From contig JBOEGF010000008.1 of the NCBI GenBank assembly GCA_050633305.1, positions 1 through 64,000 on the forward strand: a stretch of DNA of 64,000 bases, read 5' to 3'. The notes beneath the pieces were generated by a model. That model did not search any database, was not told the origin of the DNA, and saw only the letters and a list, made by a program, of their open reading frames with translations. Positions 1 to 64,000 of this stretch are shown here, in pieces. The translations under genes were made by a program, and so were the position numbers. The DNA is from Nannocystales bacterium (GTDB lineage: Bacteria; Myxococcota_A; Polyangia; Nannocystales; Nannocystaceae). Numbering within the stretch: position 1 is the first letter of the stretch; the number at the start of each line of letters is the position of its first letter.

Positions 1-146
1 CCGCACGGTCGCTCGCATTGATCGTGACCGGTGTGAGAGGACGCCCCATCTTTCGCGTTGATGCTGCCACACCAGTGCAACAGCTCGAAAACGTCGAAAT
101 TCCCCTAACTGCCACTTTTTCTCGACGTTACGGACTCAGGACACTA
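1..146 (-). mobile_element. Left end of a probable IS630-family insertion sequence (runs off the window)
   Basis: The minus strand reads TA|GTGTCCTGAGTCC (146-132), resembling IS630 termini with a TA target. An ATG at 49 then gives MGRPLTPVTINASDRA..., like IS630 transposase N-termini (GRP...L.L...ER). Only 16 codons are visible. Confidence 0.55.
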
Positions 147-180
147 GAGGACCGAGATATGGCTTACCAGGCTCACCTGC

Positions 181-3100
181 TCACCTCAGTTCGATGCGCC
201 CGATTAGGAGCGCACTCGACCAAACGACGTCGGGATCGCGCTCAAGCTCCGCGAGGGCAGAGATCGGGACGGGAGAATCGCCGAACGACTGGCTCACCAG
301 AGTTTCATCGGTAACGGCAGCAGCCAGGACCTCCCAGCTTCCATCCGCCAGTCCTAGCTCCGCCTGCACGCTCAGCGCGTGCTGCACCAACCACTCCGCG
401 CGACGACGGTGGTTCTTGAGCTTGCGGTGCAGCTTGGGAAGCTGGTTCGCAATGTCGGCCGCCGCGAGTGCGAGGTGCACGTCCTTGCACTCAACTGCCA
501 GGAGGCGTCGTTGCGCGTGGTCAACAACCAGCACGTCAACGTCGCCGAGGTCTCCATGGCTGTCTTCAAGCCTCTCCGCACCGAACTTGATTGCCCGTCT
601 TCGCGTCTGGAATCCTCGAGCGTCAAACCAGTCCGCAACCTCGTCGTTGAAGCGCTCGTGCTTTTCTTGAGCAATCGCAGTAATACAACGCTTGAGGTCG
701 CCCTCAGGACTGGCGCGAAGACGCCCCTCTGTGATGAGGACGAGGAGATGCCGCCACGCGCGGCTGAGGTTCCGGGGCCCCCAGACGAGCCACTGCTCGT
801 CGCCTTCCTCTCGCATCACGAGTGGGCGTCGAAGGTAGGAAAGCTCCCTGTTGAAGCGCCAAGGAAGCACATGCAACAATTCGAGCGAACCGGTGTCTTC
901 GAACGATGTGCGCTCTTCGAGGGTCATCGCACGGAGCACGCGCTCGACGTCCGAGCGCTCCCAGCCCGTGGCGTCCTCGACGGAAGCCACGACCTCCGAA
1001 CGGGGACTCGATACGAACGCCCGGTTCCCAGCCATCGCCAACCTGAGGAGCGCCGCAGTAGCATCGCCAAATTCGTCCAAGGAATATCCGAACTCGTCAC
1101 GGAGAAGAGGCTGAATCCCACTCCACCAACTCGGGGTTTCTGCACCTTCGTCTCGATTGGGCGCTGGCAGTCGCTCGACTGCCGTGGCTCCCGTCAAGGC
1201 ACGCCGACGGTGGGCCTCTTCGTAGATCTCCTTCAGCCGCGCCCTGTCCATCCCGAGCCGACCGGAGGGAAGGAGGGAGGGCTCAAGGTCGACGAGGTTG
1301 CGGCCGGCGACATTTGAGAGCATTCCGTAGTTGGAGACCATGCTGGCCAGAGCCACCAACTCGTTGAGACGCGTCCGCGTTAGCGCTCGATCCCCGGTGG
1401 GCGGAGTCGAAGCGACGTACTCGATCAAGAAACGCCCGGCCACGGCTGTCTGAGCCAGGCGAGGCGTGGAGTCCGAAACAAACTCGACGAACGACGCCTT
1501 GTCGCGCGCGACGGCTTCCTGGGAAGGTAGCGTCCGCTCCCGCCAAGCGGTGTCGCGAACGATGGCCTCGTGCTCCGCGACCAGGGTCTCGAGCAACCCA
1601 CGCGGCGAGGTCGCTGCCACTTCCTCCTGGAGGCGGCCGAAGAAGAACTCCATCGCGGCACTGAGAATCCCCGGGTCTGGGACCCCCACCGTGAACTTGC
1701 CCGACTCACGCAGATGCGCTCCCAGGTCATCGAGAAGCCGCTCCGCAACGTCTTCTCGTACGGGTTTCGGACGAGGGAGTCCGGTCGGATCGAGCTCGAG
1801 GTCATGCGTGTCGACGCTGACGTGGAGGTGCTTCTTTGGGCCGAGAGGTGCGACCGCTTCCAGCACGTCGGACACCTTCTGCTCGGCAGCAGGTTCTCCG
1901 TCGCTCGCCATCAGCGCCCTATAGAGTTGGGCCGCTAGGTGGCGCGCTCCCACGTTCGTCATCGTCGCGAACGGAGCCATCGAGCGAATCTCAACAGCGA
2001 CTCGACCGCTGTGGCGCTCCACCCGGACCGCTTCTGTTGCGTTGACGCCCTCGTGCAAGCTGTCTTCGTCCTTCGAGGCTGTGCAGGCGACGTCGATGAT
2101 CAGCACCGGATGTTCTTCGCGTTCGGCAGCAAGCTTCGTCCCGACGTGTTCGGAAAGCTCGCCAACCCAAAAGGCCACGGCGTCCGCAACGGATCGATCA
2201 ACTGCACCATCTGATGGAGTTCGAATCCACACCGGGACACCGGCTTCCACCGCGCGAAGGCTCCGCCAGTCGTCGTCCTCGACGCCGATGAAAGTCAGCG
2301 ACCGCGAGGTCGCAGTCGCGGATACGACCTCCACGGCTCGGGGTTCCGTGGGGTGCTGAATCCCGTGGCGGCGACGGTCCTGAGCAACTCGGCAACGGAA
2401 GTCCGAGGCGTAGCATGGCGAGACCCACACAAAGTTCGGCGGCTGTTCGTCGCCAAGATAGAAGCTGTTCTTGTGGTCGCAATACAGCGCCCACAGGTCA
2501 AGTGAAGTCGACATCGACGGCGTCGAAACTGCGTCTTCGAAGCGGTCCAAGGCGCCCGCGTAGTACCAGAAGCCGAGAGGATCCACGGGCCCCCCGTACA
2601 CGGCGGTCTCAAGGTCCTGGAGGCAGAAAGCCAAGCGCCGCTCCGCCAAGCCTTCGAACGCAACCCGTGCGAGCCCGAAAGGCAGGAAGAGCCGTTGGTA
2701 GAGGACTACAAGTAGGACTTCTCGGTCGTCCTCGACCGCCGAAAGTTTCGCCTCCAAGACTGCACGCAGGTTGTCCGGCAATGGCGGGCCGATCCCCGAC
2801 TCGGTGAGCAGGGCAACATAGAGCACTTTGTCGCTGTCGATCTCAACGCCCCAACCCGTGAAGAGCCAGCCATCCCCGTCTGAGATGGGCGGGAAGCGCG
2901 AGGGCGTCGTGCCGCAGATCATGGGAGCGTAGGCCGACAGCCATCGTCGACAGGCCGAGTGGAACCGCTTGGCGAGGTCCGGTTGAAGCTCACCCGCATC
3001 ACGAAGGAGGTGCAGGAACACCGATCGAAGGAGGCAGTGCGGAGCGCCGACGATGTAGATATCCCCGGCACGGATCAAGGGACGAGATGCAAGTGGACCA

Positions 3101-3846
3101 TCCTCGCCAGAGAAGTCTGCCTCGGGTCGAGCACCGAAATCCTGCACAAGCGGCTCGATGTCTGACAGCGCGGCGCCGAAGGAGGCGCAGAGCGACGCGA
3201 GTTCGTCGGCACGAAACCGTACCGCATGGCGCAGCCGCCCCAGCACCTTTCCATCCGGGATCTCGACGCCATCAGCCCCTAGTTCGGGAGAGCAACCTGC
3301 TGGTAGCTCCGCCCGTTTCGCGATCTCGGTGGAGAGGGCTGCAACGGAGAGGAGAAGCCCCCGGACCCGCTGTAGTTGTTCGGGTAGGTCGGGGTCCTCC
3401 AACGCAGACGACAGCTTCCGAGAGCTGAAAACGTCCTCGGGGGCGAGGCCAGGTAGCAGCCGAACGTCATGGCCGAACACCACTGCCCCCTCGACCATGG
3501 GACCATCAAAGGGGTCCTCGTTGCGAACAACCTCGGGCAGGCTCGCCGACACTCTGGCCAAGAGCGCGCGGAACCGGGACGGTGTCAGTTTCGTCTTCTT
3601 GGGCTGTCCCTTCGCCTTCTTGCGACTCTTGTTCTCCGACTTCCTCTCGGTCGGCCTCCCGGTCGCGGCGAGCTCCACCGTTGCTTCCAGCCGGAGTACC
3701 CGGGAGCTATTGCGCGGGTATAGGCTCAGCGCCGCGGCCCCCGTCAACACGTCAACGCGACCGTAAGGCACGAATGCCCTGCGCAGTCTCACGCCCGGAC
3801 CCATGCCTGCCTTTCGGGCTCGCAATCCCAGCCTCGCGGACCCCAC
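181..3846 (-). CDS. Large hypothetical protein with C-terminal PD-(D/E)XK nuclease-like domain
   Basis: 1221-aa ORF. The C-terminus has E...GDVDVLVVD...LLAVECKD, the D-x(n)-E-x-K restriction-endonuclease-like motif. It abuts the methyltransferase stop at 3847. The start codon is uncertain and may lie further downstream. Confidence 0.7.
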   Translation of the reverse strand: MGSARLGLRARKAGMGPGVRLRRAFVPYGRVDVLTGAAALSLYPRNSSRVLRLEATVELAATGRPTERKSENKSRKKAKGQPKKTKLTPSRFRALLARVSASLPEVVRNEDPFDGPMVEGAVVFGHDVRLLPGLAPEDVFSSRKLSSALEDPDLPEQLQRVRGLLLSVAALSTEIAKRAELPAGCSPELGADGVEIPDGKVLGRLRHAVRFRADELASLCASFGAALSDIEPLVQDFGARPEADFSGEDGPLASRPLIRAGDIYIVGAPHCLLRSVFLHLLRDAGELQPDLAKRFHSACRRWLSAYAPMICGTTPSRFPPISDGDGWLFTGWGVEIDSDKVLYVALLTESGIGPPLPDNLRAVLEAKLSAVEDDREVLLVVLYQRLFLPFGLARVAFEGLAERRLAFCLQDLETAVYGGPVDPLGFWYYAGALDRFEDAVSTPSMSTSLDLWALYCDHKNSFYLGDEQPPNFVWVSPCYASDFRCRVAQDRRRHGIQHPTEPRAVEVVSATATSRSLTFIGVEDDDWRSLRAVEAGVPVWIRTPSDGAVDRSVADAVAFWVGELSEHVGTKLAAEREEHPVLIIDVACTASKDEDSLHEGVNATEAVRVERHSGRVAVEIRSMAPFATMTNVGARHLAAQLYRALMASDGEPAAEQKVSDVLEAVAPLGPKKHLHVSVDTHDLELDPTGLPRPKPVREDVAERLLDDLGAHLRESGKFTVGVPDPGILSAAMEFFFGRLQEEVAATSPRGLLETLVAEHEAIVRDTAWRERTLPSQEAVARDKASFVEFVSDSTPRLAQTAVAGRFLIEYVASTPPTGDRALTRTRLNELVALASMVSNYGMLSNVAGRNLVDLEPSLLPSGRLGMDRARLKEIYEEAHRRRALTGATAVERLPAPNRDEGAETPSWWSGIQPLLRDEFGYSLDEFGDATAALLRLAMAGNRAFVSSPRSEVVASVEDATGWERSDVERVLRAMTLEERTSFEDTGSLELLHVLPWRFNRELSYLRRPLVMREEGDEQWLVWGPRNLSRAWRHLLVLITEGRLRASPEGDLKRCITAIAQEKHERFNDEVADWFDARGFQTRRRAIKFGAERLEDSHGDLGDVDVLVVDHAQRRLLAVECKDVHLALAAADIANQLPKLHRKLKNHRRRAEWLVQHALSVQAELGLADGSWEVLAAAVTDETLVSQSFGDSPVPISALAELERDPDVVWSSALLIGRIELR

Positions 3847-6800
3847 CTATGCTCGCGAACTCGCACTTGCCTCTTCCTTCGCGCGTTGTTCGTTGAGGGC
3901 GAAGAGGAAGTCGAGGACTTCGTCTTCGAAGCGTTCGAGGGTGGTGGAGTCGGCGCCGCAGTAGGGCGGGACTTCGATGTGGGACTGGCCGTAGGCGTCC
4001 AGGACGGCGCGGTCGAGTTGCTCGTGGAGTTGGCGGAGGTGGAGGATCCGCGGGTCGGTGTTCTCGGGGTCCTTGAGGGCGTTGTAGGTCTTGGTCAGGC
4101 CCTGGTCGGTATCGACCATGAAGGTTGCGCGGGTCTCATAGAGTTCGGTGGCGATGGCTTCGAGAGGTGCGTCCGAGGCGAGGGTGGGTTCCGATGGGAA
4201 TGGGAAGGTCTCGAAGCAGTCGGAGGGGCTGTAGTTGAGGTCTGATCTCATGGTGGAGGAAAGCGCCCAGGCCCAAACACTGTGCACTCGCGACTGCAGC
4301 GTGCCCATGGATGCGCGATCTTCGAACGGAAACACCGCCAGCTTGCTCGAAAAAACTTGCTCCGTCGCAAGAAACGAGAAGACGGAGTGTTTGCTGACAA
4401 GCGAGCACGCCAGGCACCGCTCTAGCGGCGCGATGGCGCGGTATAAGCCGTGCGCCTGCTCGCCAAATTTCCACCAGTATTTGCGCCGAATCTCCCGCTT
4501 GTTCTTGTCACGTTCGGGCTTCACCTTGTTGCGCAAGAGTTCAACCAATTCCGGCCAACGATGAGCCTCTGCAAGTGACATGTCGCCCATGTCGATGACG
4601 TGTCGATGATGGCTATGGGTAGGACTTGAGTTTAGTTCTTCGCCGCCCAGGTACGGAAAGATCCGCTCAGCATTTCGCGGGTCTCTGACGACAAGTTCTT
4701 CGCGTTGTTCGGGGCTGAGTACGAACCCCTTGCCGAGCACGTAGCTCCCGATGAAGCTCTTCCCGGCGTTCGCTCTCAGGGCGACGGGGTCCGGCCGTTC
4801 GGGCTTGCCGCGCAGCCGGCTGTTTACCGCCTCGGCGTTGTGCCCATCCAACGAACAGCTCAGACCACTGTGCGCCGCAGTTCCCACCGCTGCATGCACC
4901 ACGGCCACCGTCACTTTCGCCCCCCGAACCGGCCACTTCATACTCCGCGTCGCGCTGTAGATCTTTGCCCCCGCCGCCACCATCGGCTGAAGCCCACTAC
5001 TCCGCGTATCCCCCTGCCCGATCGTATTCGTCGCGATCAACCCCAGCGTCCCGTGCTCCCCGAGCATCCAGTGCGCCCGCCGAAAGAAGTACGCCGAAAG
5101 ATCCGCGTTCCCATGGCTCGGCTCGTAATGCCCCCCGAGCCAATCCAGATACACCGGCCCATTCGCCCCCGTGATGTTGTTCTTCCCCGCAAACGGCGGA
5201 TTCCCAACCACCGCATCCATCCAAACCGCACTCCCCTCCACCCCCACCGCCAGCGGATCCACCCGAGCATCATCAAACACCTCGGGGAACTCCAAATGCC
5301 AGTGAAACGGCCGAATCCCCTCCCTCACCAACGCCCGCCGCCGCTCCAACTCCTCCGGCATCGGCTGCCGCCCACCGGCCTGCAACCAGATCTCAATCTG
5401 ATCCCGAACCCGCCGCAAACACCCCCGGCGCGCCTTGTCCGAAGGCTTCTTCCCCACGAACAAGAACTCCGGCACCAGCTTCTCGTCATCCGGCCAGAAG
5501 AACGCCGAGACCAGCACATCCGCCACATCCCGCAGCCGCTCCAGCTCCCGCTCCGCGTCCAGATACAGCCGGTGCTGCTCCGCCTCCGTCACCCCTTCGT
5601 CTCCGCGCCGGGATAGCTCCGCCAGCTTCCGCCGCGCGATCGCAGCCTTGTCGAATGCTCGCCGCGTCTGCTCCGCGAACATCTCCACCTGCTTCTCCGG
5701 CGCCTTCGCCTTCTTCCCCCGCTTCTTCTTCGCAGGAGTCGCCTTCGGCCGCTCCCAGTCCATTGCCAGCATCTGCGCCTTGTCCAGCCCCACCAGGCTG
5801 TCCCCCGCCTTCAGGCAGTGGTCCAAAAACGCAAACGTCTGCCCCTTCGACAGCGTCAGCAGCCATAGCGACAGCTTCCCCAGCTCCACCGCCAGCGGGT
5901 TCTTGTCGACTCCATACAGGCACTGCTGCGCCACCATCCGCTGCGCCAGCCGCTGCGGATCCCGCACCACCACATCGTCCCCGCCCCCAGCCTCCGCCTC
6001 GCGCAGCATCTTCGCCAGCGTCCCCTCGCGCACCCAGGCCGCGTGCACCTGCTTCGCCAAGAACCGGCAAGCCTCCACCAAGAACGCCCCCGACCCCATC
6101 GCCGGGTCGCACACCTTCAGGCTCAGCAGCGCTTCCGCACTCGGCTGCGGATCTTCCAGCCCAGGATCTTCTTCTTTCGCCTTTGCTCGCATCGCCGCCA
6201 GCAGCGGCTCCAGCGTGCGCGCCACGATCGGCCCCGACAGCGACACCGGCGTGTAGTGGCTGCTCGTCCGGCGCCGCTCCTGGCCCGGCTGGATCACCAG
6301 CCGCCCCGCCGCCACCTCTGCCCCCGAGTCCACCGCCGAGTCCCGCTTCCCCGCCACGCTCTCCGCCCGCAGCACCTCCATCGCCGCCTCCAGCAGCGGC
6401 TCCCCGTCTTCGTGCTCCTTCACCGCCGCGTCCAGACCCTTCACGATCCGCTTCGCCGCCGCCGTCGCCACCCCTTCGTCCTTCAGCCATCTCTGCCGTG
6501 TCGCCTTCGGCAGGTCCAGCACCTCGTGCGGGCTCACCCACACTCGGGCCGGCCGCAGGCACACCGACGGCGCTGCTCTACGCTCCACCTCGAAGCCCAT
6601 CATGCTCTCGTACACCCCGCCGAGCTGCTCCTCCGCCAGCGCCGAGTAGCTCAGCCGTTGCCCGTCCAGATACAGCAGCCGACGCAGCACCCGATACACC
6701 ACCCCGTCGGACACGCTCGGCACCCGCTGCGCGCTGCGCTGCTCACCGCTGAGCGCCACCGCCACCCCGTCCGTCGGTGGCCCCTCCAGGAATGCATACG

Positions 6801-7980
6801 CCTCTGGGTTGAACAGCCGCCCTCGGTGCGGCGGCATCCGCAGTGACCCCTGCTCTACCCCGAAGTACAGCGCCCGAAACAGCACCACCAGCCGCGACCA
6901 CGCCCCGAAGCGCTGCTCCATCGTGTCCGCGTACACATCCGCGTCCGCTGCCAGCTCGTCGTACAGCCCGCCCACGCTCAGGTGCGCCGCGTACAGCGAA
7001 TGCTCGCTCGGCACCAGCCCCCGGTCTTCCGCCGCCAGCGCAAACACCAGCCGCAGCATCACCGTCAGCAGCCCTTCGTAGACATGGTTGCCCTCCTGCT
7101 CCAGCGCGTACCGAAGCGTCCCGAAGTTGTCGCGACGCTCCGCCACCTCGAACCCTTCGAGAAGGATCTGCAGCCCCTCCACCAGCTGCGCCCCCAGCTG
7201 CGTTGTCACGTCCGCTTGGCGCTCCCGGCTGCCCTCCAGCAGCTCCAGCGTTGTCGGCGTGCCCGGCATCCCGCCCAGCACCCGCTCCGGCCCCAGCAGC
7301 ATCTGCACCGCGCTGAGCATGTCGCGCCCCGCCGGCGTCGCCATGTACCCCACCGGGAAGCTGATCCATCCCGTCGCTGCCCCCGCCGGGCAGTAGAACA
7401 ACCGCAGCGTCGTCCCGTTGCTCAACAGCCCAATCGGCACCCGAGTCTCTCGGAGCAGGCGTTCGAACTTCGCCGCCGGCGGGTAGTGCCACTGCGTCGT
7501 CTCGCTCTCCGCCCGGTCCAGCTCCAGCCCCTGGGGGACCTCCCAGATCAGCATCTGGTACTCCGCCCCCGCCCGGATCGCCGGCGTCTGCTCCCCCGCC
7601 ACCGTCTCCGCCGTCGCAGCCTCCGCGGCCTCCGTCTCGGGCTCCGGCTCGCTCGAGACCCCATACCGAACCGCTGCCAGCGGACGCAGCTCCGTCCCCT
7701 CCTCCGCGATCCGCAGCACCAGATCGTCCGGCAGCGACTCCCCCGTCTCCAGCTCCTCGTCCGCCCACTCCCACACCTCCCGCATCAGCGCCAGCACGTC
7801 CGCCACCGCGGCCCCGTCCTCCCGCCCCACGTGCTCCACGAACACCGACGCTCGCCCCACGCTCAAGCGGTTCATCACCCCCCCGTCGCAGAGCACCGGG
7901 ACCGAGAAGGTCAGGCCTTCGAGCGGCTGGGATTCACCCAGCCACGTCTCATGAAACTGTCGTTCGACGTCGCGTGCCAT
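3847..7980 (-). CDS. drmMI: N6-adenine DNA methyltransferase, type IIG/Eco57I-like (DISARM DrmMI-like)
   Basis: Motifs SHYTP, DPAMGSGAFL (motif I), LYGVDKNPLAVEL, PFHWHLEFPEVF and GNPPF (motif IV). The C-terminal TRD-like region ends in YSPSDCFETFPFP and GLTKTYN. It lies directly downstream of drmD. Confidence 0.85.
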   Translation of the reverse strand: MARDVERQFHETWLGESQPLEGLTFSVPVLCDGGVMNRLSVGRASVFVEHVGREDGAAVADVLALMREVWEWADEELETGESLPDDLVLRIAEEGTELRPLAAVRYGVSSEPEPETEAAEAATAETVAGEQTPAIRAGAEYQMLIWEVPQGLELDRAESETTQWHYPPAAKFERLLRETRVPIGLLSNGTTLRLFYCPAGAATGWISFPVGYMATPAGRDMLSAVQMLLGPERVLGGMPGTPTTLELLEGSRERQADVTTQLGAQLVEGLQILLEGFEVAERRDNFGTLRYALEQEGNHVYEGLLTVMLRLVFALAAEDRGLVPSEHSLYAAHLSVGGLYDELAADADVYADTMEQRFGAWSRLVVLFRALYFGVEQGSLRMPPHRGRLFNPEAYAFLEGPPTDGVAVALSGEQRSAQRVPSVSDGVVYRVLRRLLYLDGQRLSYSALAEEQLGGVYESMMGFEVERRAAPSVCLRPARVWVSPHEVLDLPKATRQRWLKDEGVATAAAKRIVKGLDAAVKEHEDGEPLLEAAMEVLRAESVAGKRDSAVDSGAEVAAGRLVIQPGQERRRTSSHYTPVSLSGPIVARTLEPLLAAMRAKAKEEDPGLEDPQPSAEALLSLKVCDPAMGSGAFLVEACRFLAKQVHAAWVREGTLAKMLREAEAGGGDDVVVRDPQRLAQRMVAQQCLYGVDKNPLAVELGKLSLWLLTLSKGQTFAFLDHCLKAGDSLVGLDKAQMLAMDWERPKATPAKKKRGKKAKAPEKQVEMFAEQTRRAFDKAAIARRKLAELSRRGDEGVTEAEQHRLYLDAERELERLRDVADVLVSAFFWPDDEKLVPEFLFVGKKPSDKARRGCLRRVRDQIEIWLQAGGRQPMPEELERRRALVREGIRPFHWHLEFPEVFDDARVDPLAVGVEGSAVWMDAVVGNPPFAGKNNITGANGPVYLDWLGGHYEPSHGNADLSAYFFRRAHWMLGEHGTLGLIATNTIGQGDTRSSGLQPMVAAGAKIYSATRSMKWPVRGAKVTVAVVHAAVGTAAHSGLSCSLDGHNAEAVNSRLRGKPERPDPVALRANAGKSFIGSYVLGKGFVLSPEQREELVVRDPRNAERIFPYLGGEELNSSPTHSHHRHVIDMGDMSLAEAHRWPELVELLRNKVKPERDKNKREIRRKYWWKFGEQAHGLYRAIAPLERCLACSLVSKHSVFSFLATEQVFSSKLAVFPFEDRASMGTLQSRVHSVWAWALSSTMRSDLNYSPSDCFETFPFPSEPTLASDAPLEAIATELYETRATFMVDTDQGLTKTYNALKDPENTDPRILHLRQLHEQLDRAVLDAYGQSHIEVPPYCGADSTTLERFEDEVLDFLFALNEQRAKEEASASSRA

Positions 7981-8005
7981 CGTTAGCGTCCGCTCCTGGA
8001 CTGGA

Positions 8006-11000
8006 TCATCGGGTCTCCGGCACCAGGTACACCAGACCCACCGCTTCGATGCGGCGGGTCAGCACCGAGTAGTGCGCGCGCAAGGCCTCGGGTTCGCTCG
8101 ACAGCTCTGTCTGGAGCGCGTCGAGCCGGCCTTGCATGTGGTTGCGGTCGAGTCGGCGCTGCCGGCCCTCGCTCGTCTGCGCTTCGCTCAGCGCCTCGTC
8201 GCGCCCCAGCGCCGCATGGATCTTCGTTCGCTGCGCTTCCAGGATCCCCGCCAGCTGCTCCGCCTCCCGGGCACCCCGGTCGTCCAACAGCCGCTCCAGC
8301 TCCTGCGCGTCGTCCTCCGCTGCTGCGCGAAGCACCGGCCACAGCGACGCAACATCGTCACGGATCCGCTCCAGCCGAGGCCGCGTGAAGCCCTCGCTCG
8401 GGTTCCAGCCCGCGTCCGGATCGCGCAGCGCCGCCCGCATCTGCTCCAAGCTCTGGCGCGCCGCATTGCCCGTCACCACGCTCGGCGGCTTGCCCTCGCG
8501 CACGTCCGCCACCACCTCCACCAGCCCGTCGTGCAGCCGCGTGGCGCCCGCGCCAAACAGACTCATCCGGCCCAGCAGCACCACCCGCTCCCGCGTGCCC
8601 TCGTAGCGCAGCAGACACGCCCGCTGCAGATCGTGCGCCGCGTAGCCCTGCGCCGTAAACCGGCGGAGTGCTCGGCGGACCACCGGGTGCTCCAGATGCA
8701 GCTGCACCACCTCGTCCGTCATCCGCTGCAGCGGCTCGAACACCACCGGGCGCGGCGTACACTTTTGTCGCCACTCCCACCAGCTCAGCTCCCGAGGCTT
8801 GGGCGCGCGCAGCGGGTCCAGCGTGCGGGACCACTCCGGCGGCAGCTTCGGCAATGCGTAGTGCTGCGCTTCTTTCGGGTGCTGCGGGTCTCGCCCAAGG
8901 TCCGTCGGCTCGAAGCCACCCTCCGAGCCCGACAGCGCCATCGCCTTCTCCACCGTCGACTGCAGCCCCTGCGCGTCTGGCTCGAAGAACCGGCGCGAGC
9001 GCTCGTAACAATCCCCCGCCGCCTCGATCTCCGCCCGGATCTTCGCCACGTCCGTGCGCGTCGCCTCCATCTCCGACACCACCGCCGCCGCCTCGTCCGC
9101 GTCCCCTTCCGCCGCCAGCTCCAGCCGGCCCTGCGTCTGCCCGTCGATCCCGTACGGCTCCAGCGCCTCTTCGATCCGATCGAGCACCACCGCCGACAGC
9201 GACCCCAGCTCCCGGTGGATCCGGTCCACCTTCTCCACCACCACCTGCAGCACCCGGTCTTCCGTGCGCTGCGGGTACGCGAAGTACATGCACCGCACCT
9301 GCGGCGAGGGCTGCAGCGTCCGGTCGATCCGCCCGTTGCGCTGCTCCAGCCGGCCCGGGTTCCACGGGATGTCGTAGTGCAGCAGGTCCGCGCAGTACGC
9401 CTGCAGGTTCACACCCTCGCGTGCCGCGTCGGTCGCCACCAAGATCCGCACCGGATCCGAGGCTGGGTGCGTGTTGAACCGCGCCTGGAGCTCCCGGCGC
9501 TGGTCATCCGACATCGCCCCGTGGAACGACGCCACCGCGCTGCGCTCCGGGTCTTGGTCCTCGGGCAGCGCCGCCCGCAGCATCTTGAGGATGTAGCGCG
9601 CCGTGTCGGCGTACTCCGTGAAGATGATCAGGCGCTGGTCCGACCACTGCGTCGACGCGCCCTTCTCCGTCGGGAGCCACTGTGCGCCTGCGGCGGGGCA
9701 CTGATTGTGTTGGATCCAATCCAGCAGCGCCAAGATCTTCGCCTCTGGCCGCCGGTCCGACGAGCGGCACAGCGACGCCATCGTCTCCAGGAGGGTCTCC
9801 GCTCGGGCCCGCGAAGACTCTGCGGGGGCGACCGCGCGCCCCACCTGGGCCAGCACCGCGTCGTCCAGTTCGTGGGCCGTCGTGCCCCCGTCGTCATCCC
9901 CCGCGACGATTTCCCCAAGCGCGTCGGGCTCCGAGCGCTCCTCCTCCGGCATCTGCTCCAGCAGCCGGGGGCTCGTGCGATCCATGTGCACCCGCAGCGT
10001 GCGCTCGAACGCCGGGACCGAGGACAGCAGCCGCTTCTGCAGCCCGATGAACACCTGCCGGTCTCGCTTGGCGCTCGGCGAGCACAGGGCCGTGTACTCC
10101 GCGAGCAGCTCCGACAGCTCGAGCTCCGGGGAGCTGTGCTCCCCCAGTGGGCGCGAGCTGTCCGTCTCTCCGCCCAGCTCCCGGCGCGTCAGAGCCCACG
10201 CCTCCTGCTCCCGAGCCAGCGAAAGCTCCACCAGCACCCGCTGCGGGAACTGCAGCGTGCTCACCCCTTTGAGGTCTCGCTTGAGGCGCCGCACCATCAC
10301 CGCGTCGAGCGCTTCGCGGCCCTCGACCGGAACCCCGCGCGTGAACCGGGTCGGATCCAGCAGCTCGAGCAGCGCCGAGAAGCTGTTGCTGTGCCCGTTG
10401 TGCGGCGTCGCCGACAGGAACAACCGGTTCTCGAAGGCCGGCGTGATCCGACGCGCCAGCTTGGTGAGCTGCGAGTCGACCGCATAGCGTCGCTGGTTGC
10501 TCGCCGGTGCCACCGTGTGCGCCTCGTCGAGCACCAACATGCTCTTGGGCAGCTTCCCCGACGGCAGGTCACTCCAAAGCTGCAGCAGGCTTTCCTGATA
10601 CTCCGGCCGCCGCAGCGTCTGGTACGAGACCACGAACCGCCGCCCGCACGACCACGGGTTGGTGTTCGCCCCGCGCTCCCGACGGATCCGCGCCATGTGC
10701 TCGCGGTTCATGATCTCGAACCGCAGCCCGAACCGCCGCTCCATCTCTCCCTGCCATTGCAGGCAAATCGATGCCGGGCACACGATGAGGACCGTCTCCA
10801 GCCGCTGGCGCAGCAGGAGTTCCTGCAGGATCAACCCCGCCTCGATCGTCTTGCCCAGGCCCACGTCGTCGGCGATGAACAGGTTGGCCCGCGGCAGCGA
10901 CAGTGCCTTCTGCAACGGCACCAGCTGATGCTGCATCACCGCGATGCCGGCGCGGAACGGAGCCTGTACCCGCTCGTCGTCTGGGCGAGTTGCCGTGGTC

Positions 11001-12115
11001 ACGCAGTTCCACTGCAGCGCGTGCATGTAGGCCGCGAACGAGGCCGGCTCGTCGAACCGCGTCGCCGCGCCGACCCCCTCGTGGGCGGGGTCGATGCGCT
11101 GGACGCCGAGCTCCAGCTCCCAGAGGATCTGCAGCTCTCGGCCTTGGGCGTCGTCGTCCAGGCAGACGAGCTTGACCAGCGTGGCCTCGCGGAGGCCAGA
11201 GGGGCCGCGCCGGGCGGTGGGGTCGTCGGGCGGGTGGACCTCGGCGACCACGTACTGCCGGTGGCGGGCGCGGACCAGGTCGCCGGGTTGAGGGAGCTCG
11301 CCGGGCTCGAGGTCGGACGCGAGCCGATGCATGACGCCCTTAGGGAGGGCTGCGATGTCCGCTTGATAGCCGCGGAGGTCCTCGCGGACCGGCAGGGCTG
11401 GCGTGTCGGCCTTCTGCTCATCGACGAACGGCTCCGGCGCTTTCGGGGCGGCGGCGGCCTCCTCCGTCGCCTCGGCCTCCTCGAGCGTGATGCCGCGAGC
11501 GTCCGCCAAGATGGCGCGAATCAGCTCTGCCCGCGAAGTGCCCGACGGGGTCAGCGCGTAGTGCTTGCACACCGACTGCAGCTGCGGCCGGTCCAGCTCG
11601 TTGAGGAAGACTGGCAGGCTGCATGCCTGCTCCAGGGCTGCGGCCAGGCTTGTGATCCCCGGCTGCAGGGACGCGAAGTCGATCTCGAGGTTTGCGCCCT
11701 CGCGCAGGCGGCGCAGCACATCCTTGAGCGCCTGAGGGTCGAGCATCGGAACGATGCCCGAGACCGTCGGCTGCGACCGGCGAATGAACGCGTCGATGTC
11801 GAGCGCAAGCTGCTCTTGCTCCGGCGACGACTCTTCATCCGTCTCGTTGGAGTCTTCTCCCCGAATGCGACCGGCCAGTTCCGCCTTCGTGCCACTGACC
11901 GCCAGCTCGTGGCTTCGACAGATTCGCCGCAGCTCCGTGAGCGGGAGGGTTGCCAGTACATTTTGAAAGCTCGCGCGCTTCGACGACGCAAGCGCCTCGA
12001 TGAACGCGTCCTTCGGCTCCGCTTGAGCCGTTCCGAGCTCGAACTCTCGGTCGAGCTCGATCAGTCGCTTCTTTCCCAAGGTCGCCAGGACGGATCGTTT
12101 CGTCGGTCTCGCCAA
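8006..12115 (-). CDS. drmD: DISARM SNF2-like helicase DrmD with N-terminal SAP-like extension
   Basis: DrmD-type N-region (PGDLVRARHRQY...LDDDAQGRELQILWELE...QAPFRAGI), plus IADDVGLGKT, DEAH, LSATPHNG, ATDAAREGVNLQ and PWNPGRLEQRNGRIDR. A TTG start at 12115 is inferred; the ORF is open to 12271. Confidence 0.85.
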   Translation of the reverse strand: MARPTKRSVLATLGKKRLIELDREFELGTAQAEPKDAFIEALASSKRASFQNVLATLPLTELRRICRSHELAVSGTKAELAGRIRGEDSNETDEESSPEQEQLALDIDAFIRRSQPTVSGIVPMLDPQALKDVLRRLREGANLEIDFASLQPGITSLAAALEQACSLPVFLNELDRPQLQSVCKHYALTPSGTSRAELIRAILADARGITLEEAEATEEAAAAPKAPEPFVDEQKADTPALPVREDLRGYQADIAALPKGVMHRLASDLEPGELPQPGDLVRARHRQYVVAEVHPPDDPTARRGPSGLREATLVKLVCLDDDAQGRELQILWELELGVQRIDPAHEGVGAATRFDEPASFAAYMHALQWNCVTTATRPDDERVQAPFRAGIAVMQHQLVPLQKALSLPRANLFIADDVGLGKTIEAGLILQELLLRQRLETVLIVCPASICLQWQGEMERRFGLRFEIMNREHMARIRRERGANTNPWSCGRRFVVSYQTLRRPEYQESLLQLWSDLPSGKLPKSMLVLDEAHTVAPASNQRRYAVDSQLTKLARRITPAFENRLFLSATPHNGHSNSFSALLELLDPTRFTRGVPVEGREALDAVMVRRLKRDLKGVSTLQFPQRVLVELSLAREQEAWALTRRELGGETDSSRPLGEHSSPELELSELLAEYTALCSPSAKRDRQVFIGLQKRLLSSVPAFERTLRVHMDRTSPRLLEQMPEEERSEPDALGEIVAGDDDGGTTAHELDDAVLAQVGRAVAPAESSRARAETLLETMASLCRSSDRRPEAKILALLDWIQHNQCPAAGAQWLPTEKGASTQWSDQRLIIFTEYADTARYILKMLRAALPEDQDPERSAVASFHGAMSDDQRRELQARFNTHPASDPVRILVATDAAREGVNLQAYCADLLHYDIPWNPGRLEQRNGRIDRTLQPSPQVRCMYFAYPQRTEDRVLQVVVEKVDRIHRELGSLSAVVLDRIEEALEPYGIDGQTQGRLELAAEGDADEAAAVVSEMEATRTDVAKIRAEIEAAGDCYERSRRFFEPDAQGLQSTVEKAMALSGSEGGFEPTDLGRDPQHPKEAQHYALPKLPPEWSRTLDPLRAPKPRELSWWEWRQKCTPRPVVFEPLQRMTDEVVQLHLEHPVVRRALRRFTAQGYAAHDLQRACLLRYEGTRERVVLLGRMSLFGAGATRLHDGLVEVVADVREGKPPSVVTGNAARQSLEQMRAALRDPDAGWNPSEGFTRPRLERIRDDVASLWPVLRAAAEDDAQELERLLDDRGAREAEQLAGILEAQRTKIHAALGRDEALSEAQTSEGRQRRLDRNHMQGRLDALQTELSSEPEALRAHYSVLTRRIEAVGLVYLVPETR

Positions 12116-12730
12116 TCTCAGTGCCGCTCCTGCATGCGGTCGCGAGGCTAACAGGACCGGTGCCCAGCCTGTGGGCCGAAGCGTGTATCGAATCGAGACA
12201 CCTCGCCCACTTCGCCATCGCCCGCGGTCAGCCCGATGCTCCCTCAACACGAACCGGAGAAACCGTGTCACCGGCTTGCGATCCTCCCCCGTTTCTTCGC
12301 TCGCAAAACTGCGAGTCTGGGGTCATCACGCGGCAACGGGCACAGGCGATGACGTTCCACCCGGAAGCCGCCCCGGGACCTTGTCGGTCAGAGTGGCCAC
12401 CCTGTCGTGGTCGGCCATGTCCTGCTCCGTCACCGACAGCGTGACGACGTCTCCCGCGGAGAGGACCAAGGCGGATGCAAACCTCTCGGAAACGACGTAG
12501 CAGTCGCGAGCTTCCGCATCGCGACTGCTGCCTCCGGCCGTGATTCGGCAGGTCGTCGGCCGTGCGCGATCACCAGCGCCCGGAACAGCGCAGGAAGTTG
12601 CTTCTGCCCGCCTGCTCATCGCGCCCGGTCATTCCGGAGCACACACGCGGCCAGCCGGCTTGACGCGAACCTGTCCCTAAGGGCAGATCAGGCTGGCGAC
12701 TTCGCGGAGCGGCCGTCTACGGTCGTCTGC

Positions 12731-13537
12731 ATGGAAGACCTAAGAGAGGAACTCGAACAACAGGTCAACGCAATCCCAGCCGACGCGAAGGTCTCGCTCG
12801 GCGTGCCGCTGCATGTGCTCTTGGGCGAAGCGGTCGACCTCGCGGCATTCGTCCGCCGCGTGTGGGAGCCAACCGATGCACATCCCGGGCTCTCGAGCGC
12901 GGCACGTCGAATCGACGACAGAATCGGTGAAGACCTCCTCGCGCTGGTGGACGCCGCGCAGGAACAACACACCCAGTTTCGTCTCGCCGCCGAACCGCCC
13001 ACGTCGCGTGAAGAGGTCGAGCGGGGTGTGGAGATTCTCGACGAGCTGACCGCGGTCCTGCAGTTCCACTTCGACGATGGCATCGACGACGAGCGTGATG
13101 CTCAACTCAGTGCCATCGATGGTTTGTACGGTGAGCATTCGACGTCCGACGACGCCCTCGCTACCGCCCTATTCGACTATGCCAGCCTGGCGCAGGAACA
13201 CCGGGCGGTGCTGGGTGGCCTCGGGGGATTCGACGCCGCGCTCATCGACGAGGCTCGCGCACTCTCGCAGGTTGTCCGAGCACGGTCCGCTCAAACGCCG
13301 ACCGAGCGGACCGAAGCCGCCCGGCAGCACCGGGTTCGTCGCGATCAGATCGTCGCCGTGTTGGATCGACAGGTGAAGCTCGTCCGCGCTGCCGCTCGGT
13401 TTGCGTTTCGCGGGGTTCCGCAGCTGGTGCGCGAGGCGGGAAGCGCGTATGGGCGGCGAGCTCGGGCGGCCGCGAGGCGGCGGAAGGCTGCGCAGGACAG
13501 GCAGGAGTTGGCGACGGACACTGCCGCCGAGTCCTAG
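12731..13537 (+). CDS. Hypothetical all-helical protein (~268 aa)
   Basis: Protein-like composition from ATG 12731 (MEDLREELEQQ...) with a basic C-terminal tail. The ORF-track extension back to 12407 looks non-coding. Confidence 0.7.
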   Translation: MEDLREELEQQVNAIPADAKVSLGVPLHVLLGEAVDLAAFVRRVWEPTDAHPGLSSAARRIDDRIGEDLLALVDAAQEQHTQFRLAAEPPTSREEVERGVEILDELTAVLQFHFDDGIDDERDAQLSAIDGLYGEHSTSDDALATALFDYASLAQEHRAVLGGLGGFDAALIDEARALSQVVRARSAQTPTERTEAARQHRVRRDQIVAVLDRQVKLVRAAARFAFRGVPQLVREAGSAYGRRARAAARRRKAAQDRQELATDTAAES

Positions 13538-13640
13538 GACACCCCGAAGGCTTCTCGGACACCGGAAACGCGTTCTCGGACACGGGACGAGGCTTCTCGG
13601 ACACCGGGAAGGGCTTCTCGGACACCGGGAGGCTCTCCCT
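13516..13640. repeat. Tandem ~21-bp repeat, GGACAC-N(9-10)-TTCTC, 5-6 units
   Basis: GGACAC occurs at 13516, 13537, 13557, 13578, 13599 and 13620 (spacing 21/20/21/21/21), with variable central bases. Confidence 0.9.
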
Positions 13641-13660
13641 GGGAGCGTGTCCGACTTTTT
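13618..13660 (+). terminator. Probable intrinsic terminator formed with the last repeat unit
   Basis: TCGGACAC (13618) and GTGTCCGA (ending 13654) form an inverted repeat enclosing GCTCTCCCTGGGAGC, followed by CTTTTT. Confidence 0.55.
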
Positions 13661-14086
13661 GTGTTTGCGCAGCCCCCCACCTCCTGCCCGCTCTTCATCA
13701 CCGCGCACGCGTCATCAAAGTGCTGCGCGCTGGTCTGCAGACTCTCCCGCGCCTCCACCCCGGGGAGTGCGTCCGCCGGTGAACCTGCACCACCCGCGCG
13801 TCCAACCGAAGCCGAGCCACCGCCTCCGGCAACCGGTTGTCATGCGCGAACGCTAGAGATCGACGACGACGGCATCAAGCTCCTGAGCTTCGAGTCCAGG
13901 CGCCTTCTCGGCGAAACCGGCTTCGACCAAGGAGACATCATCCTCAGCCTCAACGGGGTTCTCGCCACGGATCCCCTGGCCCTCCAGAACGAGGTCGTCG
14001 AGCTTTCGCACGCAAGCCCGGGCCTCGCGGTGATCAAATACCGATGCAGCGGTACAATCCGGACTCGTCGGGTTCGCGCGGAGTAG
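13661..14086 (+). CDS. Small PDZ-like domain protein or fragment (GspC-type PDZ-like)
   Basis: GIKLLSFESRRLLGETGFDQGDIILSLNG matches the PDZ G(L/F)..GD.I..(I/L)NG pattern. The stop lies 4 nt before the next ATG. The start is uncertain. Confidence 0.4.
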   Translation: MFAQPPTSCPLFITAHASSKCCALVCRLSRASTPGSASAGEPAPPARPTEAEPPPPATGCHARTLEIDDDGIKLLSFESRRLLGETGFDQGDIILSLNGVLATDPLALQNEVVELSHASPGLAVIKYRCSGTIRTRRVRAE

Positions 14087-14090
14087 CACC

Positions 14091-15185
14091 ATGCGGTCGT
14101 TTCCCATCCTTCTCCTCGCAACGGCATGCATCGTCTCGTGCGCCGAGCAAGAGCCGCTCCCCGTCTTTGGAGAGAGGGTGTGGGATGGGGAGCACCTCGA
14201 GATCTGGGCCACTGATGATGCGCGCATCTGTGGTGGGTCCTACGAAGCGCTCGACCACCACGCCCAACAGGTCAGTGAGTACGTCAACCCGCTTGGTCTC
14301 TCTTCCAACACCGAGCGATACCGGTACTATTGGCTCTCGCCGGAAGAACACGAGGAGTACGACCCCTGCCCAAGCGTCGGGGGTGGCTGTTTCCGCGGTG
14401 CCACAGCTGTCTACGCCTCGCGCTACAGCTCGCACGAAGTCGTCCATGCCGAGTTCGCGCTCGGTCATCATTCCTTCGTCGATGAAGGTCTCGCCGTGAT
14501 GCTTGGGGACTTCGGCCTTGGAGAGATCGTCGAGACGACCAGCATCCCCGACATCATCGACGAAACACAGGGTCGGTCACTCCACAACGAGCACTACGGA
14601 TCCGCCGGAAAGTTCATCCGGGCGATGGAGGAACTTCACCCCGAGGAGTTTCTCCCTCCGCTGTTGGAGACCGAACGCACCGATGACTTCGAGCGCTTTG
14701 CTACGACGGTCACCCAAGGCGACGTTGATCTCGACGCCGCCATCACACTCAACGAGAGCGAAAGCGAATGTCGGCTCGAGGCTTTCCGCCTCGCCGTCTC
14801 TGAGTGCAGCCTTGTTCCCCTCGCGTGGGCCAACGAAGCCGAGTGGAGTGCATCAGGAGTGCTCGACTGCGCCTCCGAACACACCGTGGGTCCTGACGCC
14901 AGCGGTGCCATTTGGACCATCCGCAGCTTCGATATCGTCGAACGCGGCAGCTACACCGTCACCGCAGTCACCGAAGGTTTCGCAGTTCTCGCCGGATGCG
15001 ACGCGCCCTGGTGTGGCTCCGCCTTTACCGGCGCCTTCAAGCCTCCAGGGTGGCTGCTCCTGGTCTCGACCGTCCCCAGCACAGTCGAAATGGAGCCTGG
15101 TCGGTACTGGATCCGAGTCGAACAGGAGATCGAGCAGGACCCCGCCCCCTTCAGCCTCTCCGTCGTTCGCGAGCGCGATGAGTAG
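14091..15185 (+). CDS. Lipoprotein with HEXXH zinc-metallopeptidase-like motif
   Basis: Signal/lipobox MRSFPILLLATACIVSC. SHEVVHAEF...FVDEGLA gives HEXXH plus a downstream Glu (gluzincin-like). Confidence 0.75.
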   Translation: MRSFPILLLATACIVSCAEQEPLPVFGERVWDGEHLEIWATDDARICGGSYEALDHHAQQVSEYVNPLGLSSNTERYRYYWLSPEEHEEYDPCPSVGGGCFRGATAVYASRYSSHEVVHAEFALGHHSFVDEGLAVMLGDFGLGEIVETTSIPDIIDETQGRSLHNEHYGSAGKFIRAMEELHPEEFLPPLLETERTDDFERFATTVTQGDVDLDAAITLNESESECRLEAFRLAVSECSLVPLAWANEAEWSASGVLDCASEHTVGPDASGAIWTIRSFDIVERGSYTVTAVTEGFAVLAGCDAPWCGSAFTGAFKPPGWLLLVSTVPSTVEMEPGRYWIRVEQEIEQDPAPFSLSVVRERDE

Positions 15186-15303
15186 ACGCGGTTCGTTGCT
15201 TCTCAGGACAGTGGCCCCGGGACCCGTAGCCCGCGCGGTTCAACCGTTCAACCTCACCGGGAAGCCCGAATTATTCAGCACTCCCCTCGTAGGCCCGTGG
15301 TCA

Positions 15304-15401
15304 CGACCGCAAGCGGCGTGCGCTCGAAGACCCGTCTGGCGATTCGCGAATTGGCTGGCACGCCACAGCCCCAGGATCTCAAGCCCAGCTTCGGGTGAAG
15401 C
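15304..15401. repeat. Dispersed degenerate repeat, copy 1 (partner at 21483-21572)
   Basis: CAGGATCTCAAGCCCAGCTTCGGGTGAAGC (15372-15401) matches 21543-21572 at 27/30. An upstream 46-nt block matches at ~32/46 by manual alignment. Confidence 0.7.
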
Positions 15402-15764
15402 ACTCGAGAGCGGACAACGGCCGGGCTTGAGGACGGGCGACAATAAGGCATGCGCACATCGAAGGCGGCTCCTCGTGGATTGCCTCTCAGTCACAGGCGA
15501 ATCGGTCCGACCGGCCCACGTTGACCTAGTCATCGGATGAGAAAAGGAGCCCCAGTTGTCGAACTGGATTCTTTCAGTGGACTCGAGGCAATGTATGCGA
15601 AGACGGGGAAGTCGGCCTTTTCTCCCGGGCAGCGAATGTCGATAAAACTCGGCAGTGTCCCTACGTTCTGACGGTGGATGCTCGTCGGCTTCAGACGGTC
15701 AACCTGTCCATCCGCGGCCGGGCTGGTTGCGACCACCGGCACCGTCGGCCACCATGGGCCTCCC

Positions 15765-17399
15765 GTGGCCGACATCCGCGTCCATATCGACACGCTCGAA
15801 TACACCCGCGACGGCCTCGCGTCCCGTGAGCCGATCCCCCTCCAGGTCGGCCAGCACAACCGCGTCGTCCTCATTCGGCCCGACCGCGTCCCCCCAGTGC
15901 CCGCCAGCTACGGCGGGTTCCCCTCGAACTCCTCCTTCCCGGGCCCCGGCGTCCTCTCGCTCATGCGCCGCGTCCACGCCGACCACCTCGGCGGACACAC
16001 CTACCAACTCTTCGCCCACGCGGATGCCGCGGGAACCGACGGCGACAACAAAGCCCTCACCGATAGACGTGCTGAGGCGGCCCGGGCTCTACTTGTAGGA
16101 GATGTCGACGCGCTGGTCACCACGTGGCGGGACGAAGCATGGGACGACACCACGTTCCAGGTCATGCTTCGTGCGCTCGAGTGCGATCCGGGCAGCATCG
16201 ACGGCATCCTCGGCGAGGTAACCACAGCCGCAGTCGAGAAGTTCCAGCAGCGATACAACGACGGCGACTACGTCCAGGCATCTTCGCTCGCAGAACAGGC
16301 CGCTCGCTTCGAGTCACTCGAAGTCGACGGCGACCTCGGCCCGCTGACCCAAGAGGCGCTCGTGGAGTCGTACGTCATCGCTTTCAGCCCTGCGGTCGAT
16401 CCGCAGGCGCTCCATCCCACCCACGCAGCCAACGGATGTGCGGGATTCAACCGAGCCACAGACGATGCTGGGTCCGCGCTGAATCGACGGGTATCCCTTC
16501 TGGTCCACGCCGCCGCCGTGGCATATCCGGACTCGACGCCGTGCACACCTGGGGACCCACAGCGATGTCCGGTCGTGGGCGAACCCCGCCTCGGATGCAT
16601 GTGGTACCGCGAACACGTTCGCGAGCCAGCACCGGCTCTGGCCCAACACGAGCACTTCTCGCCATCATGGCTGCAGCTGCCCAACGGACGATTCATGCTC
16701 AGCGTCCTCACGACGGTCCCTGAAGAAGAGACGGTGACGTTCGAGGTCTGGCGGTCCACCGAGCCCGCCGACGACACCTCCCACGAACCTCCTTCCTTCT
16801 TCGACGAGCCCCTCTCCGAATCCATCACCGTCAACCCTGTCCGCGGGATCGCACAGGTCGTTTGGGACCCCCCGGAGACCTTCGCCCCTTCGGAAGCCGG
16901 GCGCGTCGAAACGGCTCAAGGCGAGCCAGGATGGGTTCCCGTCTTCCGAGTCCACCACGAGGGCTCGAACTCGGGGAAGTCGGCGACCCGACACGCGAGT
17001 TTCCCCGGACGCGCTCTCGTCGTCTTGTTCTCCCGGTCCGATTTGGGCGGGACCTTCAAGGGCAGCGATGTCCACGAACTCGAGCTCACCTGCGACAACG
17101 GAATGAGCCAGCGCCGCCCGGCGACATCGGCCGTCGAGGCCGACCCTGCGAACTACATCCTACGCTTCGAGGGGTTTCCCGAATCGGGCACCTTCAGCCT
17201 CGTCGCCCACCACGGCGACCGGACTCAACACACAGTGTTCGAAGGCGTCGAGTACGCGCAACTCGAGGCCCGCCCCGAGGCTGATCCCGTCGAGTTCTCG
17301 ACCGGAATACACTGGTGGTCCTCTCCACAGGACGCGGTCATCGACCCTCCCCCTGAACTCTCGTTCGCGGACGACGAAGACGACGAGCTGGGCGAATAG
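15765..17399 (+). CDS. OmpA-like/peptidoglycan-binding domain protein (putative effector carrier/adaptor)
   Basis: OmpA-like AHADAAGTDGDNKALTDRRAEA...NRRVSLL split by a PG-binding insert (DPGSIDGILGEVTTAAVEKFQ, VDGDLGPLT). The GTG start at 15765 is inferred; the ORF is open from 15678. Confidence 0.75.
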   Translation: MADIRVHIDTLEYTRDGLASREPIPLQVGQHNRVVLIRPDRVPPVPASYGGFPSNSSFPGPGVLSLMRRVHADHLGGHTYQLFAHADAAGTDGDNKALTDRRAEAARALLVGDVDALVTTWRDEAWDDTTFQVMLRALECDPGSIDGILGEVTTAAVEKFQQRYNDGDYVQASSLAEQAARFESLEVDGDLGPLTQEALVESYVIAFSPAVDPQALHPTHAANGCAGFNRATDDAGSALNRRVSLLVHAAAVAYPDSTPCTPGDPQRCPVVGEPRLGCMWYREHVREPAPALAQHEHFSPSWLQLPNGRFMLSVLTTVPEEETVTFEVWRSTEPADDTSHEPPSFFDEPLSESITVNPVRGIAQVVWDPPETFAPSEAGRVETAQGEPGWVPVFRVHHEGSNSGKSATRHASFPGRALVVLFSRSDLGGTFKGSDVHELELTCDNGMSQRRPATSAVEADPANYILRFEGFPESGTFSLVAHHGDRTQHTVFEGVEYAQLEARPEADPVEFSTGIHWWSSPQDAVIDPPPELSFADDEDDELGE

Positions 17400-17413
17400 C
17401 CGAGGCACGCTCC

Positions 17414-19939
17414 ATGCTCAACACCGACTCACTCCGCCAAGACCTCGTCGTCTCACGATTCGGCTTTCAGCCAGCGTTCGTCCACTACCCCTCCTGGACC
17501 CACACGTGGAAGTACGACTTTGGCACCGCAACGTACAAGCCCACCGATCCGGGGAACGAGCCGAAGAGCTGGACGCCCGGGCGCCCGTTCGCGCGGAAGA
17601 CCTCGAAGGGCGCAATCCCGAGCTACACCCGCGGTGTCACCAAACAGCTCGGGACGCTACCCAAGCACTGGATCTACGTCTTCGCGTTCTCCCCCGAGAA
17701 CCTCAGGGTCGACTACTTCGCCGAGATCTTCAGCGACCAAGAGTCGAAGCAGCTGGTGAACCCCGCCAACACGAAGGCGTTTAGGCTGGACTGGGATCCG
17801 GACATGGAGCTCACCCACGCCTTTCCGGAGCTCCCGGCCCAGTCCAACGGGCAAGGATGGTTCTACACCGCCATCGGGGTTCCCTACCGGCTCTCGGACG
17901 ACTGCGTCGACGAACTCGAGAAGAAGCTCCTCTCACTGGTGGACTGGGAAGATAGCTCCAAGGCCAAACCCGAGACGACTACGGACGATAGAGGCCACAC
18001 ATTCGCGCTCGATGCTCCAATCCGCTTCGAGCTACCGGTTCTCTACCCGTTCAACGTGCTCGAGACGTCCGCCAACAACTTGCTGCGAGCCAGGTCCCTG
18101 CACGCGATCAGTTTCGGCTCGCAGATGAAGGTCGCCCATGGTCGGCGAAGCGGGGGGGACTATCGGGCGGCTAACCGAGCGAGGAACAATCTTCCCAAGC
18201 AGGCCTTCATTCGGGGCCTGCTTCAATTCCTGGACATCCCCGAGTTCGGAGACGACCTAGAAGAACGGCTTCGTGCGGGCGGAAAGTCGAGTATGGAGTC
18301 GGATCTCGCCGACATTGAGTTCGACCAGCAGCGACACCATGTCGTCTCAGAGAGCTATGCACGCGATATCGCGGGATGGATGCTGCGCGGGCTGTTCCGA
18401 ACCCTGCTCGACGGATACCACGTGCCGGATGGCAAGCTGTCGAGCGTCGATCCACGCCCCATCCTGGAGCCGGTCGAACTCGCAGCGAAGGCGTTGAGCA
18501 CTTGCGCTTTCGGCATCGACTTCCTTGCGTCGTTCCAGGGTCCACTATGGGAAGGCACCCTCGTGGGTGTGGCAGCGTCCCCTCGCCACCCGTTCAGCAA
18601 GGACCACTGGGACATGGCCGCGAAGTATGGAAAGGGCACCCTATCCATCTTCACCGCGGTTCTCGCCGCACGCACGTTCAAGCAGAACACGTCGACGATG
18701 GAGGCCATGACCCAGCTGGAAGCGTCTCTCAAGGCGCACGTTCCTGGCTGGAAGGGGAACATCGAGGTCAGAAACGCCTTCATGAAGAGCCACCTGCCCA
18801 AATCGAAGGGTGGCAAGTTCGCTCCGGCTGAGGTGCGCATCAGAAAACTGCGAATCGACCAAGACGGACTCGACAAGATTGCGAAAGGAATGGGGCACGC
18901 AGAGATCGCGCTCGAGGCCCTGGATGGGGTCAACCTGGCCTTCGCCGTCGCCGACTATCAGGAGAGATTCGGCTCCGGTCCCACCGGGGAGCTCAAGGCA
19001 ACGGCAGATGTCGCGTTCGCGGCTGGGGACTTCTTGGCCACGCTTGCGACCCGCGTGGCTCCAAATGCCGCGAAACGGATGAGCGCCGTCTTCGGGATCG
19101 TCTCAGCGCTCTACAGCAGCAAGGGCGACGTCGACGACATGTTTGACCGTTGGGCGAGCGGCGATACGGACGCAGCGGCTGCAAAGGCGGCGATGGTCGT
19201 CGGCGCGGCGGGGTCCATGATCACGGCCGCCGGCGCCCTCACCGGTATTGCAGTCCTGGGGCCGATTGGCGCCGTCGGGGTCGCGATTGGGGTGATCGGC
19301 ACGGCGATCTACGAGTTCGCGAAGGATACCGAGCTCGAGCTCCTGGTCGAGTTCTGTGGCTACGGGGGGCGCGCGGGCACCGAGGACAACGACGCGAACC
19401 CCGGTTGGACGAACAGCCCGCTTGGAATCCTCGCAGGTTCTTGGGAGCGACAGCTTGAGGCGCTCTCCGCGATCCAGTGTGACTTCAACCTCCGCATAGA
19501 GACGCACGACAAGCACCGCCTCAAGGACGGCCGCGTTATCGATGTACACCACGCGCGCCTCCGAGCAACAAGCCTCGACAGCTGGACGGAATTCGTCGTG
19601 CAGTGGAAGGTCGGAGAGTCGACCGAGGAAGAGACGTTCTCAGGCGCTCAGGTTCAACGCCGGCTCCAAGCGGGAATGATGGTCGACGGAGAGATGAAGA
19701 AGGAAGCCGGACTCACCCCGTTCCTGCTGCTTGAGGTTCCCGACCGTCTTGTGGACGGCTCCTTCAACACAGTCGAACTACGCGTCGTCCGCCTCGCAAA
19801 GGCCCACGGAGTCCGCTCCGTCGTCTTCGGAAAAGGGCGGGACGGGTTGGCCTTGCCACTAGGTGGACCGCTTCTTCTCCCAGTTGGAGGGTCCCAGATC
19901 TCGGTCCCGAGTTCGCGTCGGAGCCTCGAGAAAAGCTAG
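17414..19939 (+). CDS. Putative membrane-targeting toxin/effector (VasX/BTH_I2691-like architecture)
   Basis: 841 aa with no signal peptide. A Gly/Ala-rich hydrophobic helical bundle (AAMVVGAAGSMITAAGALTGIAVLGPIGAVGVAIGVIGTAIY) is followed by KDTELELLVEFCGYG, like the D..LE.W...C.FG segment of VasX-like T6SS effectors. Confidence 0.6.
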   Translation: MLNTDSLRQDLVVSRFGFQPAFVHYPSWTHTWKYDFGTATYKPTDPGNEPKSWTPGRPFARKTSKGAIPSYTRGVTKQLGTLPKHWIYVFAFSPENLRVDYFAEIFSDQESKQLVNPANTKAFRLDWDPDMELTHAFPELPAQSNGQGWFYTAIGVPYRLSDDCVDELEKKLLSLVDWEDSSKAKPETTTDDRGHTFALDAPIRFELPVLYPFNVLETSANNLLRARSLHAISFGSQMKVAHGRRSGGDYRAANRARNNLPKQAFIRGLLQFLDIPEFGDDLEERLRAGGKSSMESDLADIEFDQQRHHVVSESYARDIAGWMLRGLFRTLLDGYHVPDGKLSSVDPRPILEPVELAAKALSTCAFGIDFLASFQGPLWEGTLVGVAASPRHPFSKDHWDMAAKYGKGTLSIFTAVLAARTFKQNTSTMEAMTQLEASLKAHVPGWKGNIEVRNAFMKSHLPKSKGGKFAPAEVRIRKLRIDQDGLDKIAKGMGHAEIALEALDGVNLAFAVADYQERFGSGPTGELKATADVAFAAGDFLATLATRVAPNAAKRMSAVFGIVSALYSSKGDVDDMFDRWASGDTDAAAAKAAMVVGAAGSMITAAGALTGIAVLGPIGAVGVAIGVIGTAIYEFAKDTELELLVEFCGYGGRAGTEDNDANPGWTNSPLGILAGSWERQLEALSAIQCDFNLRIETHDKHRLKDGRVIDVHHARLRATSLDSWTEFVVQWKVGESTEEETFSGAQVQRRLQAGMMVDGEMKKEAGLTPFLLLEVPDRLVDGSFNTVELRVVRLAKAHGVRSVVFGKGRDGLALPLGGPLLLPVGGSQISVPSSRRSLEKS

Positions 19940-19941
19940 CC

Positions 19942-21270
19942 ATGAACGGATGCAAACACGACATGTCCACGCTCTGCGGACCCCTTCTCTCGCTGCTGTT
20001 GCTTGCGACTGCCTGCGCGCGAGGAGGCCGAGCCGACCAGAGCGAACATCGTGGACCCAATGCGGGGCAGCTACCGTCGGCGAACGGCAAGGCCAAGCTC
20101 ACGCCGAACGGTGCGGCGGAACTTGAGAAGCCCCGAGTTGCTCTCCCCCTCCCGGCGGTGGTGGGTGAGCCCATCTCTCTGATCGGTGGCAAGGACATCC
20201 TTTGCGCAAAGCGCCACGAGGCCCCCATCGCCTGCCTCGGCCGCCTCAGCTTGCGCCTCCGGCCGCCGAAGCAATCTCAATGGCCCCTGTACCCCGATGG
20301 ACAGAAGACGGAAGTCCCGCTTGGCCTTGTTGGCCGCGACCTGACTCGACTGGATGCGCACAGCCGGAGTCGCTGCTTCATTGAGAACGGCTCCCCCTAC
20401 TGTTGGCGAGGAGCGTCCCACAGCCGAGACATCGTAAAACTCAGCATAAACGTGGAAGACGCCGTTGAGGTCCGCGCCCTGAGCCGCGGGCAGCAAGCCG
20501 TCCGGACGGTGAACGGCGACTACGTGCAGCTCCAATCTCAGCCATGCAAGGGTCGACCAGACTACGAAGCCAAACCTCGCGCGCCGGCAGGACTCGGAAA
20601 AGTCCGCAGAATCCTTGGTGGCCAACACTTCGAATGCGTAGTTACGGTCGCCAACACTGTGGCCTGCTGGGGAGAGGTCGGCGGCCCAACAAGCTGCACA
20701 GAAGCATCCGTCGAGATCGAAGGCCTCGCCAACATCGTCGATGGGGCGGGCGGCATGTACTCCGCGTGCGTCCTTCGCTCCGACAACCGCATTCTCTGTT
20801 TCGGAGACAACCGCTCGTACGGCTTGGGCGTCCCGCCGGAAGAACTGACGAAGTCGTACACACCTGTCGAAGTTGCAGGGGTCTACCCGGCAGTCAAGAT
20901 CGATGGAATCGACGACGACTACGTCGCCCTCGGTGCGAACGGTGAAGTCTGGGCGTGGGGAAGCGGCCACCTCGACCAGAAAGAGGACGGACACGCGAAG
21001 CGTTTCGACGTGCCCCGACCCGCAATCGACGTCGCCGTCCTCGACGGGATGTTCTGTGCCCTCCTCGACGACCACTCCCTGCACTGCGACGGGGACACTG
21101 TGCGCCGAGGCCTCAAGGCCGGCACGGGTCGCCCCAAGTTCGAGTCGAAGGAATTGTGGGTGAACGCGGTTCCCCACAAGATCGTCGAACTCGTCGATGA
21201 TCCCTTCGGCGGGGTCGAGCGCGACGAGGCTCGGCGAGCGCAGGGACTACCACCGTTCGATTGGAACTGA
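19942..21270 (+). CDS. RCC1-repeat beta-propeller lipoprotein (candidate immunity protein)
   Basis: Lipobox LLLLATAC. RCC1-type repeats (VACWG, ILCFGDNRSYGLG, GEVWAWGSG). Starts 2 nt after the toxin stop. Confidence 0.75.
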   Translation: MNGCKHDMSTLCGPLLSLLLLATACARGGRADQSEHRGPNAGQLPSANGKAKLTPNGAAELEKPRVALPLPAVVGEPISLIGGKDILCAKRHEAPIACLGRLSLRLRPPKQSQWPLYPDGQKTEVPLGLVGRDLTRLDAHSRSRCFIENGSPYCWRGASHSRDIVKLSINVEDAVEVRALSRGQQAVRTVNGDYVQLQSQPCKGRPDYEAKPRAPAGLGKVRRILGGQHFECVVTVANTVACWGEVGGPTSCTEASVEIEGLANIVDGAGGMYSACVLRSDNRILCFGDNRSYGLGVPPEELTKSYTPVEVAGVYPAVKIDGIDDDYVALGANGEVWAWGSGHLDQKEDGHAKRFDVPRPAIDVAVLDGMFCALLDDHSLHCDGDTVRRGLKAGTGRPKFESKELWVNAVPHKIVELVDDPFGGVERDEARRAQGLPPFDWN

Positions 21271-21482
21271 CCAGCCATCCCAACCCATCCCCTGTCGGAT
21301 CAAGCCAGCAACCCCGGAGTTGACTGTCCCGTCGCCCCCCGCAAGACACCTCTGTCATAACGTCTCAACAGCGAGCCGGTGCTTGCTTCGCGTGCGGCAG
21401 CGCGGCGGCAACGACAGAGGACGGATTTCGGACGCTGCTGTACCCAGCCGAGACGAGGTCTACACGGGTTTCTCGGTGGGGA

Positions 21483-21572
21483 CGATCGCGGGTAGCTTCC
21501 GCTCGAGTTCCCTTCTGGCGGTTGGGGACACCGCTGCACCCGCAGGATCTCAAGCCCAACTTCGCGCGAAGC
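21483..21572. repeat. Dispersed degenerate repeat, copy 2 (partner at 15304-15401)
   Basis: Same orientation as copy 1, with an ~8-nt indel between the two aligned blocks. Confidence 0.7.
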
Positions 21573-21579
21573 CTATGGT

Positions 21580-23250
21580 CTATGGTCTGTCCGCCGCCAA
21601 CTTCCTCAACTGCCGGGGCCGAACGACCTCAAAGTCACTCCCCGTCCACTGCGCCAACACGTACTGCTTGCTGCGAAGCGGCCCGCCGAACGTGAACGCC
21701 ACTTCCGTGGCAAGCCCATTCTCTGCCGAGACCACCTCCGCCTCGAACGCCAGGGTCTTCACCCGATCACCGACAGCAAACGGAACCTGGTGGCCTCGGT
21801 ACAGCGCTGCCCCACGTTCACGGAACAGGCCCTCGGCGTCGCGGGCGACCACCGTGCAGCAACCGCGGCGCCCAAGCGTCGCATCGCCGACTGCGAGTAT
21901 CCAGGTGAAGCTTGGAACGCTCAGACCGCTCCGAACCCGGGCAGCGTTCACTTCCTGCGCCACCATGAGCGTGGGCGCGCTGAGAATGATGAGGTTCGTT
22001 CCGCGAAGGTCACCGAGCTGGAGCCCAGACGCACGCACGCCGAGCCCCTCGCTCAAGCCCGCGTCGGCGACGATTCGGCTCGCAGCGAACGGCGATACGC
22101 CCAGGTGCACGATGCCAAGCGCGAGAGCAAGCATGCGTCCAAGAGTCTGCCGGGTGTTCCAAGCCGCGGCGAGCGTCCCCGCGACCAACGGAGCGAACCC
22201 GAGGACGCTGGGCCCGAGCAGTCTCGGCTGGGCAATGCTCGTCAACATGGGCACCAAGGCGAGGAGCGCACCAAGGAGCCAGAACCGGTTCTTCTCCCTG
22301 AACCCGTACCAAAGCACCGGGACCGCGACGGCGAGAAGCGCCACCTCGAGGACGAGGTGCGTCGTCGAGTCGCCAACCGATAGGCCCTGGGTCGGGCTGA
22401 GAAGGTAGCGGAGAACTGCTCCACCGCGCTCCGGGACAAGGCCAGCGAACGCTCCGGGGGAATGCAGCGGATCAATGTATGCGCCGGAACCGACGGCACC
22501 AAAGCCCGTCTGGGAGTAGACGAGACGCCACCCTGCGGCGACGGCGACCACCATCACCAACGCGAGCGGTCGGCGCTTCGGGTGCGCTCGGCCGCGCGTG
22601 ACTTCGTAGGCGCCCACGTAGGCGAAGCACGCAAGGCCAGCCTCGGAGGAGAGCAGCGACAGCAACAAGCACAGCGCCGCCTGCCAGGGGGTCTTGGCCC
22701 GCTCCCGAGCCCGAACGTAGGCCCGAACCGCAAGCGCTCCAAAGGTCAGCGCGATCAAGGCGTTGCGGTTTGCGATCCAACCCACCGGCCACGCGTGCAC
22801 AAAGGAGGTTGCGAAGACCGCCGCAGAGATCGTCGAGAGCCGGCTCCCCATGAACTGCGAGTACAAGCTGCGACCCGCGACAGTGGCCGCCGAAAGCCAC
22901 AATGCGCTGTGCAGGTGCATCATCCAGGGGCGTCCAGCCCAGAGCTGGACATCCAAAGCGTGAGAGGCCGCAGCGACGGGGCGGAAGAAGTGCAACTGGA
23001 TCCCCTCTGCGGTCCACCAGGGCAGCAGACCCGAAAAGCGAAGCCGTTCGTCGTAGGCACCGAGAACGTAGAGATCCCACCAGCTCGCGCCGGGAACGCC
23101 ATTTTGCCATCCGTCGAGCCGAGCCAAGAGCGCGAAGTCGTCGAGGAACAGCCCGGCGTCGAGGCTCCGCCAGTGCAGGAGAACCGGGAGCACTGCCAAC
23201 AGCACCAGGTCCCAAGCAGGCTTGCGCAACGCGGCTCGCACGACGAGCAT
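21580..23250 (-). CDS. Multi-pass membrane protein, GT-C glycosyltransferase-like
   Basis: About 10-12 hydrophobic segments. LFLDDF acidic motif after TM1, FFRP, and the HxxxVxWIANRN and SxE motifs typical of TMTC/GT-C-like proteins. Confidence 0.7.
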   Translation of the reverse strand: MLVVRAALRKPAWDLVLLAVLPVLLHWRSLDAGLFLDDFALLARLDGWQNGVPGASWWDLYVLGAYDERLRFSGLLPWWTAEGIQLHFFRPVAAASHALDVQLWAGRPWMMHLHSALWLSAATVAGRSLYSQFMGSRLSTISAAVFATSFVHAWPVGWIANRNALIALTFGALAVRAYVRARERAKTPWQAALCLLLSLLSSEAGLACFAYVGAYEVTRGRAHPKRRPLALVMVVAVAAGWRLVYSQTGFGAVGSGAYIDPLHSPGAFAGLVPERGGAVLRYLLSPTQGLSVGDSTTHLVLEVALLAVAVPVLWYGFREKNRFWLLGALLALVPMLTSIAQPRLLGPSVLGFAPLVAGTLAAAWNTRQTLGRMLALALGIVHLGVSPFAASRIVADAGLSEGLGVRASGLQLGDLRGTNLIILSAPTLMVAQEVNAARVRSGLSVPSFTWILAVGDATLGRRGCCTVVARDAEGLFRERGAALYRGHQVPFAVGDRVKTLAFEAEVVSAENGLATEVAFTFGGPLRSKQYVLAQWTGSDFEVVRPRQLRKLAADRP

Positions 23251-23342
23251 CCTGGCCCTTTTCTCGTCGTCCCGCGAGCCGGCTGGTTGCCGCCGCGAAG
23301 AAAAGCTGCAACGGTCGCTGGATGCGGTCGATAGGTGGGGGG

Positions 23343-25064
23343 ATGATAGGAAAGTCAGGCTCGGTTCTCGGCGTTGCGCTGCTCATCTCAGCAGCGGGCT
23401 GTTTTTCGCCAGAGGTTGGCGTAGACAGTGAGACAGGTAGCGCTGGCGACGATGCCACCGGCTCCACCTCCGATACGGACAGCGGAGGCGTGTCCGGCCC
23501 GACGGCTTCGTCGGACACCGGGAACGAAACAGGGGGCTCATCCTCCGTCGGAGAAACCGACACGGCGGCTGACTCCTCGGGTTCCACGGGCACCCTCAAC
23601 CCAACCGCCGGTGAGACAGCCGGTGAGACAGAGGGCGGCGTGGCCCCCGTGGTTTCGCTCCTCATCAACGGGTCGGACGACCCCGACGACGTCGAGGGCG
23701 CCAGCGGCATTGAGATCGAGGTCGAGGCCGATGACGCCGACGGAGACGTGGTCGAGGTCCGACTGCTCGTTGACGGCGAGCTCTTGGACATCCCTCTGGA
23801 AGAAGTCCCCGGCGGGTTCCGAGGCGAGTGGGTCGTCTCGGGGGCCGAGGTCAACGGCGCGCGTGCGATCGAAGCCGTTGCAGTCGACGACGATGGCCTC
23901 GAAGGCTCTGCCTCGGGCGAGGTCACCCTCAACCTACCCGATGGAGGACTCATCCAAGGTTGGGTCTACGACAACGGAGAAGGTGGCTCGGTACTCGGAA
24001 TCGCCCCGAGCCCTGAGGGCGACGAAGTCGTATGGAGCGGACAGGTCTTCGTCGATGGCAACCAACTCATGCGGGTCGACCGGGTTGTCGGCGACCCCTG
24101 GCAAGGCAACGGAAGTACAAACGACGATCAAGGGGGCGACGTTCTGCGGCTCGACTCGGGAAACCACGTTGTCGCCAGCGCGGCCGGCGATGCGTTCGAC
24201 CTCGACACCCGGCTCCGCCGCTACTCTGCGAGTGGTGCTGCGCAGGGCATGGGGGTGTTCGATGGAAGCGACAACAACGCCTCCAGTTGGCCCTTGGGGC
24301 TCGAGGCCGATGCAGCAGGCGACTACTACGTCCTCGGCGCTTTCACCGGACCAGACGCGTACTCATCGTTCCTCCTGAAAACGAACTCCGACTACACGCA
24401 AGAGTGGAAGCGAAACCTGACCGAGTCAGTGGAGACGGACGGCGCCCCTCTCGTGTACGACTTCGACGTTCGAGCAGATGGCCAGATCGCCGTCGTCGGC
24501 AGCCACGCTGAAACCGAGTACCTCTGGCTAGCAACGTACACCCCAGGCGGCGAACTCGACGAGCAGCTATCGCTCCCGTCCGAGTTTGACGCCAGCATTG
24601 GGTTCGATGCGTCGTGGGACCCAGACGGCGGAGTCGTGGTCTCAGGAAGCGCCGACGAGGGCGGGGGCTGGGGTCGTTTCGTTCGCAAGTACGACGAGGC
24701 TCTGCTCGAAGAATGGAGTGTCGACGGGCCGGGCAACGACGACTTCGGGTTGGCCGTGACCGTGGACGAACACGGACACACGGTTGTCGCGTTCGCCGAG
24801 AACTGCAACTTCACCGCTCCATTCGGCTACAACGATTGCCGATTGGTGCTCCGTAGCTACGACGACTCTGGAGCCATGCGATGGCAGCATATCGCGGAAG
24901 ACTCAGGTTCTGAATTCACCGGACCGCTGTTCTTCCGACCCGGGGCGAAGCCTGACATCGAGGTCGACAGGTACGGCTACGTCTACGTGACCGCACTCCA
25001 CGACCGCCCCCTTGGAGGTGGTGACACGCGGCCACAGTGGTGGGCTGAGAAGCATCACCCGTAG
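23343..25064 (+). CDS. Lipoprotein with Ser/Thr/Gly linker, Ig-like domain and beta-propeller
   Basis: MIGKSGSVLGVALLISAAGC lipobox. Low-complexity linker, an Ig-like segment (VEADDADGDVVEVRLLVDG...AVAVDDDG) and propeller repeats ((F/L)LxK(Y/T)...G...W). Confidence 0.8.
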   Translation: MIGKSGSVLGVALLISAAGCFSPEVGVDSETGSAGDDATGSTSDTDSGGVSGPTASSDTGNETGGSSSVGETDTAADSSGSTGTLNPTAGETAGETEGGVAPVVSLLINGSDDPDDVEGASGIEIEVEADDADGDVVEVRLLVDGELLDIPLEEVPGGFRGEWVVSGAEVNGARAIEAVAVDDDGLEGSASGEVTLNLPDGGLIQGWVYDNGEGGSVLGIAPSPEGDEVVWSGQVFVDGNQLMRVDRVVGDPWQGNGSTNDDQGGDVLRLDSGNHVVASAAGDAFDLDTRLRRYSASGAAQGMGVFDGSDNNASSWPLGLEADAAGDYYVLGAFTGPDAYSSFLLKTNSDYTQEWKRNLTESVETDGAPLVYDFDVRADGQIAVVGSHAETEYLWLATYTPGGELDEQLSLPSEFDASIGFDASWDPDGGVVVSGSADEGGGWGRFVRKYDEALLEEWSVDGPGNDDFGLAVTVDEHGHTVVAFAENCNFTAPFGYNDCRLVLRSYDDSGAMRWQHIAEDSGSEFTGPLFFRPGAKPDIEVDRYGYVYVTALHDRPLGGGDTRPQWWAEKHHP

Positions 25065-25124
25065 GGCTCTGTGGCGGTGCGCTGTCCCAAGACGCTGACG
25101 TCCACTCCGGCGAGAGAGCCGCGA

Positions 25125-25943
25125 TCACCCTCCCTCCTCGCAGCCGAGCAACCCCGCCTCCCCTGCCGGAATCGCCGACAGCGCGGGCACCTCCCCGGTC
25201 CACCCCCGGACTTCCCCAATCGCCTCCGCCACTCGCCCCCACGACACGTCGTGATGCACGGACACGGTGCCAACCGAGCAGCTGGGCTCGTCCTCGGAGG
25301 CCTCTTTCGCGCGCGCCTTCACAGCTGCCAACTGCGCCGCCGTGGTGCCTACCGACTCCACGTCGCAGGCCAGCTCCGCCTTCGACGACCCAACCGTCGC
25401 ATCCGCCCTGTCAGCATAGGCCCCCGCGCGCTTCCTCGGACTCGCGCAAGGCCCCACATGCCCCGACCAGGTCTTCAACGCCATTTGCATGCGAAGCACC
25501 TCGACCACGACGTGGGTGCATGCCTGGGTCGGCGTCGTCGCATAGCAGACGTCCCAGGGGCGGAACGGCACCGAGCCTGTCCCCGACTGGTCGATCACGA
25601 CGGCCATGTCACGCTCGTCGGAACTGTTGTGCAACACCGACGCAACCGGAAATACCGCCGAGTAGGGAGTCTCGGAGTTCACGACAACCCGGCCCTGCGT
25701 GATGGGCGTGGAAGCAAGTTTGTGGCAACGCCCGACCTCGCGGCTCAGATCCTCCACCAGGATTCGACTCGAGCTCTCACCGCAGCCCACGGTCACGAAC
25801 TCCGCCGCACCGAAGACATCCACGACGATGTGTCCCGGAGCCGTCGGTTCGGCTTTCTCCGATCGCTGCGGACACCCGAACGCAACGAGTGCGAGGACAC
25901 CCAGCACGCCGGGACGAAGCACCGCTGAGCGTTCAGAAGTCAT
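25125..25943 (-). CDS. Hypothetical Cys-containing lipoprotein (candidate immunity protein)
   Basis: VLGVLALVAFGC lipobox. The start overlaps the stop of the upstream DUF4347-like gene. Confidence 0.6.
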   Translation of the reverse strand: MTSERSAVLRPGVLGVLALVAFGCPQRSEKAEPTAPGHIVVDVFGAAEFVTVGCGESSSRILVEDLSREVGRCHKLASTPITQGRVVVNSETPYSAVFPVASVLHNSSDERDMAVVIDQSGTGSVPFRPWDVCYATTPTQACTHVVVEVLRMQMALKTWSGHVGPCASPRKRAGAYADRADATVGSSKAELACDVESVGTTAAQLAAVKARAKEASEDEPSCSVGTVSVHHDVSWGRVAEAIGEVRGWTGEVPALSAIPAGEAGLLGCEEGG

Positions 25944-26949
25944 CGGGCCACAGGTAGGTCACGGCATCGGAGGTCGGAAGGCCCTCCCGGAAGTTGGCGG
26001 GAGGGGCCTTCGTGTTCTTTGCGTTTGCCCTCACGTAGCCGTGTTTGAGGTCTCCGAAGAAGATCTTGCACAGGGCCGCGATGAATCGTTTTCCGGGCTC
26101 ACCGCGCCCGGTGGAACACCCATCGAGAATGACGGAACTACGCGGTGCCATGTAGTTTTTCATCTTTGCCAGGGCGGCGACGAGGGCAGGTTCTCCGAGC
26201 GATGGGGTGTCGAGAAGCTCGCCTGTAAACGCAAACGCCGAAGGCAGCGTGTCGTCGCCCGCGAAGCCGTGCCCCATGAACCGGAGCTCTCGGACAAAGC
26301 AATTGGCCTCGGTTGGCTGCGACGGTGGGGAGGCAAAGAGCTTGCCCACCGCCAGCTCCTGGGCGAGTTCCTCGAAGCTCACGTGCAAGTCTCCGAAGTG
26401 GCCTTGAAGGTCGACGAGTGCGTCGCAGTACCCTGCGGCCATGCGGGCCTCTCCAATCTTGTGCAAGGTGAGTTCAGCATTGTCCACCACCTCCGCGGGG
26501 ACCATCTCAAAGTCCAGCGAAACGCCGCACTCAACCCAGAGGCGCTCCGCGTGATAGATGCGTTCCCGTTCTCTGGCCACGCTACCAGGTGCAATCGTCC
26601 CCCCGGCCTCAGCAAACTGCTTCCGCTCGGCTGCGAGTCGGGGTTCCATGTTTTTGCTTACGGCCGCGATTCGAGCATCGCAGATCACCTCGAGGCGCTT
26701 TGCGGCGGCCTGGATTCTTTGGAGCGCGTCCTTCGCCGAGTCGGAGAGATTGGCTCTGGGCCAGAAGCCGCACGCGATCTGGATTTCCTGGAGCGCGGTC
26801 CGATCGACGACGTGTGCGAGGTACTCTTCGATAGAGTCACTCTCTGCGAGCAACTTCTTGATCGCGAGCTCGGCGCGAACAGAAATTGTCGAGGGCGCGT
26901 ACGTTACGGCCCTCCTCGACGGGGCCAGAAAGGCAGAGATGGATGCCAT
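25933..26949 (-). CDS. Protein with C-terminal DUF4347/caspase-like His-Cys domain (putative effector)
   Basis: ELRFMGHG...SVILDGCSTGRGEPGKRFIAAL matches the DUF4347 pattern (GHG...L.GC..G.G..G..F...L). A GAGGAG RBS precedes ATG 26949. Confidence 0.7.
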   Translation of the reverse strand: MASISAFLAPSRRAVTYAPSTISVRAELAIKKLLAESDSIEEYLAHVVDRTALQEIQIACGFWPRANLSDSAKDALQRIQAAAKRLEVICDARIAAVSKNMEPRLAAERKQFAEAGGTIAPGSVARERERIYHAERLWVECGVSLDFEMVPAEVVDNAELTLHKIGEARMAAGYCDALVDLQGHFGDLHVSFEELAQELAVGKLFASPPSQPTEANCFVRELRFMGHGFAGDDTLPSAFAFTGELLDTPSLGEPALVAALAKMKNYMAPRSSVILDGCSTGRGEPGKRFIAALCKIFFGDLKHGYVRANAKNTKAPPANFREGLPTSDAVTYLWPDDF

Positions 26950-26962
26950 GGATCTGCTCCTC

Positions 26963-28729
26963 CTACTTTTTGGGAAGGTGTTGTTCGGAACGCTCGACCA
27001 GTCGCGTTCGCGTTTGGGCGGGCAGGTCGGGCTGATCTCCCTCGGGGAATGGGTATGCATCCACCCCCTCGTCGATTTGAAATCTCAAGACGGCTTCCTC
27101 CGGCTGTTCGCCCGAGTGATAGCCAAGGTTGGAGAGATTGGAGATCCAACTCTTTGGATGTGCATCATCGGCCAATCGTAGCTGCCGCACGTACTCGAAC
27201 GGCCCGGACGGACTGGGGCCATCCCACGCGACCTCGAGTCTCGAAGGTGCAGGCCCCACAAACGGGAACTCGGCGAGTCCCTCGGCGTCGGTCATCCCGG
27301 TGATGGTCTCTCCGTCGACCAGCGCAGCGAAATGGGTGTTGGCGGAAAGCGCCCCATCCCCGTCGTACAAAGCCAGCCGGAGCGAGTCCTGTTCTGTCCC
27401 TGCACGAATGTCGATCGTCTCTGAGGCCGACGCTGCCCAGGCGGGATGGTCCGTGCTTCCGGGCCCGGACGTCGCAGCGGCGGGGAGAGGATCGACCGGC
27501 CCGTCGAAGAAGAAGAGTTCGACGCGCCGGTTGTCCTCCAGGAGTTGCCCATCCGCGGTCTCGATGGCGGGGAAGTGCTCGCCACACCCGTGCGCCACCG
27601 ATGTCACGCCGGCAGGGAGGGTCGTTTCGTCGAGGCCCATATAGGACTGCACGAGTTTCTCCCGGGTGATCGGGCCGATGATGCCATCGTCCTCGATCGC
27701 CTGAGCGGTCTGGAACTCCGCGATGCGACCACTGAACCCCAACGCACGCAGCATGTGCAGATCTTCGAGGCATCCCCACCGGCGCGACGCGGCGACGGAG
27801 TCGTCGTACATCGCAAGCCAGGCGCTCGTATCGTCCTGCAGAAAAGCGAGGAGGTTCATGGCCCGCTCGAGTGAAAGATCCATGTTGTACGAAGCCGCGC
27901 CCGCCGTGTCGGTGTGACCCACCGCCAACACCGAGAACCCCTCACAGCGAGCGTACTCATCGACAATCTTCCGAATCCCATCCATCGCGCTGGGCAGAAC
28001 GAACGACTTTTCCAAGTCGAAGAAGAACCCGACGATGCGCACGCATACGACCGAAGACGGCGAGGGCTGGGGGCCAACCGGCCCGGGGCCAACCGGCTCG
28101 GGTTCGACACCGCCGGGGCCCAGAGGTCTAGGCTCCCCCGGACGTTCCGGCTGCGTTGCTCCGGGACCAAGCGGGCTCTCGGGCTTCTCGTCCTCGGTGT
28201 CCCCATCCTCGCGAGGCGGTAGCTGAAGCCCGGAGAGCTCAACCTCCACGTACGCGTCTCCTTCCAGCTCACCGACGCGGCGCCTCTCCCCGGCGGGCAG
28301 CACCCCTGCAGGTTCGCCGCTGGGAGCGTGCACCTGGTATCGCGCTGCGACGCCCTCCCCATCGCCGTCCACAACCTCGAAGCTCAGCGACTCGAGCTCA
28401 CGCCTCGGCTCCTGGGGCGGAAGCAGGTCGAACAGGTTGGCCTCCGGCGGACGGTCCATCACCGGGGGGTTCGTGCGGGTCTTGAGCAACTCGAGAGCAC
28501 CAGAGGACAGCCCAGTGGCCAGCCATTCGGCAAGCTCGTCCCGTGTCGCCTGGGGCTGGCCGATCCCGGCCCGGAGCGATTCGAGGTTCGTAGGATCGTC
28601 GAGAATCCGCTGGACCAGCGCCGCGGAACGCTCATCGTCTTGGACCTTCAGCCGGTGCTTCCAGCTGACCAGGTAGCCGTGGCCACCCGGTGTGCGAAGC
28701 CGCTTCGGGTCACCGAGCACGGTGCTCAT
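26963..28729 (-). CDS. OmpA-family/peptidoglycan-binding protein with transthyretin-like adaptor domains
   Basis: FFDLEKSFVLP...VGHTDTAGAASYNMDLSLERA...NRRVELFFF (OmpA) and DDGIIGPITR (PG-binding). FEVVDGDGEGVAARY and LYDGDG...GMTDAEG resemble T6SS spike C-terminal adaptor domains. ATG 28729 is inferred. Confidence 0.8.
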   Translation of the reverse strand: MSTVLGDPKRLRTPGGHGYLVSWKHRLKVQDDERSAALVQRILDDPTNLESLRAGIGQPQATRDELAEWLATGLSSGALELLKTRTNPPVMDRPPEANLFDLLPPQEPRRELESLSFEVVDGDGEGVAARYQVHAPSGEPAGVLPAGERRRVGELEGDAYVEVELSGLQLPPREDGDTEDEKPESPLGPGATQPERPGEPRPLGPGGVEPEPVGPGPVGPQPSPSSVVCVRIVGFFFDLEKSFVLPSAMDGIRKIVDEYARCEGFSVLAVGHTDTAGAASYNMDLSLERAMNLLAFLQDDTSAWLAMYDDSVAASRRWGCLEDLHMLRALGFSGRIAEFQTAQAIEDDGIIGPITREKLVQSYMGLDETTLPAGVTSVAHGCGEHFPAIETADGQLLEDNRRVELFFFDGPVDPLPAAATSGPGSTDHPAWAASASETIDIRAGTEQDSLRLALYDGDGALSANTHFAALVDGETITGMTDAEGLAEFPFVGPAPSRLEVAWDGPSPSGPFEYVRQLRLADDAHPKSWISNLSNLGYHSGEQPEEAVLRFQIDEGVDAYPFPEGDQPDLPAQTRTRLVERSEQHLPKK

Positions 28730-28995
28730 CTCCGCATGCGGGCCGGGCAGTTTCAAGGGTTGTCGCGTCACGCAGACAGGAGACGCCTCGAAACCGGGCT
28801 GGGACCCAAGTTCTTGCGTTCGTCCACACTGCATGCAGCGCCACCCGGCGCCTTCCGCCCTTCGCGTCCCCATCGAGGCGTGCTCTGGCTCGGCTGCACA
28901 GCCGGTCATCCCCTGTCCCTCGAGCGGCTTCTCCCGGACGGCCCCTCCTCACGCTTGTTACCGTCCACCTCCCCCGCACGGACGAGCCCAGCGCA

Positions 28996-29200
28996 AGCCT
29001 CCAGGTCCACCTCGACACGCTCGAGTACACCCGCCAAGGCCTCCGGACCCGCACCCCGCTCGACCTCACCACCGGCCGCCACAACCGCGTCCGCCTCATC
29101 CGTCCCAAACTGGCGGCGGTCCCCCCTCACCGCCCAGCACGGCTTCGCGCTCGACCGAGCCTTCCCGCTCCCGGCCACCCTCGCCTTGCTCTGGGCCGAC
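28996..29200 (+). pseudogene. Frameshifted, truncated paralog of the 15765-17399 gene
   Basis: SLQVHLDTLEYTRQGLRTRTPLDLTTGRHNRVRLIRP aligns with DIRVHIDTLEYTRDGLASREPIPLQVGQHNRVVLIRP. Homology continues in another frame (HGFALDRAFPLPATLAL vs GGFPSNSSFPGPGVLSL) after the C6 run at 29121-29126. Confidence 0.75.
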
Positions 29201-29846
29201 CGCCCCGCCGACTCTCCACTCCCCGCCTCCGAGGTGCTGCCCGGCTCCAACGCGGCTCCACCCATGGTGCGCTGCCGACTCGCCGCCCACGGGCGCCGCA
29301 CTGAAACCCGAGGTTCGGACGATTGGCGGCCGAGAAGTCTCTGTGCCTCGCGGCCTCCGCCGATTCTCGGAGGCAGCCACACTCTGCGGAGAATTCCAGG
29401 TCGCGAACGCGACGGAACCGGACGCGCTCGCCTCCCGAGCTGACCTCCAGGACGTCCCGCACTGGACGCGCGCGGGGTTGCTCTGGCAGGCCGGCCAAGT
29501 CCACGGCAAGCCGGATTCCGCGCGCTCCACCGCACGTGTCGTCTGTGTCGACCCAGGGCGCTGAGTCCGCGCGACCTGACGAGTTCCTTGGTCGGCGTGG
29601 AACGTCGCTGGCTGCGACGCCCCAGACTCGCCGATGAGCCGAAGGATCTAGGCCGGGTCATCGGAGCAGAAGCCCCCGTCCGTGGGACGAAACCGGAAAC
29701 CCGGAGCCTTCCAGGAGCCCGGGACGGTTCAGCGAGCGCACCGAAGACCGAAGACGGGGCGCCATACGAGAACAACGCCCTCACGTACGAGGAAGTCCGG
29801 GTTCTGTTGCTGCGGCCGTTTATCATCCCTTCGCGCTCCACCTCCC

Positions 29847-32800
29847 ATGACCACGCTCGACGACCAGATCAAGACAACCCTCGCCGTGCTGGTCGTCGGA
29901 GCCTCTGTCACCACGCTCGTCAAGTCCATCCGCCGCGCCTTCACCCCCAAAGCCCTCCCCACCAACTCCACGCCCAATCCCAGGGTCCGAGCGGCGTGTG
30001 AGCGGATGGTCGAACGTGGCGAACTCATCCGGCGGGAGCGCGGCCACACCTACTACACGATCGATCCGACACGAGCGTTGGCGGTTCTCCGAACGCTCGA
30101 ACCTGCCGACCTCCACGCGATGGCCCGCGCGCTCGAGGAGCCCCGCGATCGCACGGTCGCTGGCGCGCCGACGTGGTGGGTCGATGCCCGTATCGCGGTG
30201 GCACTCGAGAAGCCGGCGCTGATTCGGCGTGCACGCACCCAAGGCTCTCGGTCGGAGTACGACATCGACCAAGAGGCCCTCGCGTGGATCAACATCGCGG
30301 GCGAGTCTCCGCCCCCCGGGCTCCTCGCGCACTTCTCGGATGCGCTGGCCAACGAATACTGCGCGCTGAGCTTCGAGTACGCGCGGGGCGAGTGGAACCC
30401 CGTGGCGCCGGAAGTGCTCGAACAACTCGTCGCCGGACCCGCAAAGACGCGCCGTGAGCTGGCGGGCTACCTCGCGCTTCGCGGAGACTTCGAGACCGCC
30501 CGCACGCTGGCAGGCTCGAGCAAGGAGACGCGCGCGGGGGTCGAGCTCATGGAGGCATTCTTCAGGGGCGCGCTGGACGAGGCCGCGGAGGTGGGGTTGC
30601 AGACCTGCGCGGCGCTCAAGCGAAAGAACAAGGTTCTCACCGGAGAGGCCGGTCTGCTGCATACGCTGGCGTGTATCGCGGTGTCGAGTACGGACCCCCG
30701 AGGCATGCCGCACGCGCAAGCGGCCGTGCTTGCGGGCGCGTCACGAAGCCGCTTCTACGAGAATTGCTACGTGGACTTGGTCCCGATCGTGGCGAAGGAA
30801 GACAGTCGTCGCGCCTACTTCGGCGAGCCCCCGGAGCCGCACGGCGGCATGGAAGTCTACGTCCGGACGCTGTCCGAGCTGTGGTCGCACGATACGGACA
30901 CGAACCCCGCGCTTCGACTCCCACCCACGTGGCCACACTGGCGAGCGCGCGCTGCCGATTCCCCCACGCTCGAGACGCTGATGAAGGAGTTGGAGCGTGC
31001 GTACGAGGGGCCGGAGGAGCCCCCGGGGCTGGCGGGAGCATTCGTGCCCCGGGCGGCGTGGGAGGTGGCCCTCGACGCCCTCGAGGTCTCGATCCGATCG
31101 CTGGGGAACACCGACGAAGCGAAGTCGAAGAAGGAATCGATCGTCTGGGTGATCACCGGGCATGGCGACAGCCTGCACGTCGGGTGCAAGCTGCGGGGGC
31201 CGCGATCCCGCAAGGGCCGAAACGTCTCACTCCTCACCCTGATCAAGAAGGCCAACGCAGACGAACTCCTCGTCACGCCGCAGGACCAAGTGATCGTCGA
31301 TGCGTGCGTGGTCGAACGCGACGAGTGGACCGGGCGGCGGGTCGGGCTGTTCACGACACGTGCGATCTGTGCCCTGGCCGAACACCCCCGCGTCGAGGAT
31401 GACAAAGGGCAGAGCCTCTCGGTTCGCCGCGAGCAGCCGCGGGTGGTCCTGGACACGACTGACTCGGGGGCGACGCTGTCGGTGTCTCCGCCGCAACTGT
31501 TCGCGAACTCGGTCGCGCTCGTTCGCGAAGGCGATACCGTGGGGATCTGCGAGCGGCCCGCGTCGTGGAAACCGTTGTTGGACGAGCTCCCCTCGGGCAC
31601 GCTCGAGGTACCCAAGGGCGGCGTTGCCCGACTGGAGCGGCTCGCAGCCGCGTTGGCGGAACAGGAGACGTTCACGGTGGAAGGCCTGTCCTTCGGGGAC
31701 CGAACGGTGGAAGCGGACCCCCGGGTCCTGGCCCGGCTCACATGGGATGGACGCACGCTTGCGGTGGAGCTCCGGAGCGCGCCGTTTGGTGCCGAGGGCC
31801 CGCACTATCCGGTCGGCGAAGGGGCGCACGACGCGGTTCGGCAGGGGCCGCAGGGGCTGGTCGGGGCAAGACGTCGTTTCGATGACGAGGTGCGGCGCGC
31901 TCGCGAGCTCCAGGCTGTGCTCCCGGGTGACTGGTCGGGGCAAACAGACCAGGAGATCGTCGACCTCGACGACGCGCTGGCGGTCGTGGAAACGCTCGAA
32001 GCACTCGGCGAGACGATCCAGCGAGCGTGGCCGGCCAAGCAACTGCGTGTCCGATCGGGCTCGAGCGGCACGGATACGCTGCAGGTCAAGGTCCGCAAGG
32101 CGGAGCAGTGGTTTGCCGCCGATCTCAGCCTCCGCGTCGACGATGTCCTGGTCCTCGGATACGCCCAGCTACTTCGAGGCCGCGAGGGAGGCCAGCGCTA
32201 CATCGAGCTGGGCAAGGATGAATACCTCGCGCTCACCCAGGAGATGACACGTCGCTTGGACGCGATGCAGGCGTTCGCTTCGGACCGCGACAACACCATC
32301 GTCATGCACCCGGCCGCGGCGGAGTCCCTTGGCTTGACACAGGACACCCCGGGCGTGGAGCTGGACAAGGCGGCAAACGCACGCCTGGCCTCAATCCGCA
32401 AAGCCCGAGCGCTACAGCCCAGGCTTCCGCGAACGTTTACCGGCACGCTGCGGGACTATCAGCGCGAGGGATTCCTCTGGCTGGCGCGACTGTGCGCGGC
32501 GGGACTGGGCGCATGCCTGGCCGACGACATGGGCCTGGGCAAGACGGTGCAGACGATCGCGCTGCTGTGCTTGCGAAAGAAGGAAGGCCCTGCGCTCGTC
32601 GTCTGCCCGACGTCGGTGGTCGCCAACTGGCAGGAGGAGTTCACCCGCTTTGCTCCGAAGCTGCGCGTGTCGACGCTGGGCACCACTGGCCGCCCCGAGA
32701 CGATCGAAGGCCTGACTCGCGGCGACGTCCTGCTGATCAGCTATGGCCTGCTGGTGCGAGAGCAGGAGGCGCTCAGCGGGGTGGAGTTTGGCACGGTGGT

Positions 32801-33812
32801 GTTCGACGAGGCGCATGCGCTCAAAACCCCCACATCCCAGCGGGCGAAGGCAGCATTTCGCCTCGATGCCAGGGCCCGGGTCACGCTCACCGGAACGCCT
32901 GTCGAAAACCACCTCGGCGAGCTGTGGTCGGTCATGAATGCGAGCGTTCCGGGGCTGTTGGGATCCAAGCATCGCTTCGACGAGCGCCTGGGCCGCCCCG
33001 TGCTTCGCCACCACGCCGGAGCCCTCGACCGACTTCGTGCGATCCTCGATCCGTTCGTCCTCCGACGTCGGCGCTCGGAGGTCCTCACCGAGCTGCCCGA
33101 ACTCACCGAAGTCACCGTTCGTGTGCCCCCCACCGACGCGCAAGCGGCCTACTACGAGGTCCTGCGGAAGCGCGCGATGGAGACGCTCGAGGAAGCACGC
33201 AAGGACCCCACCAAGGCGCGGATCCGAGTGCTCGCCGAGATCACGCGGCTGCGCCAGGCCGCGATCGATCCACGCCTGCTGGACGAAGACCTCGCGCCCG
33301 CGGGTTCCAAGCTCGATCAAGCCTGCGAACGCGTCGCGGCGCTGCATGCCGACGGCCACCGCTGCCTGGTGTTCACGCAGTTTCTCGGCTGTATCCGCAG
33401 ACTCGACGAGCGGCTCTCCGACCTCGGCTTGGAGGTGCTTACCCTCGACGGCTCAACCCCGGCCCCCATCCGCAAGGCCCGCATCGACGCCTTCCAGCGC
33501 GGCGAAGCGGACGCCTTCGTCATGAGCCTCAAGGCCGGCGGCGTCGGCATCAACCTCACCGCTGCCCAATACGTGATCCACATGGACCCCTGGTGGAACC
33601 CCGCCGTGGAAGAGCAGGCCACCGCCCGCAGCCACCGCATGGGTCAGCGCGACCCGGTCACGGTGTACCGGTTGATCACCGAGGGAAGCATCGAAGAACA
33701 GATCCTCGATCTGCACGAACGCAAACGGGGGCTGGCGCAGGATCTGTTGGGTGGGATGGCGAACGCGAAGGCCCTCGACCTCGAGGCGCTTCGAGGGCTG
33801 CTGGAGGCATGA
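29847..33812 (+). CDS. SNF2-family (DEAD/DEAH-box) helicase
   Basis: LRDYQREG, LADDMGLGKT, DEAH, LTGTPVENHLGELWS, SLKAGGVGINLTAA and DPWWNPAVEEQATARSHRMGQ. Confidence 0.92.
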   Translation: MTTLDDQIKTTLAVLVVGASVTTLVKSIRRAFTPKALPTNSTPNPRVRAACERMVERGELIRRERGHTYYTIDPTRALAVLRTLEPADLHAMARALEEPRDRTVAGAPTWWVDARIAVALEKPALIRRARTQGSRSEYDIDQEALAWINIAGESPPPGLLAHFSDALANEYCALSFEYARGEWNPVAPEVLEQLVAGPAKTRRELAGYLALRGDFETARTLAGSSKETRAGVELMEAFFRGALDEAAEVGLQTCAALKRKNKVLTGEAGLLHTLACIAVSSTDPRGMPHAQAAVLAGASRSRFYENCYVDLVPIVAKEDSRRAYFGEPPEPHGGMEVYVRTLSELWSHDTDTNPALRLPPTWPHWRARAADSPTLETLMKELERAYEGPEEPPGLAGAFVPRAAWEVALDALEVSIRSLGNTDEAKSKKESIVWVITGHGDSLHVGCKLRGPRSRKGRNVSLLTLIKKANADELLVTPQDQVIVDACVVERDEWTGRRVGLFTTRAICALAEHPRVEDDKGQSLSVRREQPRVVLDTTDSGATLSVSPPQLFANSVALVREGDTVGICERPASWKPLLDELPSGTLEVPKGGVARLERLAAALAEQETFTVEGLSFGDRTVEADPRVLARLTWDGRTLAVELRSAPFGAEGPHYPVGEGAHDAVRQGPQGLVGARRRFDDEVRRARELQAVLPGDWSGQTDQEIVDLDDALAVVETLEALGETIQRAWPAKQLRVRSGSSGTDTLQVKVRKAEQWFAADLSLRVDDVLVLGYAQLLRGREGGQRYIELGKDEYLALTQEMTRRLDAMQAFASDRDNTIVMHPAAAESLGLTQDTPGVELDKAANARLASIRKARALQPRLPRTFTGTLRDYQREGFLWLARLCAAGLGACLADDMGLGKTVQTIALLCLRKKEGPALVVCPTSVVANWQEEFTRFAPKLRVSTLGTTGRPETIEGLTRGDVLLISYGLLVREQEALSGVEFGTVVFDEAHALKTPTSQRAKAAFRLDARARVTLTGTPVENHLGELWSVMNASVPGLLGSKHRFDERLGRPVLRHHAGALDRLRAILDPFVLRRRRSEVLTELPELTEVTVRVPPTDAQAAYYEVLRKRAMETLEEARKDPTKARIRVLAEITRLRQAAIDPRLLDEDLAPAGSKLDQACERVAALHADGHRCLVFTQFLGCIRRLDERLSDLGLEVLTLDGSTPAPIRKARIDAFQRGEADAFVMSLKAGGVGINLTAAQYVIHMDPWWNPAVEEQATARSHRMGQRDPVTVYRLITEGSIEEQILDLHERKRGLAQDLLGGMANAKALDLEALRGLLEA

Positions 33813-33908
33813 AGACCTCTGGCCGCCCGAACAGTGCAGCAGCCCCGCCGCTCGACCGCTACGGATACGTCGACGTGACCGCGCTCCACGACGGGTCCAA
33901 CTCTTTCG

Positions 33909-35000
33909 TCACAATTCCAGCTCCCCAAGGCGTGGCTCGGCAGCCACAACATCCAACCGGCCCCCACAGCGGCAGCGTTCGGCGCGGCTCTCAGCCCCCC
34001 GCGTCCGCTTCACGGGTGCGAGGTCCACCAGCGACAACTGGGTCCCCTCGCCTCTGCACCGTGTGGACGACCCGGGCGTAAGGGCTCCGTAGAGCGCCAT
34101 CCGAGGAAGGCCCGAGCCCCGACGCATGACCTCCACCCGAGCCTCGAACGTGGACTTGGACAGCTGCACGGCCCGGGCGCCGTCGGACCCGGGATGGCCC
34201 AGGTTCAACTCGACGACATCGTGTGCAACTGCTCGCACCGAGTTGGGGTGCAGGGGCGCCCGCAGGACGTACGCGGTAAGGTTTTCGCTCGCTCGTCGGT
34301 CGTGAGCTTCGATGCGCTCCCCCACGAACACCTCCGCGCCCCGAGCCTGGGCCGTGACTCCGCGAGAGCTGGATGCGCTTCGTCCCCCGACGACCCGAAC
34401 GCCGGCCGCTGCGTGTGGACGAGGGTCCGGGACGGGGATCATTCGACGGGCCTCGCTGCGGACCGCCCGCGCCAGTTCGCGGAGCTCATCGACGCCGAAC
34501 GGTTTGCTCAGCGGGACGAAACGCGCGGGTCCGTGCGTGGCGGGGACGAACACGCCGTCGGTGGCGATGACGTGGATATGGGCCCGGGGGCGGAGGTCGG
34601 ATCCCACGGAGTGCAGGACAGCCATGGCACCTGCCCTGCCGAGCGCGTGCCCCAACTCATGGTTCGCCCGACCCTCGATCGCCGAGATCACGCGCTGCAC
34701 GACAGCGCGCCGAAATGCCCTCGCTCGACGGGGCTCATCCGGCAGCGACTGAGCCCACTGCAGGGGTGGCACCAGCACCCAGTGTCGGAGGGCGACAGGT
34801 GGCAATCGACGATGCGCAGCACTGACGCGCATCGTCCCCCAGGGACACTGCGCGCATGGCCGGGCGCAGGACACGGTCCGAGCTTGGGTCTCTGCGCACG
34901 ATCGACACCGGAGCCAGAGTTTCGCGGCGCACGGCGCCTGGGCGACCGACGGCTGGCTGGCAAACAGACGCAACTGATCCTCATTCTCGACCGGCATCAC
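33909..35000 (-). mobile_element. IS91/IS801-like (Y2 HUH) transposase-related ORF, diverged
   Basis: Cys-rich N-terminus (CRSC...SCARPCAQC), LRHWVLVPP, HUH motif AHIHVIATDGVF, AYVLRAP and a C-terminal CRCGGRLDVVA. No clear oriIS or terIS seen. Confidence 0.7.
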
Positions 35001-35162
35001 GGATCCGGTCGACCACGGGCGGCTGCCATTGCACGTGCCCGGTCACCAGACCCCCCAAAAAGCGAGAGAGCGGTCCGGCAAGCCCGCTCGCGCCGATGTC
35101 GTCACCACTCCCGGACAGGGAAGTGCGGCAATGCCAAGCAGCGTCCATCCTCGTAGAGAACG

Positions 35163-35444
35163 ATGGGCACTCTCGATCTCCTCGCCGGGTTCTTTCTGAT
35201 GAACGCGATGCCGCACTTCGTGCTCGGCATCTGGAAGGGGCGCATGTTGAGCCTGTTCGGGATGAGTCCGACGGCGAACATTGTCTATGGCCTGCTGAAC
35301 TTCGTGGCTTCGATCAGCCTGTTTTCCTGGGCCCACGGGCTCTCTGGCCTGGCCGATCACGGGTTGTACGTGGGCGCGCTGGCGGTCCTGTTGATCTACT
35401 TCGTCACCGGGCGCTTCTGGCAGCGGTTGTTTGCGAAGCCCTGA
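35163..35444 (+). CDS. Small membrane protein (3 TM)
   Basis: 93 aa, hydrophobic, with FFLMNAMPHFVLG and ANIVYG motifs. Confidence 0.75.
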   Translation: MGTLDLLAGFFLMNAMPHFVLGIWKGRMLSLFGMSPTANIVYGLLNFVASISLFSWAHGLSGLADHGLYVGALAVLLIYFVTGRFWQRLFAKP

Positions 35445-35523
35445 GCGGAGTTGGGGCACGGGGTCGACTCAACACCGGAAGAATGTCCGGGAACTTCCTG
35501 GTCTGCGGTATGTCTTTGCTGTC

Positions 35524-36972
35524 GTGCCCGAACGCCGCTCTGCGCCCGTGCTGCTCGCTTGCCTGCTCTGTGCCGCCTGCACGACGCCGGCTCCGCCATC
35601 TGACCCCCTTCACGGGCCCCAGGACACTCCTCCGACCACCCGAGTCCCGGACACGTCGCCACCCCCGGAGACCGACAGTGCGGCAGCGATGGCCATCGAC
35701 GATCTGGCCCAGGCAGGCGCAGAGCTTTGTGCGGCAGACTCGGATGCGCTCTCCGACGCCCGAGCCCAATACGAGGCCCTCGAACTGGCGGCGGAAGGGC
35801 TCGACCCCGCGACCCCCCCAACCGGGTTCGTGGGGCAGCTGCAGGCGCTGTATCAGCACGAGTGCCTCGCGGTCGCCCGAGGTGACCAACCCGGCCTTGC
35901 GTTCGAGCTCGCAACTGGGCTGGAGGCAGAGACCTACTGGGAGGCGGGGCTCGATTTGTGGTTCCGGAGCTATCTCGACTTCTCCGACGGAGCAGACAAC
36001 ACGGTCTGGCTACTCCCGAGTCAGCCCACGGTTGTGACGGCCCTGACCCGCCCGGGCGACCCACTCGCGCGGTGGATGTGCTCGACCAACCCGGACGAAG
36101 GTTGTGCGCGAGGGGTCGCGGCCTGGCGGTCGCGTGCGCAGCGAACGTTCGAACTCTTCAAGTACGGTGGCGGTCCGGACCTCGTCCACTGCGACCCGCC
36201 GGAAGACGAAGGCCTCGACGCAGAGGCCTACGCCCGCTGGCGCTCGTGCGAGGTTCGAGGACTTCGTCGGCACGCGTCGCTTCCACTCGGTGGCCTGGGT
36301 GCGATCGAGGACGGCTGGATGGTCGTGTACGGTCGGCGGGGCCACTACCAGTACTGCGATGAGGTGGCGGCACTGGACCTGGCATCCGGCGCGCACTACC
36401 GATTTGCGGATTGTGACCATCGCGCGGAGCTCGACGGTGTTGTGGGAGCCGCGGGCGGGATTCAGGTGGAGACGGGCGCGGTGGCGGTAGAGCTCCTGCA
36501 GGAGTTTGCCTGGATGGCGCTCTCGGTGCGCTACGTGGAGCGAAACGTGGTCACGGAACGCGCGTTGGGCCGGGACCTCCCCGAAGGGCTCCGGATGGCC
36601 CGACCCGTGACTCCTCTGTCGACGACGGGCTTTGGACTCGCGGGCAGCGGAGGCAGCGGACACACAACGCTCGGTTGGCTGTGGACACGAGGCGCGAACG
36701 CCTCCCCCGCCCACGGCGAGCTGTCCTGGCCCGACGGTCTCAGCGATCCGGCCGATGACCACGCGGTGCGTTTGCTGGATTTCGCGGAACAACGGAGCGC
36801 TCGGGGCTGCGCAGCAAAGAAGCTCCCGGGTTGGCTGGTCGAGAACCTCGCCGCGGACCGACGACCCAAGCACGACAGCGGACTGGTCGATCCACCGAGC
36901 GAAGCCCTTCTCGAGGCGATGCGGCGTCAGGCAAAACGAGGCCGATGCGCCAAGTCGAAGGGGCCGCGATGA
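35524..36972 (+). CDS. Hypothetical lipoprotein
   Basis: VLLACLLCAAC lipobox then a Pro/Thr linker. The stop overlaps the next start (ATGA). GTG start inferred. Confidence 0.7.
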   Translation: MPERRSAPVLLACLLCAACTTPAPPSDPLHGPQDTPPTTRVPDTSPPPETDSAAAMAIDDLAQAGAELCAADSDALSDARAQYEALELAAEGLDPATPPTGFVGQLQALYQHECLAVARGDQPGLAFELATGLEAETYWEAGLDLWFRSYLDFSDGADNTVWLLPSQPTVVTALTRPGDPLARWMCSTNPDEGCARGVAAWRSRAQRTFELFKYGGGPDLVHCDPPEDEGLDAEAYARWRSCEVRGLRRHASLPLGGLGAIEDGWMVVYGRRGHYQYCDEVAALDLASGAHYRFADCDHRAELDGVVGAAGGIQVETGAVAVELLQEFAWMALSVRYVERNVVTERALGRDLPEGLRMARPVTPLSTTGFGLAGSGGSGHTTLGWLWTRGANASPAHGELSWPDGLSDPADDHAVRLLDFAEQRSARGCAAKKLPGWLVENLAADRRPKHDSGLVDPPSEALLEAMRRQAKRGRCAKSKGPR

Positions 36973-37460
36973 GTGCTCTGCTGGCGGTCCGCGAGCTCAC
37001 CGACGCGGACCGGGAGCTCATCGCGACGTGGCGGTACAGCGGCGAGCTCGGCATCTATGACCCTGGCGCGGGCGCGCTCGAGCTCAAACCACCGCACCAC
37101 GTCGCGATCGTGACAGGGGATGGGATGCTGCTGGGATTCGGGACGATGGGCCCGGATGCTCAGGTCGCCGGGGGACGGTACGGGTCAGCGGAGTCGGTCC
37201 TCGACCTCGGTGTAGGGCTATGTCCCGCCCGGGTCGGCCAAGGGTACGGCCCGGCGGCCATCGAAGCTCTCATCGCGTACGCGAGGACGCAAAGCGCGGC
37301 GACCCGGCTGCGAGTCACGATCGCCGCGGTCAACAAGAGGGCCAGTGCTCTGGCGTACAAGCTCGGGTTTCGTCCATCGCATCGATTCACCCGCACCTCG
37401 GATGCTCGAGCGTTCGTGCAACACGAGCGGCCGGTCGGAACGGACCCAGGCTCGTCTTAG
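36969..37460 (+). CDS. GNAT family N-acetyltransferase
   Basis: LDLGVGLCPARVGQGYG (acetyl-CoA motif A) and VNKRASALAYKLGF. Confidence 0.85.
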   Translation: MSALLAVRELTDADRELIATWRYSGELGIYDPGAGALELKPPHHVAIVTGDGMLLGFGTMGPDAQVAGGRYGSAESVLDLGVGLCPARVGQGYGPAAIEALIAYARTQSAATRLRVTIAAVNKRASALAYKLGFRPSHRFTRTSDARAFVQHERPVGTDPGSS

Positions 37461-37513
37461 TCTCGTCGCGGCGGTCTGCAGACCGAGGCTTGCTGGTACG
37501 CTCGCTACGCACC

Positions 37514-39190
37514 ATGGGCGCCCAGACGACGACGGATACGCTGTACGACGTTGCGATCGTGGGTGGTGGTCTGGCGGGACTCACCCTCGCGATCCAGATC
37601 AGCCAACGCACATCGTCGCTGCGAATCCTGGTGTTGGAGCGCGCCACATTCCCGATGCCCAGCGCGGCGCACAAGGTCGGAGAATCCTCGGTGGAGGTGG
37701 GCTCGCACTACTACAACGAGGTCCTGGGCCTCTCGCGCGCGCTCACCCACGCGAAGATCCCAAAGCTGGGGCTGAGATACTTCTTTCCTGGCTCCGACAA
37801 CGCCCGCATCGAAACGCGACCCGAGCTCGGTCAGACCCACTACCACGCGGTCGGCAGCACGCAGTTCGACCGCGGCCGACAGGAGAACATCCTTCGCGTC
37901 GAGGCCCAGACCCTCGGTGTGGAGGTCCTCGACGGGGTTCGGGTGGACGACATCGAACTCTCCGAGGACGACGCTCCCCACCAGGTCGTTGCGGAGTCGA
38001 GTCGGTTCCGGGCGCGCTGGGTCGTCGATGCCACAGGACGACGAAGTCTCCTCAAGCGGAAGCTGGACCTCGCCGAGGGCAACGAGCACACCGCCAGCGC
38101 GGCGTGGTTTCGCCTGGGAGAGGCCCTCGCGGTCGACGATATGTCGGGCGACGAAGCGTGGCGGCGCCAGATGCCCTTCGGCATGCGGCGCTTGAGCACC
38201 AACCACTTCATGGGCGCCGGCTACTGGCTGTGGTGGATTCCACTCGCCGACGGTTCGCTCAGCATCGGGTTGGTTGCAGATCCAGAACACCACGCATTCG
38301 AGACCTACAACACGTGGCCTCGTATGCTTGCGTGGCTCGAACGCCACGAGCCTTCCACGGCCGCGATGCTTGCCCCGTACGAGGATGCTCGGCTCGACTT
38401 CCGCACCCAGAAACGGTTTTCGTACGGGGCCAAGCAAGTGTTCTCGAAACACCGATGGGCGCTCACAGGCGAGGCGGGGGTGTTCGTCGACCCCTTCTAC
38501 TCCCCCGGTTCCGACTTCATTGCGTTCAGCAACGACTTCATCACCGAGTTGGTCGAGCAGGAGAGCAACGGTGCGTCGATCGACGCGATGGCAGCGGGCT
38601 TCAACCGTCAGTATCTCTCGCTGTACAAGTCGTTCCTCGCGCTCTACGAGGGTCAGTACACGGTCTTCGGGAACGCTCAAGTCGCGAGTCTGAAGATCGT
38701 CTACGACTACTCCGCATACTGGGCCTCGACCGCGCTGTTGTTCTTTCAGCGCAAGCTGACGGACCCAACCTTTCTGCGGAAGGTCACCATCGACATGGTC
38801 CAGGTCGCCCGGTTGGCAAAGGCCGCGCAGGCCTTCTTTCGCGCATGGAGTCTCCGGGACGAGGGCACCGCGAGTGCGGACGGGATGCTCAACTACCAAG
38901 CCCTCGGGTACCTCTCGCAATGGCAGGCGGACCTGCGCAGGCCCTATTCCGAAGAGCAACTCGCCGTCGCGCTCCGGGAGAACCGCCGGGTCCTGGAGCT
39001 CATCCACATCTGGCTGTACCAGCGCGCGACCGGGCTCGACACGGAGATCAACCCTTACAAGCTGGGGCTCGACGACGACGACCCAGTCGTTCCGACCGCT
39101 CGCCTGGACATGTTGGACGCCCTCGACATGTTCATCACCGCCCGCACCGAGGTGTCCGACGGCATCTGGCGGGTGCGGCCTTCGACGTAG
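37514..39190 (+). CDS. Flavin-dependent halogenase-like oxidoreductase
   Basis: DVAIVGGGLAG, KVGES, PKLGLRYFF (candidate catalytic Lys), VVDATGR, WLWWIPL (WxWxIP) and GEAGVFVDPFYSPG. Confidence 0.85.
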   Translation: MGAQTTTDTLYDVAIVGGGLAGLTLAIQISQRTSSLRILVLERATFPMPSAAHKVGESSVEVGSHYYNEVLGLSRALTHAKIPKLGLRYFFPGSDNARIETRPELGQTHYHAVGSTQFDRGRQENILRVEAQTLGVEVLDGVRVDDIELSEDDAPHQVVAESSRFRARWVVDATGRRSLLKRKLDLAEGNEHTASAAWFRLGEALAVDDMSGDEAWRRQMPFGMRRLSTNHFMGAGYWLWWIPLADGSLSIGLVADPEHHAFETYNTWPRMLAWLERHEPSTAAMLAPYEDARLDFRTQKRFSYGAKQVFSKHRWALTGEAGVFVDPFYSPGSDFIAFSNDFITELVEQESNGASIDAMAAGFNRQYLSLYKSFLALYEGQYTVFGNAQVASLKIVYDYSAYWASTALLFFQRKLTDPTFLRKVTIDMVQVARLAKAAQAFFRAWSLRDEGTASADGMLNYQALGYLSQWQADLRRPYSEEQLAVALRENRRVLELIHIWLYQRATGLDTEINPYKLGLDDDDPVVPTARLDMLDALDMFITARTEVSDGIWRVRPST

Positions 39191-39197
39191 CGCGAAC

Positions 39198-42100
39198 TCA
39201 GACCGACTCGGCTGTACCCGGCGCGAGCATCTCGAACAGCTTCTCGGGTGCCTGAATCTCCTCGCGCTCCGTGTAGGCCGCGGCGGAGACACGCAGGGTG
39301 TCGCCCTCGGAGCCACCGACAGCACCCGCCAGCAGCTGCTGCGTGAGCGCTGCATACAGCTCCATGCCGCCAGCCTCGAATCGCTCCAACGCGATGCGGG
39401 CGTTCGCAACGACGCCGTCTTGGTCGCCGCGAGCGTGGCAGACCAGTGCCGTCCCAAGGTAGCCGAAGCCCTGGGCGTGGCGGAGGCCAAGCTTGGTCAG
39501 GCCGCGGCTGGAGCGTTCGGCGGACGCGAGCAGAGTGCCGGGCTCAGCACTGCGCCGCGCCATCGCGAGCGTATTCTGGGTGAGCGCCCACAGATACGCG
39601 CCCTTGGGGAACGGCGCTCGCATCATGTCGAACGACTCGATTTCTTTGCGGCGCTCGGACTGCAGCGCCCACGCATCATCGATCTTGCCCTCGTATCGCA
39701 ACAGGGCGCTCATCGTGTCGACAAAGTTGAGGATGTGGGCCTGAAACCCGACCGGCAGCTCGTCCCGATAGAGTTCGAGCTGTTCACGGGCCTCTTCGAT
39801 ACGACCGTCGGCCAGATAGATCACGTGGCCCAACATCCCCCGCGCGTACCCTTGGCTGTACGGGTGGGTGCGTTGCGTCGACTCCCGCAGCAGCTTCTGT
39901 GCCCGAGGAGCCAGCACCCGGATGTGTCCCATCAACTGCTCGCACAGTGCCGCATGGATCTCGCAGTACCCGATCTCCTGCGCCGCGCCTGTGCAGCGCT
40001 CTCGGAACGTCTCCACGGCCTCGTCCAGGTGAGTCCGGCTCTGCGCCCAGTCCCCGAACATCAAGTGCACGTGGCCACGGGCCTGCGAGGCCATCCCACG
40101 GGCGTACTCGCTGTCCGCGTCCTCCGCCAACGTACTGGCCTGGTCGACGAGTTCGAAACACCGCATCCGACCCGACTCGGCTTTGAGGGAGGCGAGCAAG
40201 TGCGCCTCGAACCCAAGTGCCCTGGAGATTCGGATGCCATCGCCGGACTTCAGCGCCAGACGAAGGTGCCGGGCGTGGAAGTCCGCGGCAACGAGTCCGT
40301 CGGTGTAGACGAGCCCCCGAGCGGCGGTCCAACATGCGTCGAGCTTCCCGACCGTGGTCGCATCGAGTTCCTCGGGCGGTTTGACGGTCGCATTCAGACC
40401 CCGAACGCCGAGTGCGGCCCGGTTCGCCAGGAGCGAGGCCAGCGCACGGCCGCGCGTCTTGGGCAGTCGCATCGAGAACGCCGCGAGCACGCGCCGCAGG
40501 ACTTCGCGGCCCTCCGTCGAGTGACCGCTGGTGAGCAACAACTCCGCGGCGGACTGCAGCAGCGCGGCGTGTGCTTCGGCCGACGGGTCTTGTGCAGCCT
40601 CGAGAAGAACCTGTGCAGCGTCGTACTGGCGGCCTGCGCTGGCGAGTGCACGTCCGAGTCGCTCCTGAAGCCCCGCGCGTTGCTCGTCGGGGACCCCCAG
40701 CGCCAACGCAGCCTCGTAGAGTTCGGCGGCGCGATCGAACGCGAGCGCTTCGGCGGCCTCGTCTGCAGCACGAACGGTGTGGAGCGCCGCGAGCTCGGTC
40801 TCGCCTGCCTCGCGGAAGTGGTGACTGAGGTCGGCCGCATCCGCGTGGTCGGTCTCGACAAGCGCATGGCCGATCGCCAAGTGCAGGCCGGCACGCTCGC
40901 CAGAGCCCAGGTCCCTCAGGACCGTCTCTCGGATCCGGTCGTGGTTGATCTCGACCGGGTCGTGTTCTGCGTGCCCGTTGGTGCGCACCAAAGACTCGCT
41001 CCGGACCTCCGCCAACACGACGAGGCTGGAAGAGTTGAGTCCGCCGTCGGTCGCGACATGCATCGCGACACCCAAGGGAAGCTTTCCGCCGGAGACCGCG
41101 ATGACCGCCAACAAGCGGCGCGCGGTCGGGGACAACAGGCGCAGCCGGGCCCGAATCACGTCGTCGAGGCTGACGTCGGTGGCCGAATCTCGATCGGCGG
41201 TGGCCTCCCGGCGCATCGCGTGGCGGACGAGCTGCGCGACGAAGAACGGCGAGCCTTCCGACTCCCGAGCCACGGTCTCAGCCAGTGTCTGCGCGTGGGT
41301 CTGCCCCTGCCCCAGCAAGCGAAGCGCCAGCCCGGTCGCATCCTCGATGCTCATCGGACCGACGCGCAACGCTCGAACGTCGAGTGCAGGCTCGACCGCA
41401 TGCAGATCAGCGATGAACTGCCCCAGGATCGACACCTTCTCGGGAGCCCCCTCGCGGAAGCTGCACACCAACATCAAGGGCGGCGCGTCGACGTCTCGCA
41501 GCAAGGTCTCGAGAACGACCAGGCTGTCCAAGTCGGACCACTGCAGATCGTCGATGTACACGATGAGCGGCCGCGCATCAGCGATGCGACCAAGCAGCTC
41601 ACGAAGCGCTTCGATGCCTCGTCGGCGCGCCTCGTGGGGCATCATGTCGACCTGGCGGTGGATCGGCGCGAGCGCGATGGCGGGAACGCTGAGCAGGACG
41701 GGAAACAGCCGCGTGATTGCGCCGACGTTCCGCGGCAGAACGGCCTTCACCTCCGCCGCGGTCTCCATGGACCGCAACACTCCGGTCAGCGTGTCGATGG
41801 CGGAGTCGAGCGCCTTGTACGGGATCGATTCGCGCTCGGAGCACTTTCCACCGAGAACCACCGCGCCCTCGCGGGTCGCCCGGCCGAGAAAGCGTTGCAC
41901 CAACGCACTCTTCCCGATGCCCGAGACCCCCTCGACCATCACGACGACCGGTCGCCCAGCTCGTGTGGCTTCGTACGCCACCTGCAGCTTGGAGAACTCA
42001 TCGTCCCGGCCCAAGAACAGATCGCCGGAGCCATCCTCGACCGGGGGCACGGTGGCATCGGAGCCCAGTCGTTCGAGGATCGCCGGACCGTCGGGGCGCA

Positions 42101-43040
42101 TCTCGGGGTCGCGCACGAGCAAGTCCATGCAAAGCGCCTCCAGATCGTCGGGAACCCCTGGGTTGAGTTCGCTCGGCCTGGGTGGCACGGCGTCCTTCTT
42201 CGCAGCGAGCAACGCGAGGATGCCCATGCCCCCATACGGCGGCCGTCCGGTGAGCGCCTGAAACAGCATCTCGCCGACCGTGTACCAATCGCTCGAACGT
42301 CCGATCGGGTCACCCGCCGCCTGCTCGGGTGACATGAACAGCGGCGTCCCCAACACGGCACCATCGGCAGTCACACCAACACCCAACGAGGAGTCGATGT
42401 CGCGGACGAGGCCAAAGTCCAAGATGACGATCCGGCCGCCCTTCTCGACCATCACGTTGGAGGGCTTGAGATCGCGATGTAGAAACCCAGCATCGTGAAT
42501 CGCTTGCACGCCCTCGGCGAGCTGACGCATCGCGTCTCGGAGCTTGTCGAAATCCCTCGCGGGTTCGTGAATGGTCCGCGCGCCGTCGCGGGCGGGGCCG
42601 CACACGTACTCCACGAAGCTATCGCCACGGATCAGCTCCATCGAGAAGAACAAGCGGTTCCCCTGGAACGTGAGCTCGTGCAGCTGGATGACGTTGCGAT
42701 GACGAACGTCGGCCAGCGCCCGGAACTCCCGCTTGAATCGCACCAGCCCATCGGGGCTCATCCCCAGGACTGCCTTGACCGCGACCGAGGCTGCTCCGGG
42801 TTCGGGCGGCTCTCCCTCGAACACTTCCCCAACCGCACCGCGGCCGAGACGCCCGACGATCGTGTATCGACCCAAGCGCTCGGGCAGCGCGTTCTCGTCT
42901 TCCTCTTCCAGGGGTTTACGATCCTGCAGAACGTTGGTCTCTGTCCTCGTCCCGACGGCGCGGCCCTTCCCACGTTGCGTGCGTTTGTCGCCTGCCAACT
43001 TGCCCCCCCGAAGGTTCGCGCGTTTCCCCGAACCGGGCAA
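39198..43040 (-). CDS. Ser/Thr protein kinase with AAA ATPase and TPR-like domains
   Basis: LGRGAVGEV, VAVK, HRDLKPSN, DFG, GTPLFMSPEQ, then GVSGIGKS and IDDLQWSD. The start is uncertain. Confidence 0.92.
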   Translation of the reverse strand: MPGSGKRANLRGGKLAGDKRTQRGKGRAVGTRTETNVLQDRKPLEEEDENALPERLGRYTIVGRLGRGAVGEVFEGEPPEPGAASVAVKAVLGMSPDGLVRFKREFRALADVRHRNVIQLHELTFQGNRLFFSMELIRGDSFVEYVCGPARDGARTIHEPARDFDKLRDAMRQLAEGVQAIHDAGFLHRDLKPSNVMVEKGGRIVILDFGLVRDIDSSLGVGVTADGAVLGTPLFMSPEQAAGDPIGRSSDWYTVGEMLFQALTGRPPYGGMGILALLAAKKDAVPPRPSELNPGVPDDLEALCMDLLVRDPEMRPDGPAILERLGSDATVPPVEDGSGDLFLGRDDEFSKLQVAYEATRAGRPVVVMVEGVSGIGKSALVQRFLGRATREGAVVLGGKCSERESIPYKALDSAIDTLTGVLRSMETAAEVKAVLPRNVGAITRLFPVLLSVPAIALAPIHRQVDMMPHEARRRGIEALRELLGRIADARPLIVYIDDLQWSDLDSLVVLETLLRDVDAPPLMLVCSFREGAPEKVSILGQFIADLHAVEPALDVRALRVGPMSIEDATGLALRLLGQGQTHAQTLAETVARESEGSPFFVAQLVRHAMRREATADRDSATDVSLDDVIRARLRLLSPTARRLLAVIAVSGGKLPLGVAMHVATDGGLNSSSLVVLAEVRSESLVRTNGHAEHDPVEINHDRIRETVLRDLGSGERAGLHLAIGHALVETDHADAADLSHHFREAGETELAALHTVRAADEAAEALAFDRAAELYEAALALGVPDEQRAGLQERLGRALASAGRQYDAAQVLLEAAQDPSAEAHAALLQSAAELLLTSGHSTEGREVLRRVLAAFSMRLPKTRGRALASLLANRAALGVRGLNATVKPPEELDATTVGKLDACWTAARGLVYTDGLVAADFHARHLRLALKSGDGIRISRALGFEAHLLASLKAESGRMRCFELVDQASTLAEDADSEYARGMASQARGHVHLMFGDWAQSRTHLDEAVETFRERCTGAAQEIGYCEIHAALCEQLMGHIRVLAPRAQKLLRESTQRTHPYSQGYARGMLGHVIYLADGRIEEAREQLELYRDELPVGFQAHILNFVDTMSALLRYEGKIDDAWALQSERRKEIESFDMMRAPFPKGAYLWALTQNTLAMARRSAEPGTLLASAERSSRGLTKLGLRHAQGFGYLGTALVCHARGDQDGVVANARIALERFEAGGMELYAALTQQLLAGAVGGSEGDTLRVSAAAYTEREEIQAPEKLFEMLAPGTAESV

Positions 43041-43074
43041 GCTGTGGAGCCGCTTTCACAGGTCCGTTTCGGGT

Positions 43075-44211
43075 TCACTCGGAGATGGCGGTCAGGTAGG
43101 CCGCCACGTCGTGACTGGTCGGCTCCAAGGATTTCTTTCCGTCGAGCCGGTGCCGAAGGGTTGAAATCGCCTCGTAGACCGACTTGCGAACGCGGTTGAT
43201 CCCGCCGATCGGGCGGTGCTCGATTCGCGTCTGCCAGGGGTTGAACGACAGGAACTCGCACATCTGGCGCCGCTCGTCGGTGTCGAAAGACTGCTCGGGA
43301 ATCTCGACCCGGGCGACCGTACGGTACGGAGAAATGCTCGTCGGCCAGGGCACGGTGGGGTCTTCCACGGGCATCTGGTTGGGATCGAGCTGGAGCTGGA
43401 CCTGCAGCTCGAAACACGCGCCTTCCGCCGCCATGTCGCGCACGAGTTGCGTTCGCAAGTAGTTCTTCCCCAGCTTCCGGCGCCTACGCCGGTCCGGCTC
43501 ACACGGCATCGCACCGTACTTCACCGCCATCCCGTCCCCAAAAAGGTACGGGGTCATCGAAAAATAATCCGGCTGCCGGGGCGAGACGACTCGCTGCATC
43601 GCGAGTTTTTCCGCCGAGCTCAGCTCGGGGCGGTAGCTCTTCCCCTCGTGAAAGAAGAACCGCAGGGGGTGGCCGATCGTGCTGTCTCGGGTGAACTCGA
43701 CGTAGTCCGCCGCGTTCTTCACGACGAACTGCGGGTAGTTGATGAGGATGATGTCCTGCGAGGTCTCGTCCTCGTGACCCGGAAGCGCCTTCGTGCCGGG
43801 CACGTTCATCATCTTGATCGCCATGCCGCGCCCGTCGGGAATTCGGTCGCGCTGGAACTTGTCCGACGAGTTCGAAAAACGAATCCAGGCGTCGAAGCTC
43901 GCGGGCGTCGAGAACAATCCCACCGCGAGCTCCGAGGGAAGATCGTCCTCGATGGTCACGGACGCGGTCAGGCAACCGTGGGGCTTCACATGCGCGTCAC
44001 GATGCGCGGTCCCGGTTTTTTCGTACCCCTTCTTCACGAACTCGAGCAACAGAGCCTCGCTGGCGGCGATGTCCTTGCCCTCGTTCGGCGGCACCCACTC
44101 CTCCCCCGCCTTCATGTTCACCGGCCACGGGTTGGGCTCGGCGGGGTCGTGTCTGCCCTTGCAACCGGCCACACTCAGCGCGACCGCCATCGCGACGAAG
44201 AAGCGCTTCAT
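43075..44211 (-). CDS. Catalase-related heme protein (mini-catalase), lipoprotein
   Basis: MKRFFVAMAVALSVAGC lipobox. RDAHVKPHG (distal His), IRFSN, DGRGMAIK, LSFNPW and RVRKSVY (proximal Tyr). Confidence 0.88.
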   Translation of the reverse strand: MKRFFVAMAVALSVAGCKGRHDPAEPNPWPVNMKAGEEWVPPNEGKDIAASEALLLEFVKKGYEKTGTAHRDAHVKPHGCLTASVTIEDDLPSELAVGLFSTPASFDAWIRFSNSSDKFQRDRIPDGRGMAIKMMNVPGTKALPGHEDETSQDIILINYPQFVVKNAADYVEFTRDSTIGHPLRFFFHEGKSYRPELSSAEKLAMQRVVSPRQPDYFSMTPYLFGDGMAVKYGAMPCEPDRRRRRKLGKNYLRTQLVRDMAAEGACFELQVQLQLDPNQMPVEDPTVPWPTSISPYRTVARVEIPEQSFDTDERRQMCEFLSFNPWQTRIEHRPIGGINRVRKSVYEAISTLRHRLDGKKSLEPTSHDVAAYLTAISE

Positions 44212-45575
44212 GCGGGTCCCTGCGCAAGCTCTGCGAGCGAGGACAGGCTCGGCACAAAGAAGTACGCGCCGCCCCGTGTTTCAACGAACCTCGGCAGGTC
44301 CCAGCAGAACGAAGGCTTGCTCGCCCCCTGGATGAGCAGCTTCCCGGTGCCATCGTGGTTGCCCACCAGAGGGTCCTTATCGGCCTCGATGGAGAGCGCT
44401 CGCGACGAGATCGACGCGTTCATCCAGTTGCGCTGGACGTACTCGAACTGGTTTTCGATGTCCGTGTTGATCACCCCGAACATCACCCCGCGGTCGGTGT
44501 CATCGGTCGTGCCCTCGGGAAGCCACGGACCATACGGGAGCGCCCGGCGAATGATCCGGTGGCTCCGGACCTGAATCGCGGTCGGCCCCGTAGGATCGTC
44601 TCGCGGGTTGGCCCGGCGGATGTGCGCACCGAAAGGACACGCGTGCCCCTTGTCATCGCCTGTGTAGTGAAAGTCGTTGTTGCGGCTTGGGTCGCCCGCA
44701 AGACCGGGGTCGTCCTTCGTCTTCGCAAGAACCAAGGGCGCTCCACTGCGCCACCGACCGACCATCTTCGCGGCCAAGAGTTCCTCGGACAGACCGCTGA
44801 CCTCAGCGCTGGAAGCCAGGTACTCCCGAAACGACGCCACGTTCTCGGCCAGCTTGCGAAGCGCAAAGTAGCTGCCGTCCTTCTGGAATGCGTGGACACT
44901 TCGGGGCAGGCTTCCGGGCTCCAGCGGATAGCCGAGCACGAACTCGCCTGCCTGGACCGGTGCCCACTTGCCGTCCTTCTCTGGCACCCCCTCCCCTTTC
45001 CAGGGCTTCAGGCCGCTGCCATCGACGAACGGCTGGCCGATGCCATCGACGTAGCCGAAGTGTTCCGTCCCCGCCGGTTTGTCTGGGAGATGCGCAGCGT
45101 CGTCCCGCCCCACACGAACAAGAGCATCTCCGAGCGAATCCTCGACCTGGCGAATGCCCGCTTCGATGCTCGTGCGATCGGCTCCCGCAATCGACACCAA
45201 GATGTCCACATCGGCTTTGCCCAGTCCTCCGGTCCATCGCGCGGGCGCACTGCGCCCATCGTCGCCGAGACGGTCAGCCCGAGCCCCCATCCCGTCGGAG
45301 AACGGCCTCGGCCACTGCACGTCGTCGGGAACCGCGAGCTTCGCCAGCCCACCATGGGTAAAGGCCACGGCCAGTACGAAGGGTCCTTGCCCCGCGTCGA
45401 ACCGAGCACAACTCGTGACCGAAGGAAGAAGCTTGGCCAGCCACGCCTGTGCACCTGCGACATCCGCGATGCGGAGGTACGCGTAGTGCTGATACGGATG
45501 CGCTTCGAGCACGCGGTAGCCGCGAAGCACGATGCTCTGGACGTTGTCCAACGCGATGGAGGTGGTCATGTTCAT
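44208..45575 (-). CDS. Dyp-type peroxidase
   Basis: EHFGYVDGIGQP, AKMVGRWRSG, CPFGAHIRRANPR, HRIIRRALPYG and QFEYVQRNW. Overlaps both neighbours by ATGA. Confidence 0.92.
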   Translation of the reverse strand: MNMTTSIALDNVQSIVLRGYRVLEAHPYQHYAYLRIADVAGAQAWLAKLLPSVTSCARFDAGQGPFVLAVAFTHGGLAKLAVPDDVQWPRPFSDGMGARADRLGDDGRSAPARWTGGLGKADVDILVSIAGADRTSIEAGIRQVEDSLGDALVRVGRDDAAHLPDKPAGTEHFGYVDGIGQPFVDGSGLKPWKGEGVPEKDGKWAPVQAGEFVLGYPLEPGSLPRSVHAFQKDGSYFALRKLAENVASFREYLASSAEVSGLSEELLAAKMVGRWRSGAPLVLAKTKDDPGLAGDPSRNNDFHYTGDDKGHACPFGAHIRRANPRDDPTGPTAIQVRSHRIIRRALPYGPWLPEGTTDDTDRGVMFGVINTDIENQFEYVQRNWMNASISSRALSIEADKDPLVGNHDGTGKLLIQGASKPSFCWDLPRFVETRGGAYFFVPSLSSLAELAQGPA

Positions 45576-46738
45576 GCCAGCAAGCTCTGGTTGCGGTGAA
45601 TGAATCGTTCGACATGCTTCACGAGTCGCTCACCGCCCGAAGGAGCCTCCCTCGTGAACCAGATGAGCTTCTTGCCCAGCGCGAGAGACTTCTGGATCTC
45701 CTTCACCGTCTGATTCGAGTACGACATGTAGAAGTAGTCCCTGGGCAGTCGGCGGTCCTCGAGGAACTTCGCCAGCGCAGGCGCGTCTGCAGCTCCACCT
45801 GCCGGATACCCGATGGCGCCCCCCCACACGAGATCCAGTTTCTTCGGGATGTGCACCGCGAAGTCGCTGATGTACTGCTCCCACTCGCCGTCGTAGACGG
45901 ACTCGAACAGGATCTTCGTGCGCGTGATCTTGGCGAACCTCGCGTAGTGCACCGTCGGGATCTGGCGCAGCGGGTGGATGTTGAGGTGGTCGAGGAACCA
46001 CTCTCCATCCTTGAGCGTCTTGTCCAACCGCTTCACCCAATCCTCGTGGAGGTCGAACACCATCGTGAACGGGTTCTGTCGGTCGGGCGCACTCAGCTGA
46101 GCGGCCGTGAGTTCGTCCGCGGCGTCCTCGCTGTGCGTGTCGATGCGAGCACGGTTGGTCTCCAGGAACGCGGTGTATGACGCCCCGGCTGTATCCGGAT
46201 GACGTTGGACCGCCTTGACGAACTCGAGAAACTCGAGGCGAAGCGGGGTCGCCTCTCGCACAGCTGGTTCACTCGCGCGGTCGAATGCCGAGTACAGCAT
46301 CAGCGTGGGTGACTCGTGCAACTTCAGGAACGTCCGCATCGCGGCGGTGTCCGCGGCACCGCCGTTGGGGTACCCCTCGGTCAGCCGCAACACTGGGTCG
46401 AGCCGCGTTGCGTTCTCGGCCATGAGATTGAGCAAGGCGTTGAGGTCCGCATCGAACACGGCGGAGACCAGCAACGTCGTGTCATCGAGCGGGAGCATGC
46501 GCAGGTAGTGAACTTCCCCGACGGGGTGTTCGAACACATGCTTCTCGAGCTGGGCATGGAGGGCGGCCTTCTGCCCCGACTTGATCGGCAGCAACACCGC
46601 GATCGTCTCCGGGACGACCTTCTCCCCGATGTCCGGGGGAATGACCGGAGGACGCGGTTTGCAAGCCAGCAGGGCAGACGACGCGGCACCCAGACACAGT
46701 GTGCGTCGCCTCAGATGGAGGCGGTCGGAGGCTCCCAC
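45572..46738 (-). CDS. Tat-exported lipoprotein with duplicated domain (DyP-associated)
   Basis: RRRTLCLGAASSALLAC. Internal duplication (VHYLR...FDAD...GYPNGGAADTAAMRTFL / VHYAR...YDGE...GYPAGGAADAPALAKFL). Start inferred. Confidence 0.7.
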   Translation of the reverse strand: MGASDRLHLRRRTLCLGAASSALLACKPRPPVIPPDIGEKVVPETIAVLLPIKSGQKAALHAQLEKHVFEHPVGEVHYLRMLPLDDTTLLVSAVFDADLNALLNLMAENATRLDPVLRLTEGYPNGGAADTAAMRTFLKLHESPTLMLYSAFDRASEPAVREATPLRLEFLEFVKAVQRHPDTAGASYTAFLETNRARIDTHSEDAADELTAAQLSAPDRQNPFTMVFDLHEDWVKRLDKTLKDGEWFLDHLNIHPLRQIPTVHYARFAKITRTKILFESVYDGEWEQYISDFAVHIPKKLDLVWGGAIGYPAGGAADAPALAKFLEDRRLPRDYFYMSYSNQTVKEIQKSLALGKKLIWFTREAPSGGERLVKHVERFIHRNQSLLA

Positions 46739-46866
46739 AGGCGCGCAGCGTATCACCGGCCCGTCGAGAGGTCCCCGACTCCAAAACTGCACTCGGTGTA
46801 TCGAAAATGACCGAGGCATCGCTCTTTGCGTTCCCCCGCACGACCGCGAGACACTGCACACTCGGC

Positions 46867-47619
46867 ATGAAGACGACGCGTAGGACACTTCTCGGCCACG
46901 CCACCGCGGCGCCTCTTGGACTCCTCCTGCCGAGCAGTACCCTCGCCTGCGCAACCGGTTCCGCAGCCAGCACAGCCCCACCGAGGTCGTCCGCCGCCCC
47001 TGCCTCGCCGACGACTCCGGTCGTGCCCACGCCCCTTCCTTTCGATCCCACGCGCTTACCGGGCCTCTCGGAGCGACTCCTGCGCTCGCACCATGAGAAC
47101 AACTACACCGGCGCGGTCAAGAAGCTCAACACGGCCCGGGCCCAGTTGCAGACCCTCCCCGCCGACGCTCCCGGGTTCGTCTTGGGCGGGTTGGCGAAGA
47201 GCGAGTTGGCCTTCAACCACTCCGTCACGCTGCACGAGCTCTACTTCGGGAACTTGACGGGTGGCGGCTCCAAGGGCTCTGCCACCCGCGGGCTCTTGGC
47301 AGATCACTTCGGCGGCGACGCGGCCTGGGAAGCCCGGTTTCGCGCCCTCGGCCAGAGTCTAGGAGGAGGGAGCGGCTGGGCGATCCTAGAGTTCGACCTG
47401 AGGCTGGGAGTCCCACGCATGTACGTCGCGGGCGACCACAGCCAGGGCCTGTCCACAGGCATCCCCCTGCTCGTCCTGGACATGTACGAGCACAGCTACC
47501 ACATGGACTACGGCACAGCAGCCGCCCGCTACATCGACGCTTTCTTCGCGAACGTACACTGGGAAGAAGTCGACCGACGCACCGAACAAGCCCGACAGGT
47601 CGCCACCTTGCTGGGTTGA
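46867..47619 (+). CDS. Fe/Mn superoxide dismutase family protein (ChrC-like), Tat signal
   Basis: MKTTRRTLL signal, with HHENNY, LHELYFGNL, GGGSGW and LDMYEHSYHMDYG. Confidence 0.88.
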   Translation: MKTTRRTLLGHATAAPLGLLLPSSTLACATGSAASTAPPRSSAAPASPTTPVVPTPLPFDPTRLPGLSERLLRSHHENNYTGAVKKLNTARAQLQTLPADAPGFVLGGLAKSELAFNHSVTLHELYFGNLTGGGSKGSATRGLLADHFGGDAAWEARFRALGQSLGGGSGWAILEFDLRLGVPRMYVAGDHSQGLSTGIPLLVLDMYEHSYHMDYGTAAARYIDAFFANVHWEEVDRRTEQARQVATLLG

Positions 47620-47631
47620 CCCCTCATCGCC

Positions 47632-48588
47632 ATGTCCGACCCCATCCCCGTCACCGTCGTCACCGGTTTTCTAGGCGCCGGAAAGTCCACCCTGCTCGAC
47701 CAGTGGTTGCGCGAGCTTCCGCCCAAGAGCACCGCCGTCTTGATCAACGAACAGGGCCGCATCGGAATCGACGGGGAGCTCCTCGCGGAGCGGGTCTCCC
47801 GGATCCGCGAGATCACGGGGGGTTGCATCTGCTGCCAAGCCCAAGCCGAGCTCGATGCCGCGCTCGCCGAGTTTGCAGCGTCAACACCTCGCCCGACCCG
47901 CATCCTCGTCGAAACGTCGGGCGCCGCATCTCCGGCCGGAGTCATTCGTGCGCTCACCTGGGGCTCGGCCCGGGAGTCTCTGCGGCTGGACGGCGTCGTG
48001 ACGGTCCTCGATGCATCGACCGCAGACAAGATGCTGGCGTTCGACCTCACCGTCGAGCAGCTTGGGTTCGCGGACGTCGTCGTTCTTTCACACGCCGATG
48101 CGTGTCGCGATGTAGAGCTCGCGGCCCTCGAGAGCACGCTGGGCGGCTACGCGCCGGGGGCCGCATTCGCACGCGGTCGGCACGGACGACTCGAAGGCGA
48201 AGACCACGGCACCCTGCTCGCCCTGCTCGAGACTCGCTCCGGGGTCTTACGCGCTGTCCCCTCGGCATCGGGCACCGCCGACCGCCACGGCATCGATGCC
48301 GTCTCCCTCAGCTTCGACGGCGAACTCGACGGCGAACGATTCTCGGACTGGGTTGAAGCCGCGCTGGGCTCGGTACAGGCGAGAATCCTCCGGGTCAAAG
48401 GCATCCTCGCGGTCGAAGGCCTCGACGAGCGCGTGATCGTGCAGGGTGTGAGCGAGGCCGTCGAGGTCACACTCGGGCCGGTGTGGGAGGATGGTCCCCG
48501 TACCAGCCGCTTGGTCGTCCTCGGCCTCGAACTCGAGGAAGAAACACTCCGCGAGGGGTTCGACGCGTGCACGATTCCGCGGACATGA
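47632..48588 (+). CDS. CobW/COG0523 family metal-chaperone GTPase
   Basis: TGFLGAGKST, INEQG, GGCICC, VETSG, LRVKG and VQGV. Confidence 0.92.
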   Translation: MSDPIPVTVVTGFLGAGKSTLLDQWLRELPPKSTAVLINEQGRIGIDGELLAERVSRIREITGGCICCQAQAELDAALAEFAASTPRPTRILVETSGAASPAGVIRALTWGSARESLRLDGVVTVLDASTADKMLAFDLTVEQLGFADVVVLSHADACRDVELAALESTLGGYAPGAAFARGRHGRLEGEDHGTLLALLETRSGVLRAVPSASGTADRHGIDAVSLSFDGELDGERFSDWVEAALGSVQARILRVKGILAVEGLDERVIVQGVSEAVEVTLGPVWEDGPRTSRLVVLGLELEEETLREGFDACTIPRT

Positions 48589-48655
48589 GGGCGAGCGTTC
48601 TCATCGTCGGAGGAGGCGTGTGTGGTCAAACCCAGCGCCCGGACGACCCCGGCCC

Positions 48656-49402
48656 TCAGGCAGAGGCCGGCATCTGAATGATGCCGAACGTCAAGCCTGC
48701 GGGGTCCTGAGCGATTGCCATGCGGCCCACGCCCTCGGCATCCCAGGCGGGCGCGACGACCTTGCCCCCCTGCTTCTCGATCGACGAAGCGATCGAGTCC
48801 ACCGACTCCACATTCACCCACGCGAGCCACATCGAGGGCGCGTGCTCGTTCATCCCCGTCATCGCGCCAGCCCGGGTGCCCGTCTCCGGCGAGAGCATCA
48901 CGTACTTGCCCATGGGCATGTCCCGAGTCTGCTGCGCGAAGCCAAGACCATCCAAAGCCTTGAGGTCGGCATCGAGGTCCTTGGAGTGCAGGTCGACCCA
49001 ACAGATGTGGCCAAGATCGGCCGGGTTGTCCGTATCGTCCGCGTTCGCCTCGCGGTAGAGGCTGAAATGCGCCCCGCTGGGCATTTTCACCGTCGAGAAA
49101 CGTCCGGGCGGAATGTCGGTCGGGGGTACCAGAACCTCCCCGCCGTGCTTGGTCAGCGTGGCGACCGCGGCGTCGACGTCTTCGACCCGCAGGTAGTTGT
49201 TCCACCACGTCGGCTCTCCCTCTTCGGGTTGACGCAGGTGCGCGAACTGCTTGCCCTCGTGCGCAAGCATGGTCATCGGCCCGTCACCCATGTCGACCTC
49301 TTCGCGCGTCCATCCGAAAACGCCGGTCAGGAATCCAGCCGACTTCGATGCGTCGGGGGTTACGAGGCCGTTCCAGCAGAAGGTGTTGTTGCTCAGTGCC
49401 AT
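48656..49402 (-). CDS. VOC/glyoxalase family protein (two domains)
   Basis: FCWNGL...WNNYLRVEDVD...GG and ICWVDL...WLAWVNVESVD...DPAG. Confidence 0.88.
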   Translation of the reverse strand: MALSNNTFCWNGLVTPDASKSAGFLTGVFGWTREEVDMGDGPMTMLAHEGKQFAHLRQPEEGEPTWWNNYLRVEDVDAAVATLTKHGGEVLVPPTDIPPGRFSTVKMPSGAHFSLYREANADDTDNPADLGHICWVDLHSKDLDADLKALDGLGFAQQTRDMPMGKYVMLSPETGTRAGAMTGMNEHAPSMWLAWVNVESVDSIASSIEKQGGKVVAPAWDAEGVGRMAIAQDPAGLTFGIIQMPASA

Positions 49403-49607
49403 ATCGACCCCAGGACGAACGGGCTCGGGGGGAATCGACAGCGGCCGATTCTTTTTTTTGTAGAAACTCGTCGCGGAGGATGCGGGTTTCACGCTCCGCC
49501 CGAGAATCCCGGCTCTCTCGCTCCATTCACGAACGCATGAGCCTGCCTCGGATCCGGGCGTTTCCGGTCCCGAACGGCGGGGCTACACCCAAAGCGGAGG
49601 TTCACAC

Positions 49608-50306
49608 ATGAAGATCTGCATCATCGGCGCATCCGGGAAACTCGGCCAGTACATGATCCAACACGCGCTCGACCGCGGGGACGAGGTCGTGGGGGTCTGC
49701 CGGACCCAAAGTGTGTCGAAGCTCGACCGGTTTGCCGACCGAATCACCATCGTGCCCGGACAAACCGACGACGCCGAGGTGATCCGCGCGGCGGTGCAGG
49801 GCTGCCAAGGCGTCCTCACCGTGCTGGTGCCCTGGGGCATGAAGGGTTACGCGTCGGGAACCGCACAGGCCGTGCTCGACCATGCGGAGCCCGGGGCTCG
49901 CCTGGTGTTCTCGTGTGGGTGGCACATCACGAAGGACGGCCAGGACGTGTACTCGACCAAGCTCAAGGCCCTGGTGAAAGTGGGCGGATTCTTCGCCCGC
50001 CTCGCACGTGTTGTGGACCTCGATGACCAAGTCCGCGCCTGCGACAGGATTTTCGCGAGCGACGCTCGCTGGACCGTCGTCCGCGGCAGCGACCTCGACG
50101 AAGGTCCTAGCGAGGGCGTTCCGGTGTGGAGTCGCCACGTGGGCGACGACATCCTCGAAAGCAACCGCACCCGACGGACCGACTTCGCGCTCTTCATGGT
50201 CGAGGCGCTGACCAACGACACGCTGATCCGCGAGGCCCCTGCGATCGTCAGTCGAGCCAGCGCTTCTGCACAGCGACACATGAGCGACCGACGCGAGCTC
50301 CGGTGA
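49608..50306 (+). CDS. NAD(P)H-binding protein (BVR-B/NmrA-like)
   Basis: KICIIGASGKLG Rossmann motif, WTVVR and RTDFALFM. Confidence 0.88.
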   Translation: MKICIIGASGKLGQYMIQHALDRGDEVVGVCRTQSVSKLDRFADRITIVPGQTDDAEVIRAAVQGCQGVLTVLVPWGMKGYASGTAQAVLDHAEPGARLVFSCGWHITKDGQDVYSTKLKALVKVGGFFARLARVVDLDDQVRACDRIFASDARWTVVRGSDLDEGPSEGVPVWSRHVGDDILESNRTRRTDFALFMVEALTNDTLIREAPAIVSRASASAQRHMSDRRELR

Positions 50307-50418
50307 CGCCACCCAACGACGACAGCCAACGCAGAAAAACACCTCCAAGAGTCAGGGTGTCCCGGGGGAACAGGGAGCGATTTCAGGCACCCGCGCTCGC
50401 GTCGCGGTGAACAACGTG

Positions 50419-50502
50419 TCCTTTGAAGCCCATTGGCGTGGGCTTCAAAGGAAGCGGGGCAGTCTGCCCCCGAACCAGCTCGCCCGCACCGCAACCGGTT
50501 GC
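50419..50502. promoter_or_regulatory. Cluster of palindromes upstream of the PAS/Roadblock/ODP operon
   Basis: TCCTTTGAAGCCCA-N6-TGGGCTTCAAAGGA (perfect 14-bp arms, 50419-50452), GGGGCAG-T-CTGCCCC (50456-50470) and GCAACCGGTTGC (50491-50502). Confidence 0.55.
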
Positions 50503-50550
50503 AGCATTTGCGCGACCAGTCTTCCGAAACCGGCCTACGGTGCCATTGGA

Positions 50551-51297
50551 GTGAACGAACGGCAAACACTGTTCTTGGCCCCTGTAGGGGCTCCTGCGCC
50601 CAGGAACGCAGCGTCTACGGTCGCGAAATCGCGCCTGGCCGAGGTGCTGATGCAGTTGCCGGTATCTGTCCTTTTGGTGCACCCCTCGGGCCTCGTCGCA
50701 TTCGCGAACGATACCGCGATCCAGGCGACTGGCCGAACACCGCTTGTCGGTACAAGCATCGAATCTGTTCTGGCACCGCTCGAGACCCTACGCTCCGTCG
50801 AGCGAGCGCAGACGAACGTCGGCTACACAGTGGCTGACATCGCCCCTTCCGAGGACGGAAGTCTCTGTGCCGTGGTCGTGCACGACATGCCGCGCGCGCT
50901 CCAGCGAATCGGAGCGTGCGACGGCACATGTGATGGTTCCAACACCGCTGGGATCTGCACGCTGTGCTGGGAGCAAAACCTCCTGAAGGTCGTCGGACAC
51001 AGTGGCCCCAACCCCAAAGAGGAAGCGCTCGCGTTCTGCAACAGCGCGGTCGGGCAAGCGGATGTAGCGACGGATGCCGAGGCTGCTCCTATCCCACCGC
51101 CGCCCACCTGGCACGACGAGCAACGGGACTTCGACCAGCTGGTGAGCGATGGCGCCGAAGCGCTCCTCACCAAGGAGTACCGCGCCGCGCTGGAAGCTTA
51201 TGAGATGGCCGCCCGCCTGCGGCCCGACGCACCCCGAATCCAGATGATCCGGGGAAACCTTGAACGGCTTCGCGAGCTCGTCGCCGCCTCAGACTGA
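50551..51297 (+). CDS. PAS-like domain protein with Cys cluster and C-terminal TPR-like helix pair
   Basis: VLMQLPVSVLLVHPSGLVAFANDTA (PAS start), CDGTC...CTLC, and EYRAALEAYEMAARLRPD (TPR-like). Start inferred. Confidence 0.65.
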   Translation: MNERQTLFLAPVGAPAPRNAASTVAKSRLAEVLMQLPVSVLLVHPSGLVAFANDTAIQATGRTPLVGTSIESVLAPLETLRSVERAQTNVGYTVADIAPSEDGSLCAVVVHDMPRALQRIGACDGTCDGSNTAGICTLCWEQNLLKVVGHSGPNPKEEALAFCNSAVGQADVATDAEAAPIPPPPTWHDEQRDFDQLVSDGAEALLTKEYRAALEAYEMAARLRPDAPRIQMIRGNLERLRELVAASD

Positions 51298-51321
51298 TTC
51301 GAGACAGAAAGCAGGAACGAA

Positions 51322-51687
51322 GTGTCCAGGATCGATAACCTCAACAAAGTACTCCGAGACCTCCAATCTGGCGGTCCCGACGTCGAAGCCAGCGCGTTGA
51401 TCAGTGAAGACGGGCTGATGATCGCCAGCGCCCTGCCCCAACACGTCGAAGAAGCTCGTGTCGCAGGCATGACGGCCACACTGCTGGGGCTAGGAACCCG
51501 CGCGGCAAACGAGCTGGCCCGGGGCGACCTCGAAGAAGTCCTCATCCGTGGCAAGGACGGATACGCGTGCATGATGGCCGCCGGCTCCGGGACGCTGCTG
51601 CTCGCCATGACGACACGCCAGGCGAAGCTCGGACTTCTCTTTCTCGACATGCGCCGCGCCGTCGAAGACATCCGACGCGTTCTGTGA
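51322..51687 (+). CDS. Roadblock/LC7 (MglB-like) domain protein
   Basis: VEASALISEDGLMIASALP...RVAGMTATLLGLG...ELARGDLEEVLIRGKDGY...AKLGLLFLDMRR. Confidence 0.92.
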   Translation: MSRIDNLNKVLRDLQSGGPDVEASALISEDGLMIASALPQHVEEARVAGMTATLLGLGTRAANELARGDLEEVLIRGKDGYACMMAAGSGTLLLAMTTRQAKLGLLFLDMRRAVEDIRRVL

Positions 51688-51694
51688 TCCGGTC

Positions 51695-52285
51695 ATGACA
51701 CCCACAGGCATCGCGGGGGAGAACAGCCCGCTCTGGCTGAGTACCGGCCTCGTCACCCTTGGATTGATGGGCTGGCTCGCGGCCGGTGTCGCAGCGCCCA
51801 CCGAACCCGGCGAGACTCGAGGGGTTCGCAAGGCAGCACCCGCACTAGCGGCTGTTGTGTCCGAGCCCGAGCCCCAGCCCCAGCCTATCGCCAAGCTCGA
51901 CACCCCGACGCCACCGAAGCCGGTCCCCGAACCGTGTGCGCCAGTTGTGGAGTTGCAGTTTGCCTCCGGGTCCAGCGACGTCGCCGACGCGACCGCACTG
52001 GAGACGATCCTCGCGGCAGCGGAACGCTTCAGCGACCGGAAGATCGTGGTCGAGGGATACGCCAGCGCAACCGGCTCGCCCCACCGCAACCTCGAACTGA
52101 GTCACCGCCGCGCCGGCCGAGCCAAGGCCAAGCTGGTCGCCGCAGGCATCGCCAACAAGCGTGTGCGTGTGCAGGCGTTCGGTGAGTACCGCCCCAACCT
52201 CGCAGGCGATGCGGACCAAGACCGAAGGGTCCTGATCAGGCTCGAGGGGCTGCCGTCCTGCCCAACGCCACAAGGAGACGAGTGA
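51695..52285 (+). CDS. OmpA/MotB-like peptidoglycan-binding membrane protein
   Basis: N-terminal TM and Pro linker, then LQFASGSS...VEGYASATGSPHRNLELSHRRA...AFGEYRP...DRRV. Confidence 0.88.
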   Translation: MTPTGIAGENSPLWLSTGLVTLGLMGWLAAGVAAPTEPGETRGVRKAAPALAAVVSEPEPQPQPIAKLDTPTPPKPVPEPCAPVVELQFASGSSDVADATALETILAAAERFSDRKIVVEGYASATGSPHRNLELSHRRAGRAKAKLVAAGIANKRVRVQAFGEYRPNLAGDADQDRRVLIRLEGLPSCPTPQGDE

Positions 52286-52289
52286 AGCC

Positions 52290-53174
52290 ATGATGACGAG
52301 TGTTCTACTGGGGCTCTTCGGAGCCATTGCGACCGGGACCGGCGGCTACCTGCTCGGAGCCCGAGCCGGGCGAGACTCCCGCCGCGCGTTGGAGGGACGC
52401 GTCGACGAGGCACGGGTCCAGACCGAAGCGCTCTCGCAGGAGCTCGCCCAGTCTCGTCTCCAGCTCGCGGCGGCGCAAACCCGCGCCGAGCAGCAAGACA
52501 CCAACAGCCAACAGGTGGCGAGTCAGGTCCGTACGTTGCTCGGGCCCATCGTCGGCGCGCAAGAGACCGCCACGGCAAAGCTTCAGGCCCAGATGCAAGC
52601 GCTCGCCGACCGCGTCGTCGGCGGGGACGGCAGTGTTGAACAGCTCGACGCACTCCGCAGAGAGGTCCAACACACGCTCGCTCCCCTTCTCGAGAAAGAC
52701 CGAAAGAGCGAGGGGCTGCACAAGATGATGCTCGACGTCCTGGGTCCGCTGATGGAAAAGGAGCGACGGGCACACGGGCTCACACTCGTCAGCCCCAACC
52801 GACGAAGCCGGCATGAGCTACCCAAGCTCCTCGACACGCTCGCTCAACGCGGGGGGTTCGCGACGGTTCTCCTCAGCGACGAGATGGGCTTGCCGCTCGC
52901 GGCCAGTGCTGCCGCTCGCGATGCGGACGTCCTCGCAGGGGTGTCCTCCCTCGTGTTCTCCCTGACCGACCGCGTCGTACGCTCGGGAGGACCGGCTCCG
53001 TTGGCGGTCCTCCTGCGTGACGCGTCCAACCAGCGGATTCTGCACCGCATCTTCAGTGTCGACGGCGAACGCTACCTGGTGACCGCAGTGTCCAGGGGCG
53101 GAACGCTCACGACCGACGCACTCGACCCCGCTCTGGCCGCACTCGAGGACATCCTCGGAACCCAGGCCGCCTAG
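52290..53174 (+). CDS. Membrane-anchored coiled-coil protein with C-terminal Roadblock-like domain
   Basis: N-terminal TM, a long heptad region, and FATVLLSDEMGLPLAAS...LAGVSS (Roadblock-like). Confidence 0.75.
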   Translation: MMTSVLLGLFGAIATGTGGYLLGARAGRDSRRALEGRVDEARVQTEALSQELAQSRLQLAAAQTRAEQQDTNSQQVASQVRTLLGPIVGAQETATAKLQAQMQALADRVVGGDGSVEQLDALRREVQHTLAPLLEKDRKSEGLHKMMLDVLGPLMEKERRAHGLTLVSPNRRSRHELPKLLDTLAQRGGFATVLLSDEMGLPLAASAAARDADVLAGVSSLVFSLTDRVVRSGGPAPLAVLLRDASNQRILHRIFSVDGERYLVTAVSRGGTLTTDALDPALAALEDILGTQAA

Positions 53175-53182
53175 GAGACGAA

Positions 53183-53959
53183 ATGGACCCTTCAAAGACC
53201 GCAACCCTCTTCGAATCCGCTGACCACAAGAATCTGTTGTTCCCCGAGTTCGGCGGCGACGGGGACCTGGCCGTGCAGGCCAACCAGTACATGATCGTCC
53301 ACGGCTCCGAAGCCATGATCCTCGACCCGGGGGGGCATAAAGTCTACTCCAAGGTCCTAGGCGAGGTGTTCGCACAGCTGGGCCGGGGGAAGCTCGCTTC
53401 GATAGTGCTCTCCCATCAAGACCCCGACATCGTCGCGGCGATCAACGGCTGGCTCACAACCACCGATGCGGTCGCCTACGCGTCGGCGCTTTGGACTCGC
53501 TTCATCCCCCACTTTGGTCTCGACCACCTGATGGCGGAGCGCCTGCTTCCGGTGCCGGACGAGGGCCAGTGGATCGACGTTGGAGGAGCCCCGATCGCGT
53601 TGCTTCCCGCGCACTTTCTCCACTCCTGCGGCAACCTTCAGGTCTTCGACCCCACCGCCAAGATCCTGTACACCGGCGACCTCGGCGCCTCGCTCGGGCA
53701 GGACTACCGCGAGGTGACCGACTTCGATGCCCACATCCAGTACATGGAGGGCTTCCACCGCCGCTACATGGCTGGAAACGCGGTCATGAAGGCCTGGGCC
53801 AACATGGTACGTCCACTCGACCTCGACATCATCGCTCCGCAGCATGGTGCGGTGTTCAAGGGCAAGGAGATGGTCAGTCGCTTCATCGACTGGTGTGCCG
53901 GCCTCGAGTGCGGCGTGGATGTCATCGGTTCGAACTTCGTCGTGCCCCCGCAGGCCTAG
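53183..53959 (+). CDS. Oxygen-binding di-iron protein (ODP), metallo-beta-lactamase fold
   Basis: VQANQY, LDPGG, SHQDPDI, AHFLHSCGN, KILYTGDLGAS, FHRRYM and IAPQHG. Confidence 0.85.
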   Translation: MDPSKTATLFESADHKNLLFPEFGGDGDLAVQANQYMIVHGSEAMILDPGGHKVYSKVLGEVFAQLGRGKLASIVLSHQDPDIVAAINGWLTTTDAVAYASALWTRFIPHFGLDHLMAERLLPVPDEGQWIDVGGAPIALLPAHFLHSCGNLQVFDPTAKILYTGDLGASLGQDYREVTDFDAHIQYMEGFHRRYMAGNAVMKAWANMVRPLDLDIIAPQHGAVFKGKEMVSRFIDWCAGLECGVDVIGSNFVVPPQA

Positions 53960-53976
53960 CGAAGAGTCGGGGTGCC

Positions 53977-54852
53977 TCAGGGCTGGCCTTCGGTGGCCGC
54001 GAGGATGTCGGTCGCGTGCACGTGTGCCATGTCATCCGCCAGCTCGCGCAGCAGAGCCTCGAAGGTCCCGGCGTCCTGGGGCACGGCGGACTCGCGCCAC
54101 TCTTCCGACAAGGCGAGGCGTCCTCGCAACGCCGCGGAAAACACATCGAGCCAGGTCGGTGCGCTGAACGTGAAGTTGAGTGAGACCGCATCGGTGCTCG
54201 CGTGGGTGGCGTGCCAGATGCCCCGCGGGACGAAGAGCACGGAACCCGGCTCGAGGACGATTTCGGTGCAGTCCTCCGGCAGCCCGGCAGGCATTGGAAG
54301 CCGGGCATAGGACGCGAGTTCGGGGTCGAGCGGCTGGCCGAGCCTGTGGCGGGTCATCGGCGCGCTGACGTTGTGGTTGGGCGCGAGAAACCACCGCTTC
54401 GTGCCGTGCAGCTGCAGCACGAAGTTCACGTTCTGGTCGAAGTGTGTCGCCGTGCCCGTGCCCCCCGGTGTCGCGTAGACCAAGCACCGCTCCTGTGTGA
54501 GCGCGGAGAATCCAAGCTCAGCCCGGATCGCCTCGAGCCAGGGGATGAGTCCCGGCACCTGCAACTGCACCTCGCTGAACAGCAGCGTCCTGCCCTGCGC
54601 GAACAGCTCCTGAGCATCGTCGGCACCCACCATGCTCGAGCTGGCTTCATCCGCCACCTCGGGGTCGAACACTTCGACCGGGTCCGGCCACCCTGCAAGC
54701 AGGCTCTCCAGCGAGCCGAGCAGAGGTCGTGCCCGGAGTTCAGAGTTCGACGACTGCGCACCGTGGACCACGAACGGCTCGCCGCCTCGCATGTGCTCGA
54801 GCAGCTCCTCGGCGGAGTGCGGAAAGATCAACGCTTCAATGCCTGGGCTCAT
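53977..54852 (-). CDS. JmjC/cupin 2-oxoglutarate oxygenase
   Basis: THFDQNVNFVLQLHGTKRW and LEPGSVLFVPRGIWHAT (HxD...H triad). ATG 54852 inferred. Confidence 0.88.
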   Translation of the reverse strand: MSPGIEALIFPHSAEELLEHMRGGEPFVVHGAQSSNSELRARPLLGSLESLLAGWPDPVEVFDPEVADEASSSMVGADDAQELFAQGRTLLFSEVQLQVPGLIPWLEAIRAELGFSALTQERCLVYATPGGTGTATHFDQNVNFVLQLHGTKRWFLAPNHNVSAPMTRHRLGQPLDPELASYARLPMPAGLPEDCTEIVLEPGSVLFVPRGIWHATHASTDAVSLNFTFSAPTWLDVFSAALRGRLALSEEWRESAVPQDAGTFEALLRELADDMAHVHATDILAATEGQP

Positions 54853-55035
54853 GGGCCGCTTCGCCTCGCGGCAACATCCCACAGCGCCGTGGTCAAGAAC
54901 ACCGCCGCGTCGGTCCCGAACCGCGGGAACCGAGCGCGAACAACGCCTCGGGGTACGGCCGCACAGCGTCTTTGTGAACATGAATCGACCGTCCCGACCG
55001 TACACTGCGACCGACGAGCCTGAGACAGGAGACAA

Positions 55036-58000
55036 ATGGCCTTTCGCGACTGGTTAGTTCAAGGGGTACTCATCACCGGAGTTGTCGCATGCGGCAACGA
55101 GGGTGCAGTGTCCCCATCCGATGGTGGCACAAGCACGGGGGGCGAAACAGGAGGCCCTCCGCCAACACCGATCGGCTCGACCGGGGGCGAGACCGGGACG
55201 GTCGACGACTCGGAGGACGGGTCGACGACCGCACCCGACGCTGAAACCACAAGTGGCGCCGAAGACACGTCCCAAGGTGGTTCGACGGATGGAGACAGTA
55301 CCGGCCAGCAGTCCCCAGAATGCGGCAACGGTATCCTCGAGGACGGCGAAGAATGCGACGACGGACCCGGCAACGCCAATACCGCGGCGTGCAAAGAAGA
55401 CTGCACAGTCCAGTCTTGCCCGGATGGCTTCGTCGGCCCGGGGGAGGAATGCGACGACGGAGACGGCACCAACTGGAACGAGTGCACCAACACCTGCACG
55501 CTTCCTTTCTGCGGTGACCAGCTGACCTCAATCGGAGAGGAGTGTGACGACGGCAACACCGACGACGACGATGGATGCTTGTCGACGTGCGTCGACGCCA
55601 GTTGCGGTGACGGTTTCATCCACAGCGGGACCGAGGAGTGCGACGACGGCAACCTGATCGACACCGACAGCTGCCGGTCCGACTGCACCCAAGCGTTCTG
55701 TGGCGACAGCGTGATCTGGGAAGGCGTGGAGACCTGCGACGACGGCAACCTCTCCGACACCGACGCGTGCCCGACATCATGCGTCCCGGCATTCTGTGGC
55801 GACGCCTTCGTACAATCGGGCGTCGAGGCCTGTGATGACGGCAACCTGATCGACACGGACGCGTGCCTGGCGAGCTGCCAGACGGCCACCTGCGGAGACG
55901 GCGTGATCTGGGAGGGCACCGAGACCTGCGACGACATGAACCTCGCGGACGACGATGCCTGCCCATCGACGTGCGCCCCCGCGTTCTGCGGAGACGGGTT
56001 CATCTGGGCGGGGGTGGAGACCTGCGACGACGGGAACATCGACGACACCGACAGCTGCCCTACGTCCTGCAGCCCCGCATTTTGCGGCGACGGCTTCGTG
56101 GAGGCTGCCAACGAGGCCTGTGACGACGCGAATGCGGACAACACCGACGACTGCCTCGACGACTGCACGGTCGCCTCGTGTGGAGATGGGTTCGTTCAAC
56201 TCGGGGTCGAGGAGTGCGACGACGGCGGCATCATCGACGGCGACGGTTGCGAGAGCGACTGCACAATCACGCCAGACCCATGCGGTCCTCCCGGGCAAGT
56301 TCTGTTCGTCGACGACGACGCGACTGGGGCCAACGATGGCTCGTCTTGGGACGACGCGTACACCTCGGTGTTCTTCGCGTTGCTGGCCGCCGAGTCCAAC
56401 GACGAGCTCTGGATCGCCCAAGGGAACTACCACCCGATCGCAGCCAACGCGCCTGTGGCAAGCCTGACGACGTGCGTCGATGTGTACGGCGGCTTCCTCG
56501 GAACCGAGGCCGACGTCGACGACCGCCCCACGCCACTGGCACCGACGGTCTTCGACGGCGACTTCAACCTGGACGATGGTGCTGCGATGCTGGACGACAA
56601 CGCGTTCCATGTCATCGCCGCGACGTCGGTCACCAACGTATTGGTCGACGGTGTGATCGTGACCGGCGGACACGCCACCGGAGCAGGCGAGAGCAGCCGC
56701 GGAGGAGGGGCGATCGTCGCGGACTCCGACATCACCCTCGACAACACGACCTTCGTCGCAAACACCGCGACAGGACGTGGCGCCGGACTCTACGCCGACC
56801 AGTCCACCGTTGACGTCACGTTCTCAACGTTCGACTCGAACACCACCGATGCTGACGGAGGAGGCCTCTGTGGCGACACGGCGTCGGTCGTCGCGGTCGA
56901 CAACAGCACGTTCATCGAGAACAACGCTGCTCGCGGCGGTGGCATTGCGCTGAGTTCCGCGACACTCACGGTGACCGACTCGTTGTTCGAGGACAACACC
57001 GCATCGTCTACGAGTTCCTCAGCGGGAGGCGGCGCGCTCTATGCCGATTCAAGCTCCACGACGGTGGACCTCTCGACCTTCGTCGTGAACACGGCGCGCT
57101 ACGGGGGCGCGGTTCGGACCTCGAATGGGACGCTCGATATCTCCGACTCGGTGTTCGACGGGAACACGGCTTCATCGAACGGCGGAGCAATGTACACCCT
57201 CAGTGCCAGCACGACGAGCGCCACGGTCTTCGTCGACAACTCGTCGGAGAGCTTCGGTGGCGCGGTATTCGTCGCAGACGTGTTTGGAAGCTCGCCCTCG
57301 GCGACCTTCGATGCCTGCCAATTCGAGACAAACATCGCCGGGAGTCAGGGCGGCGCTGCCTACCTCGCGGGCGACCACACAACCCTGTTGGACTCCACGT
57401 TCAACGGAAATACAGCGAACACGGGCGGCGCCATCTACGGTGGGTCGGGCGCCGACTTTTTCATCGCGGACTCGAGCTTCAACGACAACGCCGCATCGAG
57501 CGGTGGCGCTCTGTATACAGCCCTGTCGACGGCCAATGCCGAAGTGCTCCACAGCAACTTCACCGGCAACAGTGCCTCCAGCCGCGGCGGTGCGATCTAC
57601 GACGGGATGAGCTCCACCCGCCGACTCACGGTCTCGGATTGTGAGTTCCGAGACAACACAGCCGTGCTCTCCGGCGGCGCGCTCCGCGTCGTCGCAGGAC
57701 GGTTTACGGTGCGCGACTGCGGGTTCTCGCAGAACACGGCCGGGACCGACGGCGGCGCGATCTCGGCGCGCGGGGAGACAAACTCGTTGATCGCCAGCAC
57801 GTCGTTCTACGCCAACAGTGCTTCCGGGACCGGTGGTGGCATCTTCCTGTCGTCCAACGGGGCCGAGCTTCTTCCGATTCGCAATGTTGCGATCTGGGGC
57901 AACGGCACGGACATGGAGGGCGAAGGCAACGCTGCGATCTCTTACACCTGTAGCGAGGAGTTCCTCAGCGTCGGTGCCGGAAACACCTTGTCACTCGCCG

Positions 58001-58191
58001 ACCCCTTCGTGGTCGGTGACGCCGGAGAACTCTTCCTCGACCAAGCTTCGGCTTGTGTCGACGGCGGAAGCAACGTCGCCGCGAACGCGGACTACGGGGC
58101 CGACGGCACGAACTGGATCCTGCTCACAACGGCACAATCCGGCATGCTCGACGCAACACCCGTTGATATGGGCAGGCACTACCTCCCCTGA
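55036..58191 (+). CDS. Myxococcus Cys-rich repeat (DUF4215) lipoprotein with beta-helix domain
   Basis: LITGVVAC lipobox, ten CGDG...E.CDDGN repeats (~34 aa), FVDDDATGANDGSSWDDAY, and many F..N.A..GGA(I/L) repeats. Confidence 0.9.
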   Translation: MAFRDWLVQGVLITGVVACGNEGAVSPSDGGTSTGGETGGPPPTPIGSTGGETGTVDDSEDGSTTAPDAETTSGAEDTSQGGSTDGDSTGQQSPECGNGILEDGEECDDGPGNANTAACKEDCTVQSCPDGFVGPGEECDDGDGTNWNECTNTCTLPFCGDQLTSIGEECDDGNTDDDDGCLSTCVDASCGDGFIHSGTEECDDGNLIDTDSCRSDCTQAFCGDSVIWEGVETCDDGNLSDTDACPTSCVPAFCGDAFVQSGVEACDDGNLIDTDACLASCQTATCGDGVIWEGTETCDDMNLADDDACPSTCAPAFCGDGFIWAGVETCDDGNIDDTDSCPTSCSPAFCGDGFVEAANEACDDANADNTDDCLDDCTVASCGDGFVQLGVEECDDGGIIDGDGCESDCTITPDPCGPPGQVLFVDDDATGANDGSSWDDAYTSVFFALLAAESNDELWIAQGNYHPIAANAPVASLTTCVDVYGGFLGTEADVDDRPTPLAPTVFDGDFNLDDGAAMLDDNAFHVIAATSVTNVLVDGVIVTGGHATGAGESSRGGGAIVADSDITLDNTTFVANTATGRGAGLYADQSTVDVTFSTFDSNTTDADGGGLCGDTASVVAVDNSTFIENNAARGGGIALSSATLTVTDSLFEDNTASSTSSSAGGGALYADSSSTTVDLSTFVVNTARYGGAVRTSNGTLDISDSVFDGNTASSNGGAMYTLSASTTSATVFVDNSSESFGGAVFVADVFGSSPSATFDACQFETNIAGSQGGAAYLAGDHTTLLDSTFNGNTANTGGAIYGGSGADFFIADSSFNDNAASSGGALYTALSTANAEVLHSNFTGNSASSRGGAIYDGMSSTRRLTVSDCEFRDNTAVLSGGALRVVAGRFTVRDCGFSQNTAGTDGGAISARGETNSLIASTSFYANSASGTGGGIFLSSNGAELLPIRNVAIWGNGTDMEGEGNAAISYTCSEEFLSVGAGNTLSLADPFVVGDAGELFLDQASACVDGGSNVAANADYGADGTNWILLTTAQSGMLDATPVDMGRHYLP

Positions 58192-58270
58192 TCTGTCGCC
58201 CTGCCAAACTGGGTCTCCCAGGCCTACGGGGCGTCTGTAGCCCGCGGCCCGGGAGGCCCCAGCGCCACCG

Positions 58271-61200
58271 CTACGGCGTCAGCGCACCGGCGTCTTCCTC
58301 AGGAGCCATTTCGGCGGGCGCCGCAGGCATCTCCATCAACGGCGAGCGTGTCCCCGCGATGGTGCCGTCCTTGTGCTTCACGGCAAACGCCTTGCCGTCA
58401 AACGTGATCGTGATGCGCGTGTAGGCCACAGGCCGGCTCATCGCCTCGCCCGTCTGTCGTACCGTGAGCTCGGGCAGCCCGGCCGCGGGTGCGGCCAGCG
58501 CGAACAGACCCGTATCACCGGCGATGATCGGGTCCCCCAGATGCCCCGCCGCCGTGGGATCCGCGTGGGTCAGGACGAGGTTTGCCGCCAAGTCCTCCCA
58601 AACCAGCAGCGTCCAGGTGGAAGGACCATCGAAGAGCTGCAGGCGTCGCAACTCTCGGGCGACGCTCTGCGCGGGGATATCGGCTGAATCAGTCGCCTGC
58701 TCGAGGATTCTGGCGAGGTAGGCGACAGCGTGGAGCCGCGCGAAACGCCGCGGATCGTTTGCACCCGGTCGGCCTTCGCCCGCGGCGATCTTCCGAAGCG
58801 TCCGCAAGGCCTCGTCGGTTCGGCCGGTCCCCGCGGCTGCCCGCGCAAGCCGAATGCCCGCCAGGGCATCGTCGGTCTGTAGCTCGACGAGGTCTTCGTA
58901 CTGCCGATACGCACCGTCGTACCAGCCGTGCCGCAGGAAGATGTCTCCGAGCAGTTTGCGGCTCGCCGCGCTGGTTGGGTCGAACTCGACGATCTCGGAG
59001 AACAGTCGCTGCGCTTCGTCGGTTTGTCCGTGCGCAACCATGATCTCCCCCAGCGATTGAGCCAACCCCGGGGTCATCAGCCCCTGCTCGCGCAGGCGAC
59101 GGCCACGCCCGACCGCTTGCTCGAGGCGGCCGCCTGCGACCAGCAACTCCAGCAACCGCAGCTCTCCTGCGGGGTCTCCCGGAGCCCGTGCGAGCGCGGC
59201 ACGGACCACACCGAGCTTATCGTCCAACGTAACCTCCAGGATTACCCGGCGGTCCACATCCGCCCAGTCGACGAGACTCCCAAACATCGCGCTGTCGACG
59301 GATGCGATCAGTGCGGGGTCGACCAAGCGACGCAGCAACGCCCGCGCGACGTAGCGAGCCGCGTCGGACTCGTCGTGGAAGTGGCTCAGCAACAGTTCGA
59401 TGTCGGCTTCACTCGCCGCGCTCGCCTGCAGGAGCCGTAGAAAGGTGCGCTGGTCCTTCCACCCCCGAATCTCGCAGCTTCCCGCCGCCGCTTCGTAGCT
59501 CTGCAGCGACTGCGTCATGGTCACAGCGCTTCCCAGACGTTTGCGCCACAGGATGCGTCGATGGGCGAGTCCCCGAGCCGAAGCGTCGCTGCACGGGAGC
59601 TTCCGGCCGCGCCGGACCGACGAGACGATTCGGCGACGCTCTCGCTGTGCCCTGGGCTGCACTTCGGCGATCTTGTCGATACGGGAGTCCTCCGTCACGC
59701 CTCCCCTCTTGCCACCTCCGGCGCCCCCGCCTCCCATGAGAGGATCGTCGCCGCTGCCAAGGTTGACCTTCTTCTTGCGAGTCTTGGTCGCTGGCGAAGG
59801 CGCCTCGAGCTTCGCCTTCGCCGCAAACTCCCGAGATTCCTCCTCCATCACCTTTCCGTCCGCTGCGCGTTGCGGCTCGGCGTCCACACTCGAAGCATCG
59901 ACACTCGCGACCGCAGCGTCTCCAGGGCTGCTCGCAACGTTCGAGACCTCCTCGTTCTTCGCGCCCTCCACCGCTTTTGCAGCCACGGCCTCGTCAGCGG
60001 ACGATCCGGAATCGCACCCAAACGGTGCACTGAAGAACCCTACAAGGATTCGCTCAGGGAGACTGGCGTCGTCCGCCAATCCTCGCTTGGTCGGGACCCG
60101 GTCGCGCAGGTTTGCGGTCAGCCGAACCCCGCCGATCTGACGCTGCCTTCGGACGATGCCAGCACTTGCGTAAGCCCGCTCGCTCTCCAGGGCCAAGATC
60201 GAAGTGTAAGGACTCATCAGCCCATACTCGAGGCCCAGCGACAACACCTTGCCGCGTACCGCTTCGGGGCCCCGGCTGTCCCCGAGCAGGCGCTCGATGT
60301 ACGCCGCGGCCCACAGTCGGGGCACGACCTGCTCCAGCACGCCCTTCGTTCGCTCGAGCTTGTGCACCTTCTCGAACGGCTCGCCCCCCAGCCGTCCACG
60401 AACTGTGACCTCGTCGGGAAGGTCGTAGTGCGTGCGTGCGAGGAGCACGAGTTCCTGGCCCCGAGAGAGTTTTCCGGTGGTGTTGACGAACACGTCGTCC
60501 AAGCCCTCTCCCAGCTCGACCTCGAGGTCGGTGATCGTGGGGGTCTTGAGAGCACCCGACAGCTCGAGTGCGCGGACGATCGCTTGCTCGGGCGACTGCA
60601 CACGCAGGTGAGTTCCACCGCCGATCCGCGCGAGGGCGTGAAGCAGAGCGTCGTCCACCTCCTGACCCACACCGACGGTGAACAGTCTCGCCCGAGACCC
60701 GGTCATGCTTCGGCGGAGTCGCTCGGCCAACGCATCGCCGGCCCGCTCCCCGCTCGTGGCCATCCCGTCCCCGACATAGACGACCGCGGGTTGATCGAGC
60801 CCGTGCACCCGCTCCAGCGCCTCCTCGAAGATCGCGCCGAGGTCCGTCGCACCGCCGGTCCCGTGCTCCGCAAGCCGCTCTAGAGCCGCCGAAACCGTAT
60901 CGGGGCTAGCCTTGGCAAGCCCCGCCTCGGGGTAGAGCACCTCCGCTCGGACATCCGCGCTGACGACCGCAAACTCGTCCCCTGCACTGAGACTGCGCAA
61001 GAACGCCTCCGCCACCGCAAGCCGGGTTTGATACTCCGCGGGGTCGCCGGCCGCCGACGTATCGACGACCACGACAACTTGCCCTTGCGGGGTCGGGACC
61101 TCGTCGAAGTCGAGTTCGGGGCTGTAACGAACCATCGCGTAGCGAGCTTGGTCGCCTCCGGGCTCGAGCATCGACAGACGCAGCGGTGGACGCTCGGTGC

Positions 61201-62494
61201 CCGGCCGCTTCTTGAGTTCGAGCTGGAAGTCCGCGCGTGGCGTGTATCCGCTTCGCCGCATGGTCACTCGTTTTCCGTCTTCGTCGACACGGGCTTCGGC
61301 GAGCGTCGCGATGTCGTAGTCGTCTGCGAGCTTGCCAAGCTCGACCGAGAGCGCGAAGTCCTCGATGCTTGCGGTCCGCTTCTTGCCCGGCCCTGCCAAC
61401 GGGTAGCTGTATCGAAGCTTGCCATCGGACTCGGTGAGGAGTTGTTGATAGCGCACCACGATGCGTCGGCTGCCCGACGCGGGAACAGGGAAGATGCGGG
61501 CGCGAACCGTGTGCTCGTCGATCCACTCCAACAACGCGGGGTCGTTCGCCTTCTGCACGGTCTCTTCGTAGGTGCGTGCCGCCTTCTTTCGCTCGACCAC
61601 CTCCCCCTCGACGAGCTGTCCATTCGTCTCCAGCGCAAAGCTGACCAGCTGGCTCCCGTGAGGAATGGTGAACCAGTAGTAGCCTTCGACATCTCGGCTC
61701 GAGGGGTTGAAGAAGACTTGCTCAACCTTGGTCTCCGCCAACTCGTCGCGCATCACCACGTTGACCGACTGCCGCTGAATCTGAAGAGGCAGCGCTTCGG
61801 ACCCCGGCGGCGCGGACCGGTCGACGGCATACAAGCTGCCCGACCCTGCCGAGCCGCCAGCCCCCAGACCACTGCCGTCGCCCATTCCCCCGGTCCAGTC
61901 GTCCCAGAACGCGACGGCCTCCACCTGCGGCGCAGCGCTAGCGCTGAGCGTGACCCGCTCACCCGCCGCCGCCTCGGTCCGGCCTCCGGCGTTGCTCACG
62001 ATGGCCAAGCCATCCGCCACGTAGACCCGTGCCTCACCGTCACGAACCTCCAAGCTCGCGCCACCGTCGGAAAGAGCCACCGCAGCGTCCCCTACCTTGT
62101 GGGACACCGGCGCCTGGCCGCGTTCTAGGCCCGGGGCATCCAACCATGCGCGGCCCGCAACGAGGACCAATCCTTCGTGCAGCTCCACGGTCGTGCCCTC
62201 GTCGAGGTACACACGTGCGCCATCGCTGAGTCGGATCAGCGCACGCGCACCACCGGCGGTGCGAAGACGAGCGCCCTGCGGCAGTGGTGTGCCCGACAAC
62301 AGCCGACGAGCCTCGCCGTCAGTCTCGATGACGACCTCGCCAGCCGCGAGTTCGAGATTCGCCGCGAGCTGCTCGGTGGCGAGCGGAGGAGGGGTTTCCC
62401 AGGGTTTGAGGACCGCCAACGCAACGCCTCCGCCGATGAGCGCGACGGCTGCGATGCCCTGAAGGATCTTGTGACGAACGGTAGAGCGGGTCAT
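58271..62494 (-). CDS. FecR-like/VIT/von Willebrand A/TPR multidomain membrane protein
   Basis: N-terminal TM and FecR-like region (LRTAGGARALIRLSDG). VIT (EQVFFNPSSRDVEGYYWF...DPALLEW), vWA (VVVVDTS, GATDLG, YVGDG) and TPRs. Confidence 0.88.
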   Translation of the reverse strand: MTRSTVRHKILQGIAAVALIGGGVALAVLKPWETPPPLATEQLAANLELAAGEVVIETDGEARRLLSGTPLPQGARLRTAGGARALIRLSDGARVYLDEGTTVELHEGLVLVAGRAWLDAPGLERGQAPVSHKVGDAAVALSDGGASLEVRDGEARVYVADGLAIVSNAGGRTEAAAGERVTLSASAAPQVEAVAFWDDWTGGMGDGSGLGAGGSAGSGSLYAVDRSAPPGSEALPLQIQRQSVNVVMRDELAETKVEQVFFNPSSRDVEGYYWFTIPHGSQLVSFALETNGQLVEGEVVERKKAARTYEETVQKANDPALLEWIDEHTVRARIFPVPASGSRRIVVRYQQLLTESDGKLRYSYPLAGPGKKRTASIEDFALSVELGKLADDYDIATLAEARVDEDGKRVTMRRSGYTPRADFQLELKKRPGTERPPLRLSMLEPGGDQARYAMVRYSPELDFDEVPTPQGQVVVVVDTSAAGDPAEYQTRLAVAEAFLRSLSAGDEFAVVSADVRAEVLYPEAGLAKASPDTVSAALERLAEHGTGGATDLGAIFEEALERVHGLDQPAVVYVGDGMATSGERAGDALAERLRRSMTGSRARLFTVGVGQEVDDALLHALARIGGGTHLRVQSPEQAIVRALELSGALKTPTITDLEVELGEGLDDVFVNTTGKLSRGQELVLLARTHYDLPDEVTVRGRLGGEPFEKVHKLERTKGVLEQVVPRLWAAAYIERLLGDSRGPEAVRGKVLSLGLEYGLMSPYTSILALESERAYASAGIVRRQRQIGGVRLTANLRDRVPTKRGLADDASLPERILVGFFSAPFGCDSGSSADEAVAAKAVEGAKNEEVSNVASSPGDAAVASVDASSVDAEPQRAADGKVMEEESREFAAKAKLEAPSPATKTRKKKVNLGSGDDPLMGGGGAGGGKRGGVTEDSRIDKIAEVQPRAQRERRRIVSSVRRGRKLPCSDASARGLAHRRILWRKRLGSAVTMTQSLQSYEAAAGSCEIRGWKDQRTFLRLLQASAASEADIELLLSHFHDESDAARYVARALLRRLVDPALIASVDSAMFGSLVDWADVDRRVILEVTLDDKLGVVRAALARAPGDPAGELRLLELLVAGGRLEQAVGRGRRLREQGLMTPGLAQSLGEIMVAHGQTDEAQRLFSEIVEFDPTSAASRKLLGDIFLRHGWYDGAYRQYEDLVELQTDDALAGIRLARAAAGTGRTDEALRTLRKIAAGEGRPGANDPRRFARLHAVAYLARILEQATDSADIPAQSVARELRRLQLFDGPSTWTLLVWEDLAANLVLTHADPTAAGHLGDPIIAGDTGLFALAAPAAGLPELTVRQTGEAMSRPVAYTRITITFDGKAFAVKHKDGTIAGTRSPLMEMPAAPAEMAPEEDAGALTP

Positions 62495-62549
62495 GGGGTG
62501 CATTCCTCGGGAAGCGGCGAGGTCTCAACGTGTCGAGGAGGGCGAAGGT

Positions 62550-62582
62550 CTGTCATCAAGCAGTCATCAAGTCGCCATCAAG
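62550..62582. promoter_or_regulatory. Three 11-bp-period direct repeats (Pho box/OmpR-family operator-like)
   Basis: CTGTCAT-CAAG CAGTCAT-CAAG TCGCCAT-CAAG, with CATCAAG at 62554, 62565 and 62576. Confidence 0.55.
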
Positions 62583-62735
62583 CAGCGCCACGTGGACCGG
62601 TTGAAAGCCCCCCGTGCGATTGGAGCAGTTTTTTTCGTGGTTGCGGGTGCACAAGTGCACGGGATGGGGAAACGAGAGTTCCCGAACCCGGGCCCTTGCG
62701 GTAGGGCCCCCGGGCCGGGACTCTCATCCACGCGT

Positions 62736-63482
62736 TCACGGCCTTCGCTGCTCCGCGCTCAACACCGTGCGCTCCAACGTCTTGCGGTGGGCCTTGCCGC
62801 GAACGCTCCAGTACGGCTTGATGCGCAGCCGGTCCCGAGACACCCCACGCGCGAGCCACACCTCCCGAAGGGCCACGACCGCCGTCGCTTCCCCCGAAAG
62901 CCACACCACCCCGGGCCCATCGGGGACCGAAGCCGTTCGGGCGTGCTCGACCAACGCTTCGCCAGACGCTCTTCGGCGCGAAACGGCGACCAGGTCGAGG
63001 TGTTTGACGGCGTCTGTCTCATCCTCGTGAGTCTCGATTGCACCGAACGTGGGGGCGTTGGGCGGGAGCGCGGACAAGAGTGCTTCCGCCAGTCCAATCG
63101 CGGTTTCGTCCCCGTAGAACGCGGCCCAAGGCTCAGATCCTCGTGGGGCAGGAACACTGGACCCGGGGCCCAAGAAGTGAACGGCATTCCCGGGCTGAAG
63201 TCCGTTCACCCACCGGGATGCGGCGCTGTCGCCCTGCGCGAACACGACGATGTCCATCTCGCCGACCGAGGCATCAATGCGCGCAGGCGTGTAGCTGCGC
63301 ATCTCGCCCTCCCCGACATGCACCTTGATCTTGCAACCCGGAGTGAACGGCACCCCCGCGCAGCGTTCAGAATGCAGCTCGACCCGGAGGACCGACGGCG
63401 AGAGCCTCCGAACGCCAGTGACTTGGGCTTCGTGTCCAAGTGCCCGCACTCCGAGGCTCTGGATGCTCTTTGAAAATGCCAT
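62736..63482 (-). CDS. Siderophore-interacting protein (ViuB/YqjH-like FAD-binding reductase)
   Basis: MRSYTP, AASRWV, YGDETA, WLSGEA and KPYW. Confidence 0.85.
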   Translation of the reverse strand: MAFSKSIQSLGVRALGHEAQVTGVRRLSPSVLRVELHSERCAGVPFTPGCKIKVHVGEGEMRSYTPARIDASVGEMDIVVFAQGDSAASRWVNGLQPGNAVHFLGPGSSVPAPRGSEPWAAFYGDETAIGLAEALLSALPPNAPTFGAIETHEDETDAVKHLDLVAVSRRRASGEALVEHARTASVPDGPGVVWLSGEATAVVALREVWLARGVSRDRLRIKPYWSVRGKAHRKTLERTVLSAEQRRP

Positions 63483-63486
63483 TCAA
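63470..63486. promoter_or_regulatory. Fur-box-like inverted repeat overlapping the start codon of the siderophore-interacting gene
   Basis: TTGAAAATGCCATTCAA (TTGAA-N7-TTCAA), an AT-rich element in GC-rich DNA. Confidence 0.5.
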
Positions 63487-63602
63487 CTTCACATGTGACC
63501 CGCCGAAGGCTGATCCGCAACCCCAGTGCACAAAACTTCACGTGCGCGCGCGGCGAAACCTCCAGTCGCTCCGGGCGCCGCTTCGTGACAAGCTCCGCCG
63601 TC

Positions 63603-64000
63603 ATGCGACACGTTCTCAGCATGGCGGTTCTCGGCGTCGTCGGACTCATCGCGACCCCAGCGTGGGCTGGTTGACCCGGCTGAACGAACCCCAACCTCCC
63701 GGGCGGAGGTGCCACGCTCAATCAGAAACCCCTCGACACCGGTCGGCTGCGCCTCGGCGCGGTCATGCTGGGCTCGTGGGCGCGTTCCACCCACGACGGT
63801 CGTAGCGGCGACGGCCTCCCAAACTCAGAACACCGTATCGGCGCGGGGTGGGCCCAGTGGAATCTCTCGGCCCAGCTAGGGATCGCAGAACGGTTTGCAT
63901 TCGACGTCATGCTTCCTCTGCGACTGACCACTCTCAACGTGGCCTCGCTCGGTCCTGGAAACCGCTCGTTGGACGTTGGCGACACCATCCATCGCGACCA
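63603..64000 (+). CDS. Candidate selenoprotein (UxxU) exported protein, possibly an outer-membrane beta-barrel; 3' end outside the window
   Basis: MRHVLSMAVLGVVGLIATPAWA|G-TGA-P-G-TGA-TNPNLP... TGA at 63672 and 63681, then open to the window end with alternating beta-strand patterns (WNLSAQLGIAERFAFDVMLPL). Confidence 0.65.
63694..63710 (+). promoter_or_regulatory. Candidate bacterial SECIS hairpin
   Basis: ACCTCC-CGGGC-GGAGGT, a 6-bp stem starting at the 11th nt after the second UGA, with G at loop position 2. Confidence 0.55.

Follow-up and report, generated by a model that had tools for sequence, protein, structure and literature searches.

Structures of the ODP of Treponema denticola (PDB 6qrq/6qwo) and of Thermotoga maritima (6qnm/6r9n) are reportedly from Muok et al. 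2019. Both are described as oxygen-binding di-iron proteins (PMC7319448, PMC7666581, PMC6978683), and the presence of ODPs in operons with other signalling genes has already been remarked (PMC7319448). Roadblock/MglB genes without a GTPase partner numbered in the hundreds and were uncharacterised when surveyed, and none of the orphan MglB proteins had been characterised at that time (PMC4316618). The coupling rule of the same survey counts mglA as coupled if it lies within four genes of the Roadblock gene. For PatA-type regulators, the title of bioRxiv 10.1101/2021.06.11.447907 states an interaction with the motor of the type IV pilus.

The window is the whole 64,000-nucleotide stretch that was analysed, from a Nannocystales bacterium. 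Five of its genes make up a bacterial signalling cassette that is real, recurs and is apparently unstudied. The literature searched contains no description of it; supplements outside that search, including table S2 of PMC4316618, may list such neighbourhoods.

50551–51297, + strand: gene A, 248 aa, fused PAS-linker-TPR protein
50887–50910, + strand: fusion junction within gene A, placed by alignment to relatives
51322–51687, + strand: gene B, 121 aa, soluble Roadblock/LC7 protein (PF03259, E 1.3e-15)
51688–51694, + strand: B–C gap of 7 nt, the protoglobin position in the closest kinase-bearing relatives
51695–52285, + strand: gene C, 196 aa, OmpA-like protein (PF00691, E 2.2e-14)
52290–53174, + strand: gene D, 294 aa, hydrophobic helix, stalk and divergent Roadblock domain (model and Foldseek)
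53183–53959, + strand: gene E, 258 aa, ODP-family di-iron protein of the metallo-beta-lactamase fold (PF19583, E 4.9e-66)

The operon and its proteins

As initially annotated, the five open reading frames are co-oriented and closely spaced, with gaps of 24, 7, 4 and 8 nt from A to E. The operon was also said to lack an MCP, a histidine kinase and a GTPase. No intact gene of any of these is present, but gene A is the remnant of a kinase-regulator fusion. The six MCP matches of the genome all lie outside the operon, and profile search of the five genes found neither a kinase core nor a receiver domain. A promoter and terminator scan gave nothing above shuffles.

Gene E is an ODP, as was first proposed, with 222.7 bits to PF19583 (cut-off 27.2) and 75.3 to Lactamase_B. 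The protein is a stand-alone MBL domain without a flavodoxin domain, and it carries the motifs seen in the solved ODPs (HQDPD, HFLH, GD and PQHG). SHQDPD, H144, H147, D166 and PQHG are invariant in 12 of 12 aligned homologs. Its only solved relatives by sequence are the oxygen-binding di-iron proteins 6qrq (E 9e-66) and 6qnm (E 1e-59). The initial annotation had named a non-ODP hydrolase or FprA fragment as the case that would undo its proposal; an FprA/flavodiiron fragment or generic hydrolase is ruled out by the PF19583 score, the flavorubredoxin model reaching only E 0.099, and gene E groups with ODP. It is probably an oxygen/iron sensor.

The Roadblock assignment of gene B (Robl_LC7) stands. 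It is the most conserved member of the cassette, 88–89% identical to close relatives. Its best solved relative is 7f8m (E 8e-29), and MglB chains are matched only at E 0.17–0.2. Gene D has no Pfam match over the cut-off. It was nevertheless correctly read as a membrane Roadblock, with a hydrophobic helix (residues 5–23), a helical/coiled-coil stalk and a C-terminal divergent Roadblock domain (residues ~172–290). Its AlphaFold2 model (mean pLDDT 80.5) matches MglB 6hjm in Foldseek (E 1e-5, TM by target 0.76). Gene D has 304 relatives at E<=0.001 (50%-identity representatives); a plasmid search using a short gene D homolog gave no match.

The suggested B:D Roadblock heterodimer is predicted by modelling, with a score of 0.63 against 0.00 for the best of three controls, although the score may reflect likeness to Roadblock dimers, which have been solved many times, and none of the controls is a Roadblock. 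Between runs, 82% or more of the contacts are shared, and partner pLDDT is at least 77. Of 157 solved complexes 116 attain the score mark, as do 2 of 215 mismatched pairs. The model supports a B:D heterodimer. At the MglA-binding helix, M. xanthus MglB has the small residues A64/G68 (PMC3199381), and gene B has Gly56/Arg60. Arg60 as a sign that gene B cannot bind MglA was dropped as non-discriminating, since Arg occurs in 12 of 12 sister Roadblocks, mostly GTPase-linked.

The OmpA call for gene C is upheld (54 bits to PF00691, cut-off 27.2). The protein has an N-terminal hydrophobic segment (residues 15–33, hydropathy peak 1.58), a Pro-rich linker and the OmpA-like domain. It is probably an inner-membrane protein with a periplasmic peptidoglycan-binding domain. 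The conserved Asp and Arg of OmpA domains bind the stem peptide of peptidoglycan. Gene C has the motif GYAS, GHAD being commoner in the family, with Ser in place of the Asp; the Arg is kept. Among 58 family rows, Ser occurs in 9 and Asp in 30, and 19 are unmatched by the pattern. This suggests that wall anchoring may be weak in this clade.

The fused first gene

Gene A had been labelled a PAS gene. Its N-terminal part is PAS-derived, but the whole is an in-frame PAS/response-regulator TPR fusion and no ordinary gene. Pfam profile search gives only sub-threshold PAS and TPR matches. By alignment, residues ~28–113 derive from the PAS domain of the cassette histidine kinase (32–36% match in relatives L022, L023 and L026). 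Residues ~117–248 come from the tail of the cassette response regulator: the last PATAN/DUF4388 helix, the linker and the three-helix TPR at the C-terminus (30–57% match in the same relatives). HisKA, HATPase, REC and most of PATAN are missing at the junction, which amounts to 1244–1250 bp against three relatives, and the PAS has lost a further ~12 residues in frame. The reading frame already runs open from 50407, but a homolog beginning at the same residue supports 50551 as the start. GC3 is 0.73, inside the genome's range. No cognate kinase or regulator was found elsewhere in the genome (tblastn; genome 92% complete), and no informative repeat occurs at the junction or the block ends. An Atlas feature match of 0.78 is a lead at most.

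The junction is unlikely to be an assembly artefact, because a separately assembled contig and a diverged homolog both carry it. The contig, from run X1, covers 50730–51104 across the junction with one difference, and gives no independent biological support, as run and source sample may be related. The fusion is also present in a second organism, in P0320, 60% identical to gene A and without gap or stop. The two share the residue at 40 of the 50 columns conserved across the family and at 47 of the 81 remaining columns (p 0.013). Conservation is also clustered, to a degree matched by 0–1 of 400 neutral simulations. The "no stop codon" part of the test (P 0.01–0.06) is biased, since only open frames can be found. 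The occurrence of the fusion in a second organism, with signs of selection, indicates a maintained variant. A recent pseudogene was dropped after the P0320 homolog and the conservation tests.

Slow decay is a separate matter. The intact cassette would work in relatives, and this copy would be a relic whose remaining genes drift. Such a relic is distinctly unlikely. It would fit the loss of kinase and receiver (~1.25 kb), of the ~12 PAS residues and of the protoglobin. It would also fit the faster change of the gene A TPR, which has 10 vs 0 unique changes against one of three relatives (p 0.002), and 9 vs 2 and 8 vs 4 against the other two. Genes B and E show single nominally significant accelerations as well. 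The gene A model is poor, with a mean pLDDT of 47.9 from a two-row alignment and confidence confined to the TPR helices, and the operon sits in a 9.7-kb block absent from the syntenic site of a same-genus genome (G002). On the other side, P0320 concentrates its conservation on family-conserved columns. The similarity of genes C, D and E to relatives is about that found among the relatives themselves. Kinase-less four-gene forms also occur naturally (L036, L041, L043, L059, L068 and L152).

Recurrence, GTPase partners and proposed function

The neighbourhood survey called for at the outset shows that ODP, Roadblock, OmpA and membrane Roadblock genes co-occur in many genomes, far beyond chance, the surveyed genomes being kin and not independent. 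Conservation of gene order is partial: the Roadblock-to-sensor and OmpA-to-D adjacencies are kept, but the rest varies. OmpA lies directly upstream of gene D in 62 of 69 loci, and an ODP or protoglobin gene follows B in 79 of 101 copies, counted without de-duplication. The gene D-anchored survey comprises 33 informative, de-duplicated loci. All 33 have a soluble Roadblock, 30 have OmpA and 28 have PATAN. An ODP and/or protoglobin is likewise present in 33/33 (ODP 30, protoglobin 7, both 4). The usual Myxococcota form includes a PAS histidine kinase and a REC-PATAN-TPR regulator, intact in 23/33, and the kinase H-box and the REC Asp/Lys are conserved in relatives. When anchored on the Roadblock, ODP or protoglobin occurs in 34 of 40 regions, and in 27/27 at gene B identity >=49%. 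OmpA plus a D-type gene occurs in 12 of these 27, so the anchor is not universal. Among 36 informative genomes with a close ODP, it lies beside a Roadblock in 28 and has none nearby in 8. Among same-genus genomes, gene D was found in 0/6 and the ODP in 0/5 searched, which indicates that the cassette is dispensable.

Protoglobin can replace ODP in the cassette. In L022–L026 a 180-aa protoglobin gene lies between Roadblock and OmpA, where the 7-nt gap is found here, and protoglobin (PF11563) was not found in the genome (92% complete). The input might instead be iron status, NO or redox in general; alternatively, ODP and protoglobin might act locally as sinks or carriers of O2/NO and not as sensors. 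That protoglobin has ligands besides O2 counts toward this reading. ODP, moreover, is said to bind iron as well as oxygen (PMC6978683). Even so, the reading is very improbable: two unrelated O2-binding folds alternate in one gene slot, the cassette has no reductase partner of either, and the neighbours are signalling domains.

The absence of a GTPase in cis extends to the relatives, with an MglA-like GTPase in 0/33 D-anchored loci and 0/27 close-Roadblock regions. No mglA lies within four genes of a Roadblock gene in the window or the close clade. The GTPase slot holds a ParA-type or ExeA-type ATPase, or nothing. None of the eight ParA-carrying loci has the OmpA anchor, which fits two alternative ways to position one sensor. 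Among distant Roadblocks (38–48% identity), 8 of 13 regions carry an MglA-like GTPase in cis, together with PATAN-TPR and a second Roadblock homologous to gene D (hhalign probability 89, E 2e-6). The cassette therefore appears to be a GTPase-less offshoot of a known neighbourhood. The Roadblock tree, midpoint-rooted on 121 columns and with a very long branch to MglB, does not reveal in which order events took place.

The initial annotation had the Roadblocks acting in trans on an MglA-like GTPase. Worked out further, B:D would be an O2-gated, wall-anchored GAP or scaffold for MglA or a second MglA-like GTPase and would alter reversal frequency. The MglB-like fold of gene D speaks for it, as do the GTPase-linked distant Roadblocks and the loci L166, L218 and L222, which join ODP to an MglA-like GTPase. 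The genome encodes MglBA on contig C15 and a second MglA-like protein at C11:208319 (42% identical; tblastn); the PF03029 search, which found no GTPase in the genome, is insensitive, as tblastn gave these two. Trans action is nonetheless unlikely and not favoured. The GTPase is absent from the surveyed loci, the MglA of the genome has its own adjoining MglB, and gene B is far from MglB (E 0.17; very long branch). The family also occurs beyond Myxococcota (Roseiarcus), and the ParA-type and ExeA-type NTPases occupy the slot.

The preferred reading, at a probability of about 0.55, is an envelope-fixed sensory scaffold, with an O2/Fe(II) sensor on a wall-fixed Roadblock scaffold and output through a TPR adaptor. 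By analogy with characterised ODPs, gene E would bind Fe(II)/O2 at its di-iron site. It would dock on soluble Roadblock B, as gene adjacency and the protoglobin swap suggest. B would pair with the cytoplasmic Roadblock domain of D, and D with C, whose periplasmic OmpA-like domain would hold the complex on the cell wall. The signal would leave through the PATAN-TPR protein-protein adaptor, which in most relatives a PAS histidine kinase would gate by phosphorylating its REC domain. Here the phosphorelay has been deleted and the PAS joined straight to the TPR tail; the resulting protein is kept by selection and is probably still an adaptor, one that cannot be phosphorylated. A dedicated small GTPase would be unnecessary, the scaffold descending from GTPase-PATAN-Roadblock-Roadblock-sensor operons. 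By analogy with MglB and with PATAN regulators, the likeliest final target is a machine for surface motility or polarity that is organised in space; this step is the weakest.

A broader idea is tentative. Orphan Roadblock heterodimers could be a general prokaryotic signalling hub, a counterpart of Ragulator, positioned by the wall or by ParA. Interchangeable gas sensors (di-iron ODP, haem protoglobin) would sit on one side, and interchangeable outputs (MglA-like GTPase, ParA, ExeA-type ATPase, kinase/REC-PATAN) on the other. This lineage would run without NTPase or phosphorelay, through the newly fused PAS-TPR adaptor. At its junction the adaptor may have acquired a cysteine redox or metal site.

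The cassette gives a large group of GTPase-less Roadblocks a concrete, testable job: at a fixed site in the envelope they would relay an O2/Fe signal supplied by ODP or protoglobin. If the scaffold reading is true, it offers ODP signalling a route around chemoreceptors and gliding bacteria a candidate O2 input. The window copy is a natural experiment, with the phosphorelay cut out and the scaffold and fused adaptor kept. An intact relative or the Thermus plasmid operon would be a better bench model than this reduced copy.

Comparison with known systems

The eukaryotic Ragulator is a works-like analogy only, in that a Roadblock heterodimer is held at the membrane, and its chains are among the fold matches of D. 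In contrast, there is no sequence-level membership (LAMTOR5 E 0.033, below the cut-off), the cassette tether is a transmembrane stalk, and there is no Rag GTPase.

The PatA-type (PATAN-REC) regulators of cyanobacteria resemble the intact cassette regulator, in which REC is joined to PF14332 (PatA_N in Atlas) without a DNA-binding domain. The cassette regulator differs in its order, REC-PATAN-TPR, and is driven by a classical PAS kinase rather than a chemotaxis-like system. In the window copy PATAN is almost wholly deleted.

Characterised ODPs belong to the same Pfam family as gene E, with full-length matches (E 1e-59 to 1e-65) and the same metal-site motifs. They are coupled to a soluble chemoreceptor, whereas here the fixed neighbour is a Roadblock, an OmpA anchor is added and protoglobin can substitute.

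The MglA/MglB(/MglC) polarity module of Myxococcus xanthus and Thermus thermophilus shares the Roadblock fold of B and D and their predicted side-by-side dimer. Unlike it, the cassette lacks a GTPase in cis and tethers one of its Roadblocks to the membrane; gene B is distant from MglB, and the genome has a canonical mglBA elsewhere.

The PATAN-linked Group 1/5 MglA-MglB neighbourhoods and "orphan" MglB of Wuichet and Sogaard-Andersen (PMC4316618) have a PATAN protein beside Roadblock genes, as in the cassette. The portions of that paper on PATAN-linked MglA-MglB make no mention of sensors, unlike the cassette with its ODP or protoglobin. The operon DUF4388-GTPase-Roadblock-protoglobin of the T. 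thermophilus plasmid NZ_AP025604.1 has a Roadblock followed by an O2-binding protein, again as in the cassette. Compared with both, the cassette swaps the GTPase for a PAS kinase/REC, ParA, an ExeA-type ATPase or nothing, and adds the OmpA anchor and the membrane Roadblock.

The operon and its recurrence

The five co-oriented ORFs at 50551-53959 (genes A to E) are borne out as first annotated, with gaps of 24, 7, 4, and 8 nt. Pfam places B (Roadblock), C (OmpA), and E (ODP) above the cut-off, while gene A has only weak PAS and TPR matches and D has none over the cut-off. In the D model a long helical stalk is joined to a C-terminal domain matching MglB and other Roadblocks, and both C and D have a hydrophobic segment at their N-terminal start. 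The solved relatives of E found by sequence are two oxygen-binding di-iron proteins only, and across an alignment of 12 homologs its metal-site motifs do not vary. In the tree the nearest entries come from Nannocystaceae and other Myxococcota, which makes a host from this group probable.

The cassette is real and conserved. A survey anchored on D gave 87 loci; after removal of two with weak D scores, the remaining 85 formed 61 clusters at 90% identity, of which 33 had enough flank. By profiles made from those same loci, all 33 contain Roadblock B and all contain ODP and/or protoglobin, with OmpA in 30, PATAN/DUF4388 in 28, and kinase, REC, and PATAN together in 23. Searches by tblastn using the window's own proteins, and Pfam on samples, agree with these counts. 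Among 401 genomes from the phylum, 43 match B at E<=1e-25. The 40 regions taken, representing 41 of 47 other places, contain ODP or protoglobin in 34 cases, and in 27/27 where B identity is at least 49%; 12 of these 27 also have OmpA and a D-type gene. ODP at 50% identity or more to E occurs in 39 other genomes, adjoining a Roadblock in 28 and not in 8 (in 3 the contig is too short), and four of those eight have a Roadblock-protoglobin cassette elsewhere. Since the genomes are kin, the survey counts represent conservation and not independent trials. Gene order is variable, and only two adjacencies are stable: the sensor follows Roadblock in 79/101 copies, and D follows OmpA in 62/69. The cassette is duplicated in tandem, in whole or part, at loci L035, L085, L151, and L039.

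D was not found in the six same-genus genomes searched, nor E in the five searched, and window 48590-58314 is missing at the syntenic site of one of this genus (G002), so the cassette is accessory. The variable block also includes:

53977-55035, - strand: JmjC/cupin gene (Pfam), convergent
55036-58191, + strand: 1051-aa Cys-rich protein with DUF4215 and Chlamydia_PMP repeats (96-nt repeats)

At 43075-47619, ORFs that by motif resemble genes for a catalase-related protein, for a Dyp-type peroxidase, and for Fe/Mn superoxide dismutase are followed by CobW (Pfam). The catalase-related and peroxidase ORFs are kept in same-genus genomes without the cassette and thus lie outside it.

The Roadblock heterodimer suggested by the initial annotation is supported by modelling. 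Modelled with B, D(165-294) scores 0.63, whereas none of three controls exceeds 0.00; the runs share at least 82% of contacts, and partner pLDDT is at least 77. Among 157 solved complexes 116 attain the mark used, and among 215 mismatched pairs 2 do. The predicted interface consists of strand-to-strand and helix-to-helix pairing, which is typical of Roadblock dimers, so likeness to solved dimers may contribute to the pass.

Origin of gene A

In the nearest relatives the opening genes of the operon encode a PAS-HisKA-HATPase kinase (about 360 aa) and a REC-DUF4388-TPR regulator, with a protoglobin gene following B. The N-part of gene A aligns with the PAS domain of the kinase and its C-part with the tail of the regulator; judged by these alignments, gene A is a fusion of the two. 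The points joined in gene A are 1244-1250 bp apart in three relatives, the junction is covered by a separately assembled contig, and searches of the rest of the genome recovered neither the missing kinase and regulator domains nor the protoglobin. The absence of a kinase, as first described, is correct for this copy and not for the usual form, being a derived state of the lineage.

A homolog from a second organism, P0320, is 60% identical to gene A over its full length, gap-free, and with the same junction; a Roadblock with 112/120 residues identical to B is probably on its contig. Between the two fusions, 40/50 family-conserved columns are kept against 47/81 others (p 0.013), and 399-400 of 400 neutral simulations show weaker clustering of conservation. 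These features argue for an old fusion maintained by selection, and decay was set aside as a reading of gene A. Two results count against selection: the TPR has evolved more quickly than that of one relative among the three tested, and the gene A model is confident in the TPR only. Both fused copies have C127, C136, and C139 near the junction, and the CxxC pair is not present in intact regulators; known from two sequences, these cysteines are only a lead.

GTPases and other NTPases

Among 128 regions, blastp matches to MglA occur in 8 of the 13 with the most distant B homologs and nowhere else. Eleven of the 13 have a further Roadblock gene whose product is homologous to the domain of D, and several also have a DUF4388-TPR protein and a sensor. 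A Thermus plasmid encodes DUF4388, GTP-binding protein, Roadblock, and protoglobin consecutively. No GTPase in cis was found in the clade holding the window's B (57 rows, support 98/93). The GTPase-linked form may be the older one; the tree lacks a reliable root. MglA-like GTPase operons with DUF4388-TPR and two Roadblocks occur at L161, L164, L166, L167, L171, and L218; those of L161, L166, L167, and L218 include a helix-hairpin-helix protein, and that of L166 an HU-like protein and ODP as well.

A ParA/MinD-type ATPase is encoded in eight regions of B's clade (L020, L076, L138, L142, L144, L147, L148, and L157), all of them lacking the OmpA anchor. In three others B is fused to an AAA_22 ATPase, presumably ExeA-like by motif; the soluble Roadblock is at its C-terminus, followed by ODP, OmpA, and membrane Roadblock:

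L054:1139-2626
L061:2801-4324
L065:2-871

Besides canonical mglBA the genome has a second MglA-like gene, and therefore a partner in trans exists. Nothing points to MglA or a paralog as the partner of this cassette. The core idea of the initial annotation holds, while its step of action on MglA in trans is unsupported. Related genes of this genome are:

Contig C11, 208319-208891: gene for the second MglA-like GTPase (42% to MglA), preceded by a dnaK-like gene
Contig C18, 514544-516672: separate REC-DUF4388 gene paired with a divergent Roadblock gene

Proposed mechanism and known systems

The proposed mechanism builds on the observed families, folds, co-occurrence, sensor swap, and fusion, and on the modelled B:D pairing. 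E would sense O2/Fe(II) and bind B, and C and D would hold the B:D pair at the envelope. Output would pass via the TPR adaptor, kinase-controlled in relatives and without a kinase here. The final target, the weakest step, may be a motility or polarity machine, as analogy to MglB suggests and also to PATAN regulators that bind the pilus motor according to the title of a preprint (bioRxiv 10.1101/2021.06.11.447907).

The sources used treat ODP (PMC7319448, PMC7666581, PMC6978683, PMC7785958) and MglB mutants (PMC3199381), with PMC11580455 and PMC3521125 in addition. PMC4316618 places PATAN near MglA/MglB and describes orphan MglB as uncharacterised. No literature joining Roadblock/MglB with ODP, DUF4388, protoglobin, or PATAN was found, subscription papers and supplements lying outside the search, and the cassette is apparently unstudied.

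Other neighbours of Roadblock-ODP pairs include a Ser/Thr kinase-like gene and extra Roadblocks (L153, L155, and L152, with Pkinase confirmed for L152 only) and large HD-GYP/PAS/histidine kinase hybrids (L020:10506-13538 and L100:1367-4636). A more distant ODP (L229:5141-6409, 42% identity) is followed by an MCP gene, as in the characterised chemoreceptor-coupled ODP class. The cassette itself is made of known parts and is related to the known PATAN-MglA-MglB neighbourhoods.

Follow-up and report, generated by a model that had tools for sequence, protein, structure and literature searches.

A very probable, hitherto unannotated double-selenocysteine outer-membrane beta-barrel in a Nannocystales genome

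Organization of the locus

The DNA analysed in this work (hereafter the window) is a 64-kb stretch constituting the start of contig C8 of a genome of 11.0 Mb that is 92% complete. Its last nucleotides contain the 5' part of a gene interrupted by two in-frame TGA codons, with a divergently oriented gene beside it. The features referred to throughout the text are as follows:

63603..64000, continuing to C8:64616, plus strand: 5' part of the predicted UxxU outer-membrane beta-barrel gene, 337 aa in total (from sequence, homologs and model)
63603..63668, plus strand: predicted signal peptide ending in A-W-A, with a putative cleavage site (from sequence)
63672..63674, plus strand: first in-frame TGA, U24 (TGA in 27/37 and TGY in 10/37 genome copies)
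63681..63683, plus strand: second in-frame TGA, U27 (TGA in 32/37 and TGY in 5/37 genome copies)
63694..63710, plus strand: SECIS-like hairpin ACCTCC-CGGGC-GGAGGT, with a G at loop position 2 (spacing 16 and 25 nt)
63792..63794, plus strand: His64, invariant in 103 aligned members, end of predicted strand 1 (alignment and model)
63831..63833, plus strand: His77, invariant in 103 members, start of predicted strand 2 (alignment and model)
63990..63992, plus strand: His130, invariant in 103 members, predicted loop 2 (HHR in the family, one His in the query)
62736..63482, minus strand: divergent siderophore-interacting protein (SIP) gene (PF04954, E 1e-17), adjacent here and not conserved as a component of the system
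63470..63486, no strand: AT-rich Fur-like palindrome overlapping the SIP start codon (from sequence)

Translation of the window from the ATG at 63603 yields MRHVLSMAVLGVVGLIATPAWA-G-U-P-G-U-TNPNLP, where U stands for the in-frame TGA codons at 63672 and 63681. Both codons lie where the initial annotation had placed them when proposing a hidden two-UGA gene absent from the list of open reading frames, and the translation table 11 track displays at this locus only a shortened frame starting at 63765. The frame had also been described as open to the edge of the window; it remains open beyond it up to a TGA at C8:64614, with no further stop, and the encoded protein ends in HHH. The source genome carries a single copy of the gene. 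A hydrophobic core followed by an AxA-type end, used as a simple rule for signal peptides, was present in 37 of 37 genome copies (see below). A 151-nt contig derived from a DNA sequencing run spans both TGAs with zero differences, and is not independent evidence because the run may correspond to the source sample. In a look-up of sequencing runs, no RNA run was listed as carrying the gene, and no sigma-70 promoter site was found in a promoter scan.

Homologs and exchange of the motif residues

Searches with the query protein retrieved matches in 18 of 100 relatives, and a profile of the family did so in 44 of 251 genomes of the class. From the query and profile matches 42 loci were examined, and the motif was found in 37 of them: 27 displayed UxxU, 5 CxxU and 5 CxxC, with no instance of UxxC or of any other residue, the second Sec position being always kept in single-Sec copies. 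Cysteine-containing homologs at the aligned positions, which had been suggested as a check on the reading of UGA as selenocysteine, were thus obtained. The other five loci corresponded to three single-Cys paralogs, one split copy and one distant match. Relatives carrying a name belonged mostly to Myxococcota. A scan of species genomes with a pattern requiring Cys added 21 further CxxC loci, and when a DNA pattern fixing TGA-TGA was used on metagenomes, all 100 of 100 matches were family members. Synonymous differences from three close relatives affect 113-122 of 314 codons and non-synonymous ones 25-37, with both TGAs retained. In a quick tree with no tested root, CxxU copies fell inside UxxU clades, and CxxC copies in two groups.

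With a deep profile, and clustering at 50% identity, the family comprised 348 clusters with an E of at most 1e-30, or 1989 when 1e-3 was allowed, the former representing a sizeable addition to the bacterial selenoproteome. Among the best 150 stored representatives, 140 lack the leader and the motif, 7 display CxxC and 3 QxxC, which indicates that gene callers systematically behead this family, as had been anticipated for standard annotation of the locus. A second protein search gave CxxC in 119 of the 120 matches listed, those with a name being described as 'hypothetical protein'.

Several variant forms were also observed. The paralogs with a single Cys (x-A-T-C-S-N-P; L191:3107, L194:3121 and L195, in G221, G245 and G255) occur in genomes with selA, and in two of these a UxxU copy is found alongside. 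Some of the QxxC forms or other database representatives have longer C-termini. Damaged copies make up a further set (L035 in G097, L040 in G012 and L197 in G116): a CxxC copy with a mid-gene in-frame TAG, one with an N gap and a frame change, and one split in two frames.

A SECIS-like hairpin downstream of the second TGA

The hairpin and its distances from the two codons were confirmed as originally described, the loop starting 16 nt 3' of the second TGA and 25 nt 3' of the first. Its folding energy was not above chance relative to shuffled sequences in four windows (z 1.22, -0.12, 0.50 and -0.51), and no relevant Rfam match was found in L001:5300-6900; this candidate element is significant only through comparison with homologs, not by energy alone. 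For this comparison we implemented the bSECIS rule as given in the legend of Fig 2 in PMC13188914, namely a loop of 3-9 nt, a stem of 4-16 bp, a G in the first two loop positions, a spacing of 16-37 nt and an energy of at most -7.5 kcal/mol. The query hairpin conforms to it (-9.3 kcal/mol, loop 5, stem 6, spacing 16 and 25), as do hairpins in 32 of 32 TGA copies and, at other positions, in 13 of 25 Cys copies. The Cys set employed in these tests, from which L055 had been dropped as a duplicate of G089, consists of 25 members that represent 24 distinct sequences, since L049 is identical to G262.

Position and pairing separate the two sets: the best hairpin was found at spacing 16-17 in 29/32 TGA copies vs 1/25 Cys copies, at least five Watson-Crick pairs at spacing 16-18 in 28/32 vs 0/25, and a stem above a null of synonymous codons (p<0.05) in 20/32 vs 0/25, the query's own value being borderline (p = 0.050). 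The nine codons after the second TGA show 0-1 differences between the query and its three close relatives. Single compensatory pairs are present (C-G, U-A and G-C at one stem pair); pooled covariation, assessed in two registers, gave pair counts not above shuffles except for one score (9/500) in one register, because the stem register slips by 1-2 bases between subgroups. Given that both spacings fall within the 16-37 nt range, one hairpin could serve both codons, in agreement with what had been supposed for this locus; a single SECIS for UxxU has been proposed in Group 4 hydrogenases, according to the accessible text of PMC13582414.

Decoding of the in-frame UGA codons

We consider it highly probable that both in-frame UGAs are read as selenocysteine. 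The source genome, in which the presence of selA, selB, selC and selD had been suggested as a check, contains all four: selA, selB and selD scored above cut-offs, one tRNA-Sec(UCA) (selC) was detected, and selD carries an in-frame TGA of its own (AAG-U-ASK). Among 31 genomes with a TGA copy, selA was found in 29, selB in 29, and at least one of them in 30; the exception (G014), 71% complete, has a UxxU copy and neither gene was found in it. Conversely, selA and selB were both absent from the five genomes with a CxxC copy (5/5), which are not independent because all belong to one family. The background of selA in a sample of the phylum was 23/41.

Two other accounts of these codons were weighed. 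Truncated forms are what databases store, as would be expected if the locus were a pseudogene, a sequencing error or the product of an alternative code whose true product is the shorter frame from 63765. Against this, homologs as distant as ~23% identity retain both TGAs, together with upstream signal peptides and purifying selection, and the frame from 63765 lacks the signal peptide and part of strand 1. Moreover, TGA closes 2216 of 3749 long high-GC3 frames of the source genome and is its main stop codon, so that this genome uses the standard code, and an alternative genetic code was ruled out. The probability of this account is practically negligible, and the conservation seen across the homologous sequences effectively refutes it. 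The UGAs might instead be read as cysteine, at both positions or at one, in a SECIS-dependent manner by a SelC*-type tRNA (tRNA-ReC), and such tRNAs are reported to be enriched in genomes with UxxU hydrogenases (accessible text of PMC13582414). In the source genome, within its 92% completeness, a single tRNA-Sec-like gene exceeded the Rfam cut-off and a single selB was detected, and those weaker RF01852 matches that were identifiable in a default ARAGORN scan proved to be tRNAs for Ser, Leu and Tyr of the ordinary kind. A SelC*-like tRNA was therefore not observed, and we assign a very slight chance to cysteine insertion.

Predicted fold and conserved histidines

Two AlphaFold2 models were obtained, both displaying a 12-stranded barrel (pLDDT 80 and 92); the better one reached pLDDT 91.6 and pTM 0.87, with 12 strands. 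The best Foldseek matches of both models were FapF (5O67) and Pput2725 (4RL8), with E values from 5e-13 to 1e-10. As predicted by these models, the protein almost certainly folds as an outer-membrane beta-barrel of the COG4313/FapF-like type. The suggestion of an exported, possibly outer-membrane barrel, to be examined by extending the contig and predicting the structure, is thereby supported by the signal-like leader and by the barrel predicted from the complete frame.

At the sequence level, the query matched no Pfam and no NCBIfam family, and a profile search of PDB sequences retrieved nothing. PF13557 was matched weakly by 6 of 17 members (best E 3e-5, below the Pfam cut-off) and not by the query itself, hence the family is a structural relative of COG4313/PF13557 and not a scored member. 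The selenoprotein models NF041027, NF049945 and NF041115 gave no match to the query or to the 17 members (E 0.1).

Mature residues 1-14 have pLDDT <50 and are not resolved in the model, so that the position assigned to the U-x-x-U is a presumed one; in Pput2725, according to the main text of PMC4493636, the 14 N-terminal residues reach the barrel lumen on the periplasmic side and fold inside it. Besides the three invariant His (His64, His77 and His130), three further His, the second of an HH pair and those of an HxH, are 95-96% conserved in the family and absent from the query. By strand order in the models, we infer that all the conserved His would lie at or in outward loops. In the subfamily L042-L062 and several UxxU loci, an extra Cys pair, likely a disulfide, was observed in the first outward loop (e.g. 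H-x-x-x-C...C).

The divergent SIP gene and the thioredoxin partner

The initial annotation placed the barrel gene in a selenium-dependent module of metal uptake or reduction together with the divergent SIP gene, across a Fur-like box. The SIP gene and the box do exist; however, the box is not located midway, as it overlaps the SIP start codon and lies ~120 nt from the barrel ATG, and most likely belongs to the SIP gene. The Fur-like pattern has 11 matches at 9 sites genome-wide, including C18:293490, C18:295682 and C18:642155. One similar site in the source genome precedes what we take to be an imelysin-like lipoprotein gene, and for this reason the box at 63470-63486 is probably real. The module itself did not hold up: among all loci fetched, SIP adjoins the barrel only here and in two near-identical metagenome relatives (L081 and L114), and the same-genus genome G002, whose protein is 87% identical, has a glutathione S-transferase instead of SIP and no box.

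The most constant partner of the family is a thioredoxin, which was not visible in the initial annotation because the query copy lacks it. From 155 loci surveyed, 45 were too short to judge; in the 110 judgeable ones, a thioredoxin gene was located directly upstream of the barrel in 57 and fused at its C-terminus in 42 (99/110 with a partner), with neither in 11, and a looser thioredoxin pattern gave 61 upstream and 40 fused. Fusions display a His-rich linker (41/42) and a cupredoxin-type end (21/42), the WCxxC of the partner thioredoxin is invariant, and the Pfam families Thioredoxin, HMA and Cupredoxin_1 were identified on example partners. The clade of the query accounts for 6 of the 11 loci without thioredoxin. 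No partner of the query copy was found nearby or genome-wide; a partner profile retrieved nothing in G000, G002 and G018, and matches in the other two of the five genomes tested.

Partners often present an N-terminal Cys/His-rich domain (C-x-H...CxxC...W-C-x-x-H...C-x-x-C-H-P), for which the one example scanned gave no Pfam match; such partners are encoded upstream of the barrel at L054, L043, L053, L060, L071, L101, L192 and L193, and a gene near L202 begins with a similar W-C-x-x-H stretch. A Pfam scan of 149 of the 160 called neighbour genes (38 loci) retrieved genes that are for the most part unrelated; neighbours of the Mer, Ars, Cus-like, HupE, P-type ATPase or cupredoxin kinds occurred at ~7/38 loci, a figure that has no background control.

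Proposed function and alternatives

Integrating these findings, we somewhat favour a reading in which the double-Sec, exported 12-strand barrel binds or passes a soft metal, most likely copper, through its U-x-x-U and conserved His; for soft-metal handling by itself, the likeliest function of the barrel, we judge the chances to be about even. Two Sec residues would be inserted in a SelB-dependent manner with the help of one downstream hairpin, and the protein would then be exported and its signal peptide cleaved after AWA. As in Pput2725, an N-terminal segment, here of ~25 residues, would insert into the barrel from the periplasm and plug it. A soft-metal ion may be captured by the His of the outward loops that follow strands 1, 3 and 5 and handed over to the selenolate pair, which in most members a periplasmic thioredoxin would keep reduced while taking the metal. 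This thioredoxin may be a lipoprotein of its own that carries an HMA or Cys/His domain, or may be joined to the barrel through a His-rich linker, frequently accompanied by a cupredoxin domain. The three invariant and three near-invariant His of the family, as well as the HMA, His-rich and cupredoxin parts of the partners, point toward such a role; against it, as far as the query is concerned, stand the lack of a thioredoxin, of the HxH pair and of one His of the HH. In the query clade, with no thioredoxin and only three of the six family His, the system possibly works in a simplified form or with a general periplasmic reductase, and this clade may have diverged in function. A further point against the metal reading is that hydrophobic molecules, not metals, are taken up by those COG4313 channels for which a role has been proposed, according to the main text of PMC4493636.

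A more elaborate version of the metal-handling reading is a tentative and rather doubtful one. A diselenide/selenolate plug would act as a redox-reset metal gate in a widespread channel family: the His would catch a copper-like ion, its passage across by way of the U-x-x-U would need no TonB, and a dedicated thioredoxin bearing HMA or cupredoxin domains would reset the pair and accept the metal. Reversion to CxxU or CxxC would tune the gate where selenium was lost, the query clade being partnerless.

The main rival to metal handling, in our opinion unlikely, is that the U-x-x-U constitutes a redox switch of the diselenide/selenol type, by which the pore is gated or electrons pass between thioredoxin and a substrate on the outside, with the His holding a structural or catalytic metal. 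The CxxC-type spacing with Sec/Cys exchange and the constancy of a thioredoxin with an invariant WCxxC agree with it, and most catalogued Sec motifs are thought to be redox sites (accessible text of PMC13188914); however, the HMA, His-rich linker and cupredoxin additions of the partners point to metal traffic, and the query clade keeps UxxU although it has no thioredoxin. It seems improbable that the protein is a COG4313-type channel taking up a hydrophobic or organometallic compound, or a FapF-like exporter of peptides, its diselenide only stapling the plug. Such an identity would accord with FapF and Pput2725 as best structural matches, the weak PF13557 matches in 6/17 members and the presence of the family motifs GD and PTG (compare the main text of PMC4493636), but a staple leaves unexplained why Sec is kept over Cys wherever Sec machinery exists, as well as the His cluster and the metal-domain partners, and degradation-pathway or amyloid genes were not recurrent among the 149 neighbours. 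As for Fur-controlled uptake or reduction of iron siderophores jointly with the divergent SIP, the adjacency of SIP and box here, in L081 and in L114, and the similar box preceding the presumed imelysin-like gene, would favour it; the absence of SIP beside any other fetched copy, that of the same genus included, and the position of the box at the SIP start codon, ~120 nt from the barrel ATG, make it highly improbable.

Relation to known systems

The COG4313/PF13557 channels Pput2725 (PDB 4RL8) and FapF (PDB 5O65/5O67) share 11-17% identity with the query. Unlike them, the query family displays an N-terminal U/C-x-x-U/C, a His cluster and a thioredoxin partner, and the word 'cysteine' is absent from the main text of the Pput2725 paper (PMC4493636). 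The TonB-dependent receptor of FCYXU type (NF049945, CxxU) and the GSU2204 MtrB/PioB-type protein (NF041027) are likewise predicted outer-membrane barrel selenoproteins, with one Sec each according to Table 1 of PMC13188914, vs two in the query, and with folds that differ from that of the query. Bacterial UxxU selenoproteins include a Prx-like oxidoreductase (PF00578), the metal-binding NF041115, an FmdB-family regulator and Group 4 [NiFeSe] hydrogenases. These share with our family a Sec pair three residues apart, CxxU/CxxC variants and a proposed single SECIS (PMC13188914, PMC13582414); they have other folds, and none is listed in the accessible text of these sources as an outer-membrane barrel whose mature N-terminus carries the motif. 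The small copper-importing outer-membrane barrel PcoB/CopB (accessible text of PMC9210255) would, should metal handling prove correct, be no more than an analogue in function, as it was absent among the Foldseek matches listed for both models and there was no CopB Pfam match in 17 members, with no homology shown.

The family is missing from Table 1 of the 2026 catalogue (119 families, PMC13188914) and is likewise not described in the accessible text of PMC9312934; a literature search confined largely to openly available main texts found no description of it. The locus very probably encodes a real, unannotated double-Sec outer-membrane barrel, and what seems new is an uncatalogued family in which known kinds are combined, namely a selenoprotein, a COG4313-like fold and a UxxU motif. 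A motif with two Sec residues would here sit in the oxidising envelope of the cell, on a fold for which no Sec or metal role is known. Furthermore, the natural UxxU/CxxU/CxxC series makes it testable whether one bacterial SECIS serves two UGAs nine nucleotides apart, as well as what is gained from selenium over sulfur at an envelope site.

Other genes around the barrel

A hemerythrin HHE-domain gene was observed directly downstream of the barrel (L001:6745-7200, corresponding to C8:64744-65199), and elsewhere near the gene only in L081. Within the window, a protein of 1410 aa with FecR, VIT, VWA and TPR domains is encoded at 58271-62503 on the minus strand, and a similar gene lies near the barrel in G002. 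At 55036-58191 on the plus strand, a lipoprotein-like ORF of 1051 aa displays Cys-rich C-G-D-G repeats and, after them, repeats resembling a parallel beta-helix.
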